From Bacteroidales bacterium (GTDB lineage: Bacteria; Bacteroidota; Bacteroidia; Bacteroidales; UBA932), in NCBI GenBank assembly GCA_017430365.1, contig JAFRNC010000009.1, positions 161,804 through 225,803 on the forward strand: a stretch of 64,000 nucleotides of DNA, written 5' to 3'. Below, in pieces: positions 1-64,000 of the stretch. The position numbers and the translations under genes were made by a program. Numbering within the stretch: the first letter of the stretch is position 1; each line of letters opens with the position of its first letter. The notes under the pieces were generated by a model. The model did no database searches and had not been told where the DNA came from. It saw only the letters and a program-made list of their open reading frames with translations.

Positions 1-1430
1 GGACCGTATCTCTCCTCGACTTCCCTGTATTTATCCGGGAGCAGGGTCTCGTGAGCCCAGGATTCGTATTGTTCACGGCTGAGCCAGACCGGGTGGGATT
101 TCTTCAGGAAGTCAGCCTGTGCTCCGGGGGCGTAGGAGCCCATGACGCTGCCTTCGCGGTGGACCATTCTTCCGAAAGCCTCCTCTGTGGCCGGCAGCCC
201 GCTGACATCGTATCCTTCGCTGCGAAGACGTAGCAGGAATCTGTAGATCGACGGGATAACTTCCATGCCGCTTGCGAGCAATGCGTCCTTGCCCGGCGAC
301 TTGAAATAGCATATTGCCACATGCTTGTCGCAGTTGGGCATGGTCCGCAAGGCCATGTAACGCGAGAAATATTCCAGGAAAGCGTCGATCCTCTCCTTTT
401 CAGGGGTGTAAAGGAAGAATCCCGATTCGCCCTCGTTCTGGGTCGCAACGCAATAATTGCCTATGCCTCCATCGATTTCCGGAACCACCACACGTGCGGT
501 GAGTGTGCCGCTGCTCACGGGCAGGAGCGGGTTGATCCAGTCGCTGTGGGGCTGTATAAGCGGGAAAGGATTGAAAAGAGGAATGTTTTCTTCGTGCAGC
601 CAATTGATGAAATCGTCGTTTCCAAGCCGCCCCATGGGCATATAGATCACCGCGTCGGGATGCAGGCTGCGTATCATTTCCTCCCGGGTTTTTCCCTCAG
701 CTGTCAGTGGATAGACATTGTATCCGGCACCGGTCATGCGCGATATCAGGGTATCGACATGGGCACGGTTGCCTTCCATAGGGAAGTTGAGGCCGGAAAT
801 GAAGAGGATCTTTCCGCCGCCTTCATGATATAGGCCTTTTTCGCGCAGATACTCCGTTACGGCTTCGTGGGTAGGGAAATACTTTCCGTATTCCCGGTGG
901 TAATACATGTTTTTCAACAAAGGCACGGGAGGGTCGCAACTGCGGTCCCCGACCCTGAGCGGGGTGGCGATGCTGCGCAGGTAGCGCAGCCCATTGCGGT
1001 AGTTGCCGGCGCTTGGGTTCCGGAAATACTCCGAGAGCGTCTGACGCTGCGCTTCCGTGATGTTGCATTGTACATCGACGTGCTGGTTGTTGAGGGTGTT
1101 GGTGAATACGGCCGTGCCCCGTCGCCCGGCTTTTTCCAGGGCGGCGACCTGCCCGTCGTCAAGATAGAGTCCGCGGCTGAAGATGAAGACCGCGTCGATG
1201 CCCCTCAGACTCCGGCCGTCTTCCTTGACCTGATCGGCATTGGAAAACTTCAGGCGGATACGCCGGCTGTCGTTGTTCAGGGCCACGTCGGCCTGCTGGG
1301 CGAGAGTGGCGTTGATCACAAGGATACGGGTCGGCCGGAGGAATACGAACCAGGCCACCGCTGCCAGAAGGATGACTGCGGCGGCAATCAGGACGGATTT
1401 GCGGATACGGCTAATCCTTTCCTGCGGCAT
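1..1430 (-). CDS. CobN/Mg-chelatase-like large protein (HmuS-like), N-terminal ~476 codons; the gene runs off the left edge
   Basis: Absent from the ORF track because there is no stop in the window. My reverse-complement translation from the ATG at 1430 stays open to position 1: MPQERISRIRKSVLIAAAVILLAAVAWFVFLRPTRILVINATLAQQADVALNNDS ... PDAVIYMPMGRLGNDDFINW ... WAHETLLPDKYREVEERYG. It has an N-terminal TM anchor. The start overlaps the cbiK stop by 20 nt. The + strand ORFs 321..833 and 867..1451 look like antisense shadows. The family call rests on context and recollection of CobN-like HmuS proteins. Confidence 0.65.
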   Translation of the reverse strand, partial: MPQERISRIRKSVLIAAAVILLAAVAWFVFLRPTRILVINATLAQQADVALNNDSRRIRLKFSNADQVKEDGRSLRGIDAVFIFSRGLYLDDGQVAALEKAGRRGTAVFTNTLNNQHVDVQCNITEAQRQTLSEYFRNPSAGNYRNGLRYLRSIATPLRVGDRSCDPPVPLLKNMYYHREYGKYFPTHEAVTEYLREKGLYHEGGGKILFISGLNFPMEGNRAHVDTLISRMTGAGYNVYPLTAEGKTREEMIRSLHPDAVIYMPMGRLGNDDFINWLHEENIPLFNPFPLIQPHSDWINPLLPVSSGTLTARVVVPEIDGGIGNYCVATQNEGESGFFLYTPEKERIDAFLEYFSRYMALRTMPNCDKHVAICYFKSPGKDALLASGMEVIPSIYRFLLRLRSEGYDVSGLPATEEAFGRMVHREGSVMGSYAPGAQADFLKKSHPVWLSREQYESWAHETLLPDKYREVEERYG

Positions 1431-2316
1431 AAGCCTCTTTCTTCTTCATGATGTCCACGGGTGCGTGGTGCAGGCTGAAGCGGATGTGTTCGATGTAGAT
1501 GTCCTGTATTTCAGGGATTTCGCCCATCCCTTCCAGACGGCAATCCACCTGGAAGCCTTCTGACTCGAGCGCTTCCTTCCAGTCGACTGCAATGTCGTTG
1601 GAGGCGTGGTCTCCTGCAACGAAAAGCAGGGGGACGAGCGTCACTTTCTTCGCTTTGGCCATCTTGAGCCTCTCGCACATGGTCCCGAATGTCGGGTATC
1701 CTTCGATTGTGGCAACATGGAAGAGCGGATTGCCCTTTGCAGAGAACATATAGTCAATCTGGCTGTATGTCGCCGTGGCGGGTGTATAGGTACCGTGTCC
1801 CACAAGTACTACATGCGCCTTCTGGCGGGCGTCAGCCGCATCGGCGTGCCTGGCGGCCATTATTCCGACCACCTTTTCACAGTCTTCCACATTGTACAAC
1901 AGAGGGGATCCCACTCTTATTTCCTTGAAGAAACCCTCCATGGCAGCAACATCGCGACGGAGTGATTCCATTTCGGCCCCGTCGAGCAGCGTCGTGCTCT
2001 GGACGATCACATGGGTAAATCCGTCTGCGCGGAGCCGGAGCATCGCTTCCAGCGGGGTCTGCTTCTCGATGCCGCGTTCCTTAAGCCTGCGGATGACGAT
2101 GCGCGAGGTATAGGCGTCCCTCAGGGTTAGTTCGGGGAATGCGGTGCGGGCTTTGGCATTTATGGCTTCGATGGTCTTTTCCCGGGTTTCGTCGTACGTG
2201 GTGCCGAAATGGACCATGAGCAGTGCGGCCTTGTCGCCGGTGAAATTACTTTCTTCCTGGCCGTAAACGGCGAAAGCAGGGAAGAGCATGCAAATAATCA
2301 GGAGGATTTTTTTCAT
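1411..2316 (-). CDS. cbiK: Sirohydrochlorin cobaltochelatase-fold protein CbiK with a signal peptide (periplasmic type)
   Basis: 301 aa. Signal peptide MKKILLIICMLFPAFAVYG. CbiK His motifs VLVGHGTYTP and LLFVAGDHASNDIA. It lies directly upstream of, and overlaps, the CobN-like gene. Confidence 0.85.
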   Translation of the reverse strand: MKKILLIICMLFPAFAVYGQEESNFTGDKAALLMVHFGTTYDETREKTIEAINAKARTAFPELTLRDAYTSRIVIRRLKERGIEKQTPLEAMLRLRADGFTHVIVQSTTLLDGAEMESLRRDVAAMEGFFKEIRVGSPLLYNVEDCEKVVGIMAARHADAADARQKAHVVLVGHGTYTPATATYSQIDYMFSAKGNPLFHVATIEGYPTFGTMCERLKMAKAKKVTLVPLLFVAGDHASNDIAVDWKEALESEGFQVDCRLEGMGEIPEIQDIYIEHIRFSLHHAPVDIMKKKEAYAAGKD

Positions 2317-2414
2317 ATCTTACAAATATAACGATTTTGGCGTCTGATTGTGCCGTGGCCTTCGGCAGTTTCCGGGAAATGCCTTATCTTCGCAGAAAGT
2401 AAAAATGAAGGGAT

Positions 2415-3089
2415 ATGGATATTCTCGAGGCCATCAGTGCACGGCATTCCGTGCGTAAGTATCTTGACCGTCCTATAGGGACGAAGGAACGTGAAATCAT
2501 TCAGGCTGCCGTCGAACGGTGCAACGCTGAAAGCGGGCTGCATATCCAGCTGGTGCTTGACGAGCCCCAGGCTTTCGCCGCGGGTATCTGGAAATACGGC
2601 CAGTTCTCCGGCGTCAGAAACTATTTCGTCATGGCCGGTCCGAAAGGGAAGGAGGCCGAGGAGAAAGTGGGCCGGTATGGTGAGGAGCTGGTATTGCTGG
2701 CCCAGACCCTGGGCCTGAATACATGTTGGGTCGGGCTTACCTACAGGAAGATACCGGGAACATTCACCATTGCCGACGGCGAGAAGATACATTGTGTAAT
2801 CTCGCTGGGCTACGGTGCGAACCAGGGTGTGCAGCATCCTCTCCGTCCCAAGGAGAAGTTTTATGAGGCGGAAGGAGAAACGCCGGAATGGTTCCAGAAA
2901 GGCGTTGAGGCCGCCCTGCTTACCCCCACCGCCGTCAACCAGCAGAAGTTCAAGTTCATCCTCGGCCCCGACGGAACCGTCGAGGCGATATCCCTTTTCT
3001 CTTTGATGGGCTATACGTCCATCGATCTGGGCATAGTCAAATACCATTTCGAACAGGCTGCGGGGAAGGAAAATTTCCGGTGGAAATAG
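2415..3089 (+). CDS. Nitroreductase-family flavoprotein
   Basis: 224 aa. The N-terminus MDILEAISARHSVRKYLDRPI is typical of the nitroreductase family. It is divergent from cbiK. Confidence 0.75.
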   Translation: MDILEAISARHSVRKYLDRPIGTKEREIIQAAVERCNAESGLHIQLVLDEPQAFAAGIWKYGQFSGVRNYFVMAGPKGKEAEEKVGRYGEELVLLAQTLGLNTCWVGLTYRKIPGTFTIADGEKIHCVISLGYGANQGVQHPLRPKEKFYEAEGETPEWFQKGVEAALLTPTAVNQQKFKFILGPDGTVEAISLFSLMGYTSIDLGIVKYHFEQAAGKENFRWK

Positions 3090-3116
3090 CGGAAACAGGC
3101 TTGTTGTCCCGTTTTT

Positions 3117-3227
3117 CGCTGCAACGGACACACTTGACAATCAGCCGATTACAACAGGTGATCCCCCTCAAAACGAGGGGGATCACTTTACATAAATAAC
3201 TGAATGCCAGATGCGTACATTGCAGCG
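3117..3227. repeat. 111-nt nested palindromic intergenic element, copy A
   Basis: Runs CGCTGCAACGGAC ... GTGATCCCCCTC-AAAAC-GAGGGGGATCAC ... GTACATTGCAGCG. It sits between convergent genes (nitroreductase and a TonB-dependent receptor). Three further copies of the same length are in the window. Confidence 0.9.
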
Positions 3228-3239
3228 AAAAAATGATGA

Positions 3240-5609
3240 TCAGAACTTGAAACCGACCGTAATCATGAAATGACGGGGTTTGGCGGGGCGGGTTGCGCTG
3301 ATGAAATATTTCGTGTTGAAAATGTTGTACAGGTTGCCGCCGAGCGTGACACCATTCCTGAGGGTGTAGAAAAGACCGCCGTCCACAATGAAGGTCGCGG
3401 GGAGATAGATGTTGTTGGTGATGTTTGTATACCGCTTGTCGGTATAGTTTCCGTTGATGTGGAACGAGAGGTTCTTCAGGGCGCCCGTCATGATGGTGTA
3501 ATCGGCGAAAGCGTAGAAGGTCGTGCGCGGGAAGTTGGTGGCGCGCAGGTTGATCGTACCGTCTTCGTTATAGGTGACCCATGTGGCGTCTTTCGGAATC
3601 CAGTCAAGGTAGCTGGCTACGGTACGCATGTCCGAAACGGCAAGGCCGCCGGTGAATTGGAAGCCCTGGAAAGGACGGAGGGTCAGATCGAGGTCAACGC
3701 CTTTTGAAGTCTGCTTGCCCACCTGGGCGCGGACGCTCTTGTTGATGACGGATCCGTTTTCTTCGACAGGTTTGTTGCCGATGGTCCTGACAACGTTATA
3801 TTTCCGGATGTAGAATACACTGGCGTTGACGTCGAGCCAGTCTGCCAATTCGTAGCGTACGCCGAACTCTCCCTGATAACCCTTCTCCGGCTTGAATACT
3901 TCTCCGCCGGCTTCATCGGGATTGAATTCGTTGCCGTTGCGGTCGATGTAAATGTAATTGGGGTTATAGACCGTGGTGTTGGGTTTGAAATAATTTGCTA
4001 CGGAGCCATAGAACGAAAGGGGCTCCACCGGCTGCCATACCAGTCCCAGTTTATAGGTCAGCGCACCGGTACGGGTCTCTTTCCATGCGGCGCGGTCTGC
4101 CTCTTCATAATGTTGCCTGCCGTCCTTGATGGTGGCTGAAGCATTCTGGTAGTGATAGAAATCGTAACGGAGTCCCACCATCGCCTTGAGTTGCTTGCTG
4201 AATGCGATGACATCATGAAGATAGATGCCATTCGTGATGTAATTGCGGATAGCCGCAGCCGAGACCTTGCAGTCCCACCAGTCCCGCACTGTGTGAGGAT
4301 CCTTGAGCGAAACTATTTCACCAAGGCCGGGACCCCAGACGTCGTCGTTGTTGTATCCGTTGTACTGGGTATAGTTGAAGAACTGATATGTCCAGCCGAA
4401 GTTGTAGTTGTGATTCAGGTTTCCGGTATTGAACTTTCCGCCCAGTTCCAGGACATTGGTGTAGTTGTGGCTGTCGGGGTTGAAGCAAAGCGGAGAGCCT
4501 GACTTGACGTTTTCAAGGTCAATGTAGGTAGTGGCACCGTTGCGGGTGTTGATGTAATACCAGTCATAGATCGGCTGGGTGCTTGTAGGATAGCTTACGT
4601 TCTCGACGCACCAGTAATCCAGGTCGCTGTGACCGTAGTTGAAACGTTCGCGAAGCGTCATCCAGTCAGTGATCTTGTGGGTATAGTTTAGCGAGACATC
4701 TATGACCCGGCGCTGCATATGGTTGTTGGCATTGTCGTTGAGAGACAGGTCGTAATCGAAGAACGGGTTGCGTTCACCGCTCTTCTTGAAGATCTGGCCA
4801 CCGGCCGTAAAGACGTCCCCGGGCATGACCGGTGCTCCGCCGATGTCTGTGGTGTACCGGTCGTCGTTGAAAGAGACGACACCTTCAAGGTATCCGTTGT
4901 CCGTAATTGCTGTCCCCAGGGTGAACAGGCCGCTGAAATTGTTGACGTTCACTTCGCGATAGCCGTCGCCGTTGGCGTAGTGCACGTGTGCACGGTAGTT
5001 GACAGGCCCTATCAGTTTGCCGCCGAAACCGACTGTCGCTTCTTTCTGGTTCCAGCTGCCGAGGCTGATACTGGCGTTTACGGTCTGCTGCGGTGAGGCT
5101 TTCTTGCGCACGATATTGATGACACCGCCCATTACGGAGTGGCCGCTGAGCACGGACGAGGGACCCTTGAGTACTTCGATGGATTCCACCGATGAAAGGT
5201 CACTGAACGGAACGTTGTTGATCAGGGAACGCTCGTCGCGGATGCCGTCCACTGCAATGACGGCGTCTGTGGTTCCCCGGATGCTGTATCGTTTGAATGC
5301 ACCGAGTTGGTCGGATGTCTGTACGACGCCCGGCAGATATTTCACTGCGTCTTCAAGTTGCAGGATATGGTTGCGTTCCAAAGTCTTGGCTTCTATGCGG
5401 CTGACCGTGATCGGAAGGTCCTTGATGGGGACATCGAGGTTGAGCAATTTTACCTGGTTGTCCTGCAAGGGACGATAATAATAATCATAGATGGCTGCGC
5501 TGTCAAGCGAAAACACGGAGTCGACCATGCTTTTATGGCGCTCAGGCTGTTGGGCCGATGCTGTGATGGCGCATAAGGTACAGATTGTAAGCAGAATGGT
5601 TTTTTTCAT
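3240..5609 (-). CDS. TonB-dependent receptor, siderophore-receptor-like
   Basis: 789 aa. Signal peptide present. Plug motifs VESIEVLKGPSSVLSG and GGVINIVRKK. Terminal beta-strand is ...MITVGFKF. The start overlaps the PepSY gene stop (ATGA). Confidence 0.9.
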   Translation of the reverse strand: MKKTILLTICTLCAITASAQQPERHKSMVDSVFSLDSAAIYDYYYRPLQDNQVKLLNLDVPIKDLPITVSRIEAKTLERNHILQLEDAVKYLPGVVQTSDQLGAFKRYSIRGTTDAVIAVDGIRDERSLINNVPFSDLSSVESIEVLKGPSSVLSGHSVMGGVINIVRKKASPQQTVNASISLGSWNQKEATVGFGGKLIGPVNYRAHVHYANGDGYREVNVNNFSGLFTLGTAITDNGYLEGVVSFNDDRYTTDIGGAPVMPGDVFTAGGQIFKKSGERNPFFDYDLSLNDNANNHMQRRVIDVSLNYTHKITDWMTLRERFNYGHSDLDYWCVENVSYPTSTQPIYDWYYINTRNGATTYIDLENVKSGSPLCFNPDSHNYTNVLELGGKFNTGNLNHNYNFGWTYQFFNYTQYNGYNNDDVWGPGLGEIVSLKDPHTVRDWWDCKVSAAAIRNYITNGIYLHDVIAFSKQLKAMVGLRYDFYHYQNASATIKDGRQHYEEADRAAWKETRTGALTYKLGLVWQPVEPLSFYGSVANYFKPNTTVYNPNYIYIDRNGNEFNPDEAGGEVFKPEKGYQGEFGVRYELADWLDVNASVFYIRKYNVVRTIGNKPVEENGSVINKSVRAQVGKQTSKGVDLDLTLRPFQGFQFTGGLAVSDMRTVASYLDWIPKDATWVTYNEDGTINLRATNFPRTTFYAFADYTIMTGALKNLSFHINGNYTDKRYTNITNNIYLPATFIVDGGLFYTLRNGVTLGGNLYNIFNTKYFISATRPAKPRHFMITVGFKF

Positions 5610-7030
5610 ACTTTGATGTTATTGTTAGGTCTGATGTGTTTCTTCCTGAACAGTTTTCTGATACCGCGGGCAATCCATTTGACGCTGAGTACGATACCGG
5701 TGACGGAAAGTGCGGTACCGCCGATCATCAGTGTGTACATGACGATATTCCAGAGCCACGGGCGGTCGGTAAGGAACTTGAAGTCCAGTGTATGTAGTTT
5801 GTGGTAGAGCCAGTTGCGAGTGCGGGTGTCATCGTCGAACCGACGGGTTTCCAGGGTGACAGGATTGTAGTACCAGCGGGTGTGCATATAGTCGTCTACG
5901 ATGACGCGGTATACGGGAAGCGAGGTTTCATTGACTTTCCGTGTATGATAGTCGCGGTCGAATTCATCGATCAGCTCGACCGTGTAGGGAATGCTGTCGC
6001 GGTACTGCCGCTCCATATCGAGGCGTACCATGTCTTCGGTGATGACAAATGGTCTGACCCCGTCTGCCTGGGCATCGATGAATACGCGTTCCGTCGGGGA
6101 GATAGTCAGGGTATAATAGGGATGTCCTTTGAATTCGCTCCAGGCTAAAGTCCGGGTATCCGGATATGCTGCCAGTGCTGTGCGGTAGTCCAGTGTGTAA
6201 AGACCGGGATCAAAATAACGGGATTCGCCGCGGCGTCCGTCGGGCGGCCCGTTACGTTGCTCGGTTTTCGGCGCTTTCTTCAGGAATTCCGGCATGTCAG
6301 CCAGCGACATCATGCCGCTGAAGGCGAAAGTAATGGCGAAAATGCCGAAAGAGAAACCGAGGATGTAGTGCCAGTTATACCACTTCTTCTTATAAGGGGC
6401 CGCCTTTTTTTTGCTCTTGACGGCCACGCGGATGGCAAGGACGAAGCCCAGGATCACCATAATGCAACCTATGCCGGCCGCCCATTTCACTGAGTTCAGC
6501 CAGAGTTGCTGTTCCTGCCGGAGTTTCGTGAAATATACCCAGTGGGGTATGGCGCCGACCCAGGCCCACATGCGTTCTTTGTGCGAAGTGAACTGCAGCA
6601 CCCGGCCTGTCTTGGAGCCCAGATAAAGCTGATGTCGCTCCGGATCGTCAAAATGATACTTGTAGATTGGAAGCTCTTCCCGGTTGCGACCGAAAGGAAT
6701 CCATTGGTCCAGCTTTTTCAGCGTGTCGATACGTGCCACCGGAGCTGTGCACCAACTGCGGATGGTGGCTTCAAGGGTGTCTTCTACGGGAGTGAACGTC
6801 CGGGCGGAAATCGTCCGGTCCCGTTGATTGGCAAGTATTTCCGTAAGGTTGTCCTTGTCGGGCAGTTCCACCGTGACGAGCGGAGGCAACAACGCCAGTT
6901 GCTTGTCAGCGGACGCACGGGGGAAACCGTGATATATCATCACGATACCCGTGGAGAACCATAGGAAGAACAATCCACACAGTAATACTCCCAGCAACTT
7001 GTGCAGGAAAGAAAGTATTTTGTACAACAT
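5606..7030 (-). CDS. PepSY-associated TM helix protein (PiuB-like)
   Basis: 474 aa. N-terminal TM segment LLGVLLCGLFFLWFSTGIVMIYHGFPR, further TM helices mid-protein and at the C-terminus. This architecture is typical of PepSY_TM proteins encoded next to TonB-dependent receptors. Confidence 0.8.
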   Translation of the reverse strand: MLYKILSFLHKLLGVLLCGLFFLWFSTGIVMIYHGFPRASADKQLALLPPLVTVELPDKDNLTEILANQRDRTISARTFTPVEDTLEATIRSWCTAPVARIDTLKKLDQWIPFGRNREELPIYKYHFDDPERHQLYLGSKTGRVLQFTSHKERMWAWVGAIPHWVYFTKLRQEQQLWLNSVKWAAGIGCIMVILGFVLAIRVAVKSKKKAAPYKKKWYNWHYILGFSFGIFAITFAFSGMMSLADMPEFLKKAPKTEQRNGPPDGRRGESRYFDPGLYTLDYRTALAAYPDTRTLAWSEFKGHPYYTLTISPTERVFIDAQADGVRPFVITEDMVRLDMERQYRDSIPYTVELIDEFDRDYHTRKVNETSLPVYRVIVDDYMHTRWYYNPVTLETRRFDDDTRTRNWLYHKLHTLDFKFLTDRPWLWNIVMYTLMIGGTALSVTGIVLSVKWIARGIRKLFRKKHIRPNNNIKV

Positions 7031-7094
7031 GTTTTGGAATTGAATTCCAGCATACGTGAAACAGCACTGACCCGGCGCTTTTCCACCTTATTGC

Positions 7095-7240
7095 AGACAG
7101 GCAGGTCTTCTGACTCGTTCCGCTTCAAGCGTCTTCCCGGCAATAAGCCAGTGACAAAGGAATGCTTGAGGCTTCAAAGGAACATACAGCAGCGGGCACT
7201 GCTCCGGATTCACACCGGATTCCCTATTCTTTCTCAACCG
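7095..7240 (-). promoter_or_regulatory. Cobalamin (B12) riboswitch, 5' leader of the PepSY-TBDT operon
   Basis: The reverse complement reads AATAGGGAATCCGGTGTGAATCCGGAGCAGTGCCCGCTGCTGTA ... GTCACTGG ... GGGAAGACG ... B12 box AGTCAGAAGACCTGCC (plus-strand 7100-7115). It lies about 70 nt upstream of the ATG at 7030. Confidence 0.85.
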
Positions 7241-7272
7241 TGGTCACGGCTTCGAACACCTGTTTGCGGAGG

Positions 7273-7280
7273 CAAAAATA
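7273..7280 (-). promoter_or_regulatory. Bacteroidetes -7 promoter box (TATTTTTG) for the riboswitch-1 operon
   Basis: Matches TAnnTTTG on the minus strand, about 30 nt upstream of the riboswitch core. Confidence 0.5.
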
Positions 7281-7301
7281 GCATTTTTGGAGCGAAAAAC
7301 C

Positions 7302-7341
7302 AAAAAAAAAAACGCCCCGTGACCGGCTGGATCACGGGGCG
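7302..7341 (-). terminator. Rho-independent terminator of the upstream (DASS) operon
   Basis: The minus strand reads CGCCCCGTGA-TCCAGCCGG-TCACGGGGCG followed by T11. That is a perfect 10-bp GC-rich stem, 28 nt after the DASS stop. Confidence 0.8.
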
Positions 7342-7368
7342 GGGACACACTATAATTCAACAGGGTTC

Positions 7369-8874
7369 CTACACCAGGTGAAGGGTGCCGAAACCATAGA
7401 GGAAGACATAGCCCAGGACTATGCTGATGACGCCGACTATCAGGCCGATCTTGGCCATGTCCTTCTGCTGGACGAGATTCGTGGCGAAGGCCAGGGCGTT
7501 CGGCGGAGTGGATATGGGCAGCACCATCGCACTGCTGGAGGCTATGGCTACGCCGATCAGTACGATGGCGGTGCCGCCGATGGGAGCAATCTTGTCACCC
7601 ATCGCGGTGCATACGACAGCCAGTATCGGCATAAGAAGTGCTGCTGTCGCCGAATTCGAAATGAAGTTCGACAGAGCGTAGCAGATCAGTCCGGAAAGGA
7701 TCAGGATCAGCAGCGGTGAGAACGAATCGAAAGGAATGCTCCTGACCAGCAGCGAGGCGAGCCCCGAGACGTTCATCGCATAACCCAGTGCGAAGCCGCC
7801 TGCCACCATCCAGATGACGGACCAGTTGATTTCCTCTAGGTCGCGCCGGTCTATCACGCCGGTCGTGCAGAAGACAGCCAGAGGAAGCAGGGCTACCGTA
7901 TAGGTATTGATGCCCGTGAACGAGTCGAGGAGCCAGAGCAGTACGGTGACAATGAAGGTCACGATGACGATCTTGGTTTTGCGGTCGCGTTTCATCTCGC
8001 CTTCGATGACCAGGTCGACGGTCTTCTGCGTGAACGGGAAAATCTTCTTGATCAGCAGCCAGCTGATGAACAGCAGCAGTATGACCAGCGGCACCATCAT
8101 CAGCATCCACTGGCCGAAACCGATGTTGAGATTCAGTCCTTCGGGATCGTTCAGGTATTTGAGGGCGATCGTGTTGGGCGGCGTGCCGATAGGGGTGCCG
8201 ATGCCGCCCAGGTTGGCTGCAACCGGGATGCTGAGGGCCATTGCGATGCGGCCCTTGCCATTGGCGGGCAGCTGTTTGAAAACCGGGGCCAGGAATGTCA
8301 GCATCATTGCCGCCGTGGCGGTGTTGCTGATGAACATCGAAAAGAGGCCGGTAATGAGCAGGAATCCCAGAAGCACCATCTCGCTCTTGTTCCCGAAGGG
8401 CTTGAGCAGGATCTTGGCCAGATGGACATCCAGCCCGGTCTTGGTGGCTGCGATGGCCAGCACGAAACCGCCGAGGAAGAGCATTATCACCGGATCGGCG
8501 AAGCAGGCCATGATACCTTTGTAGCTCAGAAGGGTGCCGACCTGGTCCGGATCACAGATCCATTTGATGCCGGAATCCGAAGCGAAGAACAGGAGCATGG
8601 CCATGATCGCGATGGAAGTGGCCCAGGCAGGGACCGGTTCCATGATCCACATGAGCGTCGCGAAGGCGAAGACAGCTATGATGCGCTGCTGGACCACCGT
8701 CAGGCCGTCGATTCCGAAGGCGCTGGCTGGAATCAGGAACAGCGTAATCGTGACGGCCGCGATGATCAGCAGGCTGGCGGTCCTTCGTTTGATCCGGCCG
8801 GCCTGGTGCTTCAACTCCATTCCCATCTGGTAGATGGACTCTACCAGATGGAAACCTGGGAAATTCTTATACAT
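7369..8874 (-). CDS. DASS/SLC13-family anion (di/tricarboxylate or sulfate type) transporter
   Basis: 501 aa polytopic membrane protein. It carries the duplicated DASS signature FISNTATAAMMLTFLAPV and FISNSATAALLMPILAVV. The start is 6 nt after the CbiK-like lipoprotein gene stop, so it belongs to the same operon. Confidence 0.8.
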   Translation of the reverse strand: MYKNFPGFHLVESIYQMGMELKHQAGRIKRRTASLLIIAAVTITLFLIPASAFGIDGLTVVQQRIIAVFAFATLMWIMEPVPAWATSIAIMAMLLFFASDSGIKWICDPDQVGTLLSYKGIMACFADPVIMLFLGGFVLAIAATKTGLDVHLAKILLKPFGNKSEMVLLGFLLITGLFSMFISNTATAAMMLTFLAPVFKQLPANGKGRIAMALSIPVAANLGGIGTPIGTPPNTIALKYLNDPEGLNLNIGFGQWMLMMVPLVILLLFISWLLIKKIFPFTQKTVDLVIEGEMKRDRKTKIVIVTFIVTVLLWLLDSFTGINTYTVALLPLAVFCTTGVIDRRDLEEINWSVIWMVAGGFALGYAMNVSGLASLLVRSIPFDSFSPLLILILSGLICYALSNFISNSATAALLMPILAVVCTAMGDKIAPIGGTAIVLIGVAIASSSAMVLPISTPPNALAFATNLVQQKDMAKIGLIVGVISIVLGYVFLYGFGTLHLV

Positions 8875-8880
8875 GGAAGA

Positions 8881-10020
8881 CTATTCCGGATTCTTGGAGT
8901 GATAGTAGTCGAGAGGCTCGCCGGCGATTGCGTCCTGGGTGTGATTCATCCAGATCTGGCGAACGGTAGGCAGTTCGAGCAGGCCTTTCTCGATCATGGT
9001 CGAGTTGTTGCAGGTGAAGCCGGAACCGTTTGCACCGAAGAAGACTTTCCAACTGCAGTCCTCTACTTCGCCTTCTTCATTGGCTTCGGCCATGAGGTCT
9101 GCGAAAGTGTAGCTCTTGCCTTCGAATTTCTCGGGCAGGTCGTCGCCGGCCATGTCGTTGTGGCCGTGGTCGCCGTCGATGGACATCAGCGGGTGCAGAT
9201 AGACTTTGCGGTTGCCGGTATTCAGGCCGGCCTCCGCCATGCGCTCATAGACATGGGGTTTGAAATTCTCCATCATGTCCACGGTTCCTACGAAGTAGTG
9301 GGGGTTGATTGCCTGCAGTGCTTCTTCAAGCTGGGAGTAGCGGACGTTGGCCTTGTATGTATCGTAGGAGTCGGGGTTGCCGTGGCCCATGAATGCGACG
9401 ATGTCGTTGGCCGCCTGGCTCTTGTAGAGATTGTCGAGGGCCCTGGCTACTGCAGAAACGTCCTTGTCCTCATCCTGGAGGAGTGGAACGCCGAGTTTCA
9501 GGACAACCCTGGACAGGTAGTCGTCATCGAGGTCGCCGTTGGCGTTGTTGGCGAAGTCCTTGATGTAGTTGATCACGCGGGTGTACTCCTCACCGGGGAT
9601 TACCTGCAGCGACTGGACAACGATTTCGCTGTACCTGACGTTTTTCTGGGCGAAAGCGGTGAGCCAGAACGGCGGGGCGTAATAGTTGCGGATTTCGGCG
9701 CCGTCGGCGGCGTTTTCACCGGCGGCCGCACGGTTGATGCAGATTGCAGAGGAGAAGGAGAGGAAGACGTCGTAGCCGGGGAATGCTTTTTTGTAGGCAT
9801 CCACGGTTGCGTCGAATGCGTTGAAGGCCTGCTGCCAGGTCGAACCGAAGGCGACCAGCAGGATAACCTTGTTGTTCTTCTTCTGCTTGTTAACCGTCTC
9901 GTTGACGGCTTTCTGGTAAGCGTTGTAGTTGTACTCCTCGTTTTCTTTCGGGTTGCAGGAAGACAATCCGAAGACGAGTCCTACCATGAGGGCAAGCGCT
10001 AAAATTTTAGTTTTCTTCAT
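8881..10020 (-). CDS. CbiK-fold lipoprotein (IhtB-like), probably surface exposed
   Basis: 379 aa. Lipobox LVFGLSSC followed by the acid-rich stretch NPKENEEYNYN. CbiK motifs LLVAFGSTW, AFMGHGNPDSYD and LHPLMSIDGDHGHNDMAGDD. It overlaps the upstream TBDT gene by 14 nt. Confidence 0.75.
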   Translation of the reverse strand: MKKTKILALALMVGLVFGLSSCNPKENEEYNYNAYQKAVNETVNKQKKNNKVILLVAFGSTWQQAFNAFDATVDAYKKAFPGYDVFLSFSSAICINRAAAGENAADGAEIRNYYAPPFWLTAFAQKNVRYSEIVVQSLQVIPGEEYTRVINYIKDFANNANGDLDDDYLSRVVLKLGVPLLQDEDKDVSAVARALDNLYKSQAANDIVAFMGHGNPDSYDTYKANVRYSQLEEALQAINPHYFVGTVDMMENFKPHVYERMAEAGLNTGNRKVYLHPLMSIDGDHGHNDMAGDDLPEKFEGKSYTFADLMAEANEEGEVEDCSWKVFFGANGSGFTCNNSTMIEKGLLELPTVRQIWMNHTQDAIAGEPLDYYHSKNPE

Positions 10021-12163
10021 ATTGTTTTGAATTGTAGTTGTTGTTTATGGTGGAATTGAATTTGTCGCTGACTTTCCTGCCCTGGTTGAACCGTACGGTG
10101 ACTCCGATGTATACGGTCGTTCCGGGCGTGGTCGTACCCAGGTGCAGGCCGTGGAGCGTACGGTCCACATAGTTGAAGATGTTGTCCACACCGGCTTCGA
10201 CCTTCCACGCGGTACGTTTGGAATGTCCCAGGTCATGACCTGTGGAGATGCGCCATATCTGGTAGCCCTTGCCGTCGCCGTCGATCTGATAGTGGCGTCT
10301 GGAGGACATACGGCCGTAAAGGCCCGCACTCAGCCGGTAGTCCGGTGAGAACCGGTGATTCCATGTGATGAAACAGTTGCCCTTGTGGTGCGCCGTACCG
10401 TCGATTGTCACCTGGCGCATCCTGTCGTGGTCTGCGTCGTACTGGTTGGCGTCCGTATCGAGCCAGCTGTACCCCAGGCCGAAAGCCCATTCCCTGAGGC
10501 TGTATCTGGCGCTGAAATCCACGCCAAGCGTCCTGGCGTCATCCACGTTCTGATACTGCCGGGTCCGTACGGGGTCGTACTGGATGATGTACTCTGCAGG
10601 CGCTTCGTAGTTCGGGATAGTCACAAGTGTGATCATGTCCTTGACACGGTTATAGTAGCCCGTGACGTTGATGCTCAGTCCGGAGAGTGTGTATTCCCCT
10701 CCCAGCGAGAAATAATCGCTGGTCTGCGGACGCAGGCCGAGGTTGCCGAGATAGAGATACGTGCCGCTCATCTGTTTGACGTAGCGGTAGTGCAGTTCCT
10801 TGGGGGTAGGGGTCTTGAAGCCCTGGCTCCAGGTGGCGCGTATGCGCCAGGGCAGGCCCAGTGCAAGCATCGCGGAGACTTTCGGGGTGACCTTGATCCC
10901 GAACTGGCCGTTCCAGGTCAGGCGCGCACCGCCGGCCAGCTGGAGCCGGTTACGACCGAAATCGTGCTGCCATTCGTCCTGGACGTAAAATGCGGCGGTC
11001 CAGTCGCTGACCGTTCCGCCGACCACACGGGTAGGGGCATACAGCCAGTCGTAGCGGTATTCGGCGCCGGTGTTCAGCAGATTGTCGGCGGGCAGCCTGA
11101 AGATGCCTTTCAAACTGGCCATGGCCCTGCGCTGGTCGCTCTGCATTTCGGTCTGGCCGGGCAGATATGGATAGTAGGGATAATAGATCGTCCCCTTGCT
11201 CTTCTCGTAATCTTCGACCAGGGTGGTGGCCGTAAAATAATACATATACGCATGCCGGTTCCAGTCCAGGTCGAGCGTCACCACGTCTGTGGCGTTGGGC
11301 TTCCATTTGGCTCCGGCAGATGCCGAGGCGTTGCGGTACTGCAGGTCGTAGGTGTGTACGTCGAACTGGGCGTATTTTCCGTTGGGACGGTAGATCCGCT
11401 TGCCGTAAATGGTACCGCCCGCATAGAGTTCCAGTTTGTCGGAAGCCGTGAAGGTCAGCTGTTCGCCCACCTGGGCGTTGGTGTGCCGGTTCACGGTCTT
11501 GTTCTGCGAGTCCATGACGGGAGCCTGGGTGCCCGTGGTATGTTCTACGGATGTATTCTGCCAGCCGTCTGAATGCTGGAGCTGGAAGTTGGTGAGTGAA
11601 CTGAGCCGGCCGTATTTCAACCCTACGGCGTTATGCTGGCGCAGGTCGTTGTAGGAGCCGTAGCGGGAGCTGTTTTCCAGCAGCAGGCCCTCTTCGTGGT
11701 GTTTCCTGGTTATGATGTTGATCACGCCGGCGATGGCGTCGCTGCCATAAAGGGCGGATGAGGCTCCTTTTACGATCTCTATCTTTTCTATGTTCTGTGG
11801 ATCTATGAGCGACAGATCGTTCTCGCCGCCCACGTCGCCGTGGATGCGCTTGCCGTCGATCAGGATAAGTATATAACTGTTGCCCAGTCCGCCGAGTTGC
11901 ATGTGCGATCCCATGTCGTCTTCGTTGAATGCGAAGGCGGAGGTAAGGCCGCCCAGGATGTCCTCCAGGGAACGCCCGGCGTAATTGTTCAGCATCTGCC
12001 GGGTTATGACTTCAGTCTGGACGGGAACGTCTTTCAGAAGATGCGTCGTGCCGGTGGCCGTGACGACGGTCTCCGGAATCGTGTCCTGCAGATACGATTG
12101 CGCTGACATGGTTACGGCTAGGCACATGGCCCAACCGATGAGCAATAACTCCCTTATCTTCAT
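10007..12163 (-). CDS. TonB-dependent receptor, BtuB-like
   Basis: 718 aa. Signal peptide present. TonB-box-like PETVVTATG. Plug motifs IEKIEIVKGASSALYGSDAIAGVINIITRK. It is the first gene after cobalamin riboswitch 2. Confidence 0.85.
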   Translation of the reverse strand: MKIRELLLIGWAMCLAVTMSAQSYLQDTIPETVVTATGTTHLLKDVPVQTEVITRQMLNNYAGRSLEDILGGLTSAFAFNEDDMGSHMQLGGLGNSYILILIDGKRIHGDVGGENDLSLIDPQNIEKIEIVKGASSALYGSDAIAGVINIITRKHHEEGLLLENSSRYGSYNDLRQHNAVGLKYGRLSSLTNFQLQHSDGWQNTSVEHTTGTQAPVMDSQNKTVNRHTNAQVGEQLTFTASDKLELYAGGTIYGKRIYRPNGKYAQFDVHTYDLQYRNASASAGAKWKPNATDVVTLDLDWNRHAYMYYFTATTLVEDYEKSKGTIYYPYYPYLPGQTEMQSDQRRAMASLKGIFRLPADNLLNTGAEYRYDWLYAPTRVVGGTVSDWTAAFYVQDEWQHDFGRNRLQLAGGARLTWNGQFGIKVTPKVSAMLALGLPWRIRATWSQGFKTPTPKELHYRYVKQMSGTYLYLGNLGLRPQTSDYFSLGGEYTLSGLSINVTGYYNRVKDMITLVTIPNYEAPAEYIIQYDPVRTRQYQNVDDARTLGVDFSARYSLREWAFGLGYSWLDTDANQYDADHDRMRQVTIDGTAHHKGNCFITWNHRFSPDYRLSAGLYGRMSSRRHYQIDGDGKGYQIWRISTGHDLGHSKRTAWKVEAGVDNIFNYVDRTLHGLHLGTTTPGTTVYIGVTVRFNQGRKVSDKFNSTINNNYNSKQYEEN

Positions 12164-12204
12164 TTTCAGCTCCCGCTTTTTCCTGAGCGGGCGAACTCCA
12201 AATC

Positions 12205-12395
12205 CGGTTCTGGCAGGTCTTCTGACTTTCCCCGGTCCGCTCCGCCTTCCCGGGCATCAGCTTCGTTCCGGCCCGGCAGACGGGGGATGGCGAAGCGCCC
12301 AGTGGCGTTTTGGAAGCGGACCCTTTACGGGGATTACAGCTGCAGGTACAGTCCCGGTCTTTCACCGGATTCCCTTGCACCGGAGCGGCCAAATG
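12205..12395 (-). promoter_or_regulatory. Cobalamin (B12) riboswitch, 5' leader of the TBDT / CbiK-lipoprotein / DASS operon
   Basis: The reverse complement reads GGGAATCCGGTGAAAGACCGGGACTGTACCTGCAGCTGT ... GCCACTGGGCG ... GGGAAGGCG ... B12 box AGTCAGAAGACCTGCC (plus-strand 12212-12227). Confidence 0.85.
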
Positions 12396-12418
12396 CCGCC
12401 CGGTTACCAAAACCGATG

Positions 12419-12426
12419 CAAATATA
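12419..12426 (-). promoter_or_regulatory. -7 promoter box (TATATTTG) for the riboswitch-2 operon
   Basis: Matches TAnnTTTG on the minus strand, about 25 nt upstream of the riboswitch. Confidence 0.5.
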
Positions 12427-12446
12427 GCAATTAATCGGAAATTGTT

Positions 12447-12454
12447 TATCTTTG
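12447..12454 (+). promoter_or_regulatory. -7 promoter box (TATCTTTG) for the riboswitch-3 operon
   Basis: Matches TAnnTTTG on the plus strand, about 30 nt upstream of the riboswitch. It sits back to back with the minus-strand box. Confidence 0.5.
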
Positions 12455-12484
12455 CCGCCGGTTTCGGTGTCCACCGCCACCTGC

Positions 12485-12632
12485 CGGGGCGGGGAAGAAT
12501 AGGGAATCCGGTGAGAATCCGGAGCAGACACCGCTGCTGTCAGTCCTGCTAAACGCCTTGACAATCAATGGTCACTGTCCTTCAGGGGGCGGGAAGACGT
12601 CAGGGATGGGACAAGCCAGAAGACCTGCCGTA
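12485..12632 (+). promoter_or_regulatory. Cobalamin (B12) riboswitch, 5' leader of the TBDT / lipoprotein / cbiA / ABC importer operon
   Basis: Reads AATAGGGAATCCGGTGAGAATCCGGAGCAGACACCGCTGCTGT ... GTCACTG ... GGGAAGACG ... B12 box AGCCAGAAGACCTGCC (12614-12629). Confidence 0.85.
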
Positions 12633-12680
12633 ACCTTGATAGGAATGAAGCTTTCGGGTAATAAAAGCTTGCCGGATCCG

Positions 12681-14837
12681 ATGAGTATCCGATATAGACT
12701 GCTGGTGTCACTGGTCCTTCTGGGGCTGTGCTTCCCTCTTTTCGGGCAGGATTCCCTGTCTGTCAAGGGGACGCTCGGCGATACGCTCGTCCTCAGCAAC
12801 GCTACCGTAACGGCCAAGAGCCGCGAACAGCAGTTGCGTGAAGGGGCTTTCGCCGTGGGGGCTCTGAACATCCGCCTTCAGGCCAGTACGTTGCAGTCGC
12901 TGACATCCGCGATCGACCGCACGGCCGGCATCCGCATCCGCGAGGAAGGCGGTGTGGGAAGCGACTTCGACCTTTCGATCAACGGCATGAGCGGCAATTC
13001 CATCCGCTACTTCCTGGACGGTATGCCCCTGGACGCCAAAGGGACCGGCATGACGCTGGCCAATCTTCCCGTGAACATCATCGACCGTGTCGAAATATAT
13101 AAAGGTGTCATTCCCGCAAGTTTCGGCAGCGACGCACTGGGAGGTGCCGTCAACATCATAACCAACCGCAGCAGCCGCAACTATCTGGACTTTTCCTACG
13201 GAATTGGTTCGTTCCATACCCACAAGGCCGATTTCAGCGCGCAGTACATAGGTAAGAAGACCGGACTGGTTTTCAAGCCCGTGCTGAGCGCGAACTATTC
13301 GAAGAACGACTACCTGATGCGGGACGTCAAGGTCCGCAATGCCGACAGGACCGCGTTCATAGTAACCGACCTGCCGCGTTTCCATGACGCCTACCTTTCG
13401 CTCTTCGGCCAGCTTGAGGCCGGGGTACAGGACCGCGGCTGGGCAGACGCCTTCTTCGTGTCCGCCTCGGTTTCGAAAATCGACAAGGAGATACAGACCG
13501 GTGCGACCCAGGACCGTGTCATCGGAATGGCGGAGCGCAACACCCAGTCGCTGAACGTCGCTGCCCGCTATGAAAAGGCGGATTTCCTGACGGAAGGGAT
13601 GCAGTTCCAGGCATCCGTCTCACACACCTGGGACCATTCCCAGACTATCGATACGACTTACCGCCGCTACTATTGGGACGGTACCTATATCAACGGCGGC
13701 TACAGTGAGATACGCAGCCGCGGCAAGACACTGAGGCAATACAGGCGTCCTCTGACCGTGGTCCGCTCCAATCTTGCCTACCGCCTGGCGGAAGGTCACG
13801 AACTGGCGTTGAACTATCTGCTGAACCGTGCAGGCAACAGGCAGACGGATACATGGGACAGCGATTTCGTTCCGACCGACGATGTCCTGGCAAAGCACAT
13901 AGTCAGTCTTTCCTACGACCAGTCCCTCATGGACGGGCGTATGAACAACGCCCTGTTTGTCAAGGACTATGTCAATCACCTGACAGTCGGCCAGAGCGAA
14001 CTGCCTTCGACGACAGGGTCGGACAAGGTCAGAGGGTCTAATACCCAGAACTATGTGGGGTACGGCATAGGGTCCCGCTATCTCTTCCTGGATCCCCTGG
14101 CCGTCAAGGCTTCCTTAGAACACAGCATCAGGTTGCCGATATCACGCGAGGTGCTGGGCAACGGATCCACGGTCTATCCCAACCTGGCCCTCAAGCCAGA
14201 GATCAGCGACAATTTCAATCTGGGTCTCTTCGGTACCTTCGACCTGGGCGGCGGCCATTCCATATCATATGAGGCCAACGGGTTCATCAGGCTGGTGGAC
14301 AACTATATACGTGCTACTGTCACCGAGACTGAGAGCATGATGCAGTATGTCAACGTGGATGCCGTCCACATCAAGGGCGTGGACGGTGAGATCCGATACG
14401 ACTGGGCCGGGAAACTGCATGTGGCTGCGAATGTAAGCTACGACGACAGCCGCGATATGCGCAAGTACACGCAGTCTGGCGACATTTCTGTCACTTACCG
14501 CAACAGGACTCCGAACCGTCCGTGGACTTATTGCAATGCCGAGGTTTCCTATACCTTCCACAATGTCGGCCTCAGGGACAGCCGCCTCCGCCTGACGGCC
14601 GATTACCAGTACGTACACTGGTTCTATCTCACATGGGCGGCGTACGGCTCCGCCTCCACAAAATCCAAGGTGCCTACGCAGCATATCACCAACGCTTCAT
14701 TGCTCTATTCGTGGCAGGGCGGGCGTTACAATGTTTCGCTCGAGTGCACGAACCTGCTCGACGCACTGGCTTTCGACAACTACATGCTTCAGAAGCCCGG
14801 CCGCGCCTTTTTCTTGAAATTCAGACTGTTCTTATAA
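12681..14837 (+). CDS. TonB-dependent receptor
   Basis: The track ORF starts at TTG 12558, inside the riboswitch. The ATG at 12681 gives a clean signal peptide, MSIRYRLLVSLVLLGLCFPLFGQ. Plug motif VEIYKGVIPASFGSDALGGAVNIITN. The C-terminus is FFLKFRLFL. Length 718 aa. Confidence 0.85.
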   Translation: MSIRYRLLVSLVLLGLCFPLFGQDSLSVKGTLGDTLVLSNATVTAKSREQQLREGAFAVGALNIRLQASTLQSLTSAIDRTAGIRIREEGGVGSDFDLSINGMSGNSIRYFLDGMPLDAKGTGMTLANLPVNIIDRVEIYKGVIPASFGSDALGGAVNIITNRSSRNYLDFSYGIGSFHTHKADFSAQYIGKKTGLVFKPVLSANYSKNDYLMRDVKVRNADRTAFIVTDLPRFHDAYLSLFGQLEAGVQDRGWADAFFVSASVSKIDKEIQTGATQDRVIGMAERNTQSLNVAARYEKADFLTEGMQFQASVSHTWDHSQTIDTTYRRYYWDGTYINGGYSEIRSRGKTLRQYRRPLTVVRSNLAYRLAEGHELALNYLLNRAGNRQTDTWDSDFVPTDDVLAKHIVSLSYDQSLMDGRMNNALFVKDYVNHLTVGQSELPSTTGSDKVRGSNTQNYVGYGIGSRYLFLDPLAVKASLEHSIRLPISREVLGNGSTVYPNLALKPEISDNFNLGLFGTFDLGGGHSISYEANGFIRLVDNYIRATVTETESMMQYVNVDAVHIKGVDGEIRYDWAGKLHVAANVSYDDSRDMRKYTQSGDISVTYRNRTPNRPWTYCNAEVSYTFHNVGLRDSRLRLTADYQYVHWFYLTWAAYGSASTKSKVPTQHITNASLLYSWQGGRYNVSLECTNLLDALAFDNYMLQKPGRAFFLKFRLFL

Positions 14838-14856
14838 ATAAAACCAAACAAGCGAT

Positions 14857-16179
14857 ATGAAAGAAATCAAAAAAATGCTCGTCCTGGCCATCACGCTGGT
14901 CACGATGATCACCATGGCCGTCAGCTGCCAGAAGCCCGTTCCGGAGCCTGAACCGGAGCCCGAGCCGGAAGTGCTGAAAGACTACAATTTCGACCTCTTC
15001 GTCTGCGCCGTAAAGCACGGCGGCATGAGCCAGAACAAGAACGGCACGTACGTTCGCAGCGTACCCGCACTGACCGCCGACCAGCCGCGTGTCGAATTCA
15101 CCGGCAAAGGCATCGACATTACTCAGAACTATACTCTCGAGAGCATTGTCCGCGGCAAGTATTATTATCAGGTGCCCCAGAAGGCCACCGGCGGCTTCGT
15201 GAAGTTCCATATCGAGCGCAACGCCGCCGGCGATGAGTCCATCGTCGAAGACGCGGAAGTCCCGTTCAAGGACAATGTGTATTCCGCACGCAAGTACACG
15301 CATGCCTGGCTCAACGACAGTACTACGCTCGTGGTCGTCGGCACCTCCGACAAGGCCACCAAGGTAATCTGGTCGAAACTCAACGAGTCGAACCTAGCCA
15401 TCCAGTCCGAAGGTACATTTGACATCACCCTGCCCGAGGGTTACGGCTCCTTCTCCACCACCGGTCTGCTGACCTATCGCAAGAGCGACGGCAAACTCTA
15501 TTATTTCTATTTCGCCAAACCGGCAGCCGGAATGAGCGATGCGGCAAAGTCCCAGACCTATATCGCCGTGATCGATCCTTCGACGATGAAGGTTGAGTCG
15601 AATACCGCCGTTCCCAACGCAGTTATGGAAGAGACAGCCGGCAGCGCCTACGGTGAACTGATGCAGAACATGATCATGTACGACGAGGCAGACAACCTGT
15701 ATGTGGCAGGCCTGATTACCGTCAGTGGCCAGGAAATGGGTATCCTGCGCCGCATCCCCGTGGGTTCCAGGACCTTCGACGCTTCCTGGAACGGTTTCCC
15801 GAATCCGGAAGGCAAGCTCCTGACCGTGCAGTATCTCGGCAACGGCAAAGTGCTGAGTTATTCCCGCGACGAGTCGCTCGGAACCAAGATCGACAGCAAG
15901 AGCCATTTCTACTCCATCATCAATCTGGCCAACTCGTCCCGCGAGCGCGTGAAGTTCAACGGACAGGACCTGCCTTATTGCGGCGGCCGCTTCTCGCAGC
16001 GCAGCGCCGTGGCCAACGGCAAGGCTTATATCGGTATCGGCGGTGAAGTTGAAGGCGAGGCCGAGGCCAACTATCCGACAATCTACATCTACGACTGCCG
16101 TACCGGCGTGGTGGAGAAGGGTGTGGAGCTCTCCAAGGGCTTCTGCTTCGACATCATCCGTGCAATGGACGTCAAGTAA
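14857..16179 (+). CDS. Lipoprotein with a (PE)5 linker, probable beta-propeller; TBDT accessory protein (BtuG/DUF4374-like role is an inference)
   Basis: 440 aa. Lipobox MAVSC followed by QKPVPEPEPEPEPEV. Strand motifs recur through the protein (GKYYYQV, GKLYYFYF, DNLYVAGL, GKAYIGIG, TIYIYD). The gene lies 19 nt after the TBDT gene. Confidence 0.55.
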   Translation: MKEIKKMLVLAITLVTMITMAVSCQKPVPEPEPEPEPEVLKDYNFDLFVCAVKHGGMSQNKNGTYVRSVPALTADQPRVEFTGKGIDITQNYTLESIVRGKYYYQVPQKATGGFVKFHIERNAAGDESIVEDAEVPFKDNVYSARKYTHAWLNDSTTLVVVGTSDKATKVIWSKLNESNLAIQSEGTFDITLPEGYGSFSTTGLLTYRKSDGKLYYFYFAKPAAGMSDAAKSQTYIAVIDPSTMKVESNTAVPNAVMEETAGSAYGELMQNMIMYDEADNLYVAGLITVSGQEMGILRRIPVGSRTFDASWNGFPNPEGKLLTVQYLGNGKVLSYSRDESLGTKIDSKSHFYSIINLANSSRERVKFNGQDLPYCGGRFSQRSAVANGKAYIGIGGEVEGEAEANYPTIYIYDCRTGVVEKGVELSKGFCFDIIRAMDVK

Positions 16180-16200
16180 GATTTGCTAACTTTGTGTCCG

Positions 16201-17496
16201 GTGAAACCACAATTGCTCATCGGCGCCATGCATTCCGGGAGTGGCAAGACCACTTTCACGATGGGGATCCTGCGGGCTTTGCAACGTCAAGGCCTGCAGG
16301 TTCAGCCATTTAAATGCGGCCCCGATTACATCGACACCCGTTTCCACGCCGTGGCGGCCGGACGGGAGTCGGTCAACCTCGACATCTGGCTCTCTTCCGA
16401 GTCGCATGTGCGGGATCTCTACGCCCGTTACGGCGAGGATGCAGGAGCCTGCCTCGTGGAAGGGGTGATGGGCCTCTTTGACGGTTTTGACCGGATGCAG
16501 GGGAGCAGCGCGGCAATCGCGAGGCTTCTCGATATTCCCGTGGTACTGGTTGTAGGCGCCCGCTCGATGGCGTATACCGTGGCTGCGCAGCTTCACGGCA
16601 TGAAGAGTTTCCTTCCGGGACTGCGCATCGCCGGCGTGGTTTTCAACCAGGTATCTTCGGAAAACCATTTCCGTTTCCTGCGCGAGGCCTGTGATGATGC
16701 GGGCCTTCGCTGTTTCGGGTGGCTGCCGAAAGCACCGGGACTGGAGGTGCCTTCCAGGCATCTCGGTCTTACGCTTGCGGCCAGGCAGGATATGGAAACC
16801 TGGATCGACAGGGCTGCGGATCTGGTATCGGCCAATATAGACATAGCCGGATTGCTGGAAGCCGTGAACTCTCTTGTCCATGAACCGGCGGAACGACCCG
16901 TGGAACGGTCTGGTTCACTCAGGACGGCCGTAGCCCGCGACGCGGCTTTCAACTTCACTTACCGGGAGAACATCGCCCGGCTTACCCTGCTCGGACCGGT
17001 GACGTTCTTCAGCCCTCTTGCAGGGGATCCGCTTCCTGAAGCCGATCTGGTCTATCTTCCGGGAGGCTATCCCGAGCTTTTCGCCGCAGAATTGTCTTCC
17101 CGTTCCGGCCTGATGGCTCAGATACGGGACTTCGCAGAATCAGGCGGCCGCATTCTGGCGGAGTGCGGAGGCATGATTTATCTCTCACGGGCCATCGAAG
17201 GAGTGGAAGGCGGTCCTTTCCCCATGTGCGGAGTACTTCCTTTCGCCGCCACCATGGCCGGAGCGCGTCTCCACCTCGGTTATCGCCGCATTGTGGATGC
17301 TGCCGGACGGGAATGGCGCGGGCATGAGTTCCACTATTCCGACGTGACGTCGCCGGAAGCGCTGCCTTCAGCCGCCGTCCAATTCAACGCCAGGGGCGGG
17401 AGGGTATCCACTCCCCTGTATCGCTGGAAAAACGTAATCGCCGGTTATACGCACCTCTACTGGGGTGAGACCGGCATAATGAAATTATGGGATTGA
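16201..17496 (+). CDS. cbiA: Cobyrinic acid a,c-diamide synthase
   Basis: P-loop LIGAMHSGSGKTTFTMGIL and FKCGPDYID. C-terminal glutamine amidotransferase part with AECGGMIYL. The track start is TTG 16183. I prefer the GTG at 16201 (MKPQLLIG...), which is uncertain. Confidence 0.85.
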   Translation: MKPQLLIGAMHSGSGKTTFTMGILRALQRQGLQVQPFKCGPDYIDTRFHAVAAGRESVNLDIWLSSESHVRDLYARYGEDAGACLVEGVMGLFDGFDRMQGSSAAIARLLDIPVVLVVGARSMAYTVAAQLHGMKSFLPGLRIAGVVFNQVSSENHFRFLREACDDAGLRCFGWLPKAPGLEVPSRHLGLTLAARQDMETWIDRAADLVSANIDIAGLLEAVNSLVHEPAERPVERSGSLRTAVARDAAFNFTYRENIARLTLLGPVTFFSPLAGDPLPEADLVYLPGGYPELFAAELSSRSGLMAQIRDFAESGGRILAECGGMIYLSRAIEGVEGGPFPMCGVLPFAATMAGARLHLGYRRIVDAAGREWRGHEFHYSDVTSPEALPSAAVQFNARGGRVSTPLYRWKNVIAGYTHLYWGETGIMKLWD

Positions 17497-17498
17497 AT

Positions 17499-18644
17499 AT
17501 GAAAAAGATAACCCTGGTACTGCTGCTGGCGGCATCTTCACTTCTGTTTTTCTCATGTAAGGGAGGATCCCGCGGTGCGGGAGGAGCCGCTGTCTCCGGT
17601 ACGAAGGAAGGGGCCGTATCTACTGCCTACGCAACCGGATTCAGCGTCAGTTATACTGATGACGGCTGCCTGGTGGACATCCAGGACCCCATGCGCGAAG
17701 AGAGCCAGTCATTCCACTATATGCTCGTAAAGCGCGGCGGCAAGCCGGCACATGTGCCGGAAGGATATACTGTCATTGAAGTGCCCGTGCAGCGCATCGT
17801 CTGCATGACCTCGCTCCAGCTTTCCAATTTCATCTGCCTCGGCGAACTCGACAGGGTAGCAGGCATTACGAGTACCCGCCATCTCTTCAATCCCGAGATG
17901 AGGCAGCGTCTCGCCGACGGACGTACCAGCAAGATCGGCATAGAAGGCAATTTCGACAGCGAGGTGATCCTTGGGCTCGATCCCGACCTGATTCTGATCT
18001 CCCCATTCAAGAGGGGCGGATATGAGGCCCTCAGGGGAGTCGACATACCGCTGATTCCACACCTGGGCTATCAGGAAATGACCCCGCTCGGCCAGGCCGA
18101 ATGGATCAAGTTCATAGGACTTCTTTGCGGCGGGGAGGAAAAAGCCAATCGTGTTTTCAGCGAAATCGAAGAGCGTTACAATTCGCTCAAGTCACTCACT
18201 GCCGACGTGGCGGAGAGGCCTGTCGTGCTGAGCGGCGAGCTGCACGGCGGCAACTGGTATGTAGGAGGCGGCCGCAGCTTCCTCGCCCAGATTTTCAAGG
18301 ATGCCGGTGGAGCGTATTTCCTGCCCGATGACGGAAACTCCGGCGGGCTGAATCTCGATTTCGAGACTGTATACAGCCAGACAGCCGACGCCAAGTACTG
18401 GCGCATCGTCAACAGTTACAACGGCACATTCAGCTATGACGCACTCAAGGCCGAGGATGCCCGTTACGCCGACCTCAACGCTTTCCGCAACAAGGGCGTG
18501 ATCTATTGCAACATGCGTGAGAAACCCTTTTACGAGAGCATGCCTGTCCAGCCCGATGTCGTGCTTGCCGACCTGATCCATATATTCCATCCCGAACTGC
18601 TTCCCGCCGGTTATCAGCCGGTCTTTTATGAACTCCTGAAATGA
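17499..18644 (+). CDS. ABC transporter periplasmic substrate-binding lipoprotein (BtuF/FecB-type)
   Basis: MKKITLVLLLAASSLLFFSC lipobox. It is followed by FecCD-type permease and ATPase genes. The ATG at 17499 lies 2 nt after the cbiA stop. Confidence 0.8.
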   Translation: MKKITLVLLLAASSLLFFSCKGGSRGAGGAAVSGTKEGAVSTAYATGFSVSYTDDGCLVDIQDPMREESQSFHYMLVKRGGKPAHVPEGYTVIEVPVQRIVCMTSLQLSNFICLGELDRVAGITSTRHLFNPEMRQRLADGRTSKIGIEGNFDSEVILGLDPDLILISPFKRGGYEALRGVDIPLIPHLGYQEMTPLGQAEWIKFIGLLCGGEEKANRVFSEIEERYNSLKSLTADVAERPVVLSGELHGGNWYVGGGRSFLAQIFKDAGGAYFLPDDGNSGGLNLDFETVYSQTADAKYWRIVNSYNGTFSYDALKAEDARYADLNAFRNKGVIYCNMREKPFYESMPVQPDVVLADLIHIFHPELLPAGYQPVFYELLK

Positions 18645-19678
18645 AACGTCCGGTCGCCGTCGGCATGATCCTGCTGGGAGTGTCGATTTTCCTGCTGTTC
18701 TTCCTCAATCTGCTGCTGGGCTCGGTGTCAGTCCCGGCCGGACAGGTGTGGAAGATATTGTGGGGAGGGGAGGCCGAAAATGCGATCTGGCAGAACATCG
18801 TGCTCAAGTCGCGCTTCCCCCAGGCGCTTACGGCCCTTGTGGCCGGCGCCGGGCTTTCGGTAGCCGGCCTTCAGATGCAGACGGTGTTCCGCAATCCGCT
18901 GGCGGGGCCTTCGGTACTGGGTGTGAGTTCGGGATCGAGCCTCGGCGTGGCCTTCGTGGTCCTGCTTTCCGGCAGGCTCGGCGGCGTCGCCCTGAGCCGC
19001 CTGGGATATATGGGCGAGTTCGCCATGACTGTCGCCGCCATCATCGGCGCCCTGGCCATTATGGCGCTTATCGTATGGGTGGCGCAGAAGGTCCGTGGCA
19101 ACGTCACCCTGCTCATCATCGGCGTGATGATCGGATACGTCGCCACAGCCATCATCGGAGTACTGAAATTCTTCAGCGCGGAAGAAGACGTGCGTGCCTA
19201 CGTTGTATGGGGCCTCGGCAGTTTCGCCCGCGTGTCGGGAGGCCAGGTGATGACTTTCGTCATAATCATGGCCGTCCTGCTGCCTCTGTCTTTCCTGCTT
19301 GTCAAGACGCTCAACCTGTTGCTCCTCGGCGACGGATATGCCCGGAACCTCGGTCTGAACATACGCCGGGCGCGTCTATGGGTCATCACATGTGCCGGTG
19401 TCCTGGTGGCTATCGTCACGGCTTATTGCGGTCCCATCTCGTTCCTGGGCCTGGCGGTGCCGCACCTGTGCCGCGGTATTTTCCGCACCTCTGACCACCG
19501 CATCCTGATGCCGGCATCGCTTATGGCCGGTGCGTCCCTGGCCTTGCTCTGCAATCTGATCGCCAGGATGCCCGGATTCGAGGGGGCCCTTCCCGTCAAT
19601 TCAGTGACAGCCCTGATCGGTGCCCCGGTCGTGGCTGTAGTACTTTTCAAACGCAGGAAGGAGGACACCGGGGAATGA
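18641..19678 (+). CDS. FecCD/BtuC-family ABC permease
   Basis: 345 aa polytopic protein. ATGA overlaps on both sides. Confidence 0.85.
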   Translation: MKRPVAVGMILLGVSIFLLFFLNLLLGSVSVPAGQVWKILWGGEAENAIWQNIVLKSRFPQALTALVAGAGLSVAGLQMQTVFRNPLAGPSVLGVSSGSSLGVAFVVLLSGRLGGVALSRLGYMGEFAMTVAAIIGALAIMALIVWVAQKVRGNVTLLIIGVMIGYVATAIIGVLKFFSAEEDVRAYVVWGLGSFARVSGGQVMTFVIIMAVLLPLSFLLVKTLNLLLLGDGYARNLGLNIRRARLWVITCAGVLVAIVTAYCGPISFLGLAVPHLCRGIFRTSDHRILMPASLMAGASLALLCNLIARMPGFEGALPVNSVTALIGAPVVAVVLFKRRKEDTGE

Positions 19679-20709
19679 AACGCGAAGAGACCATCAGGAT
19701 TTCAGGCCTGTCGATAGGCTATCGCGGGAAGCATGGTATCAAGACTGTCGCAGAAGGCATCTCCAAGGTGATCCGAAGCGGCGAACTGACCTGCCTGCTT
19801 GGGGAGAACGGTGCAGGGAAGTCAACATTGCTCCGCACCTTGTCCGGATTCCTCCCGCCCCTTTCAGGAGAGATATACATTCTGGGCAAGTCTTTGAACT
19901 CTTATCGGGAGCGTGAACTGGCTACCGTCATCGGCGTGGTCCTTACCGAGAAGACCAATCTGCAGAACATGACTGTCGCAGAACTGGTCGGGATGGGACG
20001 CAGTCCATACACCGGATTCTGGGGACGGCTTTCTGCGGAAGACCGGCGGAAGGTGGATGACGCCTTGGATCTGGTCGGCATCGTCCCCCTGCGTGACCGT
20101 ATGGTCCAGACGCTGAGCGACGGTGAGAGGCAGAAGGTCATGATAGCCAAGGCTCTGGCACAAGAAACCCCGGTCATCTTCCTCGACGAGCCGACTGCTT
20201 TTCTCGACTATCCCAGCAAGGTAGAGATCCTGCATCTGCTCCACCGCCTTTCCCGCGAGATGGGCAAGACCATTTTCCTTTCGACACACGACCTTGAACT
20301 GGCTCTTCAGATCGCCGACCAGCTCTGGCTGATGGCCCGGGGCCGCGGGGTTACGGTCGGTACGCCGGAAGATCTGGCGCTCGACGGAGTTCTAGACACC
20401 TTCTTCCGCCGCAAGGGTGTAGCATTCGAGAAACAGACAGGGCTTTATCGCATAGAATCCGAATACCGTTCAGCTGTCAGGCTGTCCGGCGATCCGGTGG
20501 CCTGCGAGATGGTGCGCAAGGCGCTCCGCCGTGACGCCATCCGTGCCGACTTCGACATAGAAGCCCCGGTTTCGGTCCATGCTGTCATCAATCCTGACGG
20601 AAAGCCTTCGTTCACCGTCTCGGACGCTTCACAACGCCCTTCCGTACCGTCCGGAGAAGTGCATTCGGTCGCAGGGCTCCTGGATCTTCTGTCCGAATTC
20701 CGTTCCTGA
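19675..20709 (+). CDS. ABC transporter ATP-binding protein (BtuD/FepC-like) with a C-terminal extension of about 90 aa
   Basis: Walker A GENGAGKST, signature LSDGERQKV, Walker B VIFLDEPTAFLD. There is an extra tail after about residue 250. Confidence 0.85.
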   Translation: MKREETIRISGLSIGYRGKHGIKTVAEGISKVIRSGELTCLLGENGAGKSTLLRTLSGFLPPLSGEIYILGKSLNSYRERELATVIGVVLTEKTNLQNMTVAELVGMGRSPYTGFWGRLSAEDRRKVDDALDLVGIVPLRDRMVQTLSDGERQKVMIAKALAQETPVIFLDEPTAFLDYPSKVEILHLLHRLSREMGKTIFLSTHDLELALQIADQLWLMARGRGVTVGTPEDLALDGVLDTFFRRKGVAFEKQTGLYRIESEYRSAVRLSGDPVACEMVRKALRRDAIRADFDIEAPVSVHAVINPDGKPSFTVSDASQRPSVPSGEVHSVAGLLDLLSEFRS

Positions 20710-20755
20710 CATACTCCTTTTTGGGACATTGGCCCCTTTTTTATATCTTTGAAAT

Positions 20756-22054
20756 ATGAAAAGAATGATACTGGCGGCGTTGCTGCTGCTGGCCGGCGGC
20801 TTCTGCAGGGCGCAGCTTCCCACGGGGACGTGGTCGGGCGCGCTTGATATACAGGGTACTTCCCTTACCCTGGTGTTCAATTTCAACGAAGAAGGATGCT
20901 CGATGGATGTTCCCGACCAGGGAGCCAAGGGCATAGCCGCCTCGGCTTCCCTGACTCCGCTGGGAGCTGTCCATATTGATATTGCGGCCCTCGGCGCCTC
21001 TTTCGAAGGGTTCCGTTTCGGTGAGAGGATCAACGGCACCTTCACTCAACGGGGCGCTTCTTTCCCTCTGACCCTTGCTCCTGGAGCACCGCAGAGAAAG
21101 CGTCCCCAGACGCCGAAACCGCCTTTCCCGTATACTTCGGAAGAGGTTTCTTTTTCCAACGGCGATGCCGTCCTGAAGGGAACTCTGACCCTGCCGGCCG
21201 GATGCGACCGCTCGACTCCGGTACTTCTTATGGTGACCGGCAGCGGCCTGCAGAACCGGGATGAAGAGTTGTTCGAGCATAAACCTTTTGCCGTCATAGC
21301 GGATTTCCTGGCCAGGAAGGGCATTGCCACGCTCCGCTACGATGACCGCGGTTTCGGTGAATCGACGGGCGATGTCGTGAACGTCACCACCGCTGACCTG
21401 AAAGAAGACGCGGCTGCCGGCATCGCGCTGCTGCGCGGACGCTTCGACCGGGTCGGCGTCCTCGGGCACAGCGAAGGGGGTACGATAGCTTTGATGCTTG
21501 CGGCTGAGAAGAAAGCCGATTTCATTGTCAGCCTGGCGGGCATGGCCGTCTCCGGAAGGGAAACACTGATGCAGCAGAACCGTCAGGGGCTGGCTCAGGC
21601 AGGAGTTGACCAGACTACGGTCGATACTTACTGCAAGGCACTTTCCGACACATTCGACGCCGTAACCGACGGGATGCCGCTCCCGTCCCCCGGCCGTTAT
21701 GACATGCCTGCCGCCCTGCAGCAGAATCTCCAGCAGGTCCAGGCCCAACTGGCACTGCCGTATCTGCGTTACTTCATCCAGTTGGATGTTTCGAAGCTGC
21801 TGGCCGACGTCACCTGCCCGGTCCTTGCGTTGAACGGTACCAAAGACACGCAGGTGGACTGCACAGCCAATCTCGGCGCGCTTGAGAATGGACTGCCCGC
21901 CTCAAGCCCGAACAGCGTACGGGCCGTGGACGGTCTCAATCACCTTTTCCAGACCTGCACCACGGGCCTTGCCGCCGAATACCCCCAGATAGAGGAGACC
22001 ATATCTCCGGAGGTCCTGGACATTCTCGCTGCCTGGCTCGTTTCGCTCCGTTGA
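20756..22054 (+). CDS. Secreted alpha/beta hydrolase
   Basis: 432 aa. Signal peptide present. Nucleophile elbow GVLGHSEGG. Confidence 0.75.
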   Translation: MKRMILAALLLLAGGFCRAQLPTGTWSGALDIQGTSLTLVFNFNEEGCSMDVPDQGAKGIAASASLTPLGAVHIDIAALGASFEGFRFGERINGTFTQRGASFPLTLAPGAPQRKRPQTPKPPFPYTSEEVSFSNGDAVLKGTLTLPAGCDRSTPVLLMVTGSGLQNRDEELFEHKPFAVIADFLARKGIATLRYDDRGFGESTGDVVNVTTADLKEDAAAGIALLRGRFDRVGVLGHSEGGTIALMLAAEKKADFIVSLAGMAVSGRETLMQQNRQGLAQAGVDQTTVDTYCKALSDTFDAVTDGMPLPSPGRYDMPAALQQNLQQVQAQLALPYLRYFIQLDVSKLLADVTCPVLALNGTKDTQVDCTANLGALENGLPASSPNSVRAVDGLNHLFQTCTTGLAAEYPQIEETISPEVLDILAAWLVSLR

Positions 22055-22097
22055 GTGTCAGCCGGTTTTTGCGCTGTTTTTTTTACAGTTTTTTTTG

Positions 22098-22208
22098 CGC
22101 TGCAACGGACGCATCAGTCAATCAGCGTATTATGCAAAGTGATCCCCCTCAAAACTAGGGGGATCACTTTCAGTAAACAGCTCACAGTCAGCTGCGTCCG
22201 TTGCAGCG
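22098..22208. repeat. 111-nt nested palindromic intergenic element, copy B
   Basis: Runs CGCTGCAACGGACGCA ... GTGATCCCCCTC-AAAAC-TAGGGGGATCAC ... TGCGTCCGTTGCAGCG. It sits between convergent genes. Confidence 0.9.
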
Positions 22209-22228
22209 CAATTGGCGCCGGAGCGGTG

Positions 22229-22510
22229 TCATTTCAGGTACGCCTTCAGTGCTTCCACGTATTCGTTGAAGGCTGCGAGCCCGGCCGGGGTGATCATGCA
22301 GGTCGTGCAGGGCATTTTGCCCTTGAAGCCTTTCTCCACGGAGATGTATCCGGCAGTGGTCAATTTGTCAATCTGGACGCTGAGGTTCCCTGATGTCGCT
22401 CCCGTCTGCTTTTTCAGGTAGGTGAAATCGGCGGAATCCACCCCTGCCAAAAGCGACATCACTGCCAGCCTCAGCTCCGAATGGAGGATGGGGTCGAGTT
22501 TCGGGAACAT
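22229..22510 (-). CDS. Small winged-helix transcriptional regulator
   Basis: 93 aa. The stretch LRLAVMSLLAGVDSADFTYLKKQTGATSGNLSVQIDKLTTAGYISVEK is a typical wHTH. The gene starts 3 nt after the stop of the upstream membrane protein gene. Confidence 0.7.
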   Translation of the reverse strand: MFPKLDPILHSELRLAVMSLLAGVDSADFTYLKKQTGATSGNLSVQIDKLTTAGYISVEKGFKGKMPCTTCMITPAGLAAFNEYVEALKAYLK

Positions 22511-22513
22511 GGC

Positions 22514-23089
22514 CTACTTGTACTGATATTTGACGACCAGGCCGGTAGCCGCAAGGATTACGCCGCCGAGTGTGAAGAGCAGCAGCTGCGCTTCGGATTT
22601 GAGGAGAATTGCAGCAACGGCACCGCCTACGCCAAGGAGGAATCCTCCGACGATGATGGGCCAGTTCTTTAGGATCACGCCTGTGATGCTTTCGGCGATT
22701 CCCAGGAGGATGATGATTGTGAAAGTGATCGGCATCGGCACGATGAATACCGCGATGGCGCTGAGCGTGATCGAGAAGAGCCCGAAGATGCCCCATACCT
22801 TTCCGGTCAGGCTGCCGACGAAACTTTCGGGCAGGGCCTTGTCGTTTTTGCCCAGCATCCAGGCAAACAGGTAGCCGAACGCAGGCATCGCGAACCAGAG
22901 GAGATTCCATGAAGCCTTGCCGGTCGAATGCCAGAGGAGGTAGATTACGAGCGAAAAGACCGTCAGCAGGGAGCCCCAGAGGACATAATACTTGGCGCTT
23001 TTGCTGAGGATGTCGCGCCTGCTGTTGTTCAGCGTCTCGCTGATGAGCTTGAGGCTCTCCTGAGCCGTCATTTCTTTGTTCTGTTCCAT
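22514..23089 (-). CDS. Integral membrane protein (about 5 TM), unknown function
   Basis: I prefer the ATG at 23089 (MEQNKEMTAQESLKLISETL...). The track start at 23158 adds a non-protein-like extension. Confidence 0.6.
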   Translation of the reverse strand: MEQNKEMTAQESLKLISETLNNSRRDILSKSAKYYVLWGSLLTVFSLVIYLLWHSTGKASWNLLWFAMPAFGYLFAWMLGKNDKALPESFVGSLTGKVWGIFGLFSITLSAIAVFIVPMPITFTIIILLGIAESITGVILKNWPIIVGGFLLGVGGAVAAILLKSEAQLLLFTLGGVILAATGLVVKYQYK

Positions 23090-23279
23090 TGTAAATATAC
23101 TTTTTACTTGTTTCCGGATCCGGCATAGCTGCGCAGTCTGTACCGTATCACGATGCAAAGGTAAACAAGTTTATATTATAAACCAAATAAAATTGTAAAC
23201 TTTTTTCAAAAATTTTACCACCGGGCACCAAACCGCTGATACTCAGGATATAGGGTTATCTGGTCGCGATTCTGCGTTC

Positions 23280-25544
23280 TCAAATAAACTCCTTCGTGAC
23301 GGAATCAGGGCACTCCGGCAGGCCTGCAGGGGTGCCGGTGAAGAGTAGGCGGCCACCGGCTTCGCCCGCTCCCGGCCCGAGCTCGATGACGAAATCGGCC
23401 GAACGTATCACGTCAAGATTGTGCTCGATCATATAGACGGTGTTGCCCCGGTCGACGAGCGAATCGAATAGGCGGATGATGTGGCGGATGTCCTTTATGT
23501 GAAGGCCGTCGGTCGGCTCGTCCACGATGAAGATCCTGTCTTCGACACCGAGATAGGAAGCTAACTTCAACCGCTGAAGTTCCCCGCCGGAGAGAGTCGA
23601 GAGCGCCTGGTTCAAGTGAAGGTACTGCAAGCCGACGTCCACCAGCGGCTTCAGTTTCTTTTCGATTATCGTCCCCGCGAAGAAACGGGATGCCAGACGT
23701 ACCGACAGGTCCATGGCCTGCGCGATGTCGAGTGTCTCGCCTGTTGCAGGGCTGGTGAGTTTATATTCGAGGGCCTCGGGCCGGTACCGGAGGCCGCCGC
23801 AGGCTTCGCATGTGGTTTCGATGGCGTCCATGAACGCCATCTCGGACACGATTACGCCTTTGCCGCCGCATACCGGGCATGCCCCGGCACCGTTGAAGGT
23901 GAAATAGGCCTCTTTCAATTTATGCGCGCGTGCGAAAGCCTTCCGGATGTCACCCGCAACATCCATGTAGGTGCCGGGCGTGGAGCGGAGGCTGACGCCG
24001 ATGTTCTTCTGGCTGATATAGATTACCTTTTCGGGATCGGGATACTGACGGCGGAAACACTCCATCAGAGAACTCTTGCCGGAACCGGCCACGCCGGCCA
24101 CAACACCGAAGACCCCCAGCGGGAAATCGACTGTCAAGCCCTGCAGGTTGTTCAGGGAAGCGTTTTCCACCCTGAATGAGCCGTTCCCGCATCGTGGTGA
24201 ATCCTTGAAGGGCAGCCTTTCTTCGACAAGATGACCCGTGGCCGTATCGCTCCTGAGCAGTTCGTCCCAGGATCCCTCGAACATTATTTTTCCTCCGTCG
24301 ATCCCAGGTCCCGGCCCGAGGTCCACGATATGGTCGGCGATGCGGATCATCTCCGGATGATGTTCCACCAGCAGGACTGTGTTGCCGGCATCGCGCAGCC
24401 GCCGGACAGAGCGCTTCAGCCGCTCGATGTCCCGGGGATGAAGCCCCACGCTGGGCTCGTCCAGGATGTAGAGTACGTCGGAGAGCGACGAGTTGATGTA
24501 TTTGGCGATCTTGCAGCGCTGGGCCTCGCCGCCGGAGAGCGTGCCTACCGGGCGGTTCAGCGACAGATAGCCCAATCCGATCTCTTCAAGCGCGGACAGC
24601 CTCGTTCCTATGGCGACTTTCAGGTCGGCTGCCAGCGGATCGGAGAGCGAAGCCACCCAGGCGTTCAGCCTGGAGATGGACATGGCGCATACCTCGGCGA
24701 TGTTGAGACCTTCAATCTTGCAGGTCAGCACCTTGGGGTTGAGGCGGGTTCCGCCGCAGTCCGGGCAGGTGCCCATGCGGAGCATAGGGTTCAACACGGC
24801 TGCGTGCAGCAGCCCCTCTTCTGAGTTGATGATGCTGCGGTACATGCGCGGGATCAGCCCCTCGTACTTGGCGGTCTTGGGCCAGTTCTTCGGCGGGTTC
24901 TTGAGCCTGATCTGGGGACTGTTCAGGAACAGGTCGAGTTCTTCCGGCGAATAGTCCCGTATCTTCTTGTCGAGGTCGAACAGTCCGCTGTGCGCGTACC
25001 GGATCCAGCGCCAGCCTCCCTTTCCGAATGCAATATAGTGTATGGTATCCTCATCATTCAGGCTCTTGTCAAAGTCCACCAGTTTGTGGATGTCCAGTTC
25101 ACGGATCTCTCCCAGTCCCGCGCAGCGCGGGCAGCTGCCCTGCGGATGGTTGAAGCTGAAACTGTCGGAATATCCCACGAACGGTTTGCCGACGCGCGAG
25201 AAAAGGAGACGTATGAGTGCGTAGATATCGGTATACGTGCCGACGGTGGAGCGGGAGTTCTGCGCGGGCTTCTTCTGGTCGATGACTATGGCGATGGGCA
25301 GTCCCTCGATATTGTCCACCTTCGGTCTCCCGTATTTCGGGAGATACTGTTGTACGAAAGTGGGGAAGGTGTCGTTCAGTTCGCGGCGGCTCTTGGCCGC
25401 TATGGTATCCATGACGAGCGAGCTCTTTCCCGAGCCGGAAACGCCGGTGAAGATCGTTATTTTATATTTGGGTATGTCGAGCGACAGGTTGCGGAGGTTG
25501 TTTTCCCGTGCCCCGCGTATGCGTATGGTATCGAAGGAATTCAT
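23280..25544 (-). CDS. Short UvrA-like ABC ATPase (UvrA paralogue lacking about 190 aa of canonical UvrA)
   Basis: The ATG at 25544 gives MNSFDTIRIRGARENNLRNLSLDIPKYKITIFTGVSGSGKSSL. There are two ABC modules (LSGGEAQRCK and LSGGELQRLK) and Zn modules CPRCAGLG, CPDCGG and CPVCGGKG...CEACGG. Length 754 aa. The start overlaps the Lrp stop (ATGA). Confidence 0.85.
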   Translation of the reverse strand: MNSFDTIRIRGARENNLRNLSLDIPKYKITIFTGVSGSGKSSLVMDTIAAKSRRELNDTFPTFVQQYLPKYGRPKVDNIEGLPIAIVIDQKKPAQNSRSTVGTYTDIYALIRLLFSRVGKPFVGYSDSFSFNHPQGSCPRCAGLGEIRELDIHKLVDFDKSLNDEDTIHYIAFGKGGWRWIRYAHSGLFDLDKKIRDYSPEELDLFLNSPQIRLKNPPKNWPKTAKYEGLIPRMYRSIINSEEGLLHAAVLNPMLRMGTCPDCGGTRLNPKVLTCKIEGLNIAEVCAMSISRLNAWVASLSDPLAADLKVAIGTRLSALEEIGLGYLSLNRPVGTLSGGEAQRCKIAKYINSSLSDVLYILDEPSVGLHPRDIERLKRSVRRLRDAGNTVLLVEHHPEMIRIADHIVDLGPGPGIDGGKIMFEGSWDELLRSDTATGHLVEERLPFKDSPRCGNGSFRVENASLNNLQGLTVDFPLGVFGVVAGVAGSGKSSLMECFRRQYPDPEKVIYISQKNIGVSLRSTPGTYMDVAGDIRKAFARAHKLKEAYFTFNGAGACPVCGGKGVIVSEMAFMDAIETTCEACGGLRYRPEALEYKLTSPATGETLDIAQAMDLSVRLASRFFAGTIIEKKLKPLVDVGLQYLHLNQALSTLSGGELQRLKLASYLGVEDRIFIVDEPTDGLHIKDIRHIIRLFDSLVDRGNTVYMIEHNLDVIRSADFVIELGPGAGEAGGRLLFTGTPAGLPECPDSVTKEFI

Positions 25545-26005
25545 AGGTAAAGGCCGTATGAGTGCTTGATTTCGTTCATGACGAAGGAAGACTGGATGCT
25601 TCCTATGGTGTCGAGCGTGCCCAGGGTGTTGATGATGAAGTCGTTGTACTGCTTCATGCTGCGGGCCCGTATCTTGAGGAGATAGTCGTATTCGCCGGAG
25701 ATGTTGTAGCACTCCGCCACCTGCGGAATCTGACGTATCATCCTTGTGAAGTCGCGGGCCACGTCGCGCGACATCTGTTTCAGTTTTACGGAGCAGTAAA
25801 CTTCGAATCCGAGGTCGAGTTTCTCGGCATCGAGGATGGCGACATATTGCCGGATATAACCTTCGCGTTCCAGCCGTTTGAGACGCTCGAAGACAGGTGT
25901 GGTGGAGAGGTTGACCTTTGCCGCCAGCTCCTTCGTAGTCTGCCTGGCGTCTTCCTGGAGGCAGCGGAGAATTTGCAGGTCTATACTGTCGAGGGAGGTT
26001 GCCAT
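25541..26005 (-). CDS. Lrp/AsnC-family transcriptional regulator
   Basis: The ATG at 26005 gives MATSLDSIDLQILRCLQEDARQTTKELAAKVNLSTTPVFERLKRLEREGYI. Length 154 aa. Confidence 0.85.
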   Translation of the reverse strand: MATSLDSIDLQILRCLQEDARQTTKELAAKVNLSTTPVFERLKRLEREGYIRQYVAILDAEKLDLGFEVYCSVKLKQMSRDVARDFTRMIRQIPQVAECYNISGEYDYLLKIRARSMKQYNDFIINTLGTLDTIGSIQSSFVMNEIKHSYGLYL

Positions 26006-26130
26006 GAAGAAAAATAATCTAAATCTTATTTTGATTTCAGAAAATACAACTAAAAGTATCGTTTTCAACGGCAAATTTAGGTATATTTTCCGAATTATCG
26101 TAGACTATTGCCTGCTTCTTTCCATCCTCC

Positions 26131-26138
26131 TATCTTTG
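26131..26138 (+). promoter_or_regulatory. -7 promoter box (TATCTTTG) for the metY operon
   Basis: Matches TAnnTTTG, 21 nt upstream of the ATG at 26159. Confidence 0.45.
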
Positions 26139-26158
26139 CAGGGTAAATGATAGAGACA

Positions 26159-27448
26159 ATGAGCAAGCAAGGCATCGGCACGCGCTGCGTGCACGCGGGC
26201 TACAAGCCCGGTAAAGGAGAACCCCGGCAGATTCCGGTCATCCAGAGCACGACATTCAAATACGAGACATCCGACCAGATGGGCCGGCTTTTCGATCTCG
26301 AGGAGAGCGGCTATTTCTATACCCGTCTTCAGAATCCCACGAACGACCATGTGGCCGCGAAGATAGCGGAACTGGAAGGGGGTGTGGGTGCGATGCTGAC
26401 CTCTTCGGGCCAGGCTGCTAACCTCTTCGCCTGCCTTAACATATGCCAGGCCGGCGACCATATCGTGAGTGCCGGAAATATATATGGCGGCACTTTCAAT
26501 CTGTTGGGCGTAACGCTGGAAAAGATGGGCATCGCCGTCACTTTCGTCGATCCTGAAGACCCGGAGGAAAAGATTGCGGCTGCTTTCAGGCCGAACACGA
26601 AACTGCTCTTTGGGGAAACCCTGTCCAATCCGGGTGTCGAAGTGCTGGATATAGAGAAATTCGCTCGGCTGGCACATTCGCACGGCGTGCCTTTGATTGT
26701 CGACAATACATTCCCCACGCCGGTGAACTGCCGTCCGTTCGAATGGGGCGCTGATATCGTGACGCATTCCACTACCAAGTATATGGACGGACATGGCGTC
26801 GCGGTAGGCGGAGCGCTTGTCGACAGCGGCAATTTCGACTGGGAGGCGCATGCCGACAAGTTCCCCGGCCTTTGCACGCCGGATGCATCCTATCACGGAC
26901 TCGTCTATACAAAAGCCTTCGGCCGTGCTGCATTTATCACCAAGGCGACTACCCATCTGATGCGCGACCTGGGCTCGATACAGAGCCCGCAGAACGCGTT
27001 CTACTTGAACCTGGGCCTGCAGACACTGCATCTGAGAATGGCCCGGCACTGCCAGAGCGCCCTTGAAGCAGCGCGGTTCCTGCAGCGTCATCCCGATGTG
27101 GCGTGGGTGAAATATCCCGGCCTGCCGGGAGACAGCCAGCATGTGAAAGCGTTGAAATACCTTCCCGAAGGATCTTCCGGCGTGATGTGCATAGGTCTCA
27201 AGGGCGGCCGCGAATTCGACAACCGTTTCATGGATGCGCTGAGGCTCATCACTATAGAGACACATGTGGCCGACTGCCATAGCTGCATACTGCATCCTGC
27301 GTCTCATACGCACCGGCAGCTCAGCGACGAGCAGCTGCGCGCCGCAGGCATAGATCCCGGCCTGATGCGCCTCAGCATCGGCCTTGAAGATGCCGTAGAC
27401 ATAATCGCGGATTTGGAACAGGCTCTGGAAGCGGCGCACAGGGGATGA
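26159..27448 (+). CDS. metY: O-acetylhomoserine sulfhydrylase (PLP-dependent)
   Basis: MSKQGIGTRCVHAGY...; PLP-lysine motif HSTTKYMDGHG. An alternative ATG at 26147 would be nearly leaderless. Confidence 0.85.
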   Translation: MSKQGIGTRCVHAGYKPGKGEPRQIPVIQSTTFKYETSDQMGRLFDLEESGYFYTRLQNPTNDHVAAKIAELEGGVGAMLTSSGQAANLFACLNICQAGDHIVSAGNIYGGTFNLLGVTLEKMGIAVTFVDPEDPEEKIAAAFRPNTKLLFGETLSNPGVEVLDIEKFARLAHSHGVPLIVDNTFPTPVNCRPFEWGADIVTHSTTKYMDGHGVAVGGALVDSGNFDWEAHADKFPGLCTPDASYHGLVYTKAFGRAAFITKATTHLMRDLGSIQSPQNAFYLNLGLQTLHLRMARHCQSALEAARFLQRHPDVAWVKYPGLPGDSQHVKALKYLPEGSSGVMCIGLKGGREFDNRFMDALRLITIETHVADCHSCILHPASHTHRQLSDEQLRAAGIDPGLMRLSIGLEDAVDIIADLEQALEAAHRG

Positions 27449-28446
27449 TAAGGCACGAACTTGTCCTGGATGATTTTTCCTTCGAGGCAGGCGGCCGTCT
27501 CGAGCATGTAAAGATAGTATATCACACCTCCCGAATCCCTCGGGGGCGGGTGATCTGGATTTGTCATGCACTGACTGCCAACAGCGATCCCGAAGACTGG
27601 TGGCCGGAGATGGTGGGACCCGGCAGATTCTTCGACCCGGAGAGGGATTTCATCGTCTGCGTGAACATGATCGCATCGCCATATGGATCATCCGGCCCGG
27701 CTTCCGTCAATCCTGAGACAGGTATTCCTTTCTTCTTCGATTTTCCTGCTGTTACGGTACGCGACATGGTCACTGCGATGGCCGCGGTAAGACGTCATCT
27801 GGGTATAGGAAAGATCGATTTGCTGGTAGGAAGTTCCATCGGCGGTTTCCAGGCGGTGGAATGGGCGGTGACGGAACCTGATTTGTTTGAGAAGGCGGTA
27901 TTCATCGCCACGTCCCCCCGCGTGTCGCCATATCTGTCGGCGGGCATCGAGACTCAGCGTATGGCACTCGAGGCCGACCAGACGTTCCGGAAGGCGTCTG
28001 ATCTTTCCGGCGGAGCCGCAGGGCTGCGCTGCGCCCGCGCCCAGGCATTGATATCCTACCGTTGTTTCGAAGGATACGGGCTTACGCAGGCCGAGGCCGG
28101 CGACGATACGCTTTTTGCGACGCGGGCCGCCTCGTACGAACGCTATCAGGGAGAGAAACTGGTGCGCAGGGGATTCGATGCGTATTCATATTATTATCTT
28201 TGCAACGCCGTGGACAGCCACAACGTCGGCCGCGGCCGCGGCGGCGTCGCCGCAGCACTCGGCCGCATCCGGGCGAAGACCGTCGTCGCTTCGATCGACA
28301 CCGACTGCATTTTCCCGCCGCAGGAGATTGAAACCTGGGCTCCGTTCATCCCCGGAGCCGTTTATAAACGTTTAACATCTTCTTTTGGACATGACGGTTT
28401 CCTGCTTGAGACCGGACAATTGACTGAATTATTATGCAAGTTCTGA
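27445..28446 (+). CDS. metX: Homoserine O-acetyltransferase
   Basis: 333 aa. Motifs ICHALTANSD and GSSIGGFQAVEW (G-x-S-x-G). ATGA overlap with metY. Confidence 0.85.
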   Translation: MIRHELVLDDFSFEAGGRLEHVKIVYHTSRIPRGRVIWICHALTANSDPEDWWPEMVGPGRFFDPERDFIVCVNMIASPYGSSGPASVNPETGIPFFFDFPAVTVRDMVTAMAAVRRHLGIGKIDLLVGSSIGGFQAVEWAVTEPDLFEKAVFIATSPRVSPYLSAGIETQRMALEADQTFRKASDLSGGAAGLRCARAQALISYRCFEGYGLTQAEAGDDTLFATRAASYERYQGEKLVRRGFDAYSYYYLCNAVDSHNVGRGRGGVAAALGRIRAKTVVASIDTDCIFPPQEIETWAPFIPGAVYKRLTSSFGHDGFLLETGQLTELLCKF

Positions 28447-30800
28447 AATTCGGCGGCACTTCGGTCGCCCGCCCCGAAAAGATTATCGATATCGTCCGTA
28501 CGTCGCTGGAACGCGACCGGACAATCCTTGTATGCTCGGCCATCAGCGGCTGCACCGATACCCTGATACGGCTGGGCCGTCTTGCCGCCGCCCGCGACGA
28601 ATCATATCTGTCGGAGCTGGACGCCCTTTATCAGCGGCACCGTCGAATGATAGAGGACCTCTTGACGGCCGACAGGGTGCCTGCCGTTACCGAGACGGTC
28701 GACGGACTGTTTGACTCGCTGCGGGGTATCCTCCACGGCGTGTTCCTGCTGGGTGAACTCAGCCCGACCAGCCTGGATGCCGTCCAGGGCTACGGCGAAC
28801 TGTTTTCGACCAGGATCCTCGCCGACAAGTTCATCTCGCTCGGGATACCTTGCCGCTGGCTGGATTCCCGCCAGATCATACGCACGTCCGGCGGGGTGGT
28901 GGATACGGTTAAAACCTATGCCAACGTTTCGGCCGCCATCGATGCTTTCCCCCATACTTCGCTGTTCATCGTTCCAGGATTCATAGCTTCCGACGAGCAG
29001 GGCCGTGTCACGACCCTTGGGCGGGGAGGCTCCGACTACACCGCTTCGCTTTACGCCGTCGGGGTAAACGCACGCCTCGTGGAGATTTGGACCGATGTGC
29101 CGGGCATTATGACATCGAATCCGAAAACCGTTCCGACCGCCCGGACCATACGCAACATTTCATACAGGGCGGCACAGGAACTCTCTCATTTCGGAGCCAA
29201 GGTTATCTTCCCGCCGACCATCCAGCCCGTCGTAAATGAAGGGATTCCGATTTATGTGAAAGATACTTTCAAGCCCGACGATCCCGGGACCCTGGTGGAG
29301 AAGAATCCGCCCCGTCGCGAAGAGGCTCTGCTGGGCATCGCCAATTCCGACAAGATCGCCCTCATATCGCTGGAAGGAAGCGGTATGGTAGGCATTCCCG
29401 GCTTTTCTTCGAGGCTGTTCGATGCGCTCACCCGCGCCGGTATCAACATCATACTCATCACCCAGGCATCTTCCGTCCATACGATGTGCATCGCCATAGC
29501 CGAGGCGGATGCGCCGGCGGCGAAGAAGGCGGCGGACACTTGTTTCGCATACGAAATCTCCCTGGGCAAACTTCAACCGCTCAAGGTGGAGAAAGGCTAT
29601 TCGATCGTATGCCTGGTGGGTGACGATATCCTGGGACACAGCGGCGCGACCGGCCGTATGCTTGCGGCGCTGGGCGCCCGCGGCATTCCGGTCCGCGCCA
29701 CGGCGCAGGGCTCTTCCGAGAGGAACATTTCGGTTATCGTAGCTTCCGACAAGGCAGACGAGGCCATACGGGCAATCCATGGAGAATTCTTTGACCGTTC
29801 GCCGCTGGAGACGGTGAACCTGTTCATAGCGGGCTACGGGAATGTCGGCAAGGCGCTGGTGAAAATGATCCTGGAAAACAGGGAGGCCATCGCGCGCCGT
29901 ACAGGCAAGGATCTGCGCATATGCGGTCTGGCCAACAGCCGCCGCTATCTGCTGGATACCGCCGGAGTGGATCCTTTCGCACTTGCAGAAGGAACCGCCG
30001 GTTCCTTCTTCGACGCGCTTGCCGACCTTTCCTTGTCCGGTTCAGTGTTCGTCGACTGTACGGCCAGCGAAGAAGCAGGACTGAGATATACACAGTTGAT
30101 GAAGGCCGGTTACGGCATTGTGGCCTGCAACAAGATCCCGTTCGCCGGCAGTTCGGCGCGCTATGAGGCGCTTACCAGGACAGCGGCCCGAGAGCATGTG
30201 GGCCTGCGATATGAGACGACAGTCGGTGCCGCGCTGCCGATTCTCTCTACACTTGAGCGGGCGGCGGTTTCCGGTGACACTGTAGTGTCGGTCGAGGCCG
30301 TGCTTTCGGGGACGCTGAACTATCTGTGTGACAAATATGAGGGCCATGACTTTGATGCATTGGTTGAAGATGCCCGTCAGAAAGGCTACACTGAGCCGGA
30401 CCCTTCGATCGACCTGAGCGGCCGCGACGTTCTTAGGAAGACGCTTATCCTTTCCCGCGTCGCCGGCGCGCCGCTGGAAGAAAGCGATGTCCGTCTTGAA
30501 CCCTTCCCCGAAGAGTCGGCCCTGGCTGCGGCTTATGCCCAAGCCACTGATGCCGGACGGCGCCTGCGCTATGTCGCATCTCTCCGTCGCGAAGTCCCGG
30601 CTGACGGGACCGCCCGGTGGTCCGCCACCGTCGGTCTTCAGGCCGTCGGTCCCGACAGTCCGCTCTATTCGCTTCCTGGCACCGACAATTGCGCAGTCAT
30701 AACTACGGCCGACTATCCGTCGCCGCAGGTGATCCGCGGCGCCGGCGCAGGCCCCCGCCAGACCGCCGCCGGAGTACTCCTCGACATACTGTCACTCTGA
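28434..30800 (+). CDS. thrA: Bifunctional aspartate kinase / homoserine dehydrogenase
   Basis: 788 aa. MQVLKFGGTSV aspartokinase start, ACT region, C-terminal homoserine dehydrogenase. Overlaps metX by 13 nt. Confidence 0.9.
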   Translation: MQVLKFGGTSVARPEKIIDIVRTSLERDRTILVCSAISGCTDTLIRLGRLAAARDESYLSELDALYQRHRRMIEDLLTADRVPAVTETVDGLFDSLRGILHGVFLLGELSPTSLDAVQGYGELFSTRILADKFISLGIPCRWLDSRQIIRTSGGVVDTVKTYANVSAAIDAFPHTSLFIVPGFIASDEQGRVTTLGRGGSDYTASLYAVGVNARLVEIWTDVPGIMTSNPKTVPTARTIRNISYRAAQELSHFGAKVIFPPTIQPVVNEGIPIYVKDTFKPDDPGTLVEKNPPRREEALLGIANSDKIALISLEGSGMVGIPGFSSRLFDALTRAGINIILITQASSVHTMCIAIAEADAPAAKKAADTCFAYEISLGKLQPLKVEKGYSIVCLVGDDILGHSGATGRMLAALGARGIPVRATAQGSSERNISVIVASDKADEAIRAIHGEFFDRSPLETVNLFIAGYGNVGKALVKMILENREAIARRTGKDLRICGLANSRRYLLDTAGVDPFALAEGTAGSFFDALADLSLSGSVFVDCTASEEAGLRYTQLMKAGYGIVACNKIPFAGSSARYEALTRTAAREHVGLRYETTVGAALPILSTLERAAVSGDTVVSVEAVLSGTLNYLCDKYEGHDFDALVEDARQKGYTEPDPSIDLSGRDVLRKTLILSRVAGAPLEESDVRLEPFPEESALAAAYAQATDAGRRLRYVASLRREVPADGTARWSATVGLQAVGPDSPLYSLPGTDNCAVITTADYPSPQVIRGAGAGPRQTAAGVLLDILSL

Positions 30801-30880
30801 CCTGGCCAAATCCGGCCGAAACTGGTCTGATTAAAACTGAACCAAGATTATTTGAACCAACCATACCAAACCAAACCTTG

Positions 30881-30991
30881 CGCTGCAATGTACGCATCAG
30901 TCTGTCAATCGTTTACGCAACCTGATCCCCTCCCGGCGGAGGGGGATCAGGTTGAGCAAGCCGTTGATTCTCAATTGTGTCCGTTGCAGCG
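30881..30991. repeat. 111-nt nested palindromic intergenic element, copy C (variant hairpin)
   Basis: Runs CGCTGCAATGTACGCA ... CTGATCCCCTCC-CGGC-GGAGGGGGATCAG ... TGTGTCCGTTGCAGCG. It sits between the co-directional genes thrA and asd. Confidence 0.9.
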
Positions 30992-31003
30992 AAAAACAGA
31001 CAT

Positions 31004-32002
31004 ATGAAAGTAGCAGTAGTGGGCGCCACCGGACTTGTGGGCACCCGGATGATACAAGTCCTCGAAGAGAGGCATTTTCCAGTCGATGAACTCATACCCG
31101 TCGCTTCGGAACGGTCGGTCGGCAAGACCGTCGTATTCCGCGGCGAACCCGTCACCGTCGTCGGGGTCGACGAGGCGATATCCCGCCGGCCGGCATTGGC
31201 AATCTTTTCCGTCGGGGCGGCCGCCTCGCGGGAACTGGCGCCCCGTTTCGCAGCCGCGGGCTGCCGTGTTGTCGACAACTCCTCATGCTGGCGCATGGAT
31301 CCGGACAAAAAACTGGTCGTGCCCGAAATCAACGCCGAAGTCCTGACGGCCGATGACTGGATCATAGCCAATCCAAACTGCTCCACGATCCAGATGCTGC
31401 TGCCCCTGGCACCCCTCCATAAACTTTTCACGGTAAAACGTGTAGTCGTCTCCACTTACCAGAGCATCACCGGTACCGGGCAGAAAGCGGTTGTCCAGAT
31501 GGCCGCCGAGCGGGAGGGGAAGGAATGGGGAACCTATCCCGCGGTCTATCCCTATCCTATCGACGGCAATATACTTCCGCACATCGACAGTTTCCTCGAT
31601 AACGGTTACACGAAGGAGGAGATGAAGATGGTGAACGAGACCCATAAAATCCTGGATCCATCCATCGCAGTCAGTGCCACGACGGTGCGCGTTCCCGTCC
31701 GCGGCGGCCATAGCGAATCGATCAATCTCGAATTCGAAAAGCCTTTCGAACTCGACTGGATACGGGAAATACTCGCCGCAACTCCCGGCGTCGTCGTGCA
31801 GGATGATCCCGCCAGAAACATTTACCCTATGCCGCTCTACGCCGAAGGCCGCGACGAGGTCTTCGTCGGCCGCATCCGCCGCGACTTCTCTCTTCCAAAC
31901 GGACTGAATTTCTGGTGTGTGGCCGACAATCTGCGCAAAGGCGCCGCAACCAACGCCGTACAGATAGCCGAAGAACTGCTCCGCCGGGGCTTTATCGGCT
32001 GA
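31004..32002 (+). CDS. asd: Aspartate-semialdehyde dehydrogenase
   Basis: MKVAVVGATGLVG Rossmann start and active-site motif ANPNCSTIQM. The track start at 30977 lies inside repeat C. Confidence 0.9.
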   Translation: MKVAVVGATGLVGTRMIQVLEERHFPVDELIPVASERSVGKTVVFRGEPVTVVGVDEAISRRPALAIFSVGAAASRELAPRFAAAGCRVVDNSSCWRMDPDKKLVVPEINAEVLTADDWIIANPNCSTIQMLLPLAPLHKLFTVKRVVVSTYQSITGTGQKAVVQMAAEREGKEWGTYPAVYPYPIDGNILPHIDSFLDNGYTKEEMKMVNETHKILDPSIAVSATTVRVPVRGGHSESINLEFEKPFELDWIREILAATPGVVVQDDPARNIYPMPLYAEGRDEVFVGRIRRDFSLPNGLNFWCVADNLRKGAATNAVQIAEELLRRGFIG

Positions 32003-32038
32003 TCGCTCCCGGCGGTACGGCAATGCCTTGACCCCGCA

Positions 32039-34375
32039 TTACCTGCAGCGGAATTTCGTGATCTGTCCGTCCTGCCAGGCCAGGTCTACAGTTTTGCCCG
32101 TCCGAGTACGCAGTCCCTTGACCGAGCCCGAAGGCCATGCTTTCGGGAGCGCGGGGAGGGGTGTGACTGAAATGGGGGTGGAGCGGACCAGCATCTCCGC
32201 AATTCCGGCGGTTCCTCCGAAATTGCCGTCGATCTGGAAAGGTGAATGGGCATCCAGAAGATTGGGATAAGTTCCGCCTCCGCGCCGGGCGTCCGGGCCC
32301 GTATAGCCGTCAGGGCTGACATAGCGGAGCAGGCGGCGGTACATCTTGTAGGCGCTTTCCGCATCGCCCAGCCGGGCGTAGAGATTGACACGCCAGCCGC
32401 AGCTCCAGCCGGTAGTTTCGAAACCTTTTATCTCCAGGGATTTCAACGCTGCCTTCTCCAGGTCCGGGTCTCCCTCTACGGAATGCCCGGGATAGACACC
32501 GAACAGATGGGACTGGTGGCGGTGCCTGGGATCTTCATCGGCCCAGTCGTAATACCATTCCTGCAGATGTCCGTCCGCGCCGATATGATAGGGCCTCAGG
32601 CGTGAAATGGCCTCGCGGGCCTCTTCCGCGAATGAACGGTCCCCCAGGAGGTCTGCCGCTGCGGCAGCGTCGGACAGGCATTCGCGTATCATGGCCAGAT
32701 CGGCGGTCCCTCCGTAGAGCGTAGCTCCGTGGAAACCCTTGTCAGTAATGTAACGGTTTTCCGGGGAGGTAGCCGGCGAGGTGATCAGTTCCCCGTCCTT
32801 TTCCACAAGCCATCCCAGGCAGAACCGGGCCGCGCCTTTGAGCGCTGCATAATCTTCTTTCAGCCGCGCCTTGTCGCGGGTGAACAGGTAATGCTCCCAT
32901 ATATGGGTTGACAGCCAGACGCCGCCGAGCGGCCAGTTGGCCCATGAGGGATCTCCGGTCCCCAGTCCTACGGGCGAGGTCATCGCCCAAATGTCGGAAT
33001 TGTGACCGAGGGCCCAGCCGCTGTCCACGCCGCAATAGTTAGAAGCCGTCGCCCGTCCCCCCTGCGAGAGATTGTGAATGAAATCCAGCATGACTTCGTG
33101 CATCTCAGGCAGGGCCGTCACTTCTGCGGGCCAGTAGTTTTCTTCCAGATTGATGTTTACGGTGTAGTTGCAGCTCCACGGCGGGTCCATGCGTTCGTTC
33201 CACAGTCCCTGGAGATTGGCAGGGACGCCTTCGGTCCGTGACGAGCTGATCAGCAGGTACCGGCCATACTGGAAATAGAGGGCCTCCAGCTCAGGATTCG
33301 CCTCTCCCATGTCAGCATAGCGCTTCAGCTGGACGTCTGTCGGCAGGGCCTTCACTTCAGGGTCTGTGTCGCCGAGGTCGATCGAAACCCGGTCGAAGTA
33401 ATGCCGGTAGTCTGCGATATGTGCCTTAAGCAGTTTGTGATACAATTTCGCTGAAGCGGAGGCTGCCTGGGCCTCGGCAAGTTCCTTGTACGGCCTGCCT
33501 TCCCTGACCGGATCCTTGTCGAATCCGTTGAAGGAGGTGGCGTTCACAATCCTGATTACACTCTCCGTAGCCCCGCTGACTGTCAGACTCCCTTCTGATG
33601 CAGTCACCTTCCCGTCAGTCTCAACCGAAGCTATCGTCCGGAAGTGGATTCCGCGCTGCGGATCATAGACACGCTGCTCCCCGTTTGCTGCGTAATAGCC
33701 GGGATAAGCGTGCCAGGCGGTATAACCGTCCACGACTATCCGCCCGTCCGCAGTGGAGACGGTGTGGGGATGCGGAATTTCCAGACGGAGAGTAGCGTCT
33801 TCCGGCGATTCGCTCAACATGCGGACAACAATGGCGGATTCGGGTGCCGAGACGAAATACTCTTCACGGAAGCGGCGTCCGTCCATCAGATACTCCACCA
33901 TGGCCGTGGCGTTGCTGATGTCCAGTTCGCGCCTGTATTCTGTCACGGCTCCTTCGGGATGCCCTATCCACATGGTGCCGAGCGGCTGGTAGCTTTCGCT
34001 GAAATGCCCCTGGAGATGCTTCTGAAGTTGTTCCGCCAGCGGATAATCTTCAGCATCAAGCGCTTCTCGGATTTGCGGGATATATGATGCGGCTTCGCCC
34101 CAGGGTGTCACGTCAGGACATTGGAGCATGTCGACATGCTCCGCCCCGCGGTCCGGTTCTCCGGTCCAGAGGGTTATGTCATTGAGGGATATGCGTTCTT
34201 CAACCGTTCCGCCATATACCATGGCACCGAGCCGTCCGTTTCCGAGAGGCAGCGCCTCCTCGAAGAACGATGCGGGAGCGTCGTAATGCAGTGTCATATG
34301 CGGGGTATCGGGCGTGCAGCCGGCCAGACCGGGAATCATGGCGGATAGCAGAATTAGTACGGACAAACGTTTCAT
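32039..34375 (-). CDS. Glycoside hydrolase family 95 (alpha-L-fucosidase-like) lipoprotein
   Basis: 778 aa. Lipobox GLAGC. GH95 N-terminal signature LHYDAPASFFEEALPLGNGRLGAMVYGG...LNDITLWTGEP. Confidence 0.85.
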   Translation of the reverse strand: MKRLSVLILLSAMIPGLAGCTPDTPHMTLHYDAPASFFEEALPLGNGRLGAMVYGGTVEERISLNDITLWTGEPDRGAEHVDMLQCPDVTPWGEAASYIPQIREALDAEDYPLAEQLQKHLQGHFSESYQPLGTMWIGHPEGAVTEYRRELDISNATAMVEYLMDGRRFREEYFVSAPESAIVVRMLSESPEDATLRLEIPHPHTVSTADGRIVVDGYTAWHAYPGYYAANGEQRVYDPQRGIHFRTIASVETDGKVTASEGSLTVSGATESVIRIVNATSFNGFDKDPVREGRPYKELAEAQAASASAKLYHKLLKAHIADYRHYFDRVSIDLGDTDPEVKALPTDVQLKRYADMGEANPELEALYFQYGRYLLISSSRTEGVPANLQGLWNERMDPPWSCNYTVNINLEENYWPAEVTALPEMHEVMLDFIHNLSQGGRATASNYCGVDSGWALGHNSDIWAMTSPVGLGTGDPSWANWPLGGVWLSTHIWEHYLFTRDKARLKEDYAALKGAARFCLGWLVEKDGELITSPATSPENRYITDKGFHGATLYGGTADLAMIRECLSDAAAAADLLGDRSFAEEAREAISRLRPYHIGADGHLQEWYYDWADEDPRHRHQSHLFGVYPGHSVEGDPDLEKAALKSLEIKGFETTGWSCGWRVNLYARLGDAESAYKMYRRLLRYVSPDGYTGPDARRGGGTYPNLLDAHSPFQIDGNFGGTAGIAEMLVRSTPISVTPLPALPKAWPSGSVKGLRTRTGKTVDLAWQDGQITKFRCR

Positions 34376-34413
34376 ACCGTAAAGTTACGACATTTCTTCC
34401 TAAGAAAAGTTCC

Positions 34414-34421
34414 TATATTTG
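34414..34421 (+). promoter_or_regulatory. -7 promoter box (TATATTTG) for the MATE operon
   Basis: Matches TAnnTTTG, 19 nt upstream of the ATG at 34440. Confidence 0.45.
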
Positions 34422-34439
34422 CAGACTTAAGGCCTGTCT

Positions 34440-35885
34440 ATGTCAGCTGCGAAAGATATCTTGCTGAATGACATCCGCAGCGGCGCATCGCTGGGGGTTC
34501 GGGAGCGTGTGCGGCTCACGCTGCTGCTCAGCGGCCCGGCGATTCTCGCCCAGTTCGCTTCCGTGCTGCTCCAGTTTATCGATGCGTCGATGGTCGGCAG
34601 CCTTGGAGCAGGCCCTTCGGCCTCAATAGGACTGGTATCCACCAGCACCTGGCTGTGCGGCGGGTTTTGCATCGCGCTTGCACAGGGTTTCTCAGTGCAG
34701 GTCGCCCATCGTATCGGTGCCGGTGATTTTGCGGGAGCCAGGCAGGTGCTCCGGCAGGGCCTGGTGACCGTGACGGTTTTTTCCATCGCGCTGTCGCTGA
34801 TTGCCGCCGGCATCGCCGGGCCGCTGCCGCGCTGGCTGGGCGGAGAAGAAGCCATCCGTGCCGACGGTACTTCATACTTCCGCATATACGCCTGTTTCCT
34901 GCCGATGATGCAGCTCGGCTTTTTTGCCAGCACGATGCTCCAGTGCAGCGGTGACATGAAACTGCCCAGCATGCTCAATATCCTCATGTGCGTGCTCGAC
35001 GTGCTTTTCAATTTCCTGCTGATTTTCCCCACCAGGGAGGTCCGGTTATTCGGTGCAAGTGTCACGCTGCCGGGCGCCGGGATGGGGGTCCGCGGAGCTG
35101 CCATGGGCACGGGTCTGGCGGAGACCGTCGTCGCGATACTTATAATGTATTTCCTGCTGGTCCGCAACCGGAATCTTGCCATCGCCGGCGAACGGGGCTC
35201 CTTCCGTCCGGAGCGCGACTGCCTGAAGAAGGCTTTCGGCATTACCGGGCCGATGTGGGTGCAGAACCTGGTGATGAGGGGTGCCCATGTCATGAGTACA
35301 CTCATCGTCGCTCCTCTGGGCGCAATTTCAATTGCGGCCAATTCCTTTGCGATAATAGCTGAGAGTTTCTGCTACATGCCCGGTTACGGTATGGGCGATG
35401 CCGCCACGACCCTGGTCGGGCAGAGTCTGGGAGCGGGACGGAAGGATCTGGCCCGCGCTTTCTCACGTGTAACCATCTCGCTCGGCGTAGGAATCATGGT
35501 CGTCCTGGCCGTATTCATGTTCTTTCTGGCCGTCCCCATCATGCGGCTGTTGAGTGTGGATCCGGATGTCGTTGCCCTGGGGGCAAGATGCCTGCGACTG
35601 GAGGCTTTCGCCGAGGCTGGATATGCCGCTGCGATAGTGGCGAACGGCGCCTGCGTAGGGGCAGGGGACACCAGGGTCCCTGCCGCGATGAACCTGCTGA
35701 GCGTCTGGGTCGTCCGGATCGGACTGGCCCTTGTCCTCACGCCCAGGCTGGGACTTATCGGCTACTGGATCGCGATGTGCATCGAATTGAATGTCCGCGG
35801 CATTTTCTATCTCCTCCGGGTTCACGGGACCCGCTGGATGGAACATAGTTTGACAAATATAGAATCAGAATATGAAACTAATTAA
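34440..35885 (+). CDS. MATE-family efflux transporter
   Basis: 481 aa, about 12 TM helices, with a typical MATE N-terminus. Confidence 0.8.
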   Translation: MSAAKDILLNDIRSGASLGVRERVRLTLLLSGPAILAQFASVLLQFIDASMVGSLGAGPSASIGLVSTSTWLCGGFCIALAQGFSVQVAHRIGAGDFAGARQVLRQGLVTVTVFSIALSLIAAGIAGPLPRWLGGEEAIRADGTSYFRIYACFLPMMQLGFFASTMLQCSGDMKLPSMLNILMCVLDVLFNFLLIFPTREVRLFGASVTLPGAGMGVRGAAMGTGLAETVVAILIMYFLLVRNRNLAIAGERGSFRPERDCLKKAFGITGPMWVQNLVMRGAHVMSTLIVAPLGAISIAANSFAIIAESFCYMPGYGMGDAATTLVGQSLGAGRKDLARAFSRVTISLGVGIMVVLAVFMFFLAVPIMRLLSVDPDVVALGARCLRLEAFAEAGYAAAIVANGACVGAGDTRVPAAMNLLSVWVVRIGLALVLTPRLGLIGYWIAMCIELNVRGIFYLLRVHGTRWMEHSLTNIESEYETN

Positions 35886-36717
35886 AAATCAGGAATTCGG
35901 CGGCGAACGGCCGCTGTTCGAGGTTCACGGCGCCCGACTGGAGAACATCACGATTATCGATGGGGAATCGGGCATCAAGCATTGCAGCGACCTGGAAGCC
36001 GACGGCTGCAAGTTCTACGGCAAGTATCCCTGGTGGCATGTAGACCGCTGCCTGATCACGAACTGCTATTTCGCACCCGGATCCAGGTCTGCGATCTGGT
36101 ATACGAACGACCTGGTGATGCGCGACTGCACCATCGACGGTCCGAAATTCTTCCGCGAGATGAAGAACGTCACGCTCGAGCGCGTGCTCATCACCGACGC
36201 CGATGAGACCTTCTGGAAAGTGAACGGGCTGAAGATAAAGGATGTGGAACTGCGCGGCGGCACATATCCCTTCATGTTCTCCCGCAATATCGAAGTGGAC
36301 GGACTGGTGAGCGACGCCAAGTATGTATTCCAGTACTGCAGGGACGTGGTCGTGCGCAATGCGAAGATCACGACCAAAGACTCTTTCTGGGAGTGCGAGA
36401 ACATCACGATCTATGATTCCGAACTCGACGGCGAGTATTTGGCCTGGCATTCGAAAAACGTACGTCTGGTGAACTGCAAGCTGAGCGGCGAACAGCTGTT
36501 GTGCTATGCGCAGGGACTTGTCCTGGAGAATTGTACATTCGACGCGGCTTGCGACCGGGTATTCGAGTACTCTACCGTGGAGGCCGACATACGAGGCCAT
36601 ATAGAGAATATCAAGAATCCGACTTCCGGCCATATAGTGGCTGACAGCATCGGCAGCATAACGCTAGACGAAAACATACGTCAGCCGGCCGACTGCGTGA
36701 TCACGGTCCGCAAGTAG
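35872..36717 (+). CDS. DUF3737-like beta-helix protein
   Basis: 281 aa. MKLIKNQEFGGERPLFEVHGARLENITI..., with repetitive beta-helix-like turns. Overlaps the MATE gene by 14 nt. Confidence 0.65.
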   Translation: MKLIKNQEFGGERPLFEVHGARLENITIIDGESGIKHCSDLEADGCKFYGKYPWWHVDRCLITNCYFAPGSRSAIWYTNDLVMRDCTIDGPKFFREMKNVTLERVLITDADETFWKVNGLKIKDVELRGGTYPFMFSRNIEVDGLVSDAKYVFQYCRDVVVRNAKITTKDSFWECENITIYDSELDGEYLAWHSKNVRLVNCKLSGEQLLCYAQGLVLENCTFDAACDRVFEYSTVEADIRGHIENIKNPTSGHIVADSIGSITLDENIRQPADCVITVRK

Positions 36718-36731
36718 GACGGTATGCTGCC

Positions 36732-37958
36732 ATGAAAACTTCTTTCGATTTCGAAATCCCCGTCGACCGCCGCGGCAGCGGCAGTTACAAATGGGATGCG
36801 GATCTGCCGGACGGCGTCGTCCTGACGCCGGCGCAGCGCCGCCGCGTGATTCCGCTCTGGGTCGCGGATATGGATTTTCAGGCGGCCCCGTGCATCCTCG
36901 ACGCACTGCGCCGCAGGGTGGAGCACGGAGTGTTCGGCTACACTCGCGTCCCCGATTCATACTACGACGCCACGATCCGCTGGTTTGCGGACAGGCACGG
37001 CCTTTCCCTGAGAAGGGAGTGGATACTGTATACGACAGGCGTAGTGCCGGCTCTTTCCGCCGTCATAAAGGCATTCTGCAGTCCCGGTGAAGGTGTCATA
37101 GTCCAGACGCCGGTCTACAATTGTTTCTTTTCCTCCATCCGCAACAACCAGTGCCGGATCGTGGTTGTGCCGCTCCTGCGCCGGAATCTTCCTGGTGGAC
37201 GCTTTACCTACGGAATGGATTATGACGGACTCGAGAGAGCCTGTGCAGACCCCGGCAACCGTATACTCCTCCTGTGCAATCCCCATAATCCGGCCGGGCG
37301 CCGCTGGACGGGGGAGGAACTCCGCCGCGCCGGCGACATCGCCCGGCGCTACGGCGTGATTGTCGTCTCCGACGAAATCCATTGCGAGATTGTCGCGCCC
37401 GGAACGGCCTATACGCCGTACGCTTCGCTTGGCGGCGATTACTGCCGCGATTCCGTGACGCTTGGCTCGCCCTCGAAGAGTTTCAATACTGCGGGCCTGC
37501 AGATTGCCAACATCATCTGTGCGCGTCCCGAATGGCGGGAGAAGATCGACAAGGCCATCAACATCAACGAAATCTGCGATGTCAATCCCTTCGGGCCGGT
37601 GGCACTCGAAGCCGCTTATTCCGATGAGGGTGCCAGATGGCTCGCGGCGCTGAACGAGATAATATGGCGGAATTACGAAACGCTGCTGACCCGGTTCAGG
37701 AGCGAGCTGCCTGAATTCCCGGTGGCCGAGTTGGAAGCCACTTATCTGGCCTGGATCGATACATCGGTCCTGCCGCTATCCTCGGAAGAGATCGAAGCCG
37801 AACTGCTCCGGGGGGAGCAGGTCTGGATCAACGCCGGTTCAATGTACGGCGCCGACGGCTTCATCCGCATCAATCTGGCTTGTCCTTCCGCCCGTCTGCA
37901 GGAAGGTCTCGACCGGCTGGTAGAAGGCCTCCGCCGCCTCCGCCGGGCTTTCTTGTAG
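36732..37958 (+). CDS. MalY/PatB-type cystathionine beta-lyase (class I/II aminotransferase fold)
   Basis: 408 aa. Motifs FDFEIPVDRRGSGSYKWD and the PLP-lysine motif GSPSKSFNTAGL. Confidence 0.85.
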   Translation: MKTSFDFEIPVDRRGSGSYKWDADLPDGVVLTPAQRRRVIPLWVADMDFQAAPCILDALRRRVEHGVFGYTRVPDSYYDATIRWFADRHGLSLRREWILYTTGVVPALSAVIKAFCSPGEGVIVQTPVYNCFFSSIRNNQCRIVVVPLLRRNLPGGRFTYGMDYDGLERACADPGNRILLLCNPHNPAGRRWTGEELRRAGDIARRYGVIVVSDEIHCEIVAPGTAYTPYASLGGDYCRDSVTLGSPSKSFNTAGLQIANIICARPEWREKIDKAININEICDVNPFGPVALEAAYSDEGARWLAALNEIIWRNYETLLTRFRSELPEFPVAELEATYLAWIDTSVLPLSSEEIEAELLRGEQVWINAGSMYGADGFIRINLACPSARLQEGLDRLVEGLRRLRRAFL

Positions 37959-37992
37959 AATTGCACCAAATCAGCTAACTTTAAGGCCGGTT

Positions 37993-39318
37993 ATGAAAAA
38001 GAGAACAATCCTTCGAGTTTTCCCCGTGCTGCTGCTGGCCGCAGTCCTGGGCGGCTGCATTTATCTGAACAGCCTGATGCCCATCATTACTGGCTATGCG
38101 GCCAAGAACCTGGCTTCCGACGTCTTCGTCTCAGGCCGCGAACCGGCTGACATCGAGGCACTCGACCTGAATTTCTCATTCATAAAATTCTGCCGCAACC
38201 GTGTGGATTACGAAAACCATACGGTGACAAGCCGTTTCCTGTGGAGCAAGTCGACCGCGCTTTATCGCGACGGATATGGCGTGACACTTCTGCGGGGCCG
38301 CAAGGCAAAGGAGCGTCTTCTGGCGCAGTCCTTCCCCCTTCCGCCTGAAGGCAAGGGCCCAGAAGCCCTGCAGCCGGGCGATCCGGCCCTGTCGGCCCGC
38401 CTGGAACCAATCGCAAAAGCCCTGGTCGATGACCATTCCTACAACGGGACGCCCTTCGCTTTCGTGGTGCTGCACGAAGGCACGGTCGTGGCCGAGCGGT
38501 ATCGCAGCGGCATTACTGCTGACACGCGGCTCCTGAGCTGGAGCATGGGAAAAAGTTTCACCAACGCCCTGATCGGACTAATGGCGGGCGACGGCATGGT
38601 GGATGTTTTCGCCCCGATGGATATTCCCCAGTGGAAGGATGACGGACGCAGCGCCATCACGCTCAACGACCTGATGCAGATGCAGAGCGGTCTGGAATGG
38701 AACGAAAACTACGGCAACCGCTCCGATGTCAATCTCATGCTGCACAGGGAGGAGGATATGGGCCTGTTCGCTCTTTCTAAACCCTTGATGGCAAAACCGG
38801 GTACGCATTGGTACTATTCCAGCGGAAGCACCAACATCGTCATGCGATATCTCCGCGGCAAATTCTCCTCTGATACGGAGTTCCTCGCTTATATCCGTTC
38901 CCGGCTTTTCGAACCGCTCGGCATCAGGAACGCCTGTTTCGAACCCGACATGAGCGGCACGCCCGTCGGTTCGTCTTACCTGTATGTGACGGCGCGGGAT
39001 TATGCCCGTTTCGGACAGCTATATCTGGATGACGGCATGATTGGCAATGAACGCATTCTGCCGGAGAACTGGGTGGATTATACAGTGACGCCGGCATCGG
39101 ACAGTCAGGGCGGATACGGAGCGTTCTTCTGGCTGAACCGGGACAGGAAGTGCCCGGACGTTCCTGAGGACATGTATTCCTGCCAGGGCCATGACGGACA
39201 GGAGATATACATCATCCCTTCGAAGCAACTGGTAGTGGTCGTGCTTGGCTACTCCCCGAAACCCGACCGCGTGATTGATTTCAACGCCCTTCTCCGTGAC
39301 ATTATGGCCGCTTTGTGA
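37993..39318 (+). CDS. Serine hydrolase (beta-lactamase/PBP family)
   Basis: 441 aa. S-x-x-K motif LLSWSMGKSF. N-terminal membrane anchor. Confidence 0.75.
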   Translation: MKKRTILRVFPVLLLAAVLGGCIYLNSLMPIITGYAAKNLASDVFVSGREPADIEALDLNFSFIKFCRNRVDYENHTVTSRFLWSKSTALYRDGYGVTLLRGRKAKERLLAQSFPLPPEGKGPEALQPGDPALSARLEPIAKALVDDHSYNGTPFAFVVLHEGTVVAERYRSGITADTRLLSWSMGKSFTNALIGLMAGDGMVDVFAPMDIPQWKDDGRSAITLNDLMQMQSGLEWNENYGNRSDVNLMLHREEDMGLFALSKPLMAKPGTHWYYSSGSTNIVMRYLRGKFSSDTEFLAYIRSRLFEPLGIRNACFEPDMSGTPVGSSYLYVTARDYARFGQLYLDDGMIGNERILPENWVDYTVTPASDSQGGYGAFFWLNRDRKCPDVPEDMYSCQGHDGQEIYIIPSKQLVVVVLGYSPKPDRVIDFNALLRDIMAAL

Positions 39319-39415
39319 CAAGCCATCGGACACCGTGAGAATTTTTAAGGGGAACTCCCGGCAAGTTTGTATATTTATCAGATTCACCGAAACAAAACCG
39401 AAAAACCGATACCTT

Positions 39416-41437
39416 ATGAGATACTTCAGACTCCTGATCCTTTCCCTGCTGCTGGCGGTGCCGGCATTCGCCCAGATGCAGCCCGTCTCCTGGAAGGCCG
39501 AGGCCGTCCAGGTGGAAGGCAATACCTATGAAATCCGTGCGACAGGCACGATCGCCGGCAACTGGCACATCTATGATTTGACGGACTACGGCTCCAGCGG
39601 CCCCAACGGCACGATCTTCACGGTCGATGCCGGCGACAAGGTGAAACTGCTCGGTGACCCGTACATTTCTTCCGAGGTCCACAAAGGTTTCGACGATGTC
39701 TTCGGTATCGAGATCGGGACCTGCGAAAGCCCGGTGGTCATCTGCCAGAAAGTGGAGTTGCTTCAGGGCAATGAAGTGAAAGTTCCCGTTACGGTTGAAT
39801 GGCAGGCCTGCAACGATGAGAACTGCATTCCCCCGGATGATTTCACGGTCGACGTGACCCTGCCCGGCGGAGCCGGCCTGCCGGTCCTCGCGCCGGCAGA
39901 ACCCGAACCGGATCCGAATGCGACTGCGCCCGGCGAGGGCAAATCCATTTGGGGCCTTATACTCGAGGCTATCGCCTGGGGCTTTGTCGCCCTGCTTACC
40001 CCTTGCGTTTTCCCCATGATCCCTATGACCGTGAGTTTCTTCCTGAAACAGAACCAGGTCGCGGAAGGGGAGGAGAAGAAGAAGGGCCGCGGCAAATGGC
40101 TCGCCACGATTTTCGGCCTCTCTATCGTCGGTCTCTACACGATTCCTATCGCGGTCATAATCCTGATCACCTACTTCGCCGGCGGCGAAGCCGTGACGGC
40201 CGACATCTTCAACTGGCTGGCTACGCACTGGCTCCCGAATATCATCTTCTTCTTGATCTTCATGATCTTTGCGGCCTCGTTCTTCGGCGCCTTCGAGATT
40301 ACGCTGCCGAATTCATGGCTCAACAAATCGGATGAGAAATCCAACAAGGGCGGCCTGGCAGGCGTATTCTTCGTAGCCCTGACCTTAGTGCTGGTATCGT
40401 TCTCCTGCACCGGCCCTATCGTGGGTTCTGTGCTGATCAAGAGCACCCAGGGCCAGTTCTGGGAGCCGATCATCACTATGCTCGCCTTCTCGATCGCTTT
40501 CGCCCTTCCGTTCACGCTCCTGGCCTTCGCCCCGAGCCTGCTCGACAAACTCCCGAAAAGCGGCGGCTGGCTCAACAGCGTCAAGGTGGTGCTTGGCTTC
40601 GTCGAGGTTGCCCTCGGCTTCAAGTTCCTGAGCGTCGCAGACCAGACCTACCACTGGGGCCTGCTTGACCGTGAGGTTTATCTGGCAATCTGGATCGTGG
40701 TCTTCACCCTGCTGGGCCTCTACCTTCTGGGCAAGATACGTTTCGCATACGACTCTCCCGTGGAGCACCTCAGTGTATTCCGGCTGATCCTCGTTATCAT
40801 CGATTTCACCTTCGTGGTCTACATGATCCCCGGCATGTGGGGTGCGCCGCTCAAGGCCCTTTCCGGCTACCTTCCGCCGATCACGACCCAGGACTTCGTG
40901 CTCGACCCCGCCCAGCATTCCGGCGGTGGAGGAACGACATATGTGGTGGGACAGCCCATGGAAGATGAACACGGCATCCCCGCCACGCGCAAATATTCGG
41001 ATTTCCTGCACATGCCCTACGATATTCCCGCTTTCTTCGATTACGAGGAAGCCCGCGCTTATGCCGCCAAGGTCGGCAAGCCGATCCTGCTCGATTTCAC
41101 CGGTCACGGCTGTGTGAACTGCAGGGAGATGGAGTCGCGCGTCTGGAGCGACCCCCGTGTGCTGAAACTCATGAAGAACGACTATGTGGTCTGCTCGCTC
41201 TACGGCGACGACAAGAAAGTGCTCGACAAGGAAGACTGGGTGACGACTGAAGACGGCAAGGTCCTCAAGAGCCTGGGCAAGATCAATTCGTATTTCATGA
41301 TGAAACGTTATCACGTGAATGCCCAGCCCTACTATGTGATACTGGATCCGGTAACGGAAAAGAACAAGGTACCGGCCCGCAGTTATAATCTCGACGTGGA
41401 CGAATATGTGGCCTTCCTGGAAAAGGGGCTGGAATGA
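39416..41437 (+). CDS. dsbD: Thiol:disulfide interchange protein DsbD (alpha, TM beta and thioredoxin gamma domains)
   Basis: The ATG at 39416 gives the signal peptide MRYFRLLILSLLLAVPAFAQ. Alpha-domain motif VEWQACNDENCIPP. TM-domain cysteines LTPCVFPMIP and SFSCTGPIVG. C-terminal thioredoxin motif DFTGHGCVNCREME. Confidence 0.85.
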   Translation: MRYFRLLILSLLLAVPAFAQMQPVSWKAEAVQVEGNTYEIRATGTIAGNWHIYDLTDYGSSGPNGTIFTVDAGDKVKLLGDPYISSEVHKGFDDVFGIEIGTCESPVVICQKVELLQGNEVKVPVTVEWQACNDENCIPPDDFTVDVTLPGGAGLPVLAPAEPEPDPNATAPGEGKSIWGLILEAIAWGFVALLTPCVFPMIPMTVSFFLKQNQVAEGEEKKKGRGKWLATIFGLSIVGLYTIPIAVIILITYFAGGEAVTADIFNWLATHWLPNIIFFLIFMIFAASFFGAFEITLPNSWLNKSDEKSNKGGLAGVFFVALTLVLVSFSCTGPIVGSVLIKSTQGQFWEPIITMLAFSIAFALPFTLLAFAPSLLDKLPKSGGWLNSVKVVLGFVEVALGFKFLSVADQTYHWGLLDREVYLAIWIVVFTLLGLYLLGKIRFAYDSPVEHLSVFRLILVIIDFTFVVYMIPGMWGAPLKALSGYLPPITTQDFVLDPAQHSGGGGTTYVVGQPMEDEHGIPATRKYSDFLHMPYDIPAFFDYEEARAYAAKVGKPILLDFTGHGCVNCREMESRVWSDPRVLKLMKNDYVVCSLYGDDKKVLDKEDWVTTEDGKVLKSLGKINSYFMMKRYHVNAQPYYVILDPVTEKNKVPARSYNLDVDEYVAFLEKGLE

Positions 41438-41461
41438 TTTTTGTTTGAGAAAGAACCCGTT

Positions 41462-41941
41462 ATGAAGAAACTTATCCTCTGCTGCCTGCTGCTGGCCGGA
41501 CTGTCATCCGCAGGCTTCGCCCAGAATATCGAAGTGGGCGCCCAGGCTCCCGATTTCTCCGCCATGAAGATTGACGGCAAAACGTTCACTCTATCCTCGC
41601 TCCAGGGCAAATATGTCGTTCTCGACTTCTGGGGCAGCTGGTGCAAGTGGTGCATCAAGGGTTTCCCCGACATGAAAGAGGCATACGCAAAGCATAAGGG
41701 CAAGGTGGAATTCGTGGGCATCGCATGCCGCGATACCGAAGAGAAGTGGAAGGCCGCCACTGCGAAATATGAGCTTCCCTGGATCAGCGTCCTGAATCCT
41801 GCCGCGAACGATCTTGTCAAAGTGTATGAAGTGAAGGGTTTCCCGACCAAGATAGTCCTCGACCCGCAGGGCAGGATCGCCAAGGTCATACTCGGTGAAG
41901 ATCCCGAGTTCTATACTTATCTTGACTCAGTTCTAAAATAG
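41462..41941 (+). CDS. TlpA/ResA-like thioredoxin-fold protein
   Basis: MKKLILCCLLLAGLSSAGFAQ signal peptide. CxxC motif FWGSWCKWC. The gene starts 24 nt after dsbD. Confidence 0.8.
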   Translation: MKKLILCCLLLAGLSSAGFAQNIEVGAQAPDFSAMKIDGKTFTLSSLQGKYVVLDFWGSWCKWCIKGFPDMKEAYAKHKGKVEFVGIACRDTEEKWKAATAKYELPWISVLNPAANDLVKVYEVKGFPTKIVLDPQGRIAKVILGEDPEFYTYLDSVLK

Positions 41942-41964
41942 ATTAAATATAGGTTATCAGGTAA

Positions 41965-42000
41965 GCCGGGGCCATCCGTGAAGGGTGGCTTCGTCTTTTT
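41965..42000 (+). terminator. Probable intrinsic terminator
   Basis: GCCGGGGCCATCC-GTGAA-GGGTGGCTTCG followed by TCTTTTT. Confidence 0.5.
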
Positions 42001-42070
42001 GGAGGACTGACACGGCATGTTTAGCATGTTTTTTGCTGTAATATTACTATAGACTTAGACAATTTGCATT

Positions 42071-42580
42071 ATGAAAAAGTTTTTCAGTACCATCCTTATT
42101 GGCATTTGCGCAGCATTTGCATTATGTTCCTGCGAAACGATGGATCCCGAAAATGATTTTGGCGGGACTCCTTACGGTTTCTGGGTTGTTGACAAACTTG
42201 TAGTCGAAGCTTCTGTAACCATCAACGGTAATACGACCTCCACCACGAACACGACAGACTTTTCTTCCGAATACTGCCGCCTGAATCTTGATACCTCGCA
42301 CCTGGCTACGCTTTGGTTCAATTTCGAATTCCCGGATGTCGAGAGTTTTACCTATGATGAATCGAAAGAGATGATTTATTTCAAAAAGGGACTCGACAAA
42401 GGCGACAACGGTAAGGCCATCGTCCTCCTCGGTGCCTATGAAGTCATCATGAAAGGCGACACCATGATGCTCCGCCAGCCTGAGGCCGCCGTCGGCGTTC
42501 TCGGATACGGTGCCAGCGAACGGGCAACCTATTATTTCCATCGCGCACCCAAGACCGAAAAACCCAGGGAGACCAACTAA
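42071..42580 (+). CDS. Small lipoprotein, unknown function
   Basis: 169 aa. Lipobox AFALCSC followed by the acidic stretch ETMDPENDF. Confidence 0.6.
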   Translation: MKKFFSTILIGICAAFALCSCETMDPENDFGGTPYGFWVVDKLVVEASVTINGNTTSTTNTTDFSSEYCRLNLDTSHLATLWFNFEFPDVESFTYDESKEMIYFKKGLDKGDNGKAIVLLGAYEVIMKGDTMMLRQPEAAVGVLGYGASERATYYFHRAPKTEKPRETN

Positions 42581-42607
42581 TCGATTGTTTCGGTAAGCGT
42601 CAATGAG

Positions 42608-42643
42608 CCGGGACCATCCATAACGGGTGGCCCCGACTTTTTT
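42608..42643 (+). terminator. Probable intrinsic terminator, sequence-related to 41965..42000
   Basis: CCGGGACCATCC-ATAAC-GGGTGGCCCCG followed by ACTTTTTT. Confidence 0.5.
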
Positions 42644-42709
42644 GAGGGGAGGCTTCGGAAAATCTGTAGTATTGGGTAGAAAGTAATTTTTTGCCTAAAT
42701 CTTTAATTT

Positions 42710-43039
42710 ATGACAGTCAAACACTTCATCAAGATGATGTCCCTGGCCCTGGTCATTATGCTCGGATCCGCGCAGCTGGCCTCGGCGCAGAACATCACGC
42801 TGAACTTTGACAGGACGCCGCTCAAGACCGTCCTGAACGAGATCCAGAAGCAGGTGGACTACACGTTTGTCTACAACGACCAGCAGGTCGGTGCCGACAA
42901 ACCGGTCACCATCCACGTCCAGAATGCCGGCCTGACCGCCGTTCTCGACCAGATGCTCAAACCTTTGAACATCAACTACAAGATTCTCGACAAACAGATC
43001 GCCCTCTCACCGGCCGCAGCAACTTCGACGTCCAGATGA
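42710..43039 (+). CDS. Signal peptide plus STN (secretin/TonB N-terminal signalling) domain, encoded as a separate ORF; probably the detached N-terminus of the following SusC-like gene
   Basis: 109 aa. Signal peptide MMSLALVIMLGSAQLASAQ. STN-like stretch ITLNFDRTPLKTVLNEIQKQVDYTFVYNDQ...LNINYKILDKQIAL. The stop TGA overlaps the next ATG (ATGA at 43036-43039). Confidence 0.7.
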   Translation: MTVKHFIKMMSLALVIMLGSAQLASAQNITLNFDRTPLKTVLNEIQKQVDYTFVYNDQQVGADKPVTIHVQNAGLTAVLDQMLKPLNINYKILDKQIALSPAAATSTSR

Positions 43040-46000
43040 CCTACAGCCGCATGTTCATCGAAGGTGCGGTGGTTACCGGTTATCAGGAGATTCAGCAGAA
43101 GAAAGTGACGGGTGCCATCGCCACGGTCAATTCCAAGACCATCGAGGAGCGTTACACCCCGAGCCTGATGCAGAACCTCGAGGGCCGCGTGGCCGGTCTT
43201 TCGACCTATGGCGGCAAGCTTACAATCCGCGGTGTCAGTTCCATGTACGCCGAGGCCAATCCGCTCCTCGTGGTGGACGGCCTGCCGATGGAAGGCTCCA
43301 TCGACGACCTGAACCCCTACGACATCGAGAGCATCAACGTGCTGAAAGACGCGGCCGCCGCGGCAATCTACGGCGCCCGTGCTTCCAACGGTATCATCGT
43401 CATCACGACCAAGAGCGCCCGCGAGAAAGGCAAGATCGACGTGGACTTCTCCACCAACGTCACGGTCTTCTCCAAGCCCGACATGGACTATGCGCACAAC
43501 TTCTATATGAATGCCGAGCAGCAGGTCGCCCTGGAGAAGAACTACTACGACTACTATTACTTCCACAACGAAGGCGAGGTTACGAATCCGGGCCAGTCGA
43601 TGGAACAGAATCTGTTGTCCGGTTCGGGTTATATTTCCCCAATCGACTATGCCTACTACCGTATGTTCATCGGCGAAGGCACTCAGGCTGAGATCGACCA
43701 GCTCTGCAACCAGCTCTCAAAGAACAATTTCGCGCAACAGTATGCCGACGCGGTTTTTCGCCGTCAGCTGCTGCAGCAGTACAACCTGGCCCTGCGCAGC
43801 CGTTCCGACCGATTCCAGAGCAACTTCGTCGTGAACTGGCGCAACGACAACGCCGGCATCATCAATACATTCGAACGGCAGATGCAGATCAGCTACAAAG
43901 GTTCCTACGATGTCACCAAGTGGCTGACCGCCACCGTGGCCGTCAACGGAATTTACGGCAATCAGCGGGCTAAGGGCTTTACCTACAACGGCTTCGAAAG
44001 CCCCTGGATGACGCCTGCCTATGAAAGTCTTTACAATGCAGATGGTTCCACCAAACTGCTCTATACCTGGTACAACGGCAACCAGTACAGAGACAATACC
44101 GAAGGTGGCTATTTCAAGGAAACCGGCATCAACCTGGTGGACGAGTACTATAACAATGTGATGAACACCAAGCGCCAGTACATGCGTTACCACGGCGACC
44201 TGCTTTTCAAGATTGTAAAGGGCCTGACGGCCAATGCGCAGTTCGTCTATGAGACCGACCACCGCACAGCCGACTGGTACGCCACTCAGGACAGCCAGGC
44301 TGCCAAGACGATCTACAATGCCTATACCGAGGTCGATCCTTACGGCAACGTGACGCATCTTACTCCTGCTTCCGGCGGTTTCCGTGCTGCCCAGAATGTG
44401 GACGGCCGCTACTGGACCGCCCGCGGCCAGCTCAACTATGCAGGCACCTTCGGCAAGCACGAAATCGTGGCCCTGGCCGGTCTGGAATTCCGCGAGACTC
44501 TCTATTCCGGCACCAGCGCCCTGATGCTGGGCTATGACGACCAGTTGCAGAACGCTTCGACGGCGACCATCGACTTCTCGACCATCAGCCAGATGCGCTA
44601 CAGCAGCAACTATATGGCGCTCGGCGGCGGCTTCCCGGCTGTTCAGTTCGCCTACGACCCGTATATCCGCAGCAATATGGACCCTGTGGTCGAGCAGCAT
44701 CACCGCTACGCTTCCGGTTACGCAAACTTTACCTACACCTATGACGAGAAGTACAACGTCTTCGGCTCCTTCCGCAAGGACTACGCTGATGTGTACGGCC
44801 TGAACGTGAAGCTTCGCGGCCGTCCGCTCTGGAGTGCCGGTGTGGCCTGGAACATCAACAACGAAGAATTCCTCAAGCCGGTCAGCTGGATCAATGCACT
44901 CAAGCTCCGTCTGAGCTACGGTGTCACCGGTAACATTTACCAGGGCGCCACCAGCTATATGACTGCCACCAGCACAGGCCTGAACTACTATACCAACGAG
45001 CCGTTCGGTACCATCCAGAGCCCGGCCAACCCGAACCTCAAGTGGGAGCGGACGCTGACGACCAATGTCGGTCTCGACTTCTCGTTCGTTGAAAACCGTT
45101 TCCGCGGCTCCCTCGACTACTACCGCAAGGTCGGCAAGGACCTCTTCTCCTACAAGACGCTCGACCCGACCACCGGTTTCACCTCGATGTTCATGAACGT
45201 GGCCGATATGGTCAACAACGGTGTGGAACTCACTTTCACTGGCGACTGGATCCGTGAACGCCGCCGCAGCGATTTCGGTTGGAGCAGCACCCTGACCTTC
45301 GCCGTCAACAAGAACAAGATCACCAATGTGGAGAACGCTTCCACCAAGGCCTATGAATTGATCTCCAATCCGTATGTCGTCGGCTATCCGACAAGTGCCC
45401 TCTGGAGCTGGCAGTTCGCCGGCATCAGTGAGGCTGATGGAGAAAAAGGACAGACGCTCTGGTATTCCGATAACGACCGCAAGACGCACAGTGCCCAAAG
45501 CGGAAGTGTCGACATCATGAAATATTCCGGCCAGGCTGAGCCTGTAGTTATAGCCGGCCTGGATAACCGCTTCACCTGGAACGGTCTTAGCCTGAGTGTC
45601 CTGATGGCTTACTACGGCGGTCACGTGATGCGTGCCCTGGCGGAAGATGAGACCTTCGGCGTCGGTAGCGGACTGGCTGTCCCCAGTTATTTCCTCAATG
45701 CCTGGACGCCGGAGAACAAGACCAATACCCCGGGTATCGGCCGCTATTCCTCCAATGCACTCGGCCGAGAACCCAGTACGAGCGACATCTCGGTCCGCAA
45801 CGCAGCCTTCCTGAAAATCCGCAACATCGTGCTGGGTTATGAACTGCCCGAAAACTGGGTCCGCAAGATCGGTGCTTCCCGCGCGAACCTGCAGTTCCAG
45901 ATCGATAATCTGCCGGCCCTCTGGACGGCCTTCAACCCGGGTCGCGACATCCCGTATTATGAAAAGGGCGTCCGTTTCGATCCCGAGACCCTCGGCATCC

Positions 46001-46044
46001 CGCAGCGCAGTTCCTATATCTTCGGTCTCCACATCAACTTCTAA
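43036..46044 (+). CDS. SusC-like TonB-dependent transporter (plug plus barrel), with no signal peptide of its own
   Basis: 1002 aa. Plug motifs VVTGYQEIQQKKVTGAIATV, LEGRVAGL and IESINVLKDAAAAAIYGARASNGIIVITTK. The C-terminus is IFGLHINF. It is followed by a SusD-like gene. Confidence 0.85.
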   Translation: MTYSRMFIEGAVVTGYQEIQQKKVTGAIATVNSKTIEERYTPSLMQNLEGRVAGLSTYGGKLTIRGVSSMYAEANPLLVVDGLPMEGSIDDLNPYDIESINVLKDAAAAAIYGARASNGIIVITTKSAREKGKIDVDFSTNVTVFSKPDMDYAHNFYMNAEQQVALEKNYYDYYYFHNEGEVTNPGQSMEQNLLSGSGYISPIDYAYYRMFIGEGTQAEIDQLCNQLSKNNFAQQYADAVFRRQLLQQYNLALRSRSDRFQSNFVVNWRNDNAGIINTFERQMQISYKGSYDVTKWLTATVAVNGIYGNQRAKGFTYNGFESPWMTPAYESLYNADGSTKLLYTWYNGNQYRDNTEGGYFKETGINLVDEYYNNVMNTKRQYMRYHGDLLFKIVKGLTANAQFVYETDHRTADWYATQDSQAAKTIYNAYTEVDPYGNVTHLTPASGGFRAAQNVDGRYWTARGQLNYAGTFGKHEIVALAGLEFRETLYSGTSALMLGYDDQLQNASTATIDFSTISQMRYSSNYMALGGGFPAVQFAYDPYIRSNMDPVVEQHHRYASGYANFTYTYDEKYNVFGSFRKDYADVYGLNVKLRGRPLWSAGVAWNINNEEFLKPVSWINALKLRLSYGVTGNIYQGATSYMTATSTGLNYYTNEPFGTIQSPANPNLKWERTLTTNVGLDFSFVENRFRGSLDYYRKVGKDLFSYKTLDPTTGFTSMFMNVADMVNNGVELTFTGDWIRERRRSDFGWSSTLTFAVNKNKITNVENASTKAYELISNPYVVGYPTSALWSWQFAGISEADGEKGQTLWYSDNDRKTHSAQSGSVDIMKYSGQAEPVVIAGLDNRFTWNGLSLSVLMAYYGGHVMRALAEDETFGVGSGLAVPSYFLNAWTPENKTNTPGIGRYSSNALGREPSTSDISVRNAAFLKIRNIVLGYELPENWVRKIGASRANLQFQIDNLPALWTAFNPGRDIPYYEKGVRFDPETLGIPQRSSYIFGLHINF

Positions 46045-46056
46045 GACATCCGTGCC

Positions 46057-47487
46057 ATGAAAAAGATATTTGTTATCCTGACTACCTGCCTGCTGCTGGC
46101 CTCCTGCGCCGAGTTCACCGAACTGCAGCCCAAAGGCATGAACCTGCTTTCCACCGTCGATGAGCTGGAACTCCTGCTCAACGCCGAGTTTGAAGGCCCC
46201 ACTTCGGATATGAAACGGATGTGCGGCGATATGATCAGCTATGCCAACATTCCCAACGAACTGGCTTCGCCGACACCGTCGCGCTATACCATAATGCTGA
46301 CCTGGGACGAGTCGAAAATCGAGACTTTCAATGATTTGACGGCCGGCGACGGCGATTATACTTCCATGTACGGTTTCATCGGCAGGGTATGCAACCCGAT
46401 CCTCAGCCGTATCGGTGACGCAACGGGCGACGAGTCCAGAAAGAACCAGCTGAAGGCCGAAGCCTATACCATCCGCGCCTGGGCCCAGTATATCCTGGTC
46501 AACAAGTTTGCGGCAGCTTACAATCCTTCTACCGCAGCCAATACGCCGGGTATCCCCATCCTGCTGGAAGACTGGGACATCTCCGAGCCTACCGAAGTCT
46601 GGACAGTCGCCGAGGTGTATGACCAGATCATCGCCGACTGCGACGCCGCAATCGCCCTTAACGCACTTCCGCTGAACAATGTCAACCGGATGCGCATGAG
46701 CAAGGCCTGCCCGTACGCCGTCAAGGCGCTGGCGCTGATGGCCATGCAGAAATTCGACGAGGCGGAGTCAGTCGCCAAGCAGGCGCTCGACATCAACGGT
46801 ACCGTTTCGGATTATCTGGATGCCGCGCATACCACCATCACTACGGGCTATATAATCGGCGGTCAGTATCCTTCCCTGTATCTGGCCAAACTCGAACAGG
46901 AAGAAGACTACTTCCATACCTACGATATCATTTTCTACGAGGCCGTCAGCCAGGAAGGTGTCGCGCGCTTCGAGCCCGGCTATGCCACCTATTCCCGCAT
47001 GTCCAGCATGGATATGATGTACGACTATATGATGGGCGGCGAAATGATGACCGGCGTTCCCTGTTTCATGACCTTCGACCTGAACTCCAGCTGGAACACC
47101 TACGGCCTGAAGACGCCGCATATGTACCTGACCGTCGCCGAGTGCGAAATCCGCAAGGGGAACATCGACGAAGCCATGAAGTATCTTGACTTCATCCGCG
47201 TGAAACGCGTCGAGCCCGCCATGTATGCCCCGCTGCAGGGTAACGTGTCCACGAAGGCTGACGCGATCGCCCACCTGAAGCAGGTGTCGCACGGCGAATT
47301 CGTGTATACCCCGTACAACTTCATCATCCGCAAGCGCTGGAATCAGCTCGACGATATGAAGGAGACCTTCACCCGCGAACTGGCCGGCAAGACCTATACG
47401 CTGACACCCGATTCGAAGATGTGGATCTTCCCGTTCCCCAAGAACGCGATGAGCAACAACGCCAACATCGTTCCGAACAACCTTTAA
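46057..47487 (+). CDS. SusD/RagB-family lipoprotein
   Basis: 476 aa. Lipobox LLLASC. The gene sits 12 nt after the SusC-like gene. Confidence 0.8.
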   Translation: MKKIFVILTTCLLLASCAEFTELQPKGMNLLSTVDELELLLNAEFEGPTSDMKRMCGDMISYANIPNELASPTPSRYTIMLTWDESKIETFNDLTAGDGDYTSMYGFIGRVCNPILSRIGDATGDESRKNQLKAEAYTIRAWAQYILVNKFAAAYNPSTAANTPGIPILLEDWDISEPTEVWTVAEVYDQIIADCDAAIALNALPLNNVNRMRMSKACPYAVKALALMAMQKFDEAESVAKQALDINGTVSDYLDAAHTTITTGYIIGGQYPSLYLAKLEQEEDYFHTYDIIFYEAVSQEGVARFEPGYATYSRMSSMDMMYDYMMGGEMMTGVPCFMTFDLNSSWNTYGLKTPHMYLTVAECEIRKGNIDEAMKYLDFIRVKRVEPAMYAPLQGNVSTKADAIAHLKQVSHGEFVYTPYNFIIRKRWNQLDDMKETFTRELAGKTYTLTPDSKMWIFPFPKNAMSNNANIVPNNL

Positions 47488-47496
47488 GCTATTGAA

Positions 47497-49461
47497 ATGA
47501 AAAGGTTATTTCTTACCCTTTCCCTGCTGCTCTGCTGTTTTCTGGGCCTCAACGCCCAGAAAAAGCAGGCGGTAAGCGTGCTGTATGTGGGCGGCTCGGC
47601 CGACTTGGAAACGATGGGCCTGGAAGTGAAGCCCGACCCCGCGGTACTCGCCAGGAGCGCTGCCGAGCGCACCGCCGCTTTCGAGAAGTTCCTCAAGAAG
47701 AACTTCAAGACCGTCAAGGTAGTCGATGCCAAGGACTATCATTACTCGATGTCCGATTATTACGACGTGACCATCCTGGACGGAAAGCCTGAACCGATTG
47801 CACCCGGCATCCGCGACGTGGATGAACACGGCCGCCTGGTCCGGTATGCGCTGCCCCAGTATTTCCCGCTCGATTTCAACCGGCCTGTGATTACCATCGC
47901 CAATTTCGGTGAAGACCTTGGCAGGCGCATCGGCACCAAGAATGACTGGTACTGCCTCTGTCTCCAGGACATGGCCCTTGGCTGGAACGCTTCGCATCCC
48001 ATTTTCCAGGGCCCTGTGAAAGTGACACTCGAAACATCGATGCAGCCGACTCCTGCTCCCGCCCTTGAAATCGCGCAGATGATGGGTGAGACCCTGCCGG
48101 CCGAGACCGAGATGTTCCGGATGCAGACGGTCAATTTCGAGCAGAACCGTGACTACCGCATCGGCATGGTCTCACGTCCGGGCGGTTATCTCGATTCGCC
48201 TGAGGCCGAAGTTATAACCGGCGGCAAATGCGACAAGAGTATCGACGCCGTGGCCATCGGCCGTCACGCCAACTGGCTGACCTGGGGTTTCTCCGCCTCG
48301 CCGGCCTATATGACCGAGACAGCCAAGGCACTCTTTGTCAACGCTATCGTCTATATGAAACAGTTCGCTGGACAGCATCCCATCGCCCGGAAGTTCAATG
48401 ACGGTGTCTCCACACGTGACCATATAGCGATGGAGCGCAACCGTATGAGCCGTGCCATGTGGGAGGCCAACAACAAGGCCAACGCCGATTTCAACCGGAT
48501 GGTGGACAGCCTGAAAGCCGTCATCAAAGATCAGAAAGCGCGTGGGGAAGCTGTTGACCCCAATATGGCCATCTATGAGAATTTCCCTGCTCAGAAATTG
48601 TTGACTTATAGGGAATTCCTTATGCAGATGGATCGTGGCAAGGGCCTCTATGCCGTTTTCGGCACTGACGAGAAGGCCTATAAGGACTACTATGACAAGA
48701 ATTACGGCTGGTTCTGGTGTCCCAACGGCTCCTATGAGCTTGCCATCGACGACGAGGTCCGCTATCTGGGCATTCCGAACAATGACATCCGCATCCTCGA
48801 CAAGTGCATCTCGATGCTCGAGAAGAACGATCCGGAGAAGGACATTGCCGAAACAATTCTGAAACGCTACACGCTCTGCCGTTTCGAAACCGCGAAAGAG
48901 TGGCGCGACTGGTACAACCGCTATCACGACAAACTCTTTTTCACGGAGAGCGGCGGCTACCTCTGGCTGGTCAATACCTTTGAAAATGTACCTGGCAACG
49001 ACTACCGTGTGCGTCTGGCCGAGGAAGAAGAGGCTTATATGCTGGGCAGGGATTCCCGCCTCCGCGGGAATGACGGTCCGGCCTCGCTGACCGACGACCG
49101 CAACCCCGTATATCTCCAGGCCAAGGCTGTCAATACCGATAAGGGCAAGGATATCGTGGTCTTCCAGAAGATCCATCCCGGTTATCACACCTATGCCGTG
49201 GTACCTGCGGATGAGGTTTTCGTCGTGACGACCGTCGAGATCGAACTGCCTGCCGGTTATGAGAAAGTAGGGCCCCTCTATCTCCCCGAAGCCGGCCTGC
49301 TCGACGCTTCCGGCACGACCGTATACCGCGGCACAGGCGAATTCCGCCAGTCGATCCAGGGCAGGGGCGAGGGCGATGCCATCGTCAAAATCACCTACCA
49401 GTGCTGCAATAACAACACCTGCCTGGTGCCCGAAACCAAAACCTTTACCGTAAAACTTTAA
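47497..49461 (+). CDS. Secreted protein of unknown function with a C-terminal DsbD-alpha-like (DsbD N-terminal type) domain
   Basis: 654 aa. Signal peptide present. The C-terminal roughly 110 aa end in KITYQCCNNNTCLVPETKTFTVKL, which resembles the DsbD alpha motif (compare VEWQACNDENCIPP in the DsbD of this window). Confidence 0.6.
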   Translation: MKRLFLTLSLLLCCFLGLNAQKKQAVSVLYVGGSADLETMGLEVKPDPAVLARSAAERTAAFEKFLKKNFKTVKVVDAKDYHYSMSDYYDVTILDGKPEPIAPGIRDVDEHGRLVRYALPQYFPLDFNRPVITIANFGEDLGRRIGTKNDWYCLCLQDMALGWNASHPIFQGPVKVTLETSMQPTPAPALEIAQMMGETLPAETEMFRMQTVNFEQNRDYRIGMVSRPGGYLDSPEAEVITGGKCDKSIDAVAIGRHANWLTWGFSASPAYMTETAKALFVNAIVYMKQFAGQHPIARKFNDGVSTRDHIAMERNRMSRAMWEANNKANADFNRMVDSLKAVIKDQKARGEAVDPNMAIYENFPAQKLLTYREFLMQMDRGKGLYAVFGTDEKAYKDYYDKNYGWFWCPNGSYELAIDDEVRYLGIPNNDIRILDKCISMLEKNDPEKDIAETILKRYTLCRFETAKEWRDWYNRYHDKLFFTESGGYLWLVNTFENVPGNDYRVRLAEEEEAYMLGRDSRLRGNDGPASLTDDRNPVYLQAKAVNTDKGKDIVVFQKIHPGYHTYAVVPADEVFVVTTVEIELPAGYEKVGPLYLPEAGLLDASGTTVYRGTGEFRQSIQGRGEGDAIVKITYQCCNNNTCLVPETKTFTVKL

Positions 49462-49500
49462 CCTGTCATTTCCGGTTTGACCGGGAATATCACAACAATC

Positions 49501-50676
49501 ATGAAAAAAATACTTTCAATCATTTTCGCCGTTGCCGCCCTCTGTGCCTGCTCCAAACAGCAGCACGGCTACGTCATCAAGGGCCAGGCAGGCGATCTGG
49601 ACGGAAAGGCCGTTCTCTCGTATGCTCTCCCGGATGGCACTGCCGTCAATGATACTGTAGCGATGAACAAAGGCCGCTTCACCTTCAAGGGCTCGGTGCC
49701 CGATGTGGTGATCGGCTCCGTCGCCCTGCTTCCTGCCGGTGAGGACCCCATGCATACCAATGTCTATGTCGAAAACTGCCCGTTGACGATGAATATCAAT
49801 CTGGACAAGGTGATCGACTATGCCCGCTACGGCGGCAAGTTCCTGTCTGATGTCACCACGACAGGCGGCCCGAACAACGAGTTCGCCGATAAACTGCAGA
49901 ATGTGCGTACGGTTGTCGGACAGCGTCCCGAACTCAAAGAGGTTGCCGCCGCCATCGATGAAGTGGAGTCGATGGGTTATTCCGACATGGCCGCCTATCA
50001 GCAGAAACAGGCTGAAATCCAGAGCAAGTTTGCCGATCAGTTGGAGTCTTATTACAATGCGGTTGAGGAAGAGACCAAAAAACTCATAGCAGCCAATCCG
50101 GATGTCGAGGCCGCGGCCTATATGTTCAACCGCTATTACAACGATGCCGGCACGGAGGAATTTGAAGAAGCCTTTAATAAGTACAGCGAGAAAGTCCGCA
50201 ACAGCTTCCTGGCAGCGGAAGCCCGCGAAGAACTCGCCGCCCGCAAGGCGACGCAGCCGGGCGCCCAGGCTCCGGATTTCACGCTGAACGATCCCGAAGG
50301 CAAACCCGTGACCCTCTCGTCGCTTCGCGGCCAGTATGTCATCGTGGATTTCTGGGCATCCTGGTGCAAGCCCTGCCGCGCAGGTATGCCGGCCATGAAG
50401 GAACTGTATAAGAAATATCACCCCAAGGGTCTGGAAATCATCGGTGTGTCCGACGATACCGACCACAATGCATGGAAAAATGCCATCGAGCAGGACCAGA
50501 CTCCCTGGATCCACGTAGTCGACGAATTCCCGATCGAAAACAGACCCGCACGTGTCGGTTTGCTCTACGGCGTCCACTACATCCCTTCATATTTCCTGTT
50601 GGACAAGGAAGGCAAGGTCATAGGCAAGATGGAGCACGAGGAACTGGAAACCAAACTTGCTGAGCTTCTCGACTAA
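49501..50676 (+). CDS. TlpA-like thioredoxin-fold lipoprotein with an N-terminal DUF4369-like domain (paralogue 1)
   Basis: MKKILSIIFAVAALCAC lipobox and CxxC motif DFWASWCKPC. I prefer the ATG at 49501 over the track start at 49477. Confidence 0.8.
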   Translation: MKKILSIIFAVAALCACSKQQHGYVIKGQAGDLDGKAVLSYALPDGTAVNDTVAMNKGRFTFKGSVPDVVIGSVALLPAGEDPMHTNVYVENCPLTMNINLDKVIDYARYGGKFLSDVTTTGGPNNEFADKLQNVRTVVGQRPELKEVAAAIDEVESMGYSDMAAYQQKQAEIQSKFADQLESYYNAVEEETKKLIAANPDVEAAAYMFNRYYNDAGTEEFEEAFNKYSEKVRNSFLAAEAREELAARKATQPGAQAPDFTLNDPEGKPVTLSSLRGQYVIVDFWASWCKPCRAGMPAMKELYKKYHPKGLEIIGVSDDTDHNAWKNAIEQDQTPWIHVVDEFPIENRPARVGLLYGVHYIPSYFLLDKEGKVIGKMEHEELETKLAELLD

Positions 50677-50693
50677 TTGTCTTTATAATTGAT

Positions 50694-51851
50694 ATGAAGA
50701 AATCATTCTTTACTGCAGCGGCGGCCCTTGCGGCCGCCCTGCTCGTTTCCGCCTGCGGCGGGAACGGTTATACGATCGAAGGCGTCGTGGAAGATTCCGC
50801 CCTTGAAGGCTCGAAAGTCTATAAGATGGACGGTTTCAATATCGCCGATTTCGTGGCTGATCCGACACAATCCATGCCGATGGATTCCACCATTATACAG
50901 AATGGAAAGTATGTTTTCACCGGCAAGGTTTCTGAACCGGATTATTGCATGATCTACGTCGGTGACATGAGCGCAGGAAATCCTGCAGCACATGCAATTG
51001 CCGTCATTGAACCGGGCGCCAGGGTCAGTGTCGTCACCGATGCAGGCCACAAGACCCGTGTTTCGGGGACGCCGTCGAATGATCTGGCCCAGCGGAATGC
51101 CGATGAATACGACCGCCTGACAGACCAGTTCATGCCGCTTTATGAACGCATTGGATCCGGCGAGGCCGATGCCGAAGAATCCGCCCGCCTCGAAAAGCAG
51201 ATGGATGAAATCCGCGCGCAAATGCAGGAGGCCGATTATCGCTTCGTCAAGGAAAATATCAACAATCCTGCGGCATGGTACAAGTTGTATAACGTCGGCG
51301 TGACTGCGGCGATGGAAGACGATGCGGTAGCTAAGTTGAAAGATCTGATTGCAGGGGCGGAAGGGAGCACGAAAGAACGTGTCGACTATAAGGGTATCGT
51401 CGACCGCATCGCGGTCCTGGAACGCACGGCCGTCGGCCAGCCTTTCACTGATCTGGCCATGGAAGATCCCGACGGGAACATGATGCATCTTTCTGACTAT
51501 GCCGGCAAGGGCAAATACATCCTCGTCGATTTCTGGGCCTCCTGGTGCGGCCCCTGCAAGGCCGAGATGCCCCATGTCGTGGAATTGTACAATAAGTACA
51601 GGGACAAAGGCTTCGATATCGTGAGCGTGTCGTTCGACAGCAAGAAAGAGAACTGGCTGAAGGCCATCCCCGAATGGGGCATGACCTGGCATCATATGTC
51701 GGATCTCAAGGGCTGGGGCAGTGAAGGCTCATCAGCCTATGCGGTGAACGCAATACCCCACACGGTCCTCCTTGGCCCGGACGGCACTATTCTCGCCCGC
51801 AACCTGACTGGTGACGCCCTCGCCGCCAAACTTGCTGAACTGTTGAAATGA
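50694..51851 (+). CDS. TlpA-like thioredoxin-fold lipoprotein (paralogue 2)
   Basis: Lipobox LLVSAC and CxxC motif DFWASWCGPC. Same three-part architecture as paralogue 1. Confidence 0.8.
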   Translation: MKKSFFTAAAALAAALLVSACGGNGYTIEGVVEDSALEGSKVYKMDGFNIADFVADPTQSMPMDSTIIQNGKYVFTGKVSEPDYCMIYVGDMSAGNPAAHAIAVIEPGARVSVVTDAGHKTRVSGTPSNDLAQRNADEYDRLTDQFMPLYERIGSGEADAEESARLEKQMDEIRAQMQEADYRFVKENINNPAAWYKLYNVGVTAAMEDDAVAKLKDLIAGAEGSTKERVDYKGIVDRIAVLERTAVGQPFTDLAMEDPDGNMMHLSDYAGKGKYILVDFWASWCGPCKAEMPHVVELYNKYRDKGFDIVSVSFDSKKENWLKAIPEWGMTWHHMSDLKGWGSEGSSAYAVNAIPHTVLLGPDGTILARNLTGDALAAKLAELLK

Positions 51852-53080
51852 AGGCCATGAAACGGATGGTTTTTATCTGCGGCTTTGCAGCCGCCCTGCT
51901 TCTTCTGGCCGGATGTGCCGATGAGGCAGGTAGATTCCGGATTGATGGAACTTTCTACGGAGATGTGGAAGGCAAAACGGTTTATCTGACCCGCGCAGGC
52001 GTGGATCCGGAAAGTCGTTGGCAGCCGGAGGTGCTCGACAGTACGGTCATCAGCAATGGCAGGTTCAGTTTCAGCGGGTCCGTGGAAGAGCCGACATTGC
52101 TCATAATCAAGTATTTTCCCGATGAAAGGCGGGCGGCTGCCGATGACCGGGGCGTCATCATGCATCCGGTCGTCCCGCTCCTTATTGACGGAGGGAATAT
52201 CCAGGTGGAAGCCGCGGTCGACAGTCTGCCGAGTGATTTCCTGTTTTATGCCTATGGCAATTATGATTATCGCCATGCCAGAACTGCCGGGTCTCAGCTC
52301 AACAGTCATTATCAGGAATACCAGCAGGAATATTCACGTCTGAAGGATCTTGCTTCAGATATATCCGACCGGTTTAACCAGCGGTATTATTATGAAAAGG
52401 ATGCGACGATAGACTACATCGTAACTGAACTGGATAAACTGGATGCCGCCAAGGCGGATGAAAGGGCTTACCTGAGCGGCTTCATTACCCGGAACCGGGA
52501 CAATGCGGCCGGTTTGATGTCCCTTTCCGAGACGCTCGACCTGTTCAGCAAGGACGAAATCGAAAGCCTTGTGGAAACGCTCTCTCCGAAAATGAAAGAT
52601 ACTCCGCTGGGAAAAGCCGTGATTGAACGTGCTTCCGTCATTGCCAATACGGCTAAAGGGTCACAGTTCGCCGACGTTACGCTCATAGATCCTTCGGACG
52701 GACATCATCAGCTTTCGGAATATCTGGGTAAAGGCAATTATACCCTGTTGGAATTCTGGGCCTCGTGGTGCGGTCCCTGCCGCAGTTCGATTCCTCATCT
52801 CAAGGAAGTTTACTCTCTCTATCATCCGTCGGGTTTCGACATCGTGAGTGTTTCGATGGACGACAAACTTGACGCCTGGAAAAAGGCAGTGGACGAGGAA
52901 CGGATGCCCTGGACGCAGCTCGGCTGCGAAGACGGCTTCGGTGAAGTCGCCAGGATCTACAATTTCAACGGTATTCCATATTGCGTACTCATCGGTCCCG
53001 ACGGCGAAGTGGTGGAAACCAACTGCCGCGACGCCCGCCTCGACCGCCAGCTTGTGAACCTTTACGGTAACAAGTTTTAA
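51848..53080 (+). CDS. TlpA-like thioredoxin-fold lipoprotein (paralogue 3)
   Basis: Lipobox LLLAGC followed by ADEAG. CxxC motif EFWASWCGPC. ATGA overlap with paralogue 2. Confidence 0.8.
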   Translation: MKAMKRMVFICGFAAALLLLAGCADEAGRFRIDGTFYGDVEGKTVYLTRAGVDPESRWQPEVLDSTVISNGRFSFSGSVEEPTLLIIKYFPDERRAAADDRGVIMHPVVPLLIDGGNIQVEAAVDSLPSDFLFYAYGNYDYRHARTAGSQLNSHYQEYQQEYSRLKDLASDISDRFNQRYYYEKDATIDYIVTELDKLDAAKADERAYLSGFITRNRDNAAGLMSLSETLDLFSKDEIESLVETLSPKMKDTPLGKAVIERASVIANTAKGSQFADVTLIDPSDGHHQLSEYLGKGNYTLLEFWASWCGPCRSSIPHLKEVYSLYHPSGFDIVSVSMDDKLDAWKKAVDEERMPWTQLGCEDGFGEVARIYNFNGIPYCVLIGPDGEVVETNCRDARLDRQLVNLYGNKF

Positions 53081-53118
53081 GCCTGCGACCCGTTTTCCTC
53101 CGGGCTGCGGGTATTTTT

Positions 53119-53229
53119 CGCTGCAACGGACGCAACTGTCTTTCAGATACTTATGCAAAGTGATCCCCCTCAAAACGAGGGGGATCACTTTGCATAACAA
53201 CCTGATTCATAAGTGTGTCCGTTGCAGCG
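53119..53229. repeat. 111-nt nested palindromic intergenic element, copy D (longest inner stem)
   Basis: Runs CGCTGCAACGGACGCA ... TTATGCAAAGTGATCCCCCTC-AAAAC-GAGGGGGATCACTTTGCATAA ... TGTGTCCGTTGCAGCG. It sits between convergent genes. Confidence 0.9.
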
Positions 53230-53276
53230 CAAGAAATGCAGAGGGCGGAAGATGAGGGCGGAAGATGGGGGCGGAA

Positions 53277-54299
53277 TCAGCGAAGTTCGACTTCGGTGGG
53301 ACTCGTGATGCGGGACTTGATTCCGCAGGTGATGTCGAGGAGTGTGAGGACCTGCTGGAGCGATTCGCTGCGGAAACTGGCAGTGAAGGTGTTGTTCATC
53401 ACGCGGGCGTCGGCCACTGTGATGTCGACGCCGTACCAGCGCTCCATCTTCTTTATGACTTCGCGGATAGGCGTATTATCAAACACCAGGTAGCCGTCTT
53501 TCCACGAAGTGTTGAGACGCATGTCGGCAGCCTTTCGGGCAGGTTTCTCCAGTTTGGACGTAGCGCCGACGACCACTTCCTCCTTTTCTTTTACGATGAC
53601 CTCGGTATCGTTCTTTTCATCGAGAAGGGTTACTTTGCCGCGGACCAGGGTCAGTTTCAGCGCGGCGTCGTCGCTGTAGGTCGAGAGATTGAATTCGGTG
53701 CCGGTGACCTTTACCGTCACGCCCTTGCTCGTCCGCACGTACATCGGCCAGTCGGGATTTGTTTCGACCTTGAAGTAGCCCTCTCCTTCGAGTTCGACCA
53801 CCCGCTTGCCGTTTTCGAATCTGGCAGGCGTACGGAGAGTACTGGCGCTGTTGAGAATCACTTCGCTGCCGTCGGGCAGGGTGATCTTGCCCTTTACGCC
53901 GGGATTGACCTTATAGTTGAGGACGGATTCTCCCTGGACAAGTTCGGGAATGGCGATGAGTTTCTCGTTCTGGGCGGTCAGGCTCATCACTTGTTTGTTG
54001 AGGCGGGAATTGTCGTGCAGGACCCAGAGGAAAGCTCCGACGACAAAGACGGCGGCAGCGGCTGCGACGGCTCGCAGGAAACTGATCCTGCGCCGATGAG
54101 GCGCAATCGTTTCCAGCATCTGGGCGGTCGCGGCATGCGACGGTGCGGCGTCGGGCATGGAGTCGAAGACGAAATCCGCTTCGCGGCGCAGGAACTCTTC
54201 CTTGTTCTCGGGAGAATCCTGCACCCACGCGAGGACTTCGCGCCGCTCTGCCTCAGTGGCCGTGCCGGCGAAGTAGCTATGGAGTGTAGCCTCTTTCAT
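53277..54299 (-). CDS. FecR-family anti-sigma factor
   Basis: MKEATLHSYFAGTATEAERREVLAWV... N-terminus, TM segment AAAAAVFVVGAFLWVL, and FecR motif ITLPDGSEVILNSASTL. The track start at 54326 is an alternative. Confidence 0.85.
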   Translation of the reverse strand: MKEATLHSYFAGTATEAERREVLAWVQDSPENKEEFLRREADFVFDSMPDAAPSHAATAQMLETIAPHRRRISFLRAVAAAAAVFVVGAFLWVLHDNSRLNKQVMSLTAQNEKLIAIPELVQGESVLNYKVNPGVKGKITLPDGSEVILNSASTLRTPARFENGKRVVELEGEGYFKVETNPDWPMYVRTSKGVTVKVTGTEFNLSTYSDDAALKLTLVRGKVTLLDEKNDTEVIVKEKEEVVVGATSKLEKPARKAADMRLNTSWKDGYLVFDNTPIREVIKKMERWYGVDITVADARVMNNTFTASFRSESLQQVLTLLDITCGIKSRITSPTEVELR

Positions 54300-54344
54300 T
54301 TTACCACCAATAATACCGATATCCATATACTTCCCCTCAAAAAA

Positions 54345-54923
54345 TCATTTGAAAAGTGACAGTTTGTTGCGGAATTGCTTCAGGGCTTTCACCATGTTAT
54401 ACTCCACCTTCTTGACCGTAAGGCCGGTTGACTCCGCGATTTCCTCGTAGGTCATGTTCCCGTCGCGGTTCATCACGAAAATCCTGCGGGTGAGTTCGGG
54501 GAGTCTTTCGTATACAAGGTCGATAATCCGCTTCATGTCCATGGCATCGATTCGCGATATCACGTGTTCGCTGCTCAAACTCTCTATCGACAGGTTCACG
54601 GAATCCCTCTCCAGGGGATCTGTGAGCCTTGTCCGCAGGGAACTCAGGTGATTTAGAGCCTTGTTGCGGGCGATGGTGAAGAGGAATGAACGGATATTGC
54701 GCTGCGGATCGATGCGGTCGCGGTTGGTCCATAGCGAAGCGAAGGTCTCCTGCGCCAGGTCTTCGGATTCCGCTCCGTCGTGGACGTAGTGCCGGATGAA
54801 AAACTTGACGTTCTCATACTCCGCCTTGAACAGCACTTCGTAAGCCTCGGTGTCCGAAGCCTTGATGGCTTCTGAGAAGACCCTGAGGATTTCCCGGTCA
54901 CTGCTGTTGTAATACGGAGGCAT
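54345..54923 (-). CDS. ECF-type RNA polymerase sigma-70 factor
   Basis: 192 aa. Region 2 (EDLAQETFASLW) and region 4 (TYEEIAESTGLTVKKVEYNMVKAL). Confidence 0.85.
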   Translation of the reverse strand: MPPYYNSSDREILRVFSEAIKASDTEAYEVLFKAEYENVKFFIRHYVHDGAESEDLAQETFASLWTNRDRIDPQRNIRSFLFTIARNKALNHLSSLRTRLTDPLERDSVNLSIESLSSEHVISRIDAMDMKRIIDLVYERLPELTRRIFVMNRDGNMTYEEIAESTGLTVKKVEYNMVKALKQFRNKLSLFK

Positions 54924-54938
54924 GTAGGATAGATTGTC

Positions 54939-55883
54939 CTACAAAGATAAGATAAAATGGATAAAGCAGACGAGCAGCACCATCAGTATTTCAGCCAGGC
55001 GGTTGACGCGGACTGCGCGTTCCATGTCTTCTGTTGTCAGCGGGCGGGCGTGTTCGCCTATCCACGGTTTCCAGACCTCCTTGCCGAAATAGTTGTGCGG
55101 TCCTCCGAAGCGGCAGTCGAGTATTGCGGCAAGGGCGGCTTCCGGATGACCCGAATTGGGGCTCAGATGGAGCTGGCCGTTCTTGTGCACCCACGCGATC
55201 TTACCGGGTTTTCCGCCTGCGAGAAGCATCAGTAAGGCGGTCAGCCGCGCCGGAATCCATCCGGCCACGTCGTCAAGCCGGGCGGCGACGCGTCCGAACT
55301 CGAGATAGCGTTCGTTGCGGTAGCCTATCATGGAGTCGAGCGTATTGACCATCTTGTAGGCCATCATCCCCGGGACCCCGAGCAGGGCGAGCCAGAAGAG
55401 CGGGGCGATGACGCCGTCGTTGAGGTTTTCCGCCAGGGTTTCGAGGGCTGCGGTGCGGATCTCCTGGGCCGACAGCTCCGATGTGTCCCGTCCGACTATG
55501 CGCGCCACCTGCTTCCGTCCTTCTTCCAGGGATCGGTCCACGGCACGGAATACCTCACGGACTTCGCGGATGAGCGTGGTTCCCGCCAGGCAGAAGAAGA
55601 TAAGTACGGCTTCAGTGACCCATTGGAGCCATCGGCCCAGATGGATGGCTTCGCCTGCAAGCTTGAGGCCGCGGAGCAGGAAAAATGTCACGAGAAATGT
55701 ACCGGCTACCAGTGCGATGGTCATCCAGGCTCCTTTCCGGCGGCGGTTCTCACCTTTGTTCCAGCGTTTCTCTCCTGCAGCTATCAGTTTTCCGAAACCG
55801 ACGACAGGGTGGGGCAGCCCTGCCGGATCGCCCAGAAACAGGTCGGCCAGCCAGCCGGCCAGAAGGGTAAAGATACGGCTCAT
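54939..55883 (-). CDS. cbiB: Adenosylcobinamide-phosphate synthase
   Basis: 314 aa. MSRIFTLLAGWLADLFLGDPAGLPHPVVGFGKLI is a typical CbiB/CobD-family N-terminus. Confidence 0.85.
   Translation of the reverse strand: MSRIFTLLAGWLADLFLGDPAGLPHPVVGFGKLIAAGEKRWNKGENRRRKGAWMTIALVAGTFLVTFFLLRGLKLAGEAIHLGRWLQWVTEAVLIFFCLAGTTLIREVREVFRAVDRSLEEGRKQVARIVGRDTSELSAQEIRTAALETLAENLNDGVIAPLFWLALLGVPGMMAYKMVNTLDSMIGYRNERYLEFGRVAARLDDVAGWIPARLTALLMLLAGGKPGKIAWVHKNGQLHLSPNSGHPEAALAAILDCRFGGPHNYFGKEVWKPWIGEHARPLTTEDMERAVRVNRLAEILMVLLVCFIHFILSL
54942..54949 (-). promoter_or_regulatory. -7 promoter box (TATCTTTG) embedded in the last codons of cbiB, upstream of the ECF sigma gene
   Basis: Matches TAnnTTTG on the minus strand, 19 nt upstream of the ATG at 54923. 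Confidence 0.4.
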
Positions 55884-56986
55884 GCTGTCACCTCCTCCAG
55901 ATACCGGCTGATCGCCTCAATAAGCATATCGTTCTCTTCGGGAGTCTGGGTGGCAATCCTGAAACAACCTGCGTCGAGTCCTTCGAAATTCGAAGCGTCC
56001 CGGATCAGCAGCCCGTGCATATCGGCCAGCCATAGCTTGAGGTCGGCGGCGCTCCCTTTGGCAAGCCGGCAGAGGAAGAAATGCGTCTGAGTGGGCTCGG
56101 CAGTCAGGCCGGGCAGGGCATCGAGCGCTGCACGGAGCCGCTGCGTCTCGGCCAGCAGTGACGGCAGGTCGATAGGGGCGGTATCCGGATGTTCACAAAG
56201 ATAGAGTCCGGCCTCGATGGCAAGGGCATTGACAGACCAGGGCATCCGGACGGAGCGCAAGCGGTCGACCAGATTCGGGTCCCCCGTGACGTATCCCAGC
56301 CTTAAGCCGGGCATGGCGTAGCGCTTGGTCATGGAATGGAGCAGGATGACATTGGGATATGCCGCTGCTTCGGCTGTGCTGAACAGGGGCTCCCTGGTGA
56401 AGAATCCATAAGACTGGTCAATGACGTAGACGGTATCAGGATGTCCTTCGATTTCCGCCGCCAACTTTGCTTTAGGAACTACGCTTCCCGTCGGATTATT
56501 CGGATTGCAGAGCCAGATAAGGTCATGCCCGGCGTCGGACAGGCAGCCCTGAGGCGCGCAAGAACCTTTTTGGGGCCGATGGGGGCGCAGGGCCCCAAAA
56601 GAACCTTGTCGCTCCACCAGGCCATCCCGCGCCTGTCCGGCGCAGATTACGATATGGTTATAGATAGCACAGGCATCTGCGTATTCGCTGAATGTGGGGC
56701 CGAGGATGGCGCTGCGGCTGCCGGCGAAGGCATGGGCGGTGAGATAAATCGCCTCTGTGGCGCCGTTCGTGACGCACACGGAATCCGGGGCAATACCCAG
56801 ACGTCCGGCAAGGGCCCGCTCCAGGGAATAGGGCTCGGGTTCCGGGTAGCGGCCAATAGCATCCAGCCTAGTCGCCAGATGCCCCTTCAGCCGGGCAAGG
56901 TCTACATGGCCGAAAACATTGGAGCTGAAATTGGCCCTGATCGGGCGGCCGAACCGCCATGCGTCGTCTCCGTGTCCCTGGATCAT
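55880..56986 (-). CDS. cobD: L-threonine-O-3-phosphate decarboxylase (class I/II aminotransferase fold)
   Basis: The ATG at 56986 gives MIQGHGDDAWRFGRPIRANFSSN... Motifs LCNPNNPTG and HSMTKRYAMPGLRLGY. Length 368 aa. ATGA overlaps on both sides. The track start at 57208 is an unlikely extension. Confidence 0.8.
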   Translation of the reverse strand: MIQGHGDDAWRFGRPIRANFSSNVFGHVDLARLKGHLATRLDAIGRYPEPEPYSLERALAGRLGIAPDSVCVTNGATEAIYLTAHAFAGSRSAILGPTFSEYADACAIYNHIVICAGQARDGLVERQGSFGALRPHRPQKGSCAPQGCLSDAGHDLIWLCNPNNPTGSVVPKAKLAAEIEGHPDTVYVIDQSYGFFTREPLFSTAEAAAYPNVILLHSMTKRYAMPGLRLGYVTGDPNLVDRLRSVRMPWSVNALAIEAGLYLCEHPDTAPIDLPSLLAETQRLRAALDALPGLTAEPTQTHFFLCRLAKGSAADLKLWLADMHGLLIRDASNFEGLDAGCFRIATQTPEENDMLIEAISRYLEEVTA

Positions 56987-58488
56987 CGTTTCCCCAGCAG
57001 TATATCGTAAAGCAGCGGCACGTCCACGTACTTGCGGACGTGCGCGGCCAGTTTGTCGTATTGTTCTTCCTTGAAGGCGTGGTAATCGAAAGAAGCGGCT
57101 GCATCCGCCAGCTTTCCGCTGTGCGGAGCAAGCAGCCGGTCGATGAACGGAGTATTGTCGAGCAGGCCGTGGATGTAGCTGCCCATGCATTTCCCGTCGA
57201 TGAAGCAACCGTCGGTATGGCCGTCCTCCAAATTGTTCAGCGGCGTGAAGGCCGATCCTTCCACCGGCAGGGTCGTGCCCATGTGTATCTCATAGCCTTC
57301 CAGCGGGAAGCCGTCCGCGGTTCCGTCACTTGCCAGCGCGAACCGCACCTGCCGCGTCACTTTTTCCGGGAGCATCTCCGTAACCATCGGAAGCAGGCCG
57401 AGTCCCGGCATCGCTTCGATGGAGCCTTCCACATGGTGAGGGTCGCGTATCTGCACACCCATCATCTGGTAGCCGCCGCATATGCCCAGGACCGCAGCGC
57501 CTTCGCGACGGGCCCGCAGGATCGCCTGGGCGACTCCGTTGCGGCGCAGTTCATAGAGATCGTCCAGCGTGCTCTTGCTGCCGGGCAGGATGATGATGTC
57601 GGCCTTTGCCAGTTCTTCGACGTTGTTGCTGTAGAACAGATGTACCCTGGGGTCGCGCTCCAGTACGTTGAAGTCGGTGAAATTGCTGATGTGGCGCAGA
57701 AGCACCACGGCCACGTTGATCTTCCCCCTCTGCGCGGCTGCGGACTTGGCGGCCAGCGCCACGGAATCCTCCTCTTCAATGTGTATGTCGTGGTAGTAGG
57801 GAACTACGCCCAGCACGGGAATTCCACACAGATCCTCCAGCATCCTGCGCCCTTCTTCGAAAAGCCGCAGGTCGCCCCGGAACTTGTTGATGATTATGCC
57901 CTTTACATATTTCCGTTCCTCTGGCCTGAGCAGCATGACAGAGCCGTAGACACTCGCGAAAACCCCTCCCCGGTCGATGTCGCCCACCAGGATTATGTCT
58001 GCCCCGGCGTGCATTGCCATCGGGACATTCACCAGATCGGAATCGCGCAGATTGATTTCAGCGAGGCTTCCGGCCCCTTCCATGACGATGGGGTTATGAC
58101 GGGCGGCCAGCCTGTCGTAGGCGGCATACACAGCATCCCGGAGTTCTTCACGGCCATCCTTGCGGAAATAGTCGTAGGCGTCGCGGTTGCCGATGGGCTT
58201 GCCGTTCAGGACCACCTGCGAAGTATGGTCGCTCTGCGGTTTCAGCAGCAGCGGGTTCATGTCTGTATGGCATGGAACGCCCGCCGCCTCGGCCTGTACG
58301 GCCTGGGCCCGGCCTATCTCAAGCCCTTCCGGCGTCGCGAAAGAGTTGAGGGCCATGTTCTGCGCCTTGAACGGGGCGGGATCGTAGCCGTCCTGCCGGA
58401 AGATGCGGCAGAAAGCCGTGGCAATTATGCTCTTGCCGACGTCGCTGCCGGTTCCGGCAAACATTACAGGATGGAGTCGCTCTTTCAT
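56983..58488 (-). CDS. cobQ: Cobyric acid synthase
   Basis: 501 aa. MFAGTGSDVGKSIIATAFCRIF P-loop and C-terminal GATase part with GICGGYQMMG. Confidence 0.9.
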   Translation of the reverse strand: MKERLHPVMFAGTGSDVGKSIIATAFCRIFRQDGYDPAPFKAQNMALNSFATPEGLEIGRAQAVQAEAAGVPCHTDMNPLLLKPQSDHTSQVVLNGKPIGNRDAYDYFRKDGREELRDAVYAAYDRLAARHNPIVMEGAGSLAEINLRDSDLVNVPMAMHAGADIILVGDIDRGGVFASVYGSVMLLRPEERKYVKGIIINKFRGDLRLFEEGRRMLEDLCGIPVLGVVPYYHDIHIEEEDSVALAAKSAAAQRGKINVAVVLLRHISNFTDFNVLERDPRVHLFYSNNVEELAKADIIILPGSKSTLDDLYELRRNGVAQAILRARREGAAVLGICGGYQMMGVQIRDPHHVEGSIEAMPGLGLLPMVTEMLPEKVTRQVRFALASDGTADGFPLEGYEIHMGTTLPVEGSAFTPLNNLEDGHTDGCFIDGKCMGSYIHGLLDNTPFIDRLLAPHSGKLADAAASFDYHAFKEEQYDKLAAHVRKYVDVPLLYDILLGKR

Positions 58489-59072
58489 TTTTGGTTCTTA
58501 TATGCGAAGGACTTCCATTTTTCTTCCGGAAACTCCTGGCGTGCCAGTTCATGGCGTGCCATTACGAAAAGCAGGTCCGAAAGGCGGTTGATGTATTTGA
58601 GGATATCCTGCGGGACGGGGTCTTCGCGGTTGAGGGTCCATAGCTTCCTTTCGGCGCGGCGGCATACGGCGCGTGCCAGTTGCAGGTGCGCGGCGACCGG
58701 GGTGCCGCCGGGAAGCAGGAAGTGCAGGCCCGGGCCTATGCCTTCAGCCAGTGCGTCCATGGTCTCCTCGCACTCCGCGACAAGGTTTTCCGGAAGGGCG
58801 TTGGGATTTTGCTCCCTTTGGGCTGACGGCGTAGCCACCAGGCTCATCACAGTCATCAGGTTCTTCTGGATTTCATGAAGGACCTTGTCATAAGCGGCAG
58901 GTTCGGGCTCGGGACCCTGGGATATGAGCAGGCTGCGTACCACGCCGATCTGGCAGTTGAGTTCGTCCAGTGTGCCGTTGGCTTCGATCCTTATGTCGTC
59001 TTTGGCAACGCGGCCGCCTCCGTGGATACCGGTAGTTCCGCCGTCGCCTGTACGTGTATAGATTCGGTTCAT
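58485..59072 (-). CDS. PduO-type ATP:cob(I)alamin adenosyltransferase
   Basis: The ATG at 59072 gives MNRIYTRTGDGGTTGIHGGGRVAKDDIRIEANGTLDELN. Confidence 0.85.
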   Translation of the reverse strand: MNRIYTRTGDGGTTGIHGGGRVAKDDIRIEANGTLDELNCQIGVVRSLLISQGPEPEPAAYDKVLHEIQKNLMTVMSLVATPSAQREQNPNALPENLVAECEETMDALAEGIGPGLHFLLPGGTPVAAHLQLARAVCRRAERKLWTLNREDPVPQDILKYINRLSDLLFVMARHELARQEFPEEKWKSFAYKNQK

Positions 59073-59127
59073 CTTGCTGAAATGTCCGTATAACTTACAA
59101 ATATAATCAAAAATGGACATAGGCGCA

Positions 59128-59481
59128 TCACGGTCCCGGACGGGAGATGATATGGACCTTCCCTGACCGCGAGATGCGGTAGGCGTAGTTGTAGCACCAG
59201 AAATAGCGCTTTCCGGGGAAACGGCGGCTGCTTGCGGTGAAGAGACCGAAATTGAAGTCGCGGGCCGACAGTTCCGAGACGCTGACAGTGCTCCTGCCTT
59301 CCCTCATGCTGGCTGCGAGAATCCGCCAGTTGTTCGAAAGGATGCAGTTCACTTTCCGCAATTGTTTCTCCTCGCGCCGCCTGATCTCGTTGTGATAATC
59401 GCTGCGGCAGTCGTCACTGCAGAATTTCTTGTCCGCACGCCCGCAGATGGGCTTCCCGCATCTTATACAGTGTCTTTCCAT
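59128..59481 (-). CDS. Small Zn-ribbon protein, unknown function
   Basis: 117 aa. Four cysteines arranged CIRCGKPIC...KFCSDDC, followed by a basic helix. It lies 55 nt upstream of the pduO-type gene. Confidence 0.55.
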   Translation of the reverse strand: MERHCIRCGKPICGRADKKFCSDDCRSDYHNEIRRREEKQLRKVNCILSNNWRILAASMREGRSTVSVSELSARDFNFGLFTASSRRFPGKRYFWCYNYAYRISRSGKVHIISRPGP

Positions 59482-59498
59482 CGCCCCGCCCTTTTATG

Positions 59499-59506
59499 CA
59501 AATATA
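59499..59506 (-). promoter_or_regulatory. -7 promoter box (TATATTTG) for the Zn-ribbon / corrinoid salvage operon
   Basis: Matches TAnnTTTG on the minus strand, 18 nt upstream of the ATG at 59481. Confidence 0.45.
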
Positions 59507-59679
59507 ATCCCTGCCGCCTCCGAAAACAAATACGGACAGAAGATTTACTGATTCTCGGGAAAGCCGGTGAAAATCTGTCTTTTCCGAAACGTTTATATCC
59601 GTTTATAAACATTTGGAGTCTGGATTCCGCCTCTCCGGCTTTCCATATTTGCATCCGTAACCGGTAAAACAAATGCGTT

Positions 59680-60027
59680 ATGATTGAAACTGAATTTTTG
59701 AACCGAGTGGAACTTCGGGGGCGTGTGGGACACGATCCGAGGATTACGACCGTGGGAGACTCCCAGGTGGCGCGTTTCTCGCTCGCCACCAACGAAGCCT
59801 TCCGTGGAAAGAACGGCGACCTCCGCGAGGAGACGACATGGCACAACATCACCGCCTGGGCGGGGAAGAACGTCATGGACTTCAACGACGTACACAAGGG
59901 GACTTTCGTCTCACTTACGGGCAGGCTCCGGAGCACCCGTTTCACGGGCAGCGACGGTGTCGAGCGGAGCGTTTTCGAGATAGTGGCCAACCGCCTGGAA
60001 CCGTTTGTCCCGGCGGTGCGGGAGTGA
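59680..60027 (+). CDS. ssb: Short single-stranded DNA-binding protein (OB fold, no acidic tail)
   Basis: 115 aa. [32 protein letters not shown]...[11 protein letters not shown]-like OB-fold pattern. Confidence 0.75.
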
Positions 60028-60076
60028 TGGGCAGGGGGAAGCTCGGGCCGGAAGTCCATTTCTGTAAAAAAATGCC

Positions 60077-60084
60077 TATTTTTG
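60077..60084 (+). promoter_or_regulatory. -7 promoter box (TATTTTTG) for cysS
   Basis: Matches TAnnTTTG, 30 nt upstream of the ATG at 60114. Confidence 0.45.
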
Positions 60085-60113
60085 TTTTTTGTAACGAAAA
60101 TCCAGAAAAGGAA

Positions 60114-61589
60114 ATGGCCCGAGACTTCTTTATCTACAATACCCTTTCACATCGCAAGGAACTCTTCAAACCCGTACACCCCGGAATGGTGGGAATGTAT
60201 GTATGCGGACCGACGGTCTATGGCGACGCCCATCTCGGACATGCCCGTCCGGGCATCACATATGACGTGCTGTTCCGTCTTTTCCGCAACCTGGGTTACA
60301 AGGTGCGCTACGTCCGCAACATTACCGACGTGGGCCATCTGGAGAACGACGCGGATGCAGGGGAGGACAAGATCGCGAAGAAGGCCCGTCTCGAGCAGCT
60401 GGAACCGATGGAGGTCGTGCAGACCTATACGCTCCGCTATCACGATGCGATGCGCCGGCTGAATGTCCTGCCCCCGTCCATCGAACCCCGGGCTTCCGGC
60501 CATATCATCGAGCAGATAGCCCTGGTAAAGAAGATACTCGATGCGGGTTACGCCTACGAGAGCAACGGCTCCATCTACTTCGACGTCGCCAAGTATGACG
60601 AGGCTCACCACTACGGCATCCTCTCCGGACGCAATCTCGACGACACCCGGGAAGGGACCCGCAATCTTGACGGACAGGACGACAAACATTCGCCGCTCGA
60701 TTTCGCCCTATGGAAAAAGGCCTCCCCTGAGCACATCATGCACTGGCCTTCACCCTGGAGCGAAGGTTTCCCCGGATGGCACCTTGAGTGCTCGGCAATG
60801 AGCGAGAAGTATCTCGGCGAGGTGTTTGATATCCACGGCGGCGGAATGGACCTCATGTTCCCCCACCACGAATGCGAGCTGGCGCAGAACACCGCTTCCC
60901 GCGGCCAGGGCGGCGTCCATTACTGGATGCACAACAACATGATCACCATCAAGGGGCAGAAGATGGGCAAGTCGCTGGGCAATTTCATCACCCTCGACGA
61001 ACTCTTCACCGGCAACAACAAGGTGCTCGACCAGGCCTACAGCCCGATGACCATACGTTTCTTCATCCTGCAGGCACATTACCGCAGCCCGCTCGATTTC
61101 AGCAACGAAGCCCTCCAGGCGGCTGAGAAGGGTTACAAGAGAATGATGCAGGCGGCCAAGGATGTCCGCAGTCTCCCGACAGACGGAAGCGCTCCGGCCA
61201 ATGCTGAGATCGGAGGCCTTACCGACCGGGTCTATGATGCGCTTTGCGACGACCTCAATACTCCGATTGCCCTCTCGGTATTGTTCGATGCGGTCCGAAT
61301 CGTCAACAGCGTGAAAGACAAGTCCTTGAAGATCAACGCTGCAGACAGGGATACACTCGTCTCCCTCTTCACTGTCGTGCTGCAGGACGTGCTGGGCCTG
61401 CAAGACGAAACCACCGACTCCGCTTCAGGGAAGCTTGTCGATGGTTTGATAGGAATGATCGTCGAGGAGCGGAAACAGGCCAAGGCCAACAGGGACTGGG
61501 CCACAAGCGACCGCATCCGCGACGAACTCAAGGCTTTGGGCGTCCAGATCAAGGACACTAAGGACGGCTGCGAGTGGACGATAGAGTAG
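60114..61589 (+). CDS. cysS: Cysteine--tRNA ligase
   Basis: The ATG at 60114 gives [18 protein letters not shown]... HIGH motif [15 protein letters not shown] and KMSKS motif KMGKSLGN. The track start at 59838 overlaps ssb. Confidence 0.9.
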
Positions 61590-61592
61590 TCT

Positions 61593-62000
61593 CTACCAGA
61601 CGAATTCGATGACCTTTTTGATGTCCGGGTGGATGCTGTTCGCCACCGGGCAGGTTTTTGCGGCGTTCTCGATTAGTTTCTTCTCCTTGTCGGAGTAGTT
61701 GCTTCCCTCGGGGAACCTGATTTCGAGGTGCAGCTCGGCGACCCTGCGCGGGTTTGCAGCCATTATCTTTTCGGTGGTTATGGTCGTCCCTTCTATCGAG
61801 AAACCATAGGTGCGGGCGGTCATGCCCATTATGGTCAGCATGCAGCAGCCCAGCGAAGTTGCGAAAAGGTCGGTGGGGGAGAAAAGGGAGCCGTCGCCGT
61901 TGTTGTCCTTGGGAGCGACTGTGCGGATCTTGCTGCCTGAGTCGAGATGTTCGGCTTCGCACCGGAGGTCGCCCAGGTAGATGGTTTTCATTTTTGTCAT
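61593..62000 (-). CDS. OsmC-family peroxiredoxin-like protein
   Basis: 135 aa with an OsmC-like pattern: SPTDLFATSLGCCMLT and AAKTCPVANS. Confidence 0.75.
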   Translation of the reverse strand: MTKMKTIYLGDLRCEAEHLDSGSKIRTVAPKDNNGDGSLFSPTDLFATSLGCCMLTIMGMTARTYGFSIEGTTITTEKIMAANPRRVAELHLEIRFPEGSNYSDKEKKLIENAAKTCPVANSIHPDIKKVIEFVW

Positions 62001-62012
62001 ATCGATGTATTT

Positions 62013-63419
62013 TTAGAGTTCTTTCCTCAGCCGTGCGATGGGGATGTTCAACTGCTCGCGGTATTTCGCCACGGTGCGCCGTGCCACTTTGTATCCCTTT
62101 TCGCTGAGTACCTTGACCAGCTCTTCGTCGGTAAGAGGCTTACGCTTGTCCTCCTCGTTGATGCTGTCGGTGAGTATGGTCTTTATTTCCCGTGTCGACA
62201 CCTCCTCGCCGTCGTTGGCGACCAGGCCCTCGGAGAAGAAATATTTGAGCGGATAGATGCCGAAGTGTGTCTGGACGTATTTGCAGTTGACGACCCTGGA
62301 TATGGTCGAGATGTCCAGGCCGGTCTTCTCTGCTATGTTGCGCAGGACCATGGGCTTGAGGAGCGTCTCGTCGCCGTCGATGAAGAAGTCGTGCTGATAG
62401 TCTATTATGGCGTTCATCGTGTTCTGCAGCGTGTTGTGACGCTGCTTGATGGCCTCGATGAACCATTTCGCGGAGTCGAGTTTCTGCTTGACGAAACTGG
62501 CGGCCTCCTTCTTTTCCCTGGTGGCGCTGTTGGCGGCTTCCATGAGCACGTCGGCGTAGCGCTTGTTTACCTTGAGTTCGGGGATGGAGAATCTCGGCAT
62601 GGACATCACCGGCTCTCCCTCCTTGAGTTCGACCAGGAAGTCGGGTACCACCTGCTGGATCTGTTCGGAGTAGGAGTCGTCTATCTGTCCGCCGGGGCGG
62701 GGATTGAGCCTGACTATCTCCCCGATAGCCTCTTTCAGGTCCTCGTCGGTGATGCCGAGTTTCCCGGTGATCTTGTTGTAGTGCTTCTTGGTGAATTCGG
62801 TGAAGAAATCCTTCAATATGCGTTTGGCCAGTTCCACCTGGGGTGTCTGCTTCTTGGCTCCCAGCTGGAGCAGCAGGCATTCCTGCAGGTTGCGGGCCCC
62901 TACGCCGACCGGGTCGAACTCCTGGATCATCTTGAGCAGTTCCTCCACCTCATTCTCATCGGTCTCTATCCCGAGACGGAATGATATGTCGTCGGAGAGC
63001 GATTCGAGGTCGCGGCGCAGATAGCCGTCGTCGTCTATCATGCCTATGATGAAGAGGGCGATCTGCCGTCTGCGGTCGTCGAGCCTGCAGTATCCGAGCT
63101 GGGCCTCGAGGCTCTGGTGGAAACTCTCCCGTACCGAGAAAGTGTTGTACTGGGGTTTGAGGTCCTTTCCCTGATTGTTGACGTATAGTTTGTAGGAGGG
63201 TGTAGGATCGCTTCCGCTGTATTCGCTCAGGGAGACGTTCTTTTTCTCCTCGCCTTCAGGAGAGTCGTCGGTAACCTCCTCCAGCACGGGGTTTTCCTCC
63301 AGCTCCTTCTGGATGCGCTGCTCCAACTCGGGGGCCGGAAGTTCAAGCAGCTTGATGGTCTGGATCTGCAGCGGCGAGAGCTTCTGGATCTGTTTGAGTT
63401 GTTGAGTCTGCTTCAGCAT
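62013..63419 (-). CDS. rpoN: RNA polymerase sigma-54 factor
   Basis: 468 aa. N-terminal QLKQIQKLSPLQIQ region I and C-terminal RpoN box ARRTVAKYREQL. Confidence 0.9.
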   Translation of the reverse strand: MLKQTQQLKQIQKLSPLQIQTIKLLELPAPELEQRIQKELEENPVLEEVTDDSPEGEEKKNVSLSEYSGSDPTPSYKLYVNNQGKDLKPQYNTFSVRESFHQSLEAQLGYCRLDDRRRQIALFIIGMIDDDGYLRRDLESLSDDISFRLGIETDENEVEELLKMIQEFDPVGVGARNLQECLLLQLGAKKQTPQVELAKRILKDFFTEFTKKHYNKITGKLGITDEDLKEAIGEIVRLNPRPGGQIDDSYSEQIQQVVPDFLVELKEGEPVMSMPRFSIPELKVNKRYADVLMEAANSATREKKEAASFVKQKLDSAKWFIEAIKQRHNTLQNTMNAIIDYQHDFFIDGDETLLKPMVLRNIAEKTGLDISTISRVVNCKYVQTHFGIYPLKYFFSEGLVANDGEEVSTREIKTILTDSINEEDKRKPLTDEELVKVLSEKGYKVARRTVAKYREQLNIPIARLRKEL

Positions 63420-63420
63420 C

Positions 63421-63888
63421 TTAGAAACCGGGAAAATTGATTTGTTCCTTGACGACGAAGACGTAGCGGTAGGCTCCGCTGTTGGTCAGCCTGCTGGCGA
63501 ACCGCTGGGCATCCGCCCTCGTGCGGAAATCACCCACGGTCACCTTGAAATAAGGGCTTACATGGCTCCTGTAGGCGCGCACGCCGGGATAGCGATTCTC
63601 GAATTCGGTCGCTATGGCTTCCGATTTGGCACGGGCCGTGCGGTCGCTGTCGAAGAAGATGCGGACGCGGTATCCCTGCATCTTGCGGCCGCTGTTGGCC
63701 ACGATATGGCGCGAGAGGGCGTTGCGCAGGTCATATGACTGGTTGACCGTGGCCGTTCCGCGCCCTTTCTGGTTTATGAGCGAGAGGATGTCCACTCCCA
63801 GATAGGTGCTGTCCACATCCTGCTGGGCGTATGCCGCGCTGCATATGGTCAGGGCGGCCATGAGTATGAGGAGCCTCTTTATTTTCAT
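63421..63888 (-). CDS. SPOR-domain protein
   Basis: 155 aa. Signal peptide present. SPOR-like stretch GYRVRIFFDSDRTARAKSEA...FKVTVGDFRTRADAQRFASRL. Confidence 0.7.
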   Translation of the reverse strand: MKIKRLLILMAALTICSAAYAQQDVDSTYLGVDILSLINQKGRGTATVNQSYDLRNALSRHIVANSGRKMQGYRVRIFFDSDRTARAKSEAIATEFENRYPGVRAYRSHVSPYFKVTVGDFRTRADAQRFASRLTNSGAYRYVFVVKEQINFPGF

Positions 63889-63896
63889 CGTTCTTT

Positions 63897-64000
63897 CATT
63901 TTTGGGGTTGAGGGAGCATCTCTCCCAACTGGTCGAGGGGTATGCGCTCCTGCTGTATTCTTCTCTTGAAAGCGCCTTTCTTTACGATGAGGTCCACGTC
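63897..64000 (-). CDS. 3' end of an unidentified gene running off the right edge
   Basis: The reverse-complement frame is open from 64000 and ends ...VDLIVKKGAFKRRIQQERIPLDQLGEMLPQPQK-stop (TGA at 63897-63899). It is too short to name. Confidence 0.4.

Follow-up and report, generated by a model that had tools for sequence, protein, structure and literature searches.

The window, that is, the whole 64,000-nucleotide stretch of DNA from a rumen Bacteroidales bacterium that was analysed, contains on its minus strand a three-gene operon that encodes a TonB-dependent transporter (hereafter TBDT1), a CbiK-fold lipoprotein and an anion:Na+ symporter. A consensus scan placed a promoter-like site at 12421..12448(-), just 5' of the operon leader, which includes TATATTTG and agrees with the Bacteroidetes −7 consensus TAnnTTTG. 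The leader itself (12195..12426(-)) is a cobalamin riboswitch aptamer that matches the full Rfam model RF00174 (positions 1-189; 92.3 bits, E = 1.3e-21, gathering score 31.5 bits), and its 3' end lies 31 nt upstream of the TBDT1 ATG. The TBDT1 gene (10007..12163(-)), whose 718-aa product comprises a Plug domain and a barrel of the 22-strand type, overlaps, at its 3' end, the start of the lipoprotein gene (8881..10020(-); 379 aa) by 14 nt. The overlap couples the two genes translationally. Both this overlap and the cobalamin control of the pair, which an earlier note on this DNA had asserted, are thus borne out. The last gene, starting 6 nt past the lipoprotein stop codon, encodes a 501-aa DASS-family anion:Na+ symporter (7369..8874(-); NCBIfam TIGR00785, 258.3 bits against a cut-off of 198.6; Pfam Na_sulph_symp, E = 2.6e-47). 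The operon is closed by an intrinsic-terminator-like hairpin at 7313..7341(-), with a stem of 12 bp (9 G-C pairs) followed by 10 T, between the DASS stop codon (7369) and the next riboswitch (7278). The operon is free of corrin-ring genes, and a 440-aa lipoprotein encoded in the neighbouring operon returned zero Pfam or PDB sequence matches.

The open reading frame at 8881..10020(-) is a real gene, given that its product matches Pfam CbiK (PF06180) over residues 51-294 with E = 9.7e-36 and 123.9 bits, above the cut-off of 26.2 bits, and has more than 3,400 homologues in the database. The N-terminus, MKKTKILALALMVGLVFGLSSC, contains a signal peptide with the lipobox LSSC and Cys22 (residues 1-22, nt 9955-10020(-)), directly followed by NPKENEE. 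An acidic linker and a helix occupy residues 23-50, the chelatase fold spans residues 51-366, and a conserved tail, LDYYHSKNPE, lies at the C-terminus. The AF2 model (pLDDT 88.5, pTM 0.88) adopts a two-lobed α/β fold with an inter-domain cleft; its top Foldseek match is FetB (9b86, TM 0.88), and CbiKP (2xvx, 0.83), CbiK (1qgo, 0.88) and SirB are also among the matches, with TM up to 0.88 over the four. The PDB sequence matches are FetB (E = 2.5e-20), CbiKP (2.8e-19) and CbiK (3.9e-11). The CbiK fold proposed in the earlier note is upheld by these results, and so is the likeness that it drew between the N-terminus and Bacteroidetes surface-export signals: the lipobox cysteine is present in all 81 homologues compared, and at least two acidic residues occur at positions +1 to +6 in 78 of the 81. 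By its sequence, the acidic stretch would be a typical Bacteroidota surface-export signal.

This N-terminus bears directly on the source annotations, which read 'sirohydrochlorin cobaltochelatase' and would make the protein an ordinary cytoplasmic enzyme of cobalamin biosynthesis. The Pfam CbiK match and the cbi genes close by agree with such a role, but the invariant lipoprotein signal peptide (81/81) effectively refutes it, and the coupling of the gene to a TBDT likewise argues against it. The NCBIfam equivalog for sirohydrochlorin cobaltochelatase (NF047852), which has a cut-off of 400 bits, gives the lipoprotein 91.8 bits, and its identity to the classical CbiK-type protein of the same window is only 22-25%; the second CbiK of the window (1411-2316) resembles Salmonella CbiK far more closely (E = 7.5e-41). 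The latter protein (PDB 1QGO/2XWP) shares the fold of the lipoprotein and its two histidines, but is cytoplasmic, has no signal peptide and is matched with an E-value of only 3.9e-11. An internal Met able to yield a cytoplasmic isoform of the lipoprotein is absent. Cytoplasmic biosynthesis is, accordingly, the least probable role that we considered.

The lipoprotein retains both CbiK histidine motifs, as had been claimed for it: His213 in FMGHGN (codon 9382..9384(-)) aligns with His145 of Salmonella CbiK, and His285 in DGDHGHND (codon 9166..9168(-)) aligns with His207. The third residue of the site, Glu175 in Salmonella CbiK, aligns with Asp248. His213 is invariant in 49 aligned sequences, the window's second CbiK among them; His213 and His285 are both invariant, and Asp248 (Asp for Glu) and an extra histidine, His287, are invariant within the long family to which the lipoprotein belongs. 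Alignment with FetB-type proteins reveals five family-specific insertions, of which two adjoin the catalytic histidines. Inspection by eye of the surroundings of GDHGHND found no canonical DxHxxG B12-binding motif. Such invariance of a catalytic triad, which is needless for pure binding, favours a chelatase or metal site over a pure binder. An exported class-II chelatase with a His/Glu/His site is known in CbiKP of Desulfovibrio vulgaris (PDB 2XVX), although that protein is soluble and periplasmic rather than a lipoprotein, is not coupled to a TBDT and lacks the insertions of the window protein.

TBDT1 matches Pfam Plug (E = 2.7e-23) and TonB_dep_Rec_b-barrel (E = 4e-34), whereas no NCBIfam model reaches its curated cut-off on it: TonB-B12 gives 129 bits (cut-off 599.7), TonB-hemin 132.6 and CirA 131.9. 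Its PDB sequence matches are Cir and E. coli BtuB, in the plug domain only, and no Bacteroides BtuB chain is found among the matches at E ≤ 0.01. The designation of this receptor as 'BtuB-like' is, therefore, weak and finds no specific support. Assignment of a substrate from TBDT homology was considered and rejected as uninformative: the TonB-B12 model (cut-off 599.7) gives 129-147 bits for TBDT1, for the second TBDT of related loci (TBDT2) and for the IhtA-like TBDT alike, the haem and Cir models give similar scores, and the PDB matches are confined to the plug domain.

The riboswitch-TBDT-lipoprotein module is carried by at least 185 species and is strongly conserved among the Bacteroidales of rumen and gut. 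Across 80 related loci, covering ~20 kb per genome, genes in the 57% G+C DNA were called by a codon-usage score that reproduces database gene calls. In 66 of the 68 loci with a complete TBDT, TBDT1 is directly preceded by a cobalamin riboswitch, a recurrence that makes chance an inadequate explanation of the gene order, and Rfam confirmed the TBDT1-leader riboswitch in all six loci sampled. A same-strand TBDT is located upstream of 80 of the 81 family members, and the end of the TBDT gene runs into the start of the lipoprotein gene by 14 nt in 69/80 loci and by 11-17 nt in 75/80. Members of the TBDT1 orthogroup have a median identity of 68% across 71 loci, compared to ~29% with the downstream TBDT2; this distinctness and the recurrent 14-nt overlap suggest that TBDT1 and the lipoprotein are dedicated partners.

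The strongest contextual clue, absent from the earlier note, is the presence of a second TBDT and corrin-ring genes after the pair in most relatives. The second TBDT is the next gene in 48 of 75 loci, and CbiH/C/E/T/G/F/J/D genes belong to the same-strand run in 39 of 75. In some loci, genes for a BtuF-type binding protein and a PduO-type adenosyltransferase come next, the BtuF-type gene in only 1/75; no NCBIfam match types the neighbouring periplasmic binding proteins as BtuF or as haem-type. The DASS gene, found in the closest relatives only, directly follows the module in 4/75 loci and occurs anywhere in the locus in 7/75. CbiL, CobA/CysG and a cytoplasmic chelatase (CbiK or CbiX) were not found in the 80 loci (~20 kb per genome), and all 13 examples of CbiK2, the only other CbiK type nearby, carry a signal peptide.

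Expression data come from Xylanibacter ruminicola KHP1, where a gene annotated as 'sirohydrochlorin cobaltochelatase' (operon J4031_01225-01235; protein QVJ81054.1) sits between two TBDTs and is the most B12-repressed of all, both as transcript (log2 −6.22) and as protein (log2 −6.72) (PMC11575231 Tables S6/S7). Transcripts of this gene outnumber those of its TBDT (baseMean 5677 vs 3356; PMC11575231), which fits a capture-protein role. The leader riboswitch of KHP1 is 82-83% identical to the TBDT1 leaders of four of the related loci (L086, L027, L028 and L047), and, judging from gene order, annotation and leader similarity, the KHP1 protein is a probable orthologue of the window lipoprotein family.

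The gene content of the relatives could reflect an extracytoplasmic cobaltochelatase that works on the surface or within the periplasm and inserts Co2+ into a tetrapyrrole that other microbes release in metal-free form. Candidate substrates would be sirohydrochlorin (factor II) or a compound of the hydrogenobyrinic-acid type, and the product would be imported and completed by cytoplasmic Cbi enzymes. The invariant His/Asp/His site, the signal peptide of CbiK2 and the lack of an internal Met are all compatible with such an enzyme, as is the position of the gene at the head of CbiH/C/E/T/G/F/J/D operons, in loci where a cytoplasmic CbiK or CbiX was not seen. FetB has chelatase activity in vitro (PMC13065792), and Porphyromonas gingivalis lacks precorrin-2 synthesis while retaining the later corrin pathway, tetrapyrrole-precursor salvagers being known to exist (PMC6461909). 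However, with ~20 kb per genome covered, a CbiX or CbiK of the cytoplasm could be encoded outside these loci, from which CbiL and CobA/CysG are likewise missing, so that the pathway may be incomplete. Moreover, the window operon carries none of the ring genes, and abundance above that of the TBDT suits a binder better than an enzyme. On balance, an external chelatase appears unlikely. In a more specific form, the enzyme would act in the envelope on early, still metal-free tetrapyrroles (sirohydrochlorin/factor II, for example) pirated from neighbouring cells, and the cobalt-containing product would pass through the coupled TBDT to a pathway in the cytoplasm that lacks a chelatase. Such piracy would account for the export of both CbiK types of these loci and would resolve the paradox of a P. 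gingivalis corrin pathway without precursor synthesis; we consider it unlikely.

The same metal site might, instead, capture cobalt itself, with Co2+ bound at the surface by His/Asp/His, possibly together with His287, and passed to TBDT1 and then to an inner-membrane carrier such as the DASS protein. Cobalt imported in this manner would supply B12 synthesis. According to comparative genomics by Rodionov and colleagues, B12 riboswitches reportedly commonly control cobalt transporters in B12 producers. CbiK-family proteins bind Co2+ at the equivalent site (2xvz was co-crystallised with cobalt), the extra invariant His287 could strengthen it, and known cobalt transporters are absent from the module operons. 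Against such a function, the protein preserves the tetrapyrrole cleft in an ordered fold, the systems that accompany the module in related loci are of the BtuF/FecCD type, whose substrates are chelates and not ions, and the DASS gene is confined to the closest relatives and belongs to a family of anion carriers. Capture of the free ion is, thus, quite improbable.

The closest characterised relative of the lipoprotein is IhtB/FetB of P. gingivalis (PDB 9B86), which is its best match in both sequence and fold. FetB is also a CbiK-fold lipoprotein encoded directly after a TBDT with a cobalamin riboswitch ahead, it keeps both catalytic histidines, and FetB-type lipoproteins have a lipobox too (LSCS, TSCT and similar). 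The analogy with IhtA/IhtB drawn in the earlier note is, therefore, apt, but the contrast that it saw in cobalamin control disappears: in a FetB/IhtB-type locus (L088; lipoprotein 77% identical to FetB), the ihtA-like TBDT is preceded by two cobalamin riboswitches in tandem, and a B12 riboswitch has been reported upstream of P. gingivalis ihtA (PMC3764172). The order recurs in L091, which represents a third, intermediate family, so that the arrangement of riboswitch, TBDT and chelatase-fold lipoprotein is present in at least three sequence families. The differences between the two systems are, nevertheless, considerable. Identity is ~30%, and the window lipoprotein has 379 aa compared to 293 aa in FetB, with a longer N-terminal linker and helix, the five insertions (including +5 aa after GHGN and +26 aa after GDHGHNDMAGDD) and the conserved C-terminal tail; the triad Glu is replaced by Asp and SLH by SLQ, and His287 is added. 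TBDT1 is devoid of the CarboxypepD_reg domain of the FetB-type TBDT, and the window genes overlap by 14 nt, whereas those of the FetB type are 18-27 nt apart. Downstream, the DASS gene (window) or the second TBDT and cbi genes (relatives) take the place of the BtuFCD-like IhtCDE, FetB-type loci continuing with Peripla_BP_2/FecCD/ABC genes. The FetB clade has an internal identity of at least ~45% and a length of about 290-300 aa, a range outside which the window lipoprotein falls; it forms a separate clade, linked to FetB via intermediate lipoprotein families. The module is related to the known Porphyromonas IhtAB system, with a lipoprotein that differs in sequence, length and insertions.

This relationship brings in the function classically proposed for IhtB, namely, haem or iron acquisition by a surface haem binder or a reverse ferrochelatase that feeds the TBDT. 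The closest solved relatives, FetB and the periplasmic CbiKP, are haem-binding proteins, and CobN-like BtuS/HmuS genes are located nearby, but cobalamin regulation in 66/68 loci and in the two other sequence families, and neighbours that are B12 genes rather than haem or iron genes, point away from haem. In addition, the position of CbiKP His96, which we take to be the haem ligand, is occupied by Thr in the window lipoprotein. A haem function would match the literature model of IhtAB, yet the iht transcripts are unresponsive to iron or haem (PMC12094164), and, according to unpublished data cited in PMC6460266, disruption of B. fragilis cbiK leaves haem-iron use normal. We regard haem acquisition as very improbable.

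We favour, with a probability of roughly 0.4, the possibility that the lipoprotein is an outer-membrane protein, probably surface-exposed, that serves TBDT1 as a dedicated partner and captures a cobalt tetrapyrrole for import. TBDT1, the lipoprotein and the DASS protein would be encoded on one transcript that the cobalamin riboswitch turns on only when intracellular B12 is low. The inter-domain cleft, with its His213/Asp248/His285 metal site remodelled by the insertions next to both histidines, would take up the cobalt tetrapyrrole from rumen fluid, and the ligand is more likely to be an incomplete corrinoid or an early cobalt-tetrapyrrole intermediate than finished cobalamin. By direct contact, the lipoprotein would then hand the ligand to TBDT1 for import, which would feed co-regulated salvage and late biosynthesis by the corrin-ring Cbi enzymes, CbiA, BtuFCD and a PduO-type adenosyltransferase; genes for all of these occur in the same or neighbouring B12-controlled operons.

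Several observations are consistent with tetrapyrrole capture. The fold and the metal site are retained; the lipobox (81/81), the acidic residues (78/81) and the description of IhtB as outer-membrane-associated and exposed (PMC12094164) suggest a surface location; and cobalamin riboswitches at 66/68 loci, as well as in L088 and L091, link the module to B12. The second TBDT and corrin-ring genes in the loci of relatives point in the same direction, as do the Peripla_BP_2/FecCD/ABC genes of the FetB type, a transporter class that carries chelates rather than free ions, and the strong B12 repression of the probable KHP1 orthologue, with its similar leader. Conversely, no greater similarity of TBDT1 to BtuB than to Cir or haem receptors could be detected; the well-studied uptake relay of Bacteroides (BtuB, BtuG, BtuH, BtuJ and BtuK) has no member with a CbiK or chelatase fold; and FetB, the closest characterised relative, is a porphyrin binder with a link to the formation of Mn-protoporphyrin (PMC13065792). 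The two functions put forward in the earlier note, a BtuG-like catcher of corrinoids and an extracytoplasmic (de)chelatase, both agree with the data.

Among known capture systems, BtuG is likewise a lipoprotein with a surface-export signal that is encoded beside a TBDT and co-regulated by a cobalamin riboswitch (PMC6143338, PMC10404256). However, BtuG is a seven-bladed β-propeller, in contrast to the class II chelatase fold of the window lipoprotein, and its partner is BtuB, whereas TBDT1 could not be recognised as a BtuB orthologue from its profile and PDB matches. HmuY/HmuR and XusB/XusA also combine a ligand-capturing surface lipoprotein with a non-SusC TBDT (10.1101/2023.03.17.533168; PMC13142918). 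These two systems differ from the window pair in their folds, ligands (haem and siderophores) and regulators.

In the communities of gut and rumen, microbes compete for B12 and its precursors, and, in rumen Prevotellaceae, B12 decides whether succinate is converted to propionate. If the lipoprotein binds corrinoids, it would represent a new structural class of B12-capture protein, and the 'iron/haem' system IhtAB of P. gingivalis would have to be re-read as a system of the B12 economy. If, instead, it is an external chelatase, cofactor precursors would be salvaged by a new route. In both cases, genome-based calls of B12 'producers' that count this exported protein as the CbiK of the pathway may be wrong.

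The lipoprotein gene (8881..10020, minus strand) encodes 379 aa, of which residues 51-294 match Pfam CbiK (PF06180, E = 9.7e-36). When the protein was compared with PDB sequences, the closest solved structure was P. gingivalis FetB/IhtB (9B86, 2.5e-20), with the periplasmic CbiK of D. vulgaris at 2.8e-19 (2XVX) and Salmonella CbiK at 3.9e-11 (1QGO). An AlphaFold2 model built from an alignment of 49 sequences (pLDDT 88.5, pTM 0.88) retrieved with Foldseek the same proteins and then SirB, with TM-scores of at most 0.88. The N-terminus, MKKTKILALALMVGLVFGLSSC, contains a lipobox that is followed by NPKENEE; His213 (FMGHGN) and His285 (DGDHGHND) correspond in the alignment to two metal-binding residues of Salmonella CbiK, His145 and His207, and the third metal ligand, Glu175 in Salmonella, is Asp248 here. 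The earlier note was thus right in everything that it read from the sequence, including the CbiK fold, the lipobox with its acidic stretch and both histidine motifs, and the protein is predicted to be exported, lipid-anchored and of chelatase fold. That such a protein captures Co2+ itself, the third-ranked explanation of its function, appears rather improbable.

Database relatives number more than 3,400; the nearest 120, every one from Bacteroidales assemblies, are 364-413 aa long (one is a 313-aa partial sequence) and, where the source gives a name, are called 'sirohydrochlorin cobaltochelatase'. Scanning a single genome of each species gave 185 matching stretches, and the best 80 of these, from rumen or gut Bacteroidales, Prevotellaceae and Muribaculaceae, were analyzed as loci, with genes called by a codon-usage score, which reproduces database calls, and then clustered. 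In these best 80 of 185 loci, the lipobox Cys is present in all 81 members of the family formed by the window protein and its homologues (hereafter, the long family), and in 78 of the 81, two or more of the residues +1 to +6 are acidic, most commonly as C-[SKD]-D-D, a pattern that fits the Bacteroidota lipoprotein export signal (10.1101/2023.03.17.533168). The cytoplasmic enzyme of the annotation is ranked last among the explanations and is hardly credible. Clustered at 50%, the long family reduces to a single representative, surrounded by a handful of lipoprotein families with 37-52% identity; this long-form variant occurs widely among rumen and gut Bacteroidales.

In the window, a promoter-like box found by sequence scan, TATATTTG, lies 5' of a cobalamin riboswitch (12195-12426; Rfam, 92.3 bits) that ends 31 nt 5' of the start codon of TBDT1, a 718-aa TonB-dependent transporter (10007..12163), whose stop overlaps the lipoprotein start by 14 nt, all on the minus strand. 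A same-strand TBDT is found directly upstream of the lipoprotein in 80/81 family members; of the best 80 of 185 loci, 69 share the overlap of exactly 14 nt and 75 fall within 11-17 nt. The TBDT1 proteins form a single orthogroup (median identity 68%, compared to ~29% with the frequent second transporter, TBDT2); the lipoprotein is obligately coupled genetically to one TBDT lineage. A profile built from the riboswitches of the window placed a riboswitch directly 5' of TBDT1 in 66 of the 68 loci with a complete TBDT1 (61 by a strict rule and 5 where the called ORF start runs into the aptamer), and Rfam supported it in 6/6 sampled loci and agreed on one locus without any. The module of riboswitch, TBDT1 and lipoprotein is under cobalamin-riboswitch control. 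The description of the receptor as 'BtuB-like' is not specifically supported: TBDT1 scores 129 bits on the NCBIfam TonB-B12 model (cut-off 599.7), similar to its scores on the hemin (132.6) and CirA (131.9) models, and its PDB sequence matches (E <= 0.01) comprise Cir and, from E. coli BtuB, the plug domain, with no Bacteroides BtuB chain among them.

Within the same riboswitch operon, a DASS-family anion:Na+ symporter gene (7369..8874, minus strand) starts 6 nt past the lipoprotein stop, and a strong terminator-like hairpin (7313-7341, minus strand) closes the operon. Apart from the window, only three loci have the symporter adjoining the lipoprotein gene (7/75 have it anywhere in the locus), and its conservation beside the module is limited to the closest relatives; one possible role is export of succinate during a block in B12-dependent propionate formation, another the import of an anionic precursor.

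Cobalamin control had been presented as a contrast with P. gingivalis IhtA/IhtB. This contrast does not hold: a coenzyme-B12 riboswitch precedes P. gingivalis ihtA, which encodes a BtuB homologue (PMC3764172), and in one related locus, where FetB is 77% identical to the P. gingivalis protein, two tandem cobalamin aptamers (L088, 323-521 and 823-1071; 96.4 and 62.7 bits) lie 5' of the ihtA-like TBDT. An intermediate 340-aa lipoprotein family, 41% identical to the window protein, has the same riboswitch-TBDT-lipoprotein order, and the 14-nt overlap is kept in another that is 46% identical. Cobalamin control is therefore shared by the whole CbiK-fold lipoprotein superfamily, an argument for placing the physiological role of these proteins in the B12 economy and not in haem or iron. 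In line with such a role, iht is not regulated at the transcript level by iron or haem (reviewed in PMC12094164), and a B. fragilis cbiK mutant uses haem iron normally (PMC6460266, citing unpublished data); haem or iron handling, ranked fourth, is accordingly unlikely.

The module belongs to the known IhtAB type, of which the window contains a distinct long-form variant. The window protein shares only ~30% identity with FetB-type proteins and 22-25% with the classical CbiK-type protein of the same window. It differs from both by a longer linker and helix past the lipidated Cys, extra residues inside two N-domain loops, 5 additional residues directly after His213 (GHGN-PDSYD-TYKAN; low confidence in the AlphaFold2 model, pLDDT about 55), 26 directly after the His285 motif (high confidence) and a conserved tail, LDYYHSKNPE; its residue changes are SLH to SLQ, Glu to Asp and an additional invariant His287. 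TBDT1, in turn, lacks the CarboxypepD_reg domain present in IhtA-type TBDTs.

Published data on Xylanibacter ruminicola KHP1 bear on expression. There, a cobalamin riboswitch is followed by a TBDT, a 'sirohydrochlorin cobaltochelatase', a TBDT, CbiH, cobyric acid synthase and CobD (PMC11575231). The 'cobaltochelatase' shows the strongest cobalamin repression of the data set (log2 -6.22 for transcript and -6.72 for protein), and its transcript is commoner than that of the preceding TBDT (PMC11575231 Tables S6/S7). The published leader is 82-83% identical to the TBDT1-upstream riboswitches of four loci (L086, L027, L028 and L047); from gene order, annotation and leader similarity, we infer that the KHP1 protein belongs to the long family.

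Other genes of the window are also under B12 control. A second cobalamin riboswitch (7083-7278, minus strand; 102.3 bits) controls a PepSY_TM protein (5606-7030) and a siderophore-type TBDT (3240-5609), both on the minus strand with a 4-nt overlap. The siderophore reductases FoxB and XusC belong to the PepSY_TM family; a putative siderophore-style reductase is here under B12 control. A third, divergent riboswitch (12448-12646, plus strand; 103.6 bits) heads an operon (12558-20709, plus strand) encoding an XusA-like TBDT (9GBC, E = 6.5e-104), a 440-aa lipoprotein without a match in Pfam or the PDB sequence search, possibly an XusB-like propeller, CbiA and BtuF/C/D-like proteins; this is a xenosiderophore-type uptake system tied to B12 control and cobyrinic-acid amidation. 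The TTG listed as the start (12558) falls within the aptamer, so the true start is probably further downstream. A TM1586-type nitroreductase (2415-3089, plus strand; Pfam 3.5e-70) adjoins CbiK-family genes in the window and in loci L018 and L089, in the latter (7151-7837) beside an orphan 368-aa CbiK lipoprotein without TBDT or riboswitch.

The classical-type CbiK of the window (CbiK2; 1411-2316, minus strand; 301 aa; Pfam 2.2e-74), nearest to Salmonella CbiK (7.5e-41), has a Sec signal peptide ending ...VYG/QEE and overlaps a CobN-like (BtuS/HmuS-type) gene (3-1430, minus strand) that runs off the window start. Downstream of the module in five loci (L008, L019, L052, L073 and L064), CbiK2 is accompanied by a CobN-like protein of ~1,300 aa, a small membrane protein, a MotA/ExbB-like protein and DUF2149, an hmuSTUV-like set in a B12 context. 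CbiK2 homologues in related loci have signal peptides ending A-Q in 13/13 cases, so both CbiK types in these loci are exported, and the surroundings of the corrin-ring genes in related loci (~20 kb covered per genome) include no cytoplasmic cobaltochelatase. These observations, together with the invariant catalytic site and with documented tetrapyrrole-precursor salvage and a pathway gap in P. gingivalis (PMC6461909), favor extracytoplasmic insertion of cobalt into pirated metal-free tetrapyrroles, a conceivable explanation that is ranked second.

Ranked first, with a rough probability of 0.4, is capture of a cobalt tetrapyrrole for import: the lipoprotein would reside at the cell surface, contact its TBDT and bind an incomplete corrinoid or an early intermediate. 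We tentatively prefer cobalt-tetrapyrrole capture because the protein is very abundant under B12 limitation and because related modules are linked to importers of the chelate type and to corrinoid-processing enzymes. A second TBDT comes next after the lipoprotein in 48/75 loci, corrin-ring genes (by Pfam, CbiH+CbiC, CbiE+CbiT, CbiG+CbiF and CbiJ+CbiD) are in the same-strand run in 39/75, and a BtuF-type binding protein and a PduO-type adenosyltransferase lie downstream in some of the 75. What the lipoprotein does would bear on the way B12 producers and salvagers are called from genomes.

Follow-up and report, generated by a model that had tools for sequence, protein, structure and literature searches.

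ECF-sigma/anti-sigma-linked Sus-like loci signal across the envelope through the STN domain of their SusC-like transporters, as in the host-glycan PULs of B. thetaiotaomicron and the ccf locus of B. fragilis, and the FecR/ECF/STN logic is the classical arrangement of metal-chelate uptake. In the reductive DsbD pathway of E. coli and Neisseria, electrons pass from DsbD-beta to gamma to alpha and on to DsbC, DsbG or CcmG, and TlpA/CcmG-type thioredoxin folds are natural clients of DsbD-alpha. DsbD-like proteins also feed dedicated periplasmic reductases or peroxidases in the ScsB/ScsC and the Caulobacter ScsB-PprX/TlpA systems. RagAB is a peptide importer of Porphyromonas, and the Pectobacterium FusA/FusC system combines ferredoxin import with an M16 protease.

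Here we describe a real, widely conserved and uncharacterised gene cluster of the Bacteroidota in which a SusC/SusD importer and a sigma/anti-sigma switch stand together with thiol-redox proteins. The preliminary description knew of no assigned function for such loci, and full-text searches bear this out: no published function was found, and the one near-mention is a 2026 preprint on a DUF4369-thioredoxin lipoprotein of Muribaculaceae, which lies beside TonB-dependent transporters and is linked to high-fat diet, with oxidative stress and iron offered as speculation.

Results

The window, a stretch of 64,000 nucleotides of a Bacteroidales contig, carries the cluster at 42710-54923. All the genes listed in the preliminary description are present where it had placed them, and Pfam and NCBIfam profile matches confirm the domains assigned to them, except that "STN-SusC" is not one gene: the STN domain and the SusC body are encoded by two different ORFs in shifted frames. 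The locus is indeed CAZyme-free, as had been claimed. No glycoside hydrolase or lyase lies within 41.4-55 kb, the nearest being a GH95 gene beyond the conserved block (32039-34375, minus strand), and no recurring CAZyme or any further conserved neighbour family was found in the loci of relatives.

Relatives of the 654-aa protein encoded in the cluster, hereafter P654, occur in 271 species-level genomes, and we compared the 40 of their loci with sufficient flank. SusC adjoins the P654 relative in 39 of these, SusD in 37, FecR in 34 and TlpA-like genes in 29, leaving 11 without an adjacent TlpA-like gene; an ECF sigma factor is found beside P654 in at least 29. The order of the genes differs from clade to clade. 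The presence of STN on SusC correlates with FecR/ECF adjacency, and STN-less, regulator-less versions of the locus also exist, which are still linked to SusC/SusD. The comparative survey that had been proposed thus finds the locus syntenic across the Bacteroidota, which disposes of the prospect that it might be syntenic in no relative. It likewise supports the claimed physical link of the thiol-redox genes with SusCD and ECF/FecR, which lies far beyond chance, given a SusC gene beside P654 in 39 of 40 loci and the gene fusions described below. Every gene of the locus is under between-species purifying selection (pN/pS 0.05-0.13).

Two neighbourhoods are noted for the record. An M16 peptidase gene adjoins the locus in three distant lineages, and in the relatives L097 and L098 this locus type contains an nrfHA-resB-ccsA cluster. 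Many carriers are strict anaerobes, in which the need for periplasmic reduction of a cargo is not obvious.

The 109-aa STN-only ORF (42710-43039, plus strand) encodes a signal peptide and an STN/FecR_C-like signalling domain (Pfam STN, 50.6 bits). Three-frame translation shows that it is what remains of the N-terminal end of SusC, followed by a tail in a shifted frame that closes with AAATSTSR. Alignment with the locus L001 and exact comparison with an intact conspecific allele (L089) place the deletion junction at 43011-43017 (plus strand), where a single CGGCCGC is left; in the intact allele two copies of CGGCCGC flank 238 bp that are missing from the window. As 238 is not a multiple of three, the reading frame is shifted. 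The lost segment encodes a linker and a CarboxypepD_reg-like domain, which is present in every intact relative. The SusC/RagA plug and 22-strand barrel body that follows (1002 aa; 43036-46044, plus strand) begins with an ATG overlapping the stop of the STN ORF (ATGA). It matches the Pfam plug and barrel profiles, carries the TIGR04057 signature (NCBIfam) and scores 479.5 bits against TIGR04056 (cut-off 368), with a match that begins at profile position 79.

This body has no signal peptide and is therefore probably a recent pseudogene. It differs from the intact allele by only three synonymous changes, which indicates that the deletion is recent; we read it as a slippage deletion. The broken allele, recognised by its exact STN-only product, was found on 24 or more metagenome contigs, and the same species also has the intact 1190-aa SusC allele. 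With the STN domain cut off from a barrel that itself has no signal peptide, this genome has probably lost import as well as normal signalling across the envelope. Most likely, then, the import arm is dead in this genome and signalling is altered, and the STN signalling to the FecR/ECF pair proposed in the preliminary description would probably not operate normally in it. That an allele with a broken importer is so common means that the bacteria can do without the system, in that habitat at least. The redox genes of the locus are still intact. Downstream of SusC lies a SusD/RagB-family surface lipoprotein gene (476 aa; 46057-47487, plus strand; Pfam SusD-like_3, 56.3 bits).

P654 (47497-49461, plus strand) is predicted to be secreted by a signal-peptidase-I-type signal and consists of three parts. 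Its only Pfam match is DsbD_N (37.5 bits, residues 547-652); residues 21-527 match no Pfam family and have no sequence-level relation to any hydrolase family. AF2 models reach a pLDDT of 89.9 for the full length and 84.3 for the N-terminal part. Residues ~22-300 are predicted to form a glutamine-amidotransferase-like alpha/beta domain (Foldseek probability 1.0, E down to 4.6e-5, with weak TM-scores of 0.4-0.59), followed by a helical domain (~300-520). Residues ~535-654 form a DsbD-alpha Ig-like domain with an invariant C637-x4-C642 pair (Foldseek E 2.8e-5, probability 1.0), an assignment also supported by PDB profile matches; its active-site strand aligns with that of the same genome's own DsbD.

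Among 267 family members, C153 (217/218) and C155 (232/233) form a near-invariant CxC, and H167, E238 and R256 are near-invariant as well; many polar residues are invariant at 40-50% identity. The CxC sits on a strand other than that of the canonical amidotransferase nucleophile, and in what is a weak test the canonical Cys/His/Glu triad and nucleophile-elbow positions are not conserved. In our reading, P654 is a new periplasmic cysteine-redox protein with a new CxC-bearing domain. Natural fusions occur in both orders, DUF4369-TlpA with P654 (P0150, P0164) and P654 with TlpA (P0163, P0264), indicating that the two proteins work together. A split form in L092 keeps an N-domain protein, two TlpA-like genes and a stand-alone DsbD_N gene side by side.

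Three DUF4369 + TlpA/ResA-like lipoprotein genes follow on the plus strand, identified with Pfam and NCBIfam and, for the second, by alignment: lipoprotein 1 (391 aa, WCKPC; 49501-50676), lipoprotein 2 (385 aa, WCGPC; 50694-51851) and lipoprotein 3 (410 aa, WCGPC; 51848-53080). They share just 28-29% pairwise identity. No ResA or TlpA equivalog score reaches its cut-off, the 98.6 bits of lipoprotein 1 against ResA included, and the CxxC motif is of the reductase type, not peroxidatic. Lipoprotein 1 lacks an acidic export signal after the lipobox cysteine and thus probably faces the periplasm; this surface-export signal is mostly absent from the TlpA lipoproteins. In the PDB, lipoprotein 1 is closest to ResA and to Bacteroides thiol-disulfide oxidoreductases, and among its relatives there are also two thioredoxin-family proteins of pneumococcus, 4hqz and 2yp6, which we take to be Etrx1/2. 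Copy number among relatives ranges from 0 to 4. L004 and L007 carry two DUF4369-TlpA genes each, and in L005 and L006 the second copy measures 406-408 aa, although blastn matches lipoprotein 3 in none of L001, L004 and L007.

Convergent to these genes are a FecR-family transmembrane anti-sigma factor (349 aa; 53277-54326, minus strand; Pfam FecR 49 bits, FecR_C 68.9 bits) and an ECF sigma-70 family factor (192 aa; 54345-54923, minus strand; Sigma70_r2 59.8 bits, Sigma70_r4_2 44.8 bits). Domain logic and adjacency suggest that this sigma factor controls the locus. Just 5' of the SusC start, an intergenic block (42644-42683, plus strand; GAGGGGAG...GGAAAATCTGTAGTATTGGGTAGAAA) is kept in an upstream alignment of the window with its close relatives L001 and L004-L007, and is a candidate promoter/operator of the SusC operon.

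Upstream, the preliminary description had noted a DsbD and a fourth TlpA-like gene. Both are present, as a clade-specific neighbour behind a terminator-like hairpin: they adjoin the locus in just five of the 40 relatives, and DsbD adjacency is confined to the window's clade. In the relative L010 a DsbD gene lies between FecR and SusC. The full-length DsbD-like membrane thiol:disulfide electron conduit (673 aa; 39416-41437, plus strand) has cysteines in its alpha Ig-like (QACNDENC), transmembrane (TPCVFP, FSCTGP) and gamma thioredoxin (CVNC) parts. It matches Pfam DsbD_TM (76.5 bits), Thioredoxin_7 (48.4 bits) and, below cut-off, DsbD_N (22.4 bits); the NCBIfam DsbD score is 113.8 bits, under the equivalog cut-off of 330. 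The small secreted ResA/TlpA-like thioredoxin-fold protein (159 aa, WCKWC; 41462-41941, plus strand), whose gene call was taken from the identical contig L084, matches Pfam AhpC-TSA, Thioredoxin_8 and Redoxin, and best matches the ResA subfamily in NCBIfam (93.3 bits, under the cut-off of 170). This DsbD is the probable electron source, but the pair may be housekeeping.

A terminator scan places the hairpin at 41967-41993 (plus strand), 3' of this unit. A second near-copy at ~42607-42645 brackets with it a 169-aa lipoprotein ORF (42071-42580, plus strand) between the small TlpA and STN, which has an acidic C-ETMDPEND after the lipobox cysteine and no Pfam or NCBIfam match. The ORF lies in a ~630-bp insertion missing from the sister species (L001 alignment) and its homologues occur in unrelated contexts. 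It probably does not belong to the core of the system.

Discussion

The most likely function of the locus is that of a DsbD-fed periplasmic thiol-exchange module which acts on, or processes, the cargo of SusCD. The sensor/regulator arm would comprise the ECF sigma factor, the FecR anti-sigma factor and the STN domain of SusC, the import arm the SusC/SusD pair in the outer membrane, and the thiol-exchange arm P654 and between one and four DUF4369-TlpA lipoproteins. On binding to SusCD, a ligand would signal through STN to FecR and the sigma factor, and would also be imported. Electrons originating from cytoplasmic thioredoxin would reach the periplasm through DsbD and then pass between the TlpA-type CxxC domains and the DsbD-alpha cysteine pair of P654. 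They may end on disulfides or oxidised groups of the cargo, so that the reductases reduce the imported substrate, as the preliminary description proposed; equally possibly, they serve the near-invariant cysteines of P654 itself, whose CxC site would then act on the cargo. We give this whole reading, a conserved locus type with three arms and this electron path, slightly better than even credence. Against it weigh the 11 loci that have no TlpA-like gene beside P654, the restriction of DsbD adjacency to one clade, where a hairpin intervenes, the weak TM-scores and unconserved triad positions of the amidotransferase-like domain, the strictly anaerobic life of many carriers, and the common allele with a broken importer.

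E. coli DsbG and DsbD protect single cysteines of periplasmic L,D-transpeptidases, and by this parallel P654 may instead be a periplasmic cysteine-dependent hydrolase or transferase of amidotransferase-like fold that processes a non-redox cargo, the alpha domain and the TlpAs only keeping its catalytic cysteine or cysteines reduced, or restoring them to that state. The near-invariant C153, C155, H167 and E238, of triad type in a GATase1-like fold, the enzyme-like conservation of polar residues, the fusion of the alpha domain to the putative enzyme and a TlpA copy number that can fall to zero all fit this possibility. Against them stand the weak observation that the conserved residues lie off the canonical nucleophile-elbow and His/Glu positions, the missing sequence-level relation to any hydrolase family, and a set of up to four dedicated reductases, which is many for mere maintenance; we regard this enzyme as possible but rather doubtful. 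The same CxC and histidine residues might bind a thiophilic metal (Cu(I), Zn or an Fe-S cluster), the locus then handling or importing a metal or metallophore. ScsB/ScsC and TlpA-ScoI handle copper, the ScsB N-terminal domain is a Foldseek match of P654 (rank 17), and the regulatory logic is that of metal-chelate uptake. However, no metal-related gene is conserved nearby and SusC/SusD pairs are, to our knowledge, not metal importers, so that a metal role seems highly improbable.

The pneumococcal CcdA-Etrx-MsrAB2 system repairs oxidised proteins, and the cluster could likewise be an envelope redox-stress regulon in which SusC-STN/FecR/ECF sense an oxidant or a damaged envelope component, the TlpAs and P654 repair oxidised periplasmic and outer-membrane proteins, and nutrient import is beside the point. 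The pneumococcal structures among the relatives of lipoprotein 1 and the oxidative-stress and iron speculation of the Muribaculaceae preprint point in this direction. However, the loci have no conserved Msr, peroxiredoxin or further enzyme of repair, the CxxC is not peroxidatic, and the near-obligate SusC/SusD linkage, which extends to STN-less and regulator-less versions, argues for a transport-coupled role; we consider such a regulon unlikely. Still harder to sustain is the idea that the redox genes are housekeeping functions, either system II (ResA/CcsX and DsbD) cytochrome c maturation or copper-centre assembly, which merely lie beside SusCD. The ResA match of the small TlpA and the nrfHA-resB-ccsA cluster of L097/L098 speak for it, and for the upstream DsbD and small TlpA it is plausible. 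However, the window has no ResB/CcsA or cytochrome gene near the locus and the equivalog scores are under cut-off. Housekeeping genes that happen to be neighbours, moreover, cannot explain why DUF4369-TlpA is fused to P654 in several lineages and why 39 of 40 loci have P654 beside SusCD. The housekeeping reading is very unlikely for the three DUF4369-TlpA genes.

Returning to the thiol-exchange module, P654 shares with class I glutamine amidotransferase-like folds (peptidase C26/lin1909, PabA, the GuaA GATase, ThuA-like and GIFT domains) the overall alpha/beta fold of residues ~22-300. In contrast to them it is periplasmic, has no sequence-family match, keeps TM-scores of only 0.4-0.59 and no canonical Cys/His/Glu, and bears its own CxC on a different strand. 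With the ECF-linked Bacteroides Sus loci the cluster shares the ECF sigma factor, the FecR-type anti-sigma factor and an STN-bearing SusC beside SusD, whereas it has no CAZyme, sulfatase or glycan-processing gene, its accessory genes being thiol-redox genes, and in the window a frameshifting deletion has separated STN and barrel.

Like RagAB and FusA/FusC, the locus pairs a TonB-dependent outer-membrane importer with a dedicated periplasmic processing protein, and in the three lineages mentioned it has an M16 peptidase beside it. Its conserved core contains no peptidase, however, and processing would consist of thiol-disulfide chemistry; that the cargo is a peptide is a guess. The ScsB systems resemble it in combining a dedicated DsbD-alpha-like donor with specialised thioredoxin-fold proteins, and ScsB is among the structural matches of P654, whereas the locus has no copper-resistance or peroxiredoxin context, and its SusCD/ECF link and CxC domain have no counterpart there. 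What the locus has in common with the DsbD pathway is the neighbouring full-length DsbD, the DsbD-alpha Ig-fold with a catalytic cysteine pair at the end of P654, and partners of the TlpA/CcmG-type thioredoxin fold. In contrast to that pathway, the alpha domain of P654 stands apart from DsbD, joined instead to a 520-residue part, and the module is tied to an outer-membrane importer.

Gene content of the locus

ORF listing, translation and Pfam and NCBIfam scans bear out the gene list of the preliminary description, with one substantive error: the STN-SusC reported there as a single gene is split, and SusC is probably dead in the window genome. On the plus strand, a full-length DsbD (39416-41437; DsbD_TM, a Thioredoxin_7 gamma domain, a weak DsbD_N match and three visible cysteine pairs) is followed by a small secreted ResA/TlpA-like protein with a WCKWC motif (41462-41941), an unannotatable 169-aa lipoprotein (42071-42580), an STN-domain ORF (42710-43039), a SusC/RagA plug-and-barrel ORF (43036-46044) and SusD (46057-47487). 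Next on this strand are P654, a 654-aa secreted protein whose sole Pfam match is DsbD_N at residues 547-652 (47497-49461), and three DUF4369+TlpA-like lipoproteins with the motifs WCKPC (49501-50676), WCGPC (50694-51851) and WCGPC (51848-53080). The minus strand carries FecR (53277-54326), in which both the FecR and the FecR_C domain are recognized, and an ECF sigma factor (54345-54923) that has regions 2 and 4. All regulatory parts are found, the STN as a separate ORF in the window.

The SusC body is recognized by TIGR04056 (479.5 bits, cut-off 368.25), by the TIGR04057 signature (59.8 bits, cut-off 46.2) and by the Pfam plug and barrel families. SusD, which starts 13 bp 3' of SusC, matches SusD-like_3 (56.3 bits, cut-off 27). 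The claim that the locus lacks carbohydrate-active enzymes also stands: Pfam detects no CAZyme domain among the ORFs of 41.4-55 kb, the closest being a GH95 at 32039-34375 on the minus strand, outside the conserved unit, and across 80 related loci no family of such enzymes is recurrent. The locus therefore falls outside the PUL definition in the CAZy/PULDB sense, which requires at least one linked CAZyme besides SusC/SusD.

Corrinoid genes lie on both sides. The left third of the window forms an island for the uptake and salvage of corrinoids, in which three cobalamin riboswitches (92-104 bits; 7083-7278 and 12195-12426 on the minus strand, 12448-12646 on the plus strand) lead operons encoding TonB-dependent receptors, PepSY_TM, CbiK, CobN, CobB/CobQ-like proteins and a periplasmic binding protein. 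On its right, the SusCD locus is flanked by CobD and a CobC-like aminotransferase (54939-57208, minus strand).

Structure and conserved residues of P654

P654 represents an undescribed and highly conserved protein family. At its C-terminus, Pfam DsbD_N (PF11412) scores 37.5 bits (cut-off 25), and the AlphaFold2 model built with 42 homologues (pLDDT 89.9, pTM 0.84) has an Ig-like fold there that Foldseek matches with probability 1.0 to DsbD-alpha of E. coli and Neisseria and to the N-terminal domain of ScsB (3pfu, 1jpe and 6dnv among the matches). A profile search against PDB sequences finds the same DsbD-alpha proteins, its matches being confined to this part of P654. The pair C637-x4-C642 is invariant in 42 sequences, and in an alignment with the DsbD of this genome it falls on the QACNDENC strand. 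We therefore assign the C-terminus of P654 to the DsbD-alpha (PF11412) domain, with a cysteine pair that would exchange electrons in a DsbD-dependent relay.

The remainder of the protein was modelled separately (residues 21-527, pLDDT 84.3). Residues ~22-300 adopt in the model a class I glutamine-amidotransferase-like alpha/beta fold, with Foldseek probabilities of 0.92-1.0 at TM scores of only 0.4-0.59 (3fij, 1gpm, 8rp2, 1qdl, 1t0b); the matched proteins include lin1909/peptidase C26-like proteins, the GATase domains of GuaA and PabA/TrpG, Pdx2, ThuA-like proteins and the GIFT domain of IFT52. Pfam searches with 19 members of the family, at E values up to 10, found no family for this region, nor did NCBIfam. 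We also looked for the canonical amidotransferase triad, but an hhalign comparison with an approximate PabA sequence was not significant; for this reason we do not call P654 an amidotransferase or peptidase. Judged from that non-significant alignment together with the order of secondary structures, P654 would have Ala/Asn and Ser/Ala where the nucleophile and the His/Glu residues are expected.

Across 267 members, the near-invariant residues are C153 (217/218), C155 (232/233), H167, E238, K247, R256, W263-G264, D418 and W472. The signal peptide of P654 terminates in A-Q, as is usual in Bacteroidota for cleavage by signal peptidase I, and the protein carries neither a lipobox nor a T9SS domain, from which we infer that it is periplasmic.

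Distribution and synteny of the locus type

A word-indexed protein search returned 611 homologues of P654, nearly all 630-665 aa long and labelled "hypothetical" or "DsbD N-terminal domain-containing". Relatives occur in at least 271 species-level genomes (pattern scan, one genome per species), the closest being in the rumen/gut Bacteroidales MAGs RUG12415 (91%) and UBA3290 (89%). Carriers within the Bacteroidales include Segatella copri, Prevotella, Phocaeicola, Bacteroides gallinaceum, Muribaculaceae/Duncaniella, Odoribacter, Alistipes and Dysgonomonadaceae; outside this order, the gene is found in Sphingobacterium nematocida and in the MAG of a flavobacterium, Sinomicrobium. Six SusC/SusD/P654 contigs filed as Lachnospiraceae, Clostridium sp. 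CAG:302, Paenibacillus, Acutalibacteraceae and Waltera (L044, L048, L058, L076, L080, L082) are almost certainly Bacteroidota sequences placed in these genomes by binning contamination.

To describe the neighbourhood of P654, we called ORFs in 83 loci, assigned them by phmmer against the window proteins and restricted the neighbour counts to the 40 loci with at least 8 kb of flank on either side. SusC is a neighbour in 39 of these 40 loci, SusD in 37, FecR in 34 and TlpA-like genes, in 0-4 copies, in 29; the ECF sigma factor is present in at least 29, a lower bound given the single-sequence query, and DsbD in 5. Gene order varies by clade, P654 preceding SusC in Prevotella/Segatella and the TlpA genes preceding P654 in Muribaculaceae/Phocaeicola. 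That the order is shuffled while adjacency is kept argues for functional linkage of the locus genes. Clustering of all unassigned neighbour ORFs revealed no extra conserved family, the recurrent ones being divergent SusD or lineage-specific housekeeping genes. Between species, pN/pS is 0.05-0.13 for all locus genes, indicating purifying selection.

Several genomes contain two P654 genes or tandem SusC/SusD sets of this type (L008, L066, L069, L072), and in L023, L025 and L027 an additional SusC is accompanied by an ECF/FecR pair of its own. Double-length DUF4369-TlpA proteins of 750-780 aa are encoded in five others (L024, L037, L040, L074, L081). The module is therefore readily duplicated and fused. 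In three distant lineages, an insulinase-type peptidase M16 of ~950 aa adjoins the locus: a metagenome chromosome (L030:14243-17122, minus strand), a Muribaculaceae MAG (L032, 4875-7682) and the Sinomicrobium MAG (L079, 13652-16447). This neighbour is a weak hint of a peptide cargo.

The regulatory parts are present or absent together, in keeping with a single signalling unit made up of STN and FecR/ECF: STN-bearing SusC co-occurs with FecR/ECF, and where SusC has no STN extension, FecR/ECF is missing from the locus too. An EM motif search of 48 non-redundant regions 5' of the SusC/P654 operons did not yield an ECF promoter motif and recovered only coding conservation of the FecR C-terminus; a conserved intergenic block is shared only by close relatives.

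TlpA lipoproteins and natural fusions

The three DUF4369-TlpA proteins of the window are old paralogues, mutually only 28-29% identical. They match Pfam AhpC-TSA, Redoxin and Thioredoxin_8, carry lipoboxes, WCKPC or WCGPC motifs and a conserved I/F-P, and have ResA and Bacteroides oxidoreductases as their closest PDB relatives; by fold, motif and export signal we assign them to the TlpA/ResA/CcmG-type thiol-disulfide reductase family. Equivalence to individual members was rejected. Against the ResA/CcmG equivalog (cut-off 170 bits) the ResA scores are 98.6, 86.4 and 64.4 bits, and against the rhizobial TlpA equivalog of Sco/CoxB reduction (cut-off 230 bits) the best TlpA score is 76 bits. Near the locus, the window holds no ResB/CcsA or cytochrome genes.

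In Bacteroidota, acidic residues after the lipobox cysteine mark lipoproteins for surface export. Such residues are missing from the first five positions after this cysteine in 33 of 45 DUF4369-TlpA lipoproteins, which suggests that these proteins face the periplasm, where DsbD-derived electrons would be available.

Among 1.84 billion representative proteins, a profile search with the N-terminal part of P654 identified 936 relatives, some of them natural fusions. P0150 and P0164 (about 1000 aa) join DUF4369-TlpA, the P654-type N-domain and DsbD_N in this order, and P0163 and P0264 have the reverse order of N-domain, DsbD_N and TlpA; the gene for P0163 adjoins ECF, FecR, STN-SusC, SusD and further TlpA genes. 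Versions of ~485 aa have the N-domain without the alpha domain, and in the one such locus retrieved (L092) two TlpA-like genes come after the N-domain gene, together with a separate gene that encodes DsbD_N alone (154 aa). As the same three modules are found fused and split, in both orders, there is strong comparative evidence that N-domain, DsbD-alpha and TlpA constitute a single functional unit. Together with the synteny in 40 loci, the fusions back one part of the earlier proposal, that of a SusCD-linked redox system.

A deletion allele splits SusC

No single continuous ORF in the window encodes the signal peptide, STN, CarboxypepD_reg-like domain, plug and barrel of SusC, which intact relatives (1190-1192 aa) all contain. 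STN and SusC body are in different frames, the STN stop overlapping the following ATG (ATGA), and the CarboxypepD_reg-like domain is missing, the TIGR04056 match beginning only at profile position 79. Alignment with a sister species (L001) reveals a clean gap in the window between two CGGCCGC copies (junction at 43011-43017). Compared with an intact conspecific allele whose SusD protein is identical (L089), precisely 238 bp are lost, a length that three does not divide, and with them the linker and the entire CarboxypepD_reg domain. Two ORFs result: one of 109 aa with signal peptide and STN, and one of 1002 aa with plug and barrel, which starts MTYSRMF and whose lack of a signal peptide means that its product should not be exported. 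In every intact relative examined, CarboxypepD_reg precedes the plug, and wherever FecR/ECF is adjacent, an STN or like-sized N-terminal extension lies ahead of it.

We located the allele in ENA assemblies through the exact 109-aa product, which occurs on at least 24 contigs (35 index blocks). An assembly artefact is ruled out, given that these contigs come from many assemblies and some differ upstream; the window itself is 100% identical to ENA ERZ28654179 scaffold_75. The exact 44-nt pattern of the deletion junction had no match in JGI metagenome contigs. The species is thus polymorphic at SusC (window 42710-43039 versus intact L089:2416-5988), and of the 23 contigs that share its exact SusD, about 21 carry SusC in split form, against 2 with the intact 1190-aa gene.

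The deletion is recent. Between the 169-aa ORF and the third TlpA gene, both included, the deletion alleles do not differ at all, and the intact allele differs from the window SusC body at three sites, all synonymous, which rules out a long-standing pseudogene. Upstream flanks differ by 2-7%, whereas the locus itself is identical; the deletion allele may thus have spread recently by a sweep or by recombination.

With SusC split and the barrel ORF predicted not to be exported, the import arm is most likely non-functional in the window genome, and the STN is left as a free periplasmic protein. Released by this common allele, the secreted STN could serve as a FecR decoy that rewires the activity of the sigma factor. 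Broken and intact SusC within one species offer a natural knockout for association and competition studies.

The upstream DsbD pair and the 169-aa lipoprotein

The DsbD ORF contains the alpha, transmembrane beta and gamma domains with a cysteine pair in each (DsbD_TM 76.5 bits, Thioredoxin_7 48.4 bits, DsbD_N 22.4 bits, just below cut-off). Its NCBIfam score of 113.8 bits, below the cut-off of 330, places it in the family and does not make it the E. coli equivalog. A housekeeping role for this DsbD and the small TlpA-like protein beside it is plausible: the pair is adjacent only in the window's clade (5/40 loci) and a terminator-like hairpin lies directly 3' of it. Two loci of related rumen Bacteroidales, L097 (ENA ERZ1462501 contig-81_95) and L098 (ERZ28654344 scaffold_561), carry in the same neighbourhood NrfH, NrfA, ResB and CcsA (locus positions 6507-10311), that is, a nitrite-reductase and system II cytochrome c biogenesis cluster between a DUF4369-TlpA gene and the ECF/FecR pair, which may reflect a housekeeping role for the neighbouring reductases or be coincidence. 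Against such a role, the pair sits between FecR and SusC in the related locus L010.

The 169-aa lipoprotein has an acidic stretch after its lipobox cysteine and a lower GC3 (0.57). Its gene lies in a ~630-bp insertion bounded by two copies of a terminator-like hairpin (41967-41993 and ~42607-42645). Homologues of ~170 aa with 65-99% identity are found elsewhere in rumen Bacteroidales, in unrelated surroundings, as would fit a small gene that is mobile or hitch-hikes. Absence from sister species and these unrelated contexts rule it out as a core component.

Discussion

The locus type described here is real and non-random: its modules are known, and their combination is new and conserved. Reduction of CcmG/TlpA-type proteins by DsbD-alpha is an established pairing in E. 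coli. The analysis shows which genes are present, their folds and conserved cysteines, the synteny and fusions, and the deletion. For the mechanism, we lean slightly towards the following general picture. A ligand recognized by SusCD would activate the ECF sigma factor through STN and FecR and would be imported, while electrons from DsbD would move between the CxxC domains of the TlpA type and the P654 alpha domain. Their final acceptor would be either the cargo, in oxidised or disulfide-bonded form, or the CxC site of P654, which in that case would go on to act on the cargo.

How this machinery is used can be read in several ways. A tentative proposal, possible but short of probable, is that P654 and the DUF4369-TlpA proteins form an unrecognized periplasmic enzyme system in which a dedicated SusCD importer brings in cargo that is disulfide-bonded or otherwise oxidised, and DsbD electrons reduce or reshuffle it. 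Within the general picture, the evidence fits both reduction of the cargo, as in the preliminary description, and servicing of a cysteine enzyme by the reductases, the latter a possible reading that we hold at well below even odds. Less likely are three readings that the near-obligate linkage to SusCD speaks against in common: an envelope-stress repair regulon, for which no repair enzyme is conserved and the CxxC motifs are of reductase type; a metal-handling system, with no metal gene conserved; and plain housekeeping cytochrome maturation, every ResA/TlpA equivalog score being below its cut-off.

A large share of Bacteroidota SusC/SusD pairs have no linked carbohydrate enzymes. The present locus type, with its fixed core and wide distribution, is an experimentally tractable handle on one class of these systems, and the fusions found in nature already indicate which proteins work together. 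If imported cargo is indeed reduced, one class of the many CAZyme-free SusCD loci would obtain a functional assignment, this would be the first TonB-dependent nutrient import coupled to envelope thiol reduction, and nutrient acquisition would join protein folding, cytochrome maturation and repair among the roles of DsbD pathways.

In agreement with the preliminary description, which knew of no assigned function, a full-text literature search on SusCD/DUF4369/TlpA/DsbD/FecR/ECF loci gave no functional study. A 2026 preprint describes a Muribaculaceae DUF4369-thioredoxin lipoprotein beside TonB-dependent transporters and speculates on oxidative stress and iron, and in an iron-limitation transcriptome the B. 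thetaiotaomicron DUF4369 protein BT_0239 changes only slightly, by about 1.6-fold.

The regulatory and transport arms would work in the same way as those of Bacteroides ECF/anti-sigma-linked Sus-like loci, and the redox arm in the same way as the DsbD-dependent reductive pathways DsbD-CcmG, ScsB-ScsC and CcdA-Etrx. In contrast to these pathways, the alpha domain is here detached, fused to a new CxC domain and tied to an outer-membrane importer.

Follow-up and report, generated by a model that had tools for sequence, protein, structure and literature searches.

The gene P0001, which lies within a window of 64,000 nucleotides (the whole stretch of DNA that was analyzed), encodes an exported protein built from two modules, and we propose with moderate confidence that this protein is a periplasmic thiol (or selenol) reductase that is recycled by its own DsbD-type alpha domain and acts on cargo imported by a SusC/SusD pair. 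The domain identities, the conservation of the cysteines, the exchange of Cys for selenocysteine (Sec) in relatives, the conservation of the operon, and the fusion and fission of the two modules are all observations, which are described below together with the features listed in Table 1. The open reading frame had been predicted from the sequence and was recovered exactly, with an ATG start and a length of 654 amino acids, and its C-terminal end reads ...ITYQCCNNNTCLVPETKTFTVKL. As originally claimed, the gene follows SusD directly, starting 9 nt past the stop codon of the SusD-like gene. More than 600 clusters of full-length homologues were found, and, because dN/dS is 0.07–0.10 against relatives that are ∼85–91% identical, the gene is under strong purifying selection.

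Table 1. Features of P0001 and of its surroundings in the window (positions of the window; aa, residues of P0001)
Feature	Position	Strand	Basis
Whole gene P0001, 654-aa exported two-module redox protein (proposed)	47497..49461	+	ORF list, translation
Type-I signal peptide, aa 1-20, MKRLFLTLSLLLCCFLGLNA, followed by Q	47497..47556	+	Read from sequence; cleavage site inferred
N-domain alpha/beta core, aa 22-300, class-I glutamine-amidotransferase-like fold (predicted)	47560..48396	+	AF2 model me443096ef45f, Foldseek
C153-L-C155, candidate catalytic redox motif (NDWYCLCL)	47953..47961	+	Conservation; Sec in homologues
N-domain helical subdomain with conserved FFTESGG beta-hairpin, aa 301-522 (predicted)	48397..49062	+	Model secondary structure
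Linker, variable, low-confidence, aa 523-546	49063..49134	+	pLDDT, homologue length variation
DsbD-alpha (nDsbD) type Ig-like domain, aa 547-652	49135..49452	+	PF11412, PDB sequence matches, Foldseek
C637-NNNT-C642, alpha-domain redox pair	49405..49422	+	HMM alignment to 1l6p; conservation
Full DsbD (alpha, TM, thioredoxin-like gamma), presumed electron source	39275..41437	+	Pfam DsbD_TM, Thioredoxin_7, weak DsbD_N
Small soluble TlpA-like thioredoxin (WCKWC)	41441..41941	+	Pfam AhpC-TSA, Thioredoxin_8, Redoxin; CxxC, signal peptide
SusC-like TonB-dependent transporter, split	42710..46044	+	Pfam STN, Plug, TonB_dep_Rec_b-barrel
SusD-like lipoprotein	46057..47487	+	Pfam SusD-like_3
Three tandem DUF4369 + TlpA-like thioredoxin lipoproteins (CKPC, CGPC, CGPC)	49477..53080	+	Pfam, lipoboxes, CxxC
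FecR-type anti-sigma (53277-54326) and ECF sigma factor (54345-54923)	53277..54923	-	Pfam FecR, FecR_C, Sigma70_r2, Sigma70_r4_2

The C-terminal part of P0001 had been assigned to a DsbD alpha-like redox module carrying a redox Cys pair, and this assignment was borne out by Pfam, profile alignment, structure comparison, and conservation. The 106 residues from 547 to 652 matched the Pfam model DsbD_N (PF11412) with 37.5 bits against a gathering cut-off of 25 (E = 2.7e-9), over positions 16–117 of the 119 positions of the profile, and a search of PDB sequences with the family profile matched nDsbD chains only (1l6p, 3pfu, and 1jpe). The structure search that had been suggested as a check was run with Foldseek and placed nDsbD first: the top 17 PDB matches consisted of 16 E. 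coli or Neisseria nDsbD chains and 1 ScsB chain (E from 3e-5 to 5e-4, with a probability of 1.0 for the best), the TM-scores (target) of the nDsbD chains were 0.57–0.64, and Ig-like folds other than nDsbD scored 100-fold worse. Overall, residues 547–652 are a true DsbD N-terminal (alpha) domain. Neither DsbD_TM nor a thioredoxin domain was matched by Pfam in P0001, and the protein is therefore not a full-length DsbD.

In the profile alignment to 1l6p, C637 and C642 correspond to C103 and C109 of E. coli DsbD. Both are conserved in 81 of 82 homologues, equally with Q635 and P645, and Y566 and G562 of the same domain are similarly retained (81–82 of 82 sequences). The original prediction had pointed to a "CC...C" set of cysteines, of which C637 and C642 hold, but C636 is variable (C in 42 sequences and A in 30); likewise, the likeness of this strand to the Cys-pair strand of nDsbD was real, but its spacing is C-x4-C, which the organism's own DsbD shares, instead of the E. 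coli C-x5-C. The DsbD strand from the window that had been cited for comparison (VEWQACNDENCIPP) exists and aligns with the strand of P0001. The segment that corresponds to the E. coli cap loop covering the active site (D68-E69-F70-Y71) is ∼9 residues longer in P0001 and could not be aligned residue by residue. That the alpha domain takes electrons from a thioredoxin-fold donor such as DsbD gamma is an inference, for which genomic linkage is the only basis.

The signal peptides of the homologues follow the same n/h/c pattern as that of P0001. Because most of them are free of Cys and no lipobox is present, P0001 as a lipoprotein or surface protein was ruled out.

We found no recognizable family for residues 1–546, in agreement with what had been noted from the sequence: a Pfam and NCBIfam scan of the whole of P0001 returned nothing except DsbD_N, Pfam searches with 54 N-domains at E up to 10 gave no match (including to PF00117 and PF07722), no NCBIfam model matched either the Cys forms or the Sec forms with TGA read as U, and the N-domain had no counterpart in the family-profile search of PDB sequences. 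With the full-length model, Foldseek gave nothing for the N-domain below E 0.01 because matches to the alpha domain took up the results, and a separate N-domain model was therefore needed. The AF2 model of the N-domain alone reached a pLDDT of 94.2 and a pTM of 0.91. Its top PDB matches in Foldseek (3fij, 6vtv (PuuD), 7mo6, 2nv0, and 2vkt) are class-I glutamine-amidotransferase folds (3fij, PuuD, GMP synthase, Pdx2, and CTP synthase), with E from 2.6e-4 to 1e-2 and probabilities of 0.84–1.0; the TM-scores were low (0.35–0.43 of the target), and flavodoxins ranked lower. Thus, the impression of an amidotransferase-, flavodoxin-, or ThuA-like fold given by the start of the domain was correct, at the level of the fold, for the amidotransferase type, but was not supported for ThuA: PF06283 was not matched at E up to 10, and no ThuA was present among the top 50 fold matches, so ThuA membership was rejected. 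For the helical subdomain, Foldseek detected no structural match in the PDB; its invariant residues are Y458, T459, L460, R462, W469, W472, F481, F482, E484, G486, and G487. Residues 22–520 are thus confidently modeled, as a prediction, as a divergent class-I glutamine-amidotransferase-like core with a helical subdomain. The pTM of the full-length model (0.74) is below that of the N-domain, and for this reason the geometry between the domains is not predicted; pLDDT falls below 50 at residues 523–528 of the linker, and the lengths of the homologues vary widely over the corresponding alignment columns (530–600).

Within the N-domain, all 82 homologues compared have both C153 and C155, and so do nearly all of the 50%-identity representatives that cover the site. 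Residues near the CxC motif that are invariant or nearly so include H167, D233, E238, K247, and R256, with H or Q at position 257 and N at 259. This motif, which we regard as the real catalytic candidate of the protein, had been overlooked in the original prediction.

In 8 homologues checked on DNA, from at least two lineages, C153 aligns with an in-frame TGA codon; the codon in the window is TGC, and P0001 is the Cys form. Four paralogues in one genome, G657, read DW(C)-TGA-L-C-L at this position, and all four genes contain a 7-bp hairpin with the loop UGGAU and GG at +22/+23 from the UGA, the stem of which is kept by one compensatory change from G-C to A-U. The hairpin z-scores of these Sec genes were -1.5 to -2.1; the window and the Cys-form paralogues, in which no such SECIS-like structure was found, gave -0.1 to +1.4. 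The hairpins of the high-GC TGA forms share CACGG and are individually weak (z -0.85 to -2.2), and an Rfam scan around the TGA codons matched no bacterial SECIS model. Further, G657 encodes selB (368.6 bits, cut-off 242) and tRNA-Sec (60.2 bits, cut-off 47) on one contig, and neither was above threshold in three Cys-form genomes, including that of the window; this result covers the four genomes tested and does not include the high-GC metagenomic contigs. Gene callers split the Sec-containing relatives: 16 of 148 representatives start with "MCL..." exactly past the C153 position, and each of the four that were checked on DNA has an in-frame TGA with the missing signal peptide and N-terminal 127–156 amino acids upstream. 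One Sec form (P0226) extends past the alpha domain into an apparent start of a TlpA-like thioredoxin, judged by sequence without HMM support. The features expected of a Sec/Cys family are therefore present, namely a TGA in place of a conserved Cys within sequence that is conserved to either side, a SECIS-like hairpin, and, in G657, the Sec machinery. Because the C153 codon of relatives is TGA, with a SECIS-like hairpin and with selB and tRNA-Sec, C153 is very probably a redox-catalytic residue, a judgment that rests on comparative genomics.

A 2026 inventory (PMC13188914) lists 119 selenoprotein families of prokaryotes; no matching family was seen in the parts of its table that were consulted, and, with no counterpart in Pfam, NCBIfam, or the PDB either, the family is a candidate new selenoprotein family. 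The Sec/Cys thiol oxidoreductases in Table 1 of that inventory likewise place Sec beside a second Cys, as UxxC or CxxU, whereas the motif of the relatives of P0001 is U-x-C on a non-thioredoxin fold.

The surroundings of P0001 contain an adjacent SusC/SusD pair, as tested for a polysaccharide utilization locus (PUL), and no glycoside hydrolase or lyase domain was found in the operon of the window or in six annotated related loci. The SusC gene of the window is in two pieces, with STN on a fragment at 42710-43039 and the plug and barrel on an ORF at 43036-46044, and differs from the intact 1190-aa gene of L009 by a frame-breaking deletion of 238 nt; because the frame of this partner is broken, the SusC/SusD system may not be fully functional in this genome. 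The true start of DsbD is probably downstream of the listed TTG. Across 80 loci, ECF-sigma/FecR, SusC, SusD, and TlpA-like reductases accompany the family gene in most cases: same-strand gene runs include SusC in 63, a TlpA-like gene in 44, and either of them in 72, and the loci with neither are mostly contig ends. No hydrolase and no other family recurred in the 80 gene runs. DsbD is adjacent, as in the window, in the relatives L004–L014, and lies within the locus in L082, L089, and L126. Where the N-domain gene lacks an alpha domain, six of eight loci encode alpha domains separately nearby, and in L127 the stand-alone alpha gene begins 9 nt after the N-domain gene. The N-domain stays coupled to an electron-carrier domain in several phyla, even in loci with no SusC/SusD close by (L092–L095). 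Hosts include Bacteroidales, Sphingobacterium, and Sinomicrobium. With even sampling, one carrier was found in 401 genomes of the phylum and four in 301 of the order, and the family is therefore patchy and not universal. Our literature search found no paper describing P0001 or this type of locus.

The fold raises the question of whether the N-domain is instead an amidotransferase- or peptidase-C26-type hydrolase or transferase, acting for example on gamma-glutamyl or other amide bonds, with C153 as the acyl-enzyme nucleophile and with the alpha domain, DsbD, and TlpA serving only to keep C153 reduced in an oxidizing periplasm. E. coli DsbG and DsbC protect the catalytic cysteine of L,D-transpeptidases in an analogous manner. 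The best fold matches for residues 22–300 are indeed enzymes of this class, including the C26-type PuuD (6vtv) and lin1909 (3fij) as well as GuaA, Pdx2, and CTP synthase, and R256-H257 follows a beta-strand where amidotransferases have their HPE motif. Sec alone does not prove disulfide chemistry either, because Sec also replaces the nucleophilic Cys in a predicted amidotransferase-like selenoprotein (PMC13188914). However, no sequence relation to PF00117-type domains could be detected by Pfam or by an hhalign comparison of the N-domain core with GATase domains taken from related genomes (probability 0.2), and without such a signal C153 is not established as an amidotransferase nucleophile. 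Compared with these enzymes, the N-domain has large insertions, the additional helical subdomain of 220 amino acids, and a W-x-C-x-C motif instead of GxCxG; two residues past H257 stands N and not E, and a Cys-His-Glu triad could not be demonstrated. A substantial minority of the representatives covering the site have Q instead of H257, a substitution that a triad histidine would not tolerate. A placement of C153 at the nucleophile elbow ("ICLG" versus "YCLC") was considered, but the order of secondary structures in the model fits I134-A135 at least as well, and by this inference the elbow may fall at I134-A135-N136, where there is no conserved nucleophile. A dithiol cycle is a better fit than mere protection to the strictly kept Cys at +2 and to the repeated fusion to, or co-encoding with, dedicated electron carriers, and we regard the hydrolase or transferase as unlikely without dismissing it.

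We give still less credence to the possibility that the CxC motif and H167, H257, D233, and E238 bind a metal or metalloid (Cu, Zn, Hg, As, or Se species), which would make P0001 a periplasmic metallochaperone, detoxifier, or metalloenzyme whose alpha and TlpA modules keep the ligand thiols reduced. TlpA keeps the thiols of ScoI and CoxB reduced. Many conserved Cys, His, Asp, and Glu residues cluster in strand-end loops, and TonB-dependent transporters controlled by FecR/ECF sigma classically import metal chelates. Several of the predicted bacterial selenoproteins with UxC, CU, or UxxU motifs handle metals (PMC13188914). Nevertheless, two of the supposed ligands are not fixed (Q also stands in place of H257, and occasionally N or S in place of H167), SusC/SusD-type transporters such as this one are associated with organic nutrients, genes for metal transport, metal efflux, or chaperones do not recur across the 80 loci, and no known metal-binding family was matched in Pfam or NCBIfam.

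Accessory non-enzymatic binding proteins are common in SusC/SusD loci, and the sequence of the N-domain reveals no substrate chemistry. It is nonetheless highly improbable that the domain merely binds cargo or serves SusCD as a scaffold without catalysis, with CxC as a structural or regulatory redox switch: ∼15 invariant polar residues surround the motif, the tie to an electron-carrier domain persists in several phyla even without SusC/SusD nearby, and Sec in place of a structural Cys would be most unusual, Sec being the catalytic redox position in families of known function (PMC13188914).

In the reductase reading that we favor, the N-module (residues 22–520) would be a previously undescribed catalytic domain with C153-x-C155 as its active site. 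C153 (Sec in homologues) would attack the oxidized substrate, and C155 would resolve the adduct, leaving an intramolecular disulfide (a selenylsulfide in the Sec forms). The alpha domain, carried on a flexible linker, would then re-reduce the CxC center through C637/C642 and would itself be recharged by a thioredoxin-fold donor, either the gamma domain of the co-encoded DsbD, the TlpA-like proteins, or both, with cytoplasmic thioredoxin as the ultimate source of electrons. The substrate would be the cargo of the presumably co-transcribed, ECF-sigma/FecR-regulated SusC/SusD pair, and we can only guess that this is a disulfide-bonded or otherwise oxidized sulfur-containing nutrient, for example a peptide. 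A dedicated reductase fed by DsbD or the TlpA proteins had been suggested at the outset, and the CxC/Sec motif, the conserved partnership with SusC/SusD/TlpA, and the fusion and fission of the modules support it; the activity, the chemistry of C153, the direction and partners of electron flow including the donor, and the substrate are inferred. No biochemical evidence exists for any member of the family, and the transporter is the only clue to the substrate in the operon. To our knowledge, DsbD-alpha exchanges electrons only with thioredoxin-fold partners, and direct reduction of a non-thioredoxin CxC would be new; the geometry of a CxC dithiol/disulfide on a beta-strand is uncommon.

Parts of this arrangement resemble known systems. 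The nDsbD structures (E. coli 1l6p/1jpe/3pfu/1vrs; Neisseria 6dps/6dnv) share the Ig-like fold, the YQxC...CxxP strand of the active site, and the G-Y-x-x-Y strand, whereas, in addition to the differences in cysteine spacing and cap loop, the alpha domain of P0001 is at the C terminus of a soluble protein without the membrane or gamma domain of DsbD, and its presumed acceptor is the fused non-thioredoxin domain. ScsB (Proteus mirabilis 6c29, among the structural matches) also has a DsbD-family alpha-like domain, and a TlpA-like protein takes part in the dedicated periplasmic reducing pathway of Caulobacter, ScsB-TlpA-PprX. However, ScsB keeps its membrane domain and has a peroxiredoxin or copper-stress protein as terminal acceptor, whereas the alpha domain of P0001 is soluble, fused to a new, putatively catalytic domain, and encoded in a nutrient-import operon. 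Neisseria PilB, a periplasmic MsrA/MsrB with an N-terminal DsbD-dependent thioredoxin-like relay domain, similarly tethers a periplasmic reductase covalently to its own DsbD-recharged relay, but that relay is of the thioredoxin fold and not an alpha domain, its catalysis is that of Msr, and it has no sequence or fold relation to the N-domain.

Known DsbD-dependent reducing pathways serve cytochrome c maturation, disulfide isomerization, methionine-sulfoxide repair, and peroxide removal, and we know of none that is coupled to a TonB-dependent SusC/SusD importer. The setting of P0001 in a SusC/SusD operon suggests chemical reduction of cargo by some of the importers of Bacteroidota. The wider claim, that the N-domain defines a new family of (seleno)cysteine enzymes and a "redox utilization locus" in which imported cargo is reduced and not hydrolyzed in the periplasm, is one that we put forward tentatively and with less than even confidence. 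If true, a U/C-x-C center on an amidotransferase-like fold would be recycled by DsbD-alpha, which would gain a non-thioredoxin acceptor, unreported so far, and SusC/SusD, TlpA-like lipoproteins, and DsbD would together form a new class of locus in Bacteroidota. The family is a test case for whether DsbD-alpha can work with a non-thioredoxin partner. Finally, members of the family occur in at least 214 species genomes, among them those of taxa abundant in the gut and rumen (Segatella copri, Phocaeicola, Muribaculaceae, and Prevotella), and establishing their function would therefore account for an entire class of "PULs" that lack CAZymes.

The open reading frame (ORF) that the original prediction had read as an unknown secreted domain joined to a DsbD-alpha-like module is present with the start, length and C-terminal end claimed for it, and is followed within 16 nt by three DUF4369/TlpA-like thioredoxin genes. 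Because a signal-peptide cysteine is missing in most homologues, its product, P0001, is predicted to be a soluble protein of the periplasm rather than a lipoprotein. The full-length AlphaFold model was confident (pLDDT 88.6) except for a linker near residues 523-528, the length of which is highly variable between homologues. Searching a collection of 5.8 billion proteins returned >600 clusters of full-length relatives, called, where a name was given, 'hypothetical' or 'protein-disulfide reductase DsbD domain-containing protein'. In a scan with one genome per species the family turned up in at least 214 species; the carriers among the matches listed include rumen and gut Bacteroidales, Bacteroides gallinaceum, Phocaeicola intestinalis, Segatella copri, Prevotella, Muribaculaceae, Odoribacter, Alistipes, Sphingobacterium and Sinomicrobium. 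With even sampling the distribution is patchy (1 of 401 genomes of the phylum, 4 of 301 of the order); the window's genome contains a single copy, which is under strong purifying selection (dN/dS 0.07-0.10).

Coordinates of the features discussed (window positions unless P0001 residues or another locus are named)
Feature	Location	Strand	Details
Studied ORF (P0001)	47497-49461	+	ATG start, 654 codons, end ...ITYQCCNNNTCLVPETKTFTVKL
Signal peptide, type I	aa 1-20 of P0001
SusD-like gene	46057-47487		stop 9 nt before studied ORF
SusC gene, region of split	42710-43060
Gap between small TlpA-like gene and SusC	41942-42709		769 nt
Lipoprotein ORF in this gap	42071-42580		169 aa, no Pfam match
Rejected ORF	53265-54359	+	364 aa, no Pfam match
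FecR gene	53277-54326	-	FecR + FecR_C
DsbD-alpha-like ORFs, locus L090 of G657	170-6953	-	four in 7 kb
DUF4369 protein, locus L126	11670-13952		760 aa
FG-GAP-repeat protein ORF, locus L089 of G657	17704-18981	-	425 aa
P0226, Sec form, locus L093	8001-10193

The only profile match of P0001 was to Pfam DsbD_N (PF11412; residues 547-652, 37.5 bits; gathering score 25), and an NCBIfam scan of the protein gave no match. A family profile aligned residues 537-642 with E. coli nDsbD (1l6p, 3pfu, 1jpe), placing C637 and C642 on C103 and C109. The best 17 matches of the whole model in a Foldseek comparison with the PDB were nDsbD chains and one ScsB chain (E 3e-5 to 5e-4), with generic Ig-like domains ∼100-fold worse. 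C637, C642, Q635 and P645 are each kept in 81 of 82 homologues, as is G562, and Y566 is found in all 82; the pair has the C-x4-C spacing of the DsbD of its own lineage, and the predicted match to a strand of the window's own DsbD (VEWQACNDENCIPP) was correct. The proposed 'CC...C' motif held only in part, since C637 and C642 are conserved but C636, the first C of 'CC', is variable. A non-redox Ig-like fold would have refuted the original prediction, and this condition was not fulfilled: the alpha domain is Ig-like because nDsbD itself is, and it retains a cysteine pair equivalent to that of the E. coli domain.

Even with E allowed up to 10, no Pfam model matched an N-domain in a diverse set of 54. 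Modeled separately, residues 22-520 folded very confidently (pLDDT 94.2, pTM 0.91), and the best Foldseek matches in the PDB were class-I glutamine-amidotransferase-fold proteins (lin1909 3fij, PuuD 6vtv, GMP synthase 7mo6, Pdx2 2nv0 and CTP synthase 2vkt; E 2.6e-4 to 1e-2), with flavodoxins ranked below them. As TM-scores against these proteins were low and profile-profile comparison with real GATase domains was negative, the modeled kinship is a resemblance at the fold level only. The final 220 residues form a helical subdomain for which Foldseek found no match in the PDB. Conservation clusters in K148-x-D150-W151-x-C153-x-C155-L156, H167, R227-P228, D233, E238, K247, D250 and R256-H257, and C153 and C155 are invariant (82/82). 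The models do not establish how C153 is placed relative to the canonical nucleophile elbow, how far apart the two cysteines lie or whether they are exposed.

Sampling of the order yielded a genome, G657, with six alpha-less N-domain paralogues (32-34% identical to the N-domain) that likewise adjoin sigma/FecR/SusC/SusD genes. Four of the six have TGA in alignment with the C153 codon (DW-C-TGA-L-C-L), and the remaining two read DWLCNCL. A hairpin, GUAAGUA-UGGAU-UACUUAC, is common to the four TGA genes; it starts 13 nt past the UGA, and one copy shows a compensatory change from G-C to A-U. The GG of the loop is at +22/+23 from the UGA, where the E. coli fdhF SECIS has its loop G residues. Hairpin z values were -1.5 to -2.1 in the TGA genes versus -0.1 to +1.4 in the Cys paralogues and the window gene, neither of which has a comparable hairpin structure. 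Among the four carrier genomes tested, selB and tRNA-Sec score above curated thresholds in G657 alone. Further, when 1.84 billion representatives were searched exhaustively with a profile, 959 relatives emerged; among the best 148, 16 begin with 'MCL...', exactly one residue past the C153 position. The contigs of four of these (L092-L095) each show a TGA in frame (DWxU-M-C-L), with an ORF of 127-156 aa ahead of it that encodes a signal peptide and the beginning of the domain, and behind it a hairpin with a common CACGG; these contigs are high-GC and without SusC/SusD, and the proteins keep the DsbD-alpha tail. The 'MCL...' representatives lend independent support to Sec at this position. Hence the CxC motif begins with a Sec/Cys position. 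Such positions mark redox-catalytic residues in families of known function, according to PMC13188914, and the parts of its 119-family selenoprotein table that the analysis covered contain no matching family; no NCBIfam model matches the Sec or Cys forms. Separately, G657 has an FG-GAP-repeat protein ORF that stays open only by readthrough of a single TGA and may be a further selenoprotein or a pseudogene. The Sec form P0226 continues past its alpha domain via a helical segment to ...VVVLDFWGFW at the end of the called ORF; judged from sequence alone, this end looks like the start of a TlpA-like thioredoxin domain, and its WGFW may hide a further UGA (UxxC thioredoxin motif).

Across 80 related loci, SusC lies in the same-strand run as the studied gene's homologue in 63, TlpA-like genes in 44 and either in 72, most of the remainder being contig ends; no other family, hydrolases in particular, recurs. 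FecR/ECF-sigma pairs flank the run, and gene order is not fixed, the homologue lying 5' of SusC in Segatella. DsbD adjoins in the window's clade and lies inside the locus in L082 (Sphingobacterium), L089 and L126, at the operon end in L126, where the precomputed Pfam table misses it. Of 8 cases in which no alpha domain is fused to the N-domain, 6 have separate alpha domains in the locus (L127 has a 172-aa DsbD_N gene starting 9 nt past the N-domain gene, and L090 has four such genes). In L126, a fused and an unfused paralogue occur together. This pattern of fusion and fission is the strongest genomic evidence that the two domains would work together. The L126 locus also encodes a DUF4369 protein that has two TlpA-like thioredoxin domains in tandem. 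The four stand-alone alpha domains at L090 of G657 are an unusual expansion; they are interleaved with DUF4369 proteins and lie downstream of an N-domain gene without an alpha domain.

In the window itself, SusC is split by a frame-breaking 238-nt deletion (not a multiple of 3) relative to L009, which has an intact 1190-aa SusC (STN, CarboxypepD_reg, plug, barrel) and a copy of the studied protein 91% identical. With the CarboxypepD_reg (carboxypeptidase-regulatory-like) domain lost, what remains is a 109-aa STN ORF plus a plug/barrel ORF of 1002 aa that lacks a signal peptide; the split could reflect a fault in the assembly or a real inactivation of the importer. The segment upstream, with its lipoprotein ORF, looks like an insertion because the gap in the close relatives L004, L006, L007 and L009 is ∼130-155 nt without such an ORF; L010 has a homologue of the ORF, placed 3' of its TlpA genes. 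The 364-aa ORF was rejected as a shadow of the real FecR gene.

To the observed domain identities, conserved cysteines, Sec/Cys replacement, operon conservation and fusion/fission of modules we add an inferred route, its direction and partners included: electrons from cytoplasmic thioredoxin would enter the DsbD membrane domain and move to a donor of the thioredoxin fold (DsbD-gamma, TlpA-like proteins or both), which would hand them to the C637/C642 pair of the tethered alpha domain; C153/C155 would receive them next, and finally a substrate brought by SusC/SusD. The chemistry of C153 is likewise inferred, as is the substrate; a nutrient containing sulfur, disulfide-bonded or oxidised, is no more than a guess. 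The N-domain could instead be a hydrolase of amidotransferase-like type in which the redox partners do no more than keep the catalytic Cys reduced, but we consider this unlikely: variation of H257 to Q, the strictly conserved +2 Cys (C155) and Sec replacement at C153 speak against it, without excluding it. A metal or metalloid site, against which the same observations count without ruling it out, is less likely still. A non-catalytic binding protein, weakened by them too and likewise not excluded, seems highly improbable. The proposal of a substrate-facing reductase fed by DsbD or TlpA proteins is thus supported and sharpened. With its function still unproven, P0001 extends the theme of DsbD-dependent periplasmic reductases with an undescribed catalytic domain and undescribed Sec-containing relatives.
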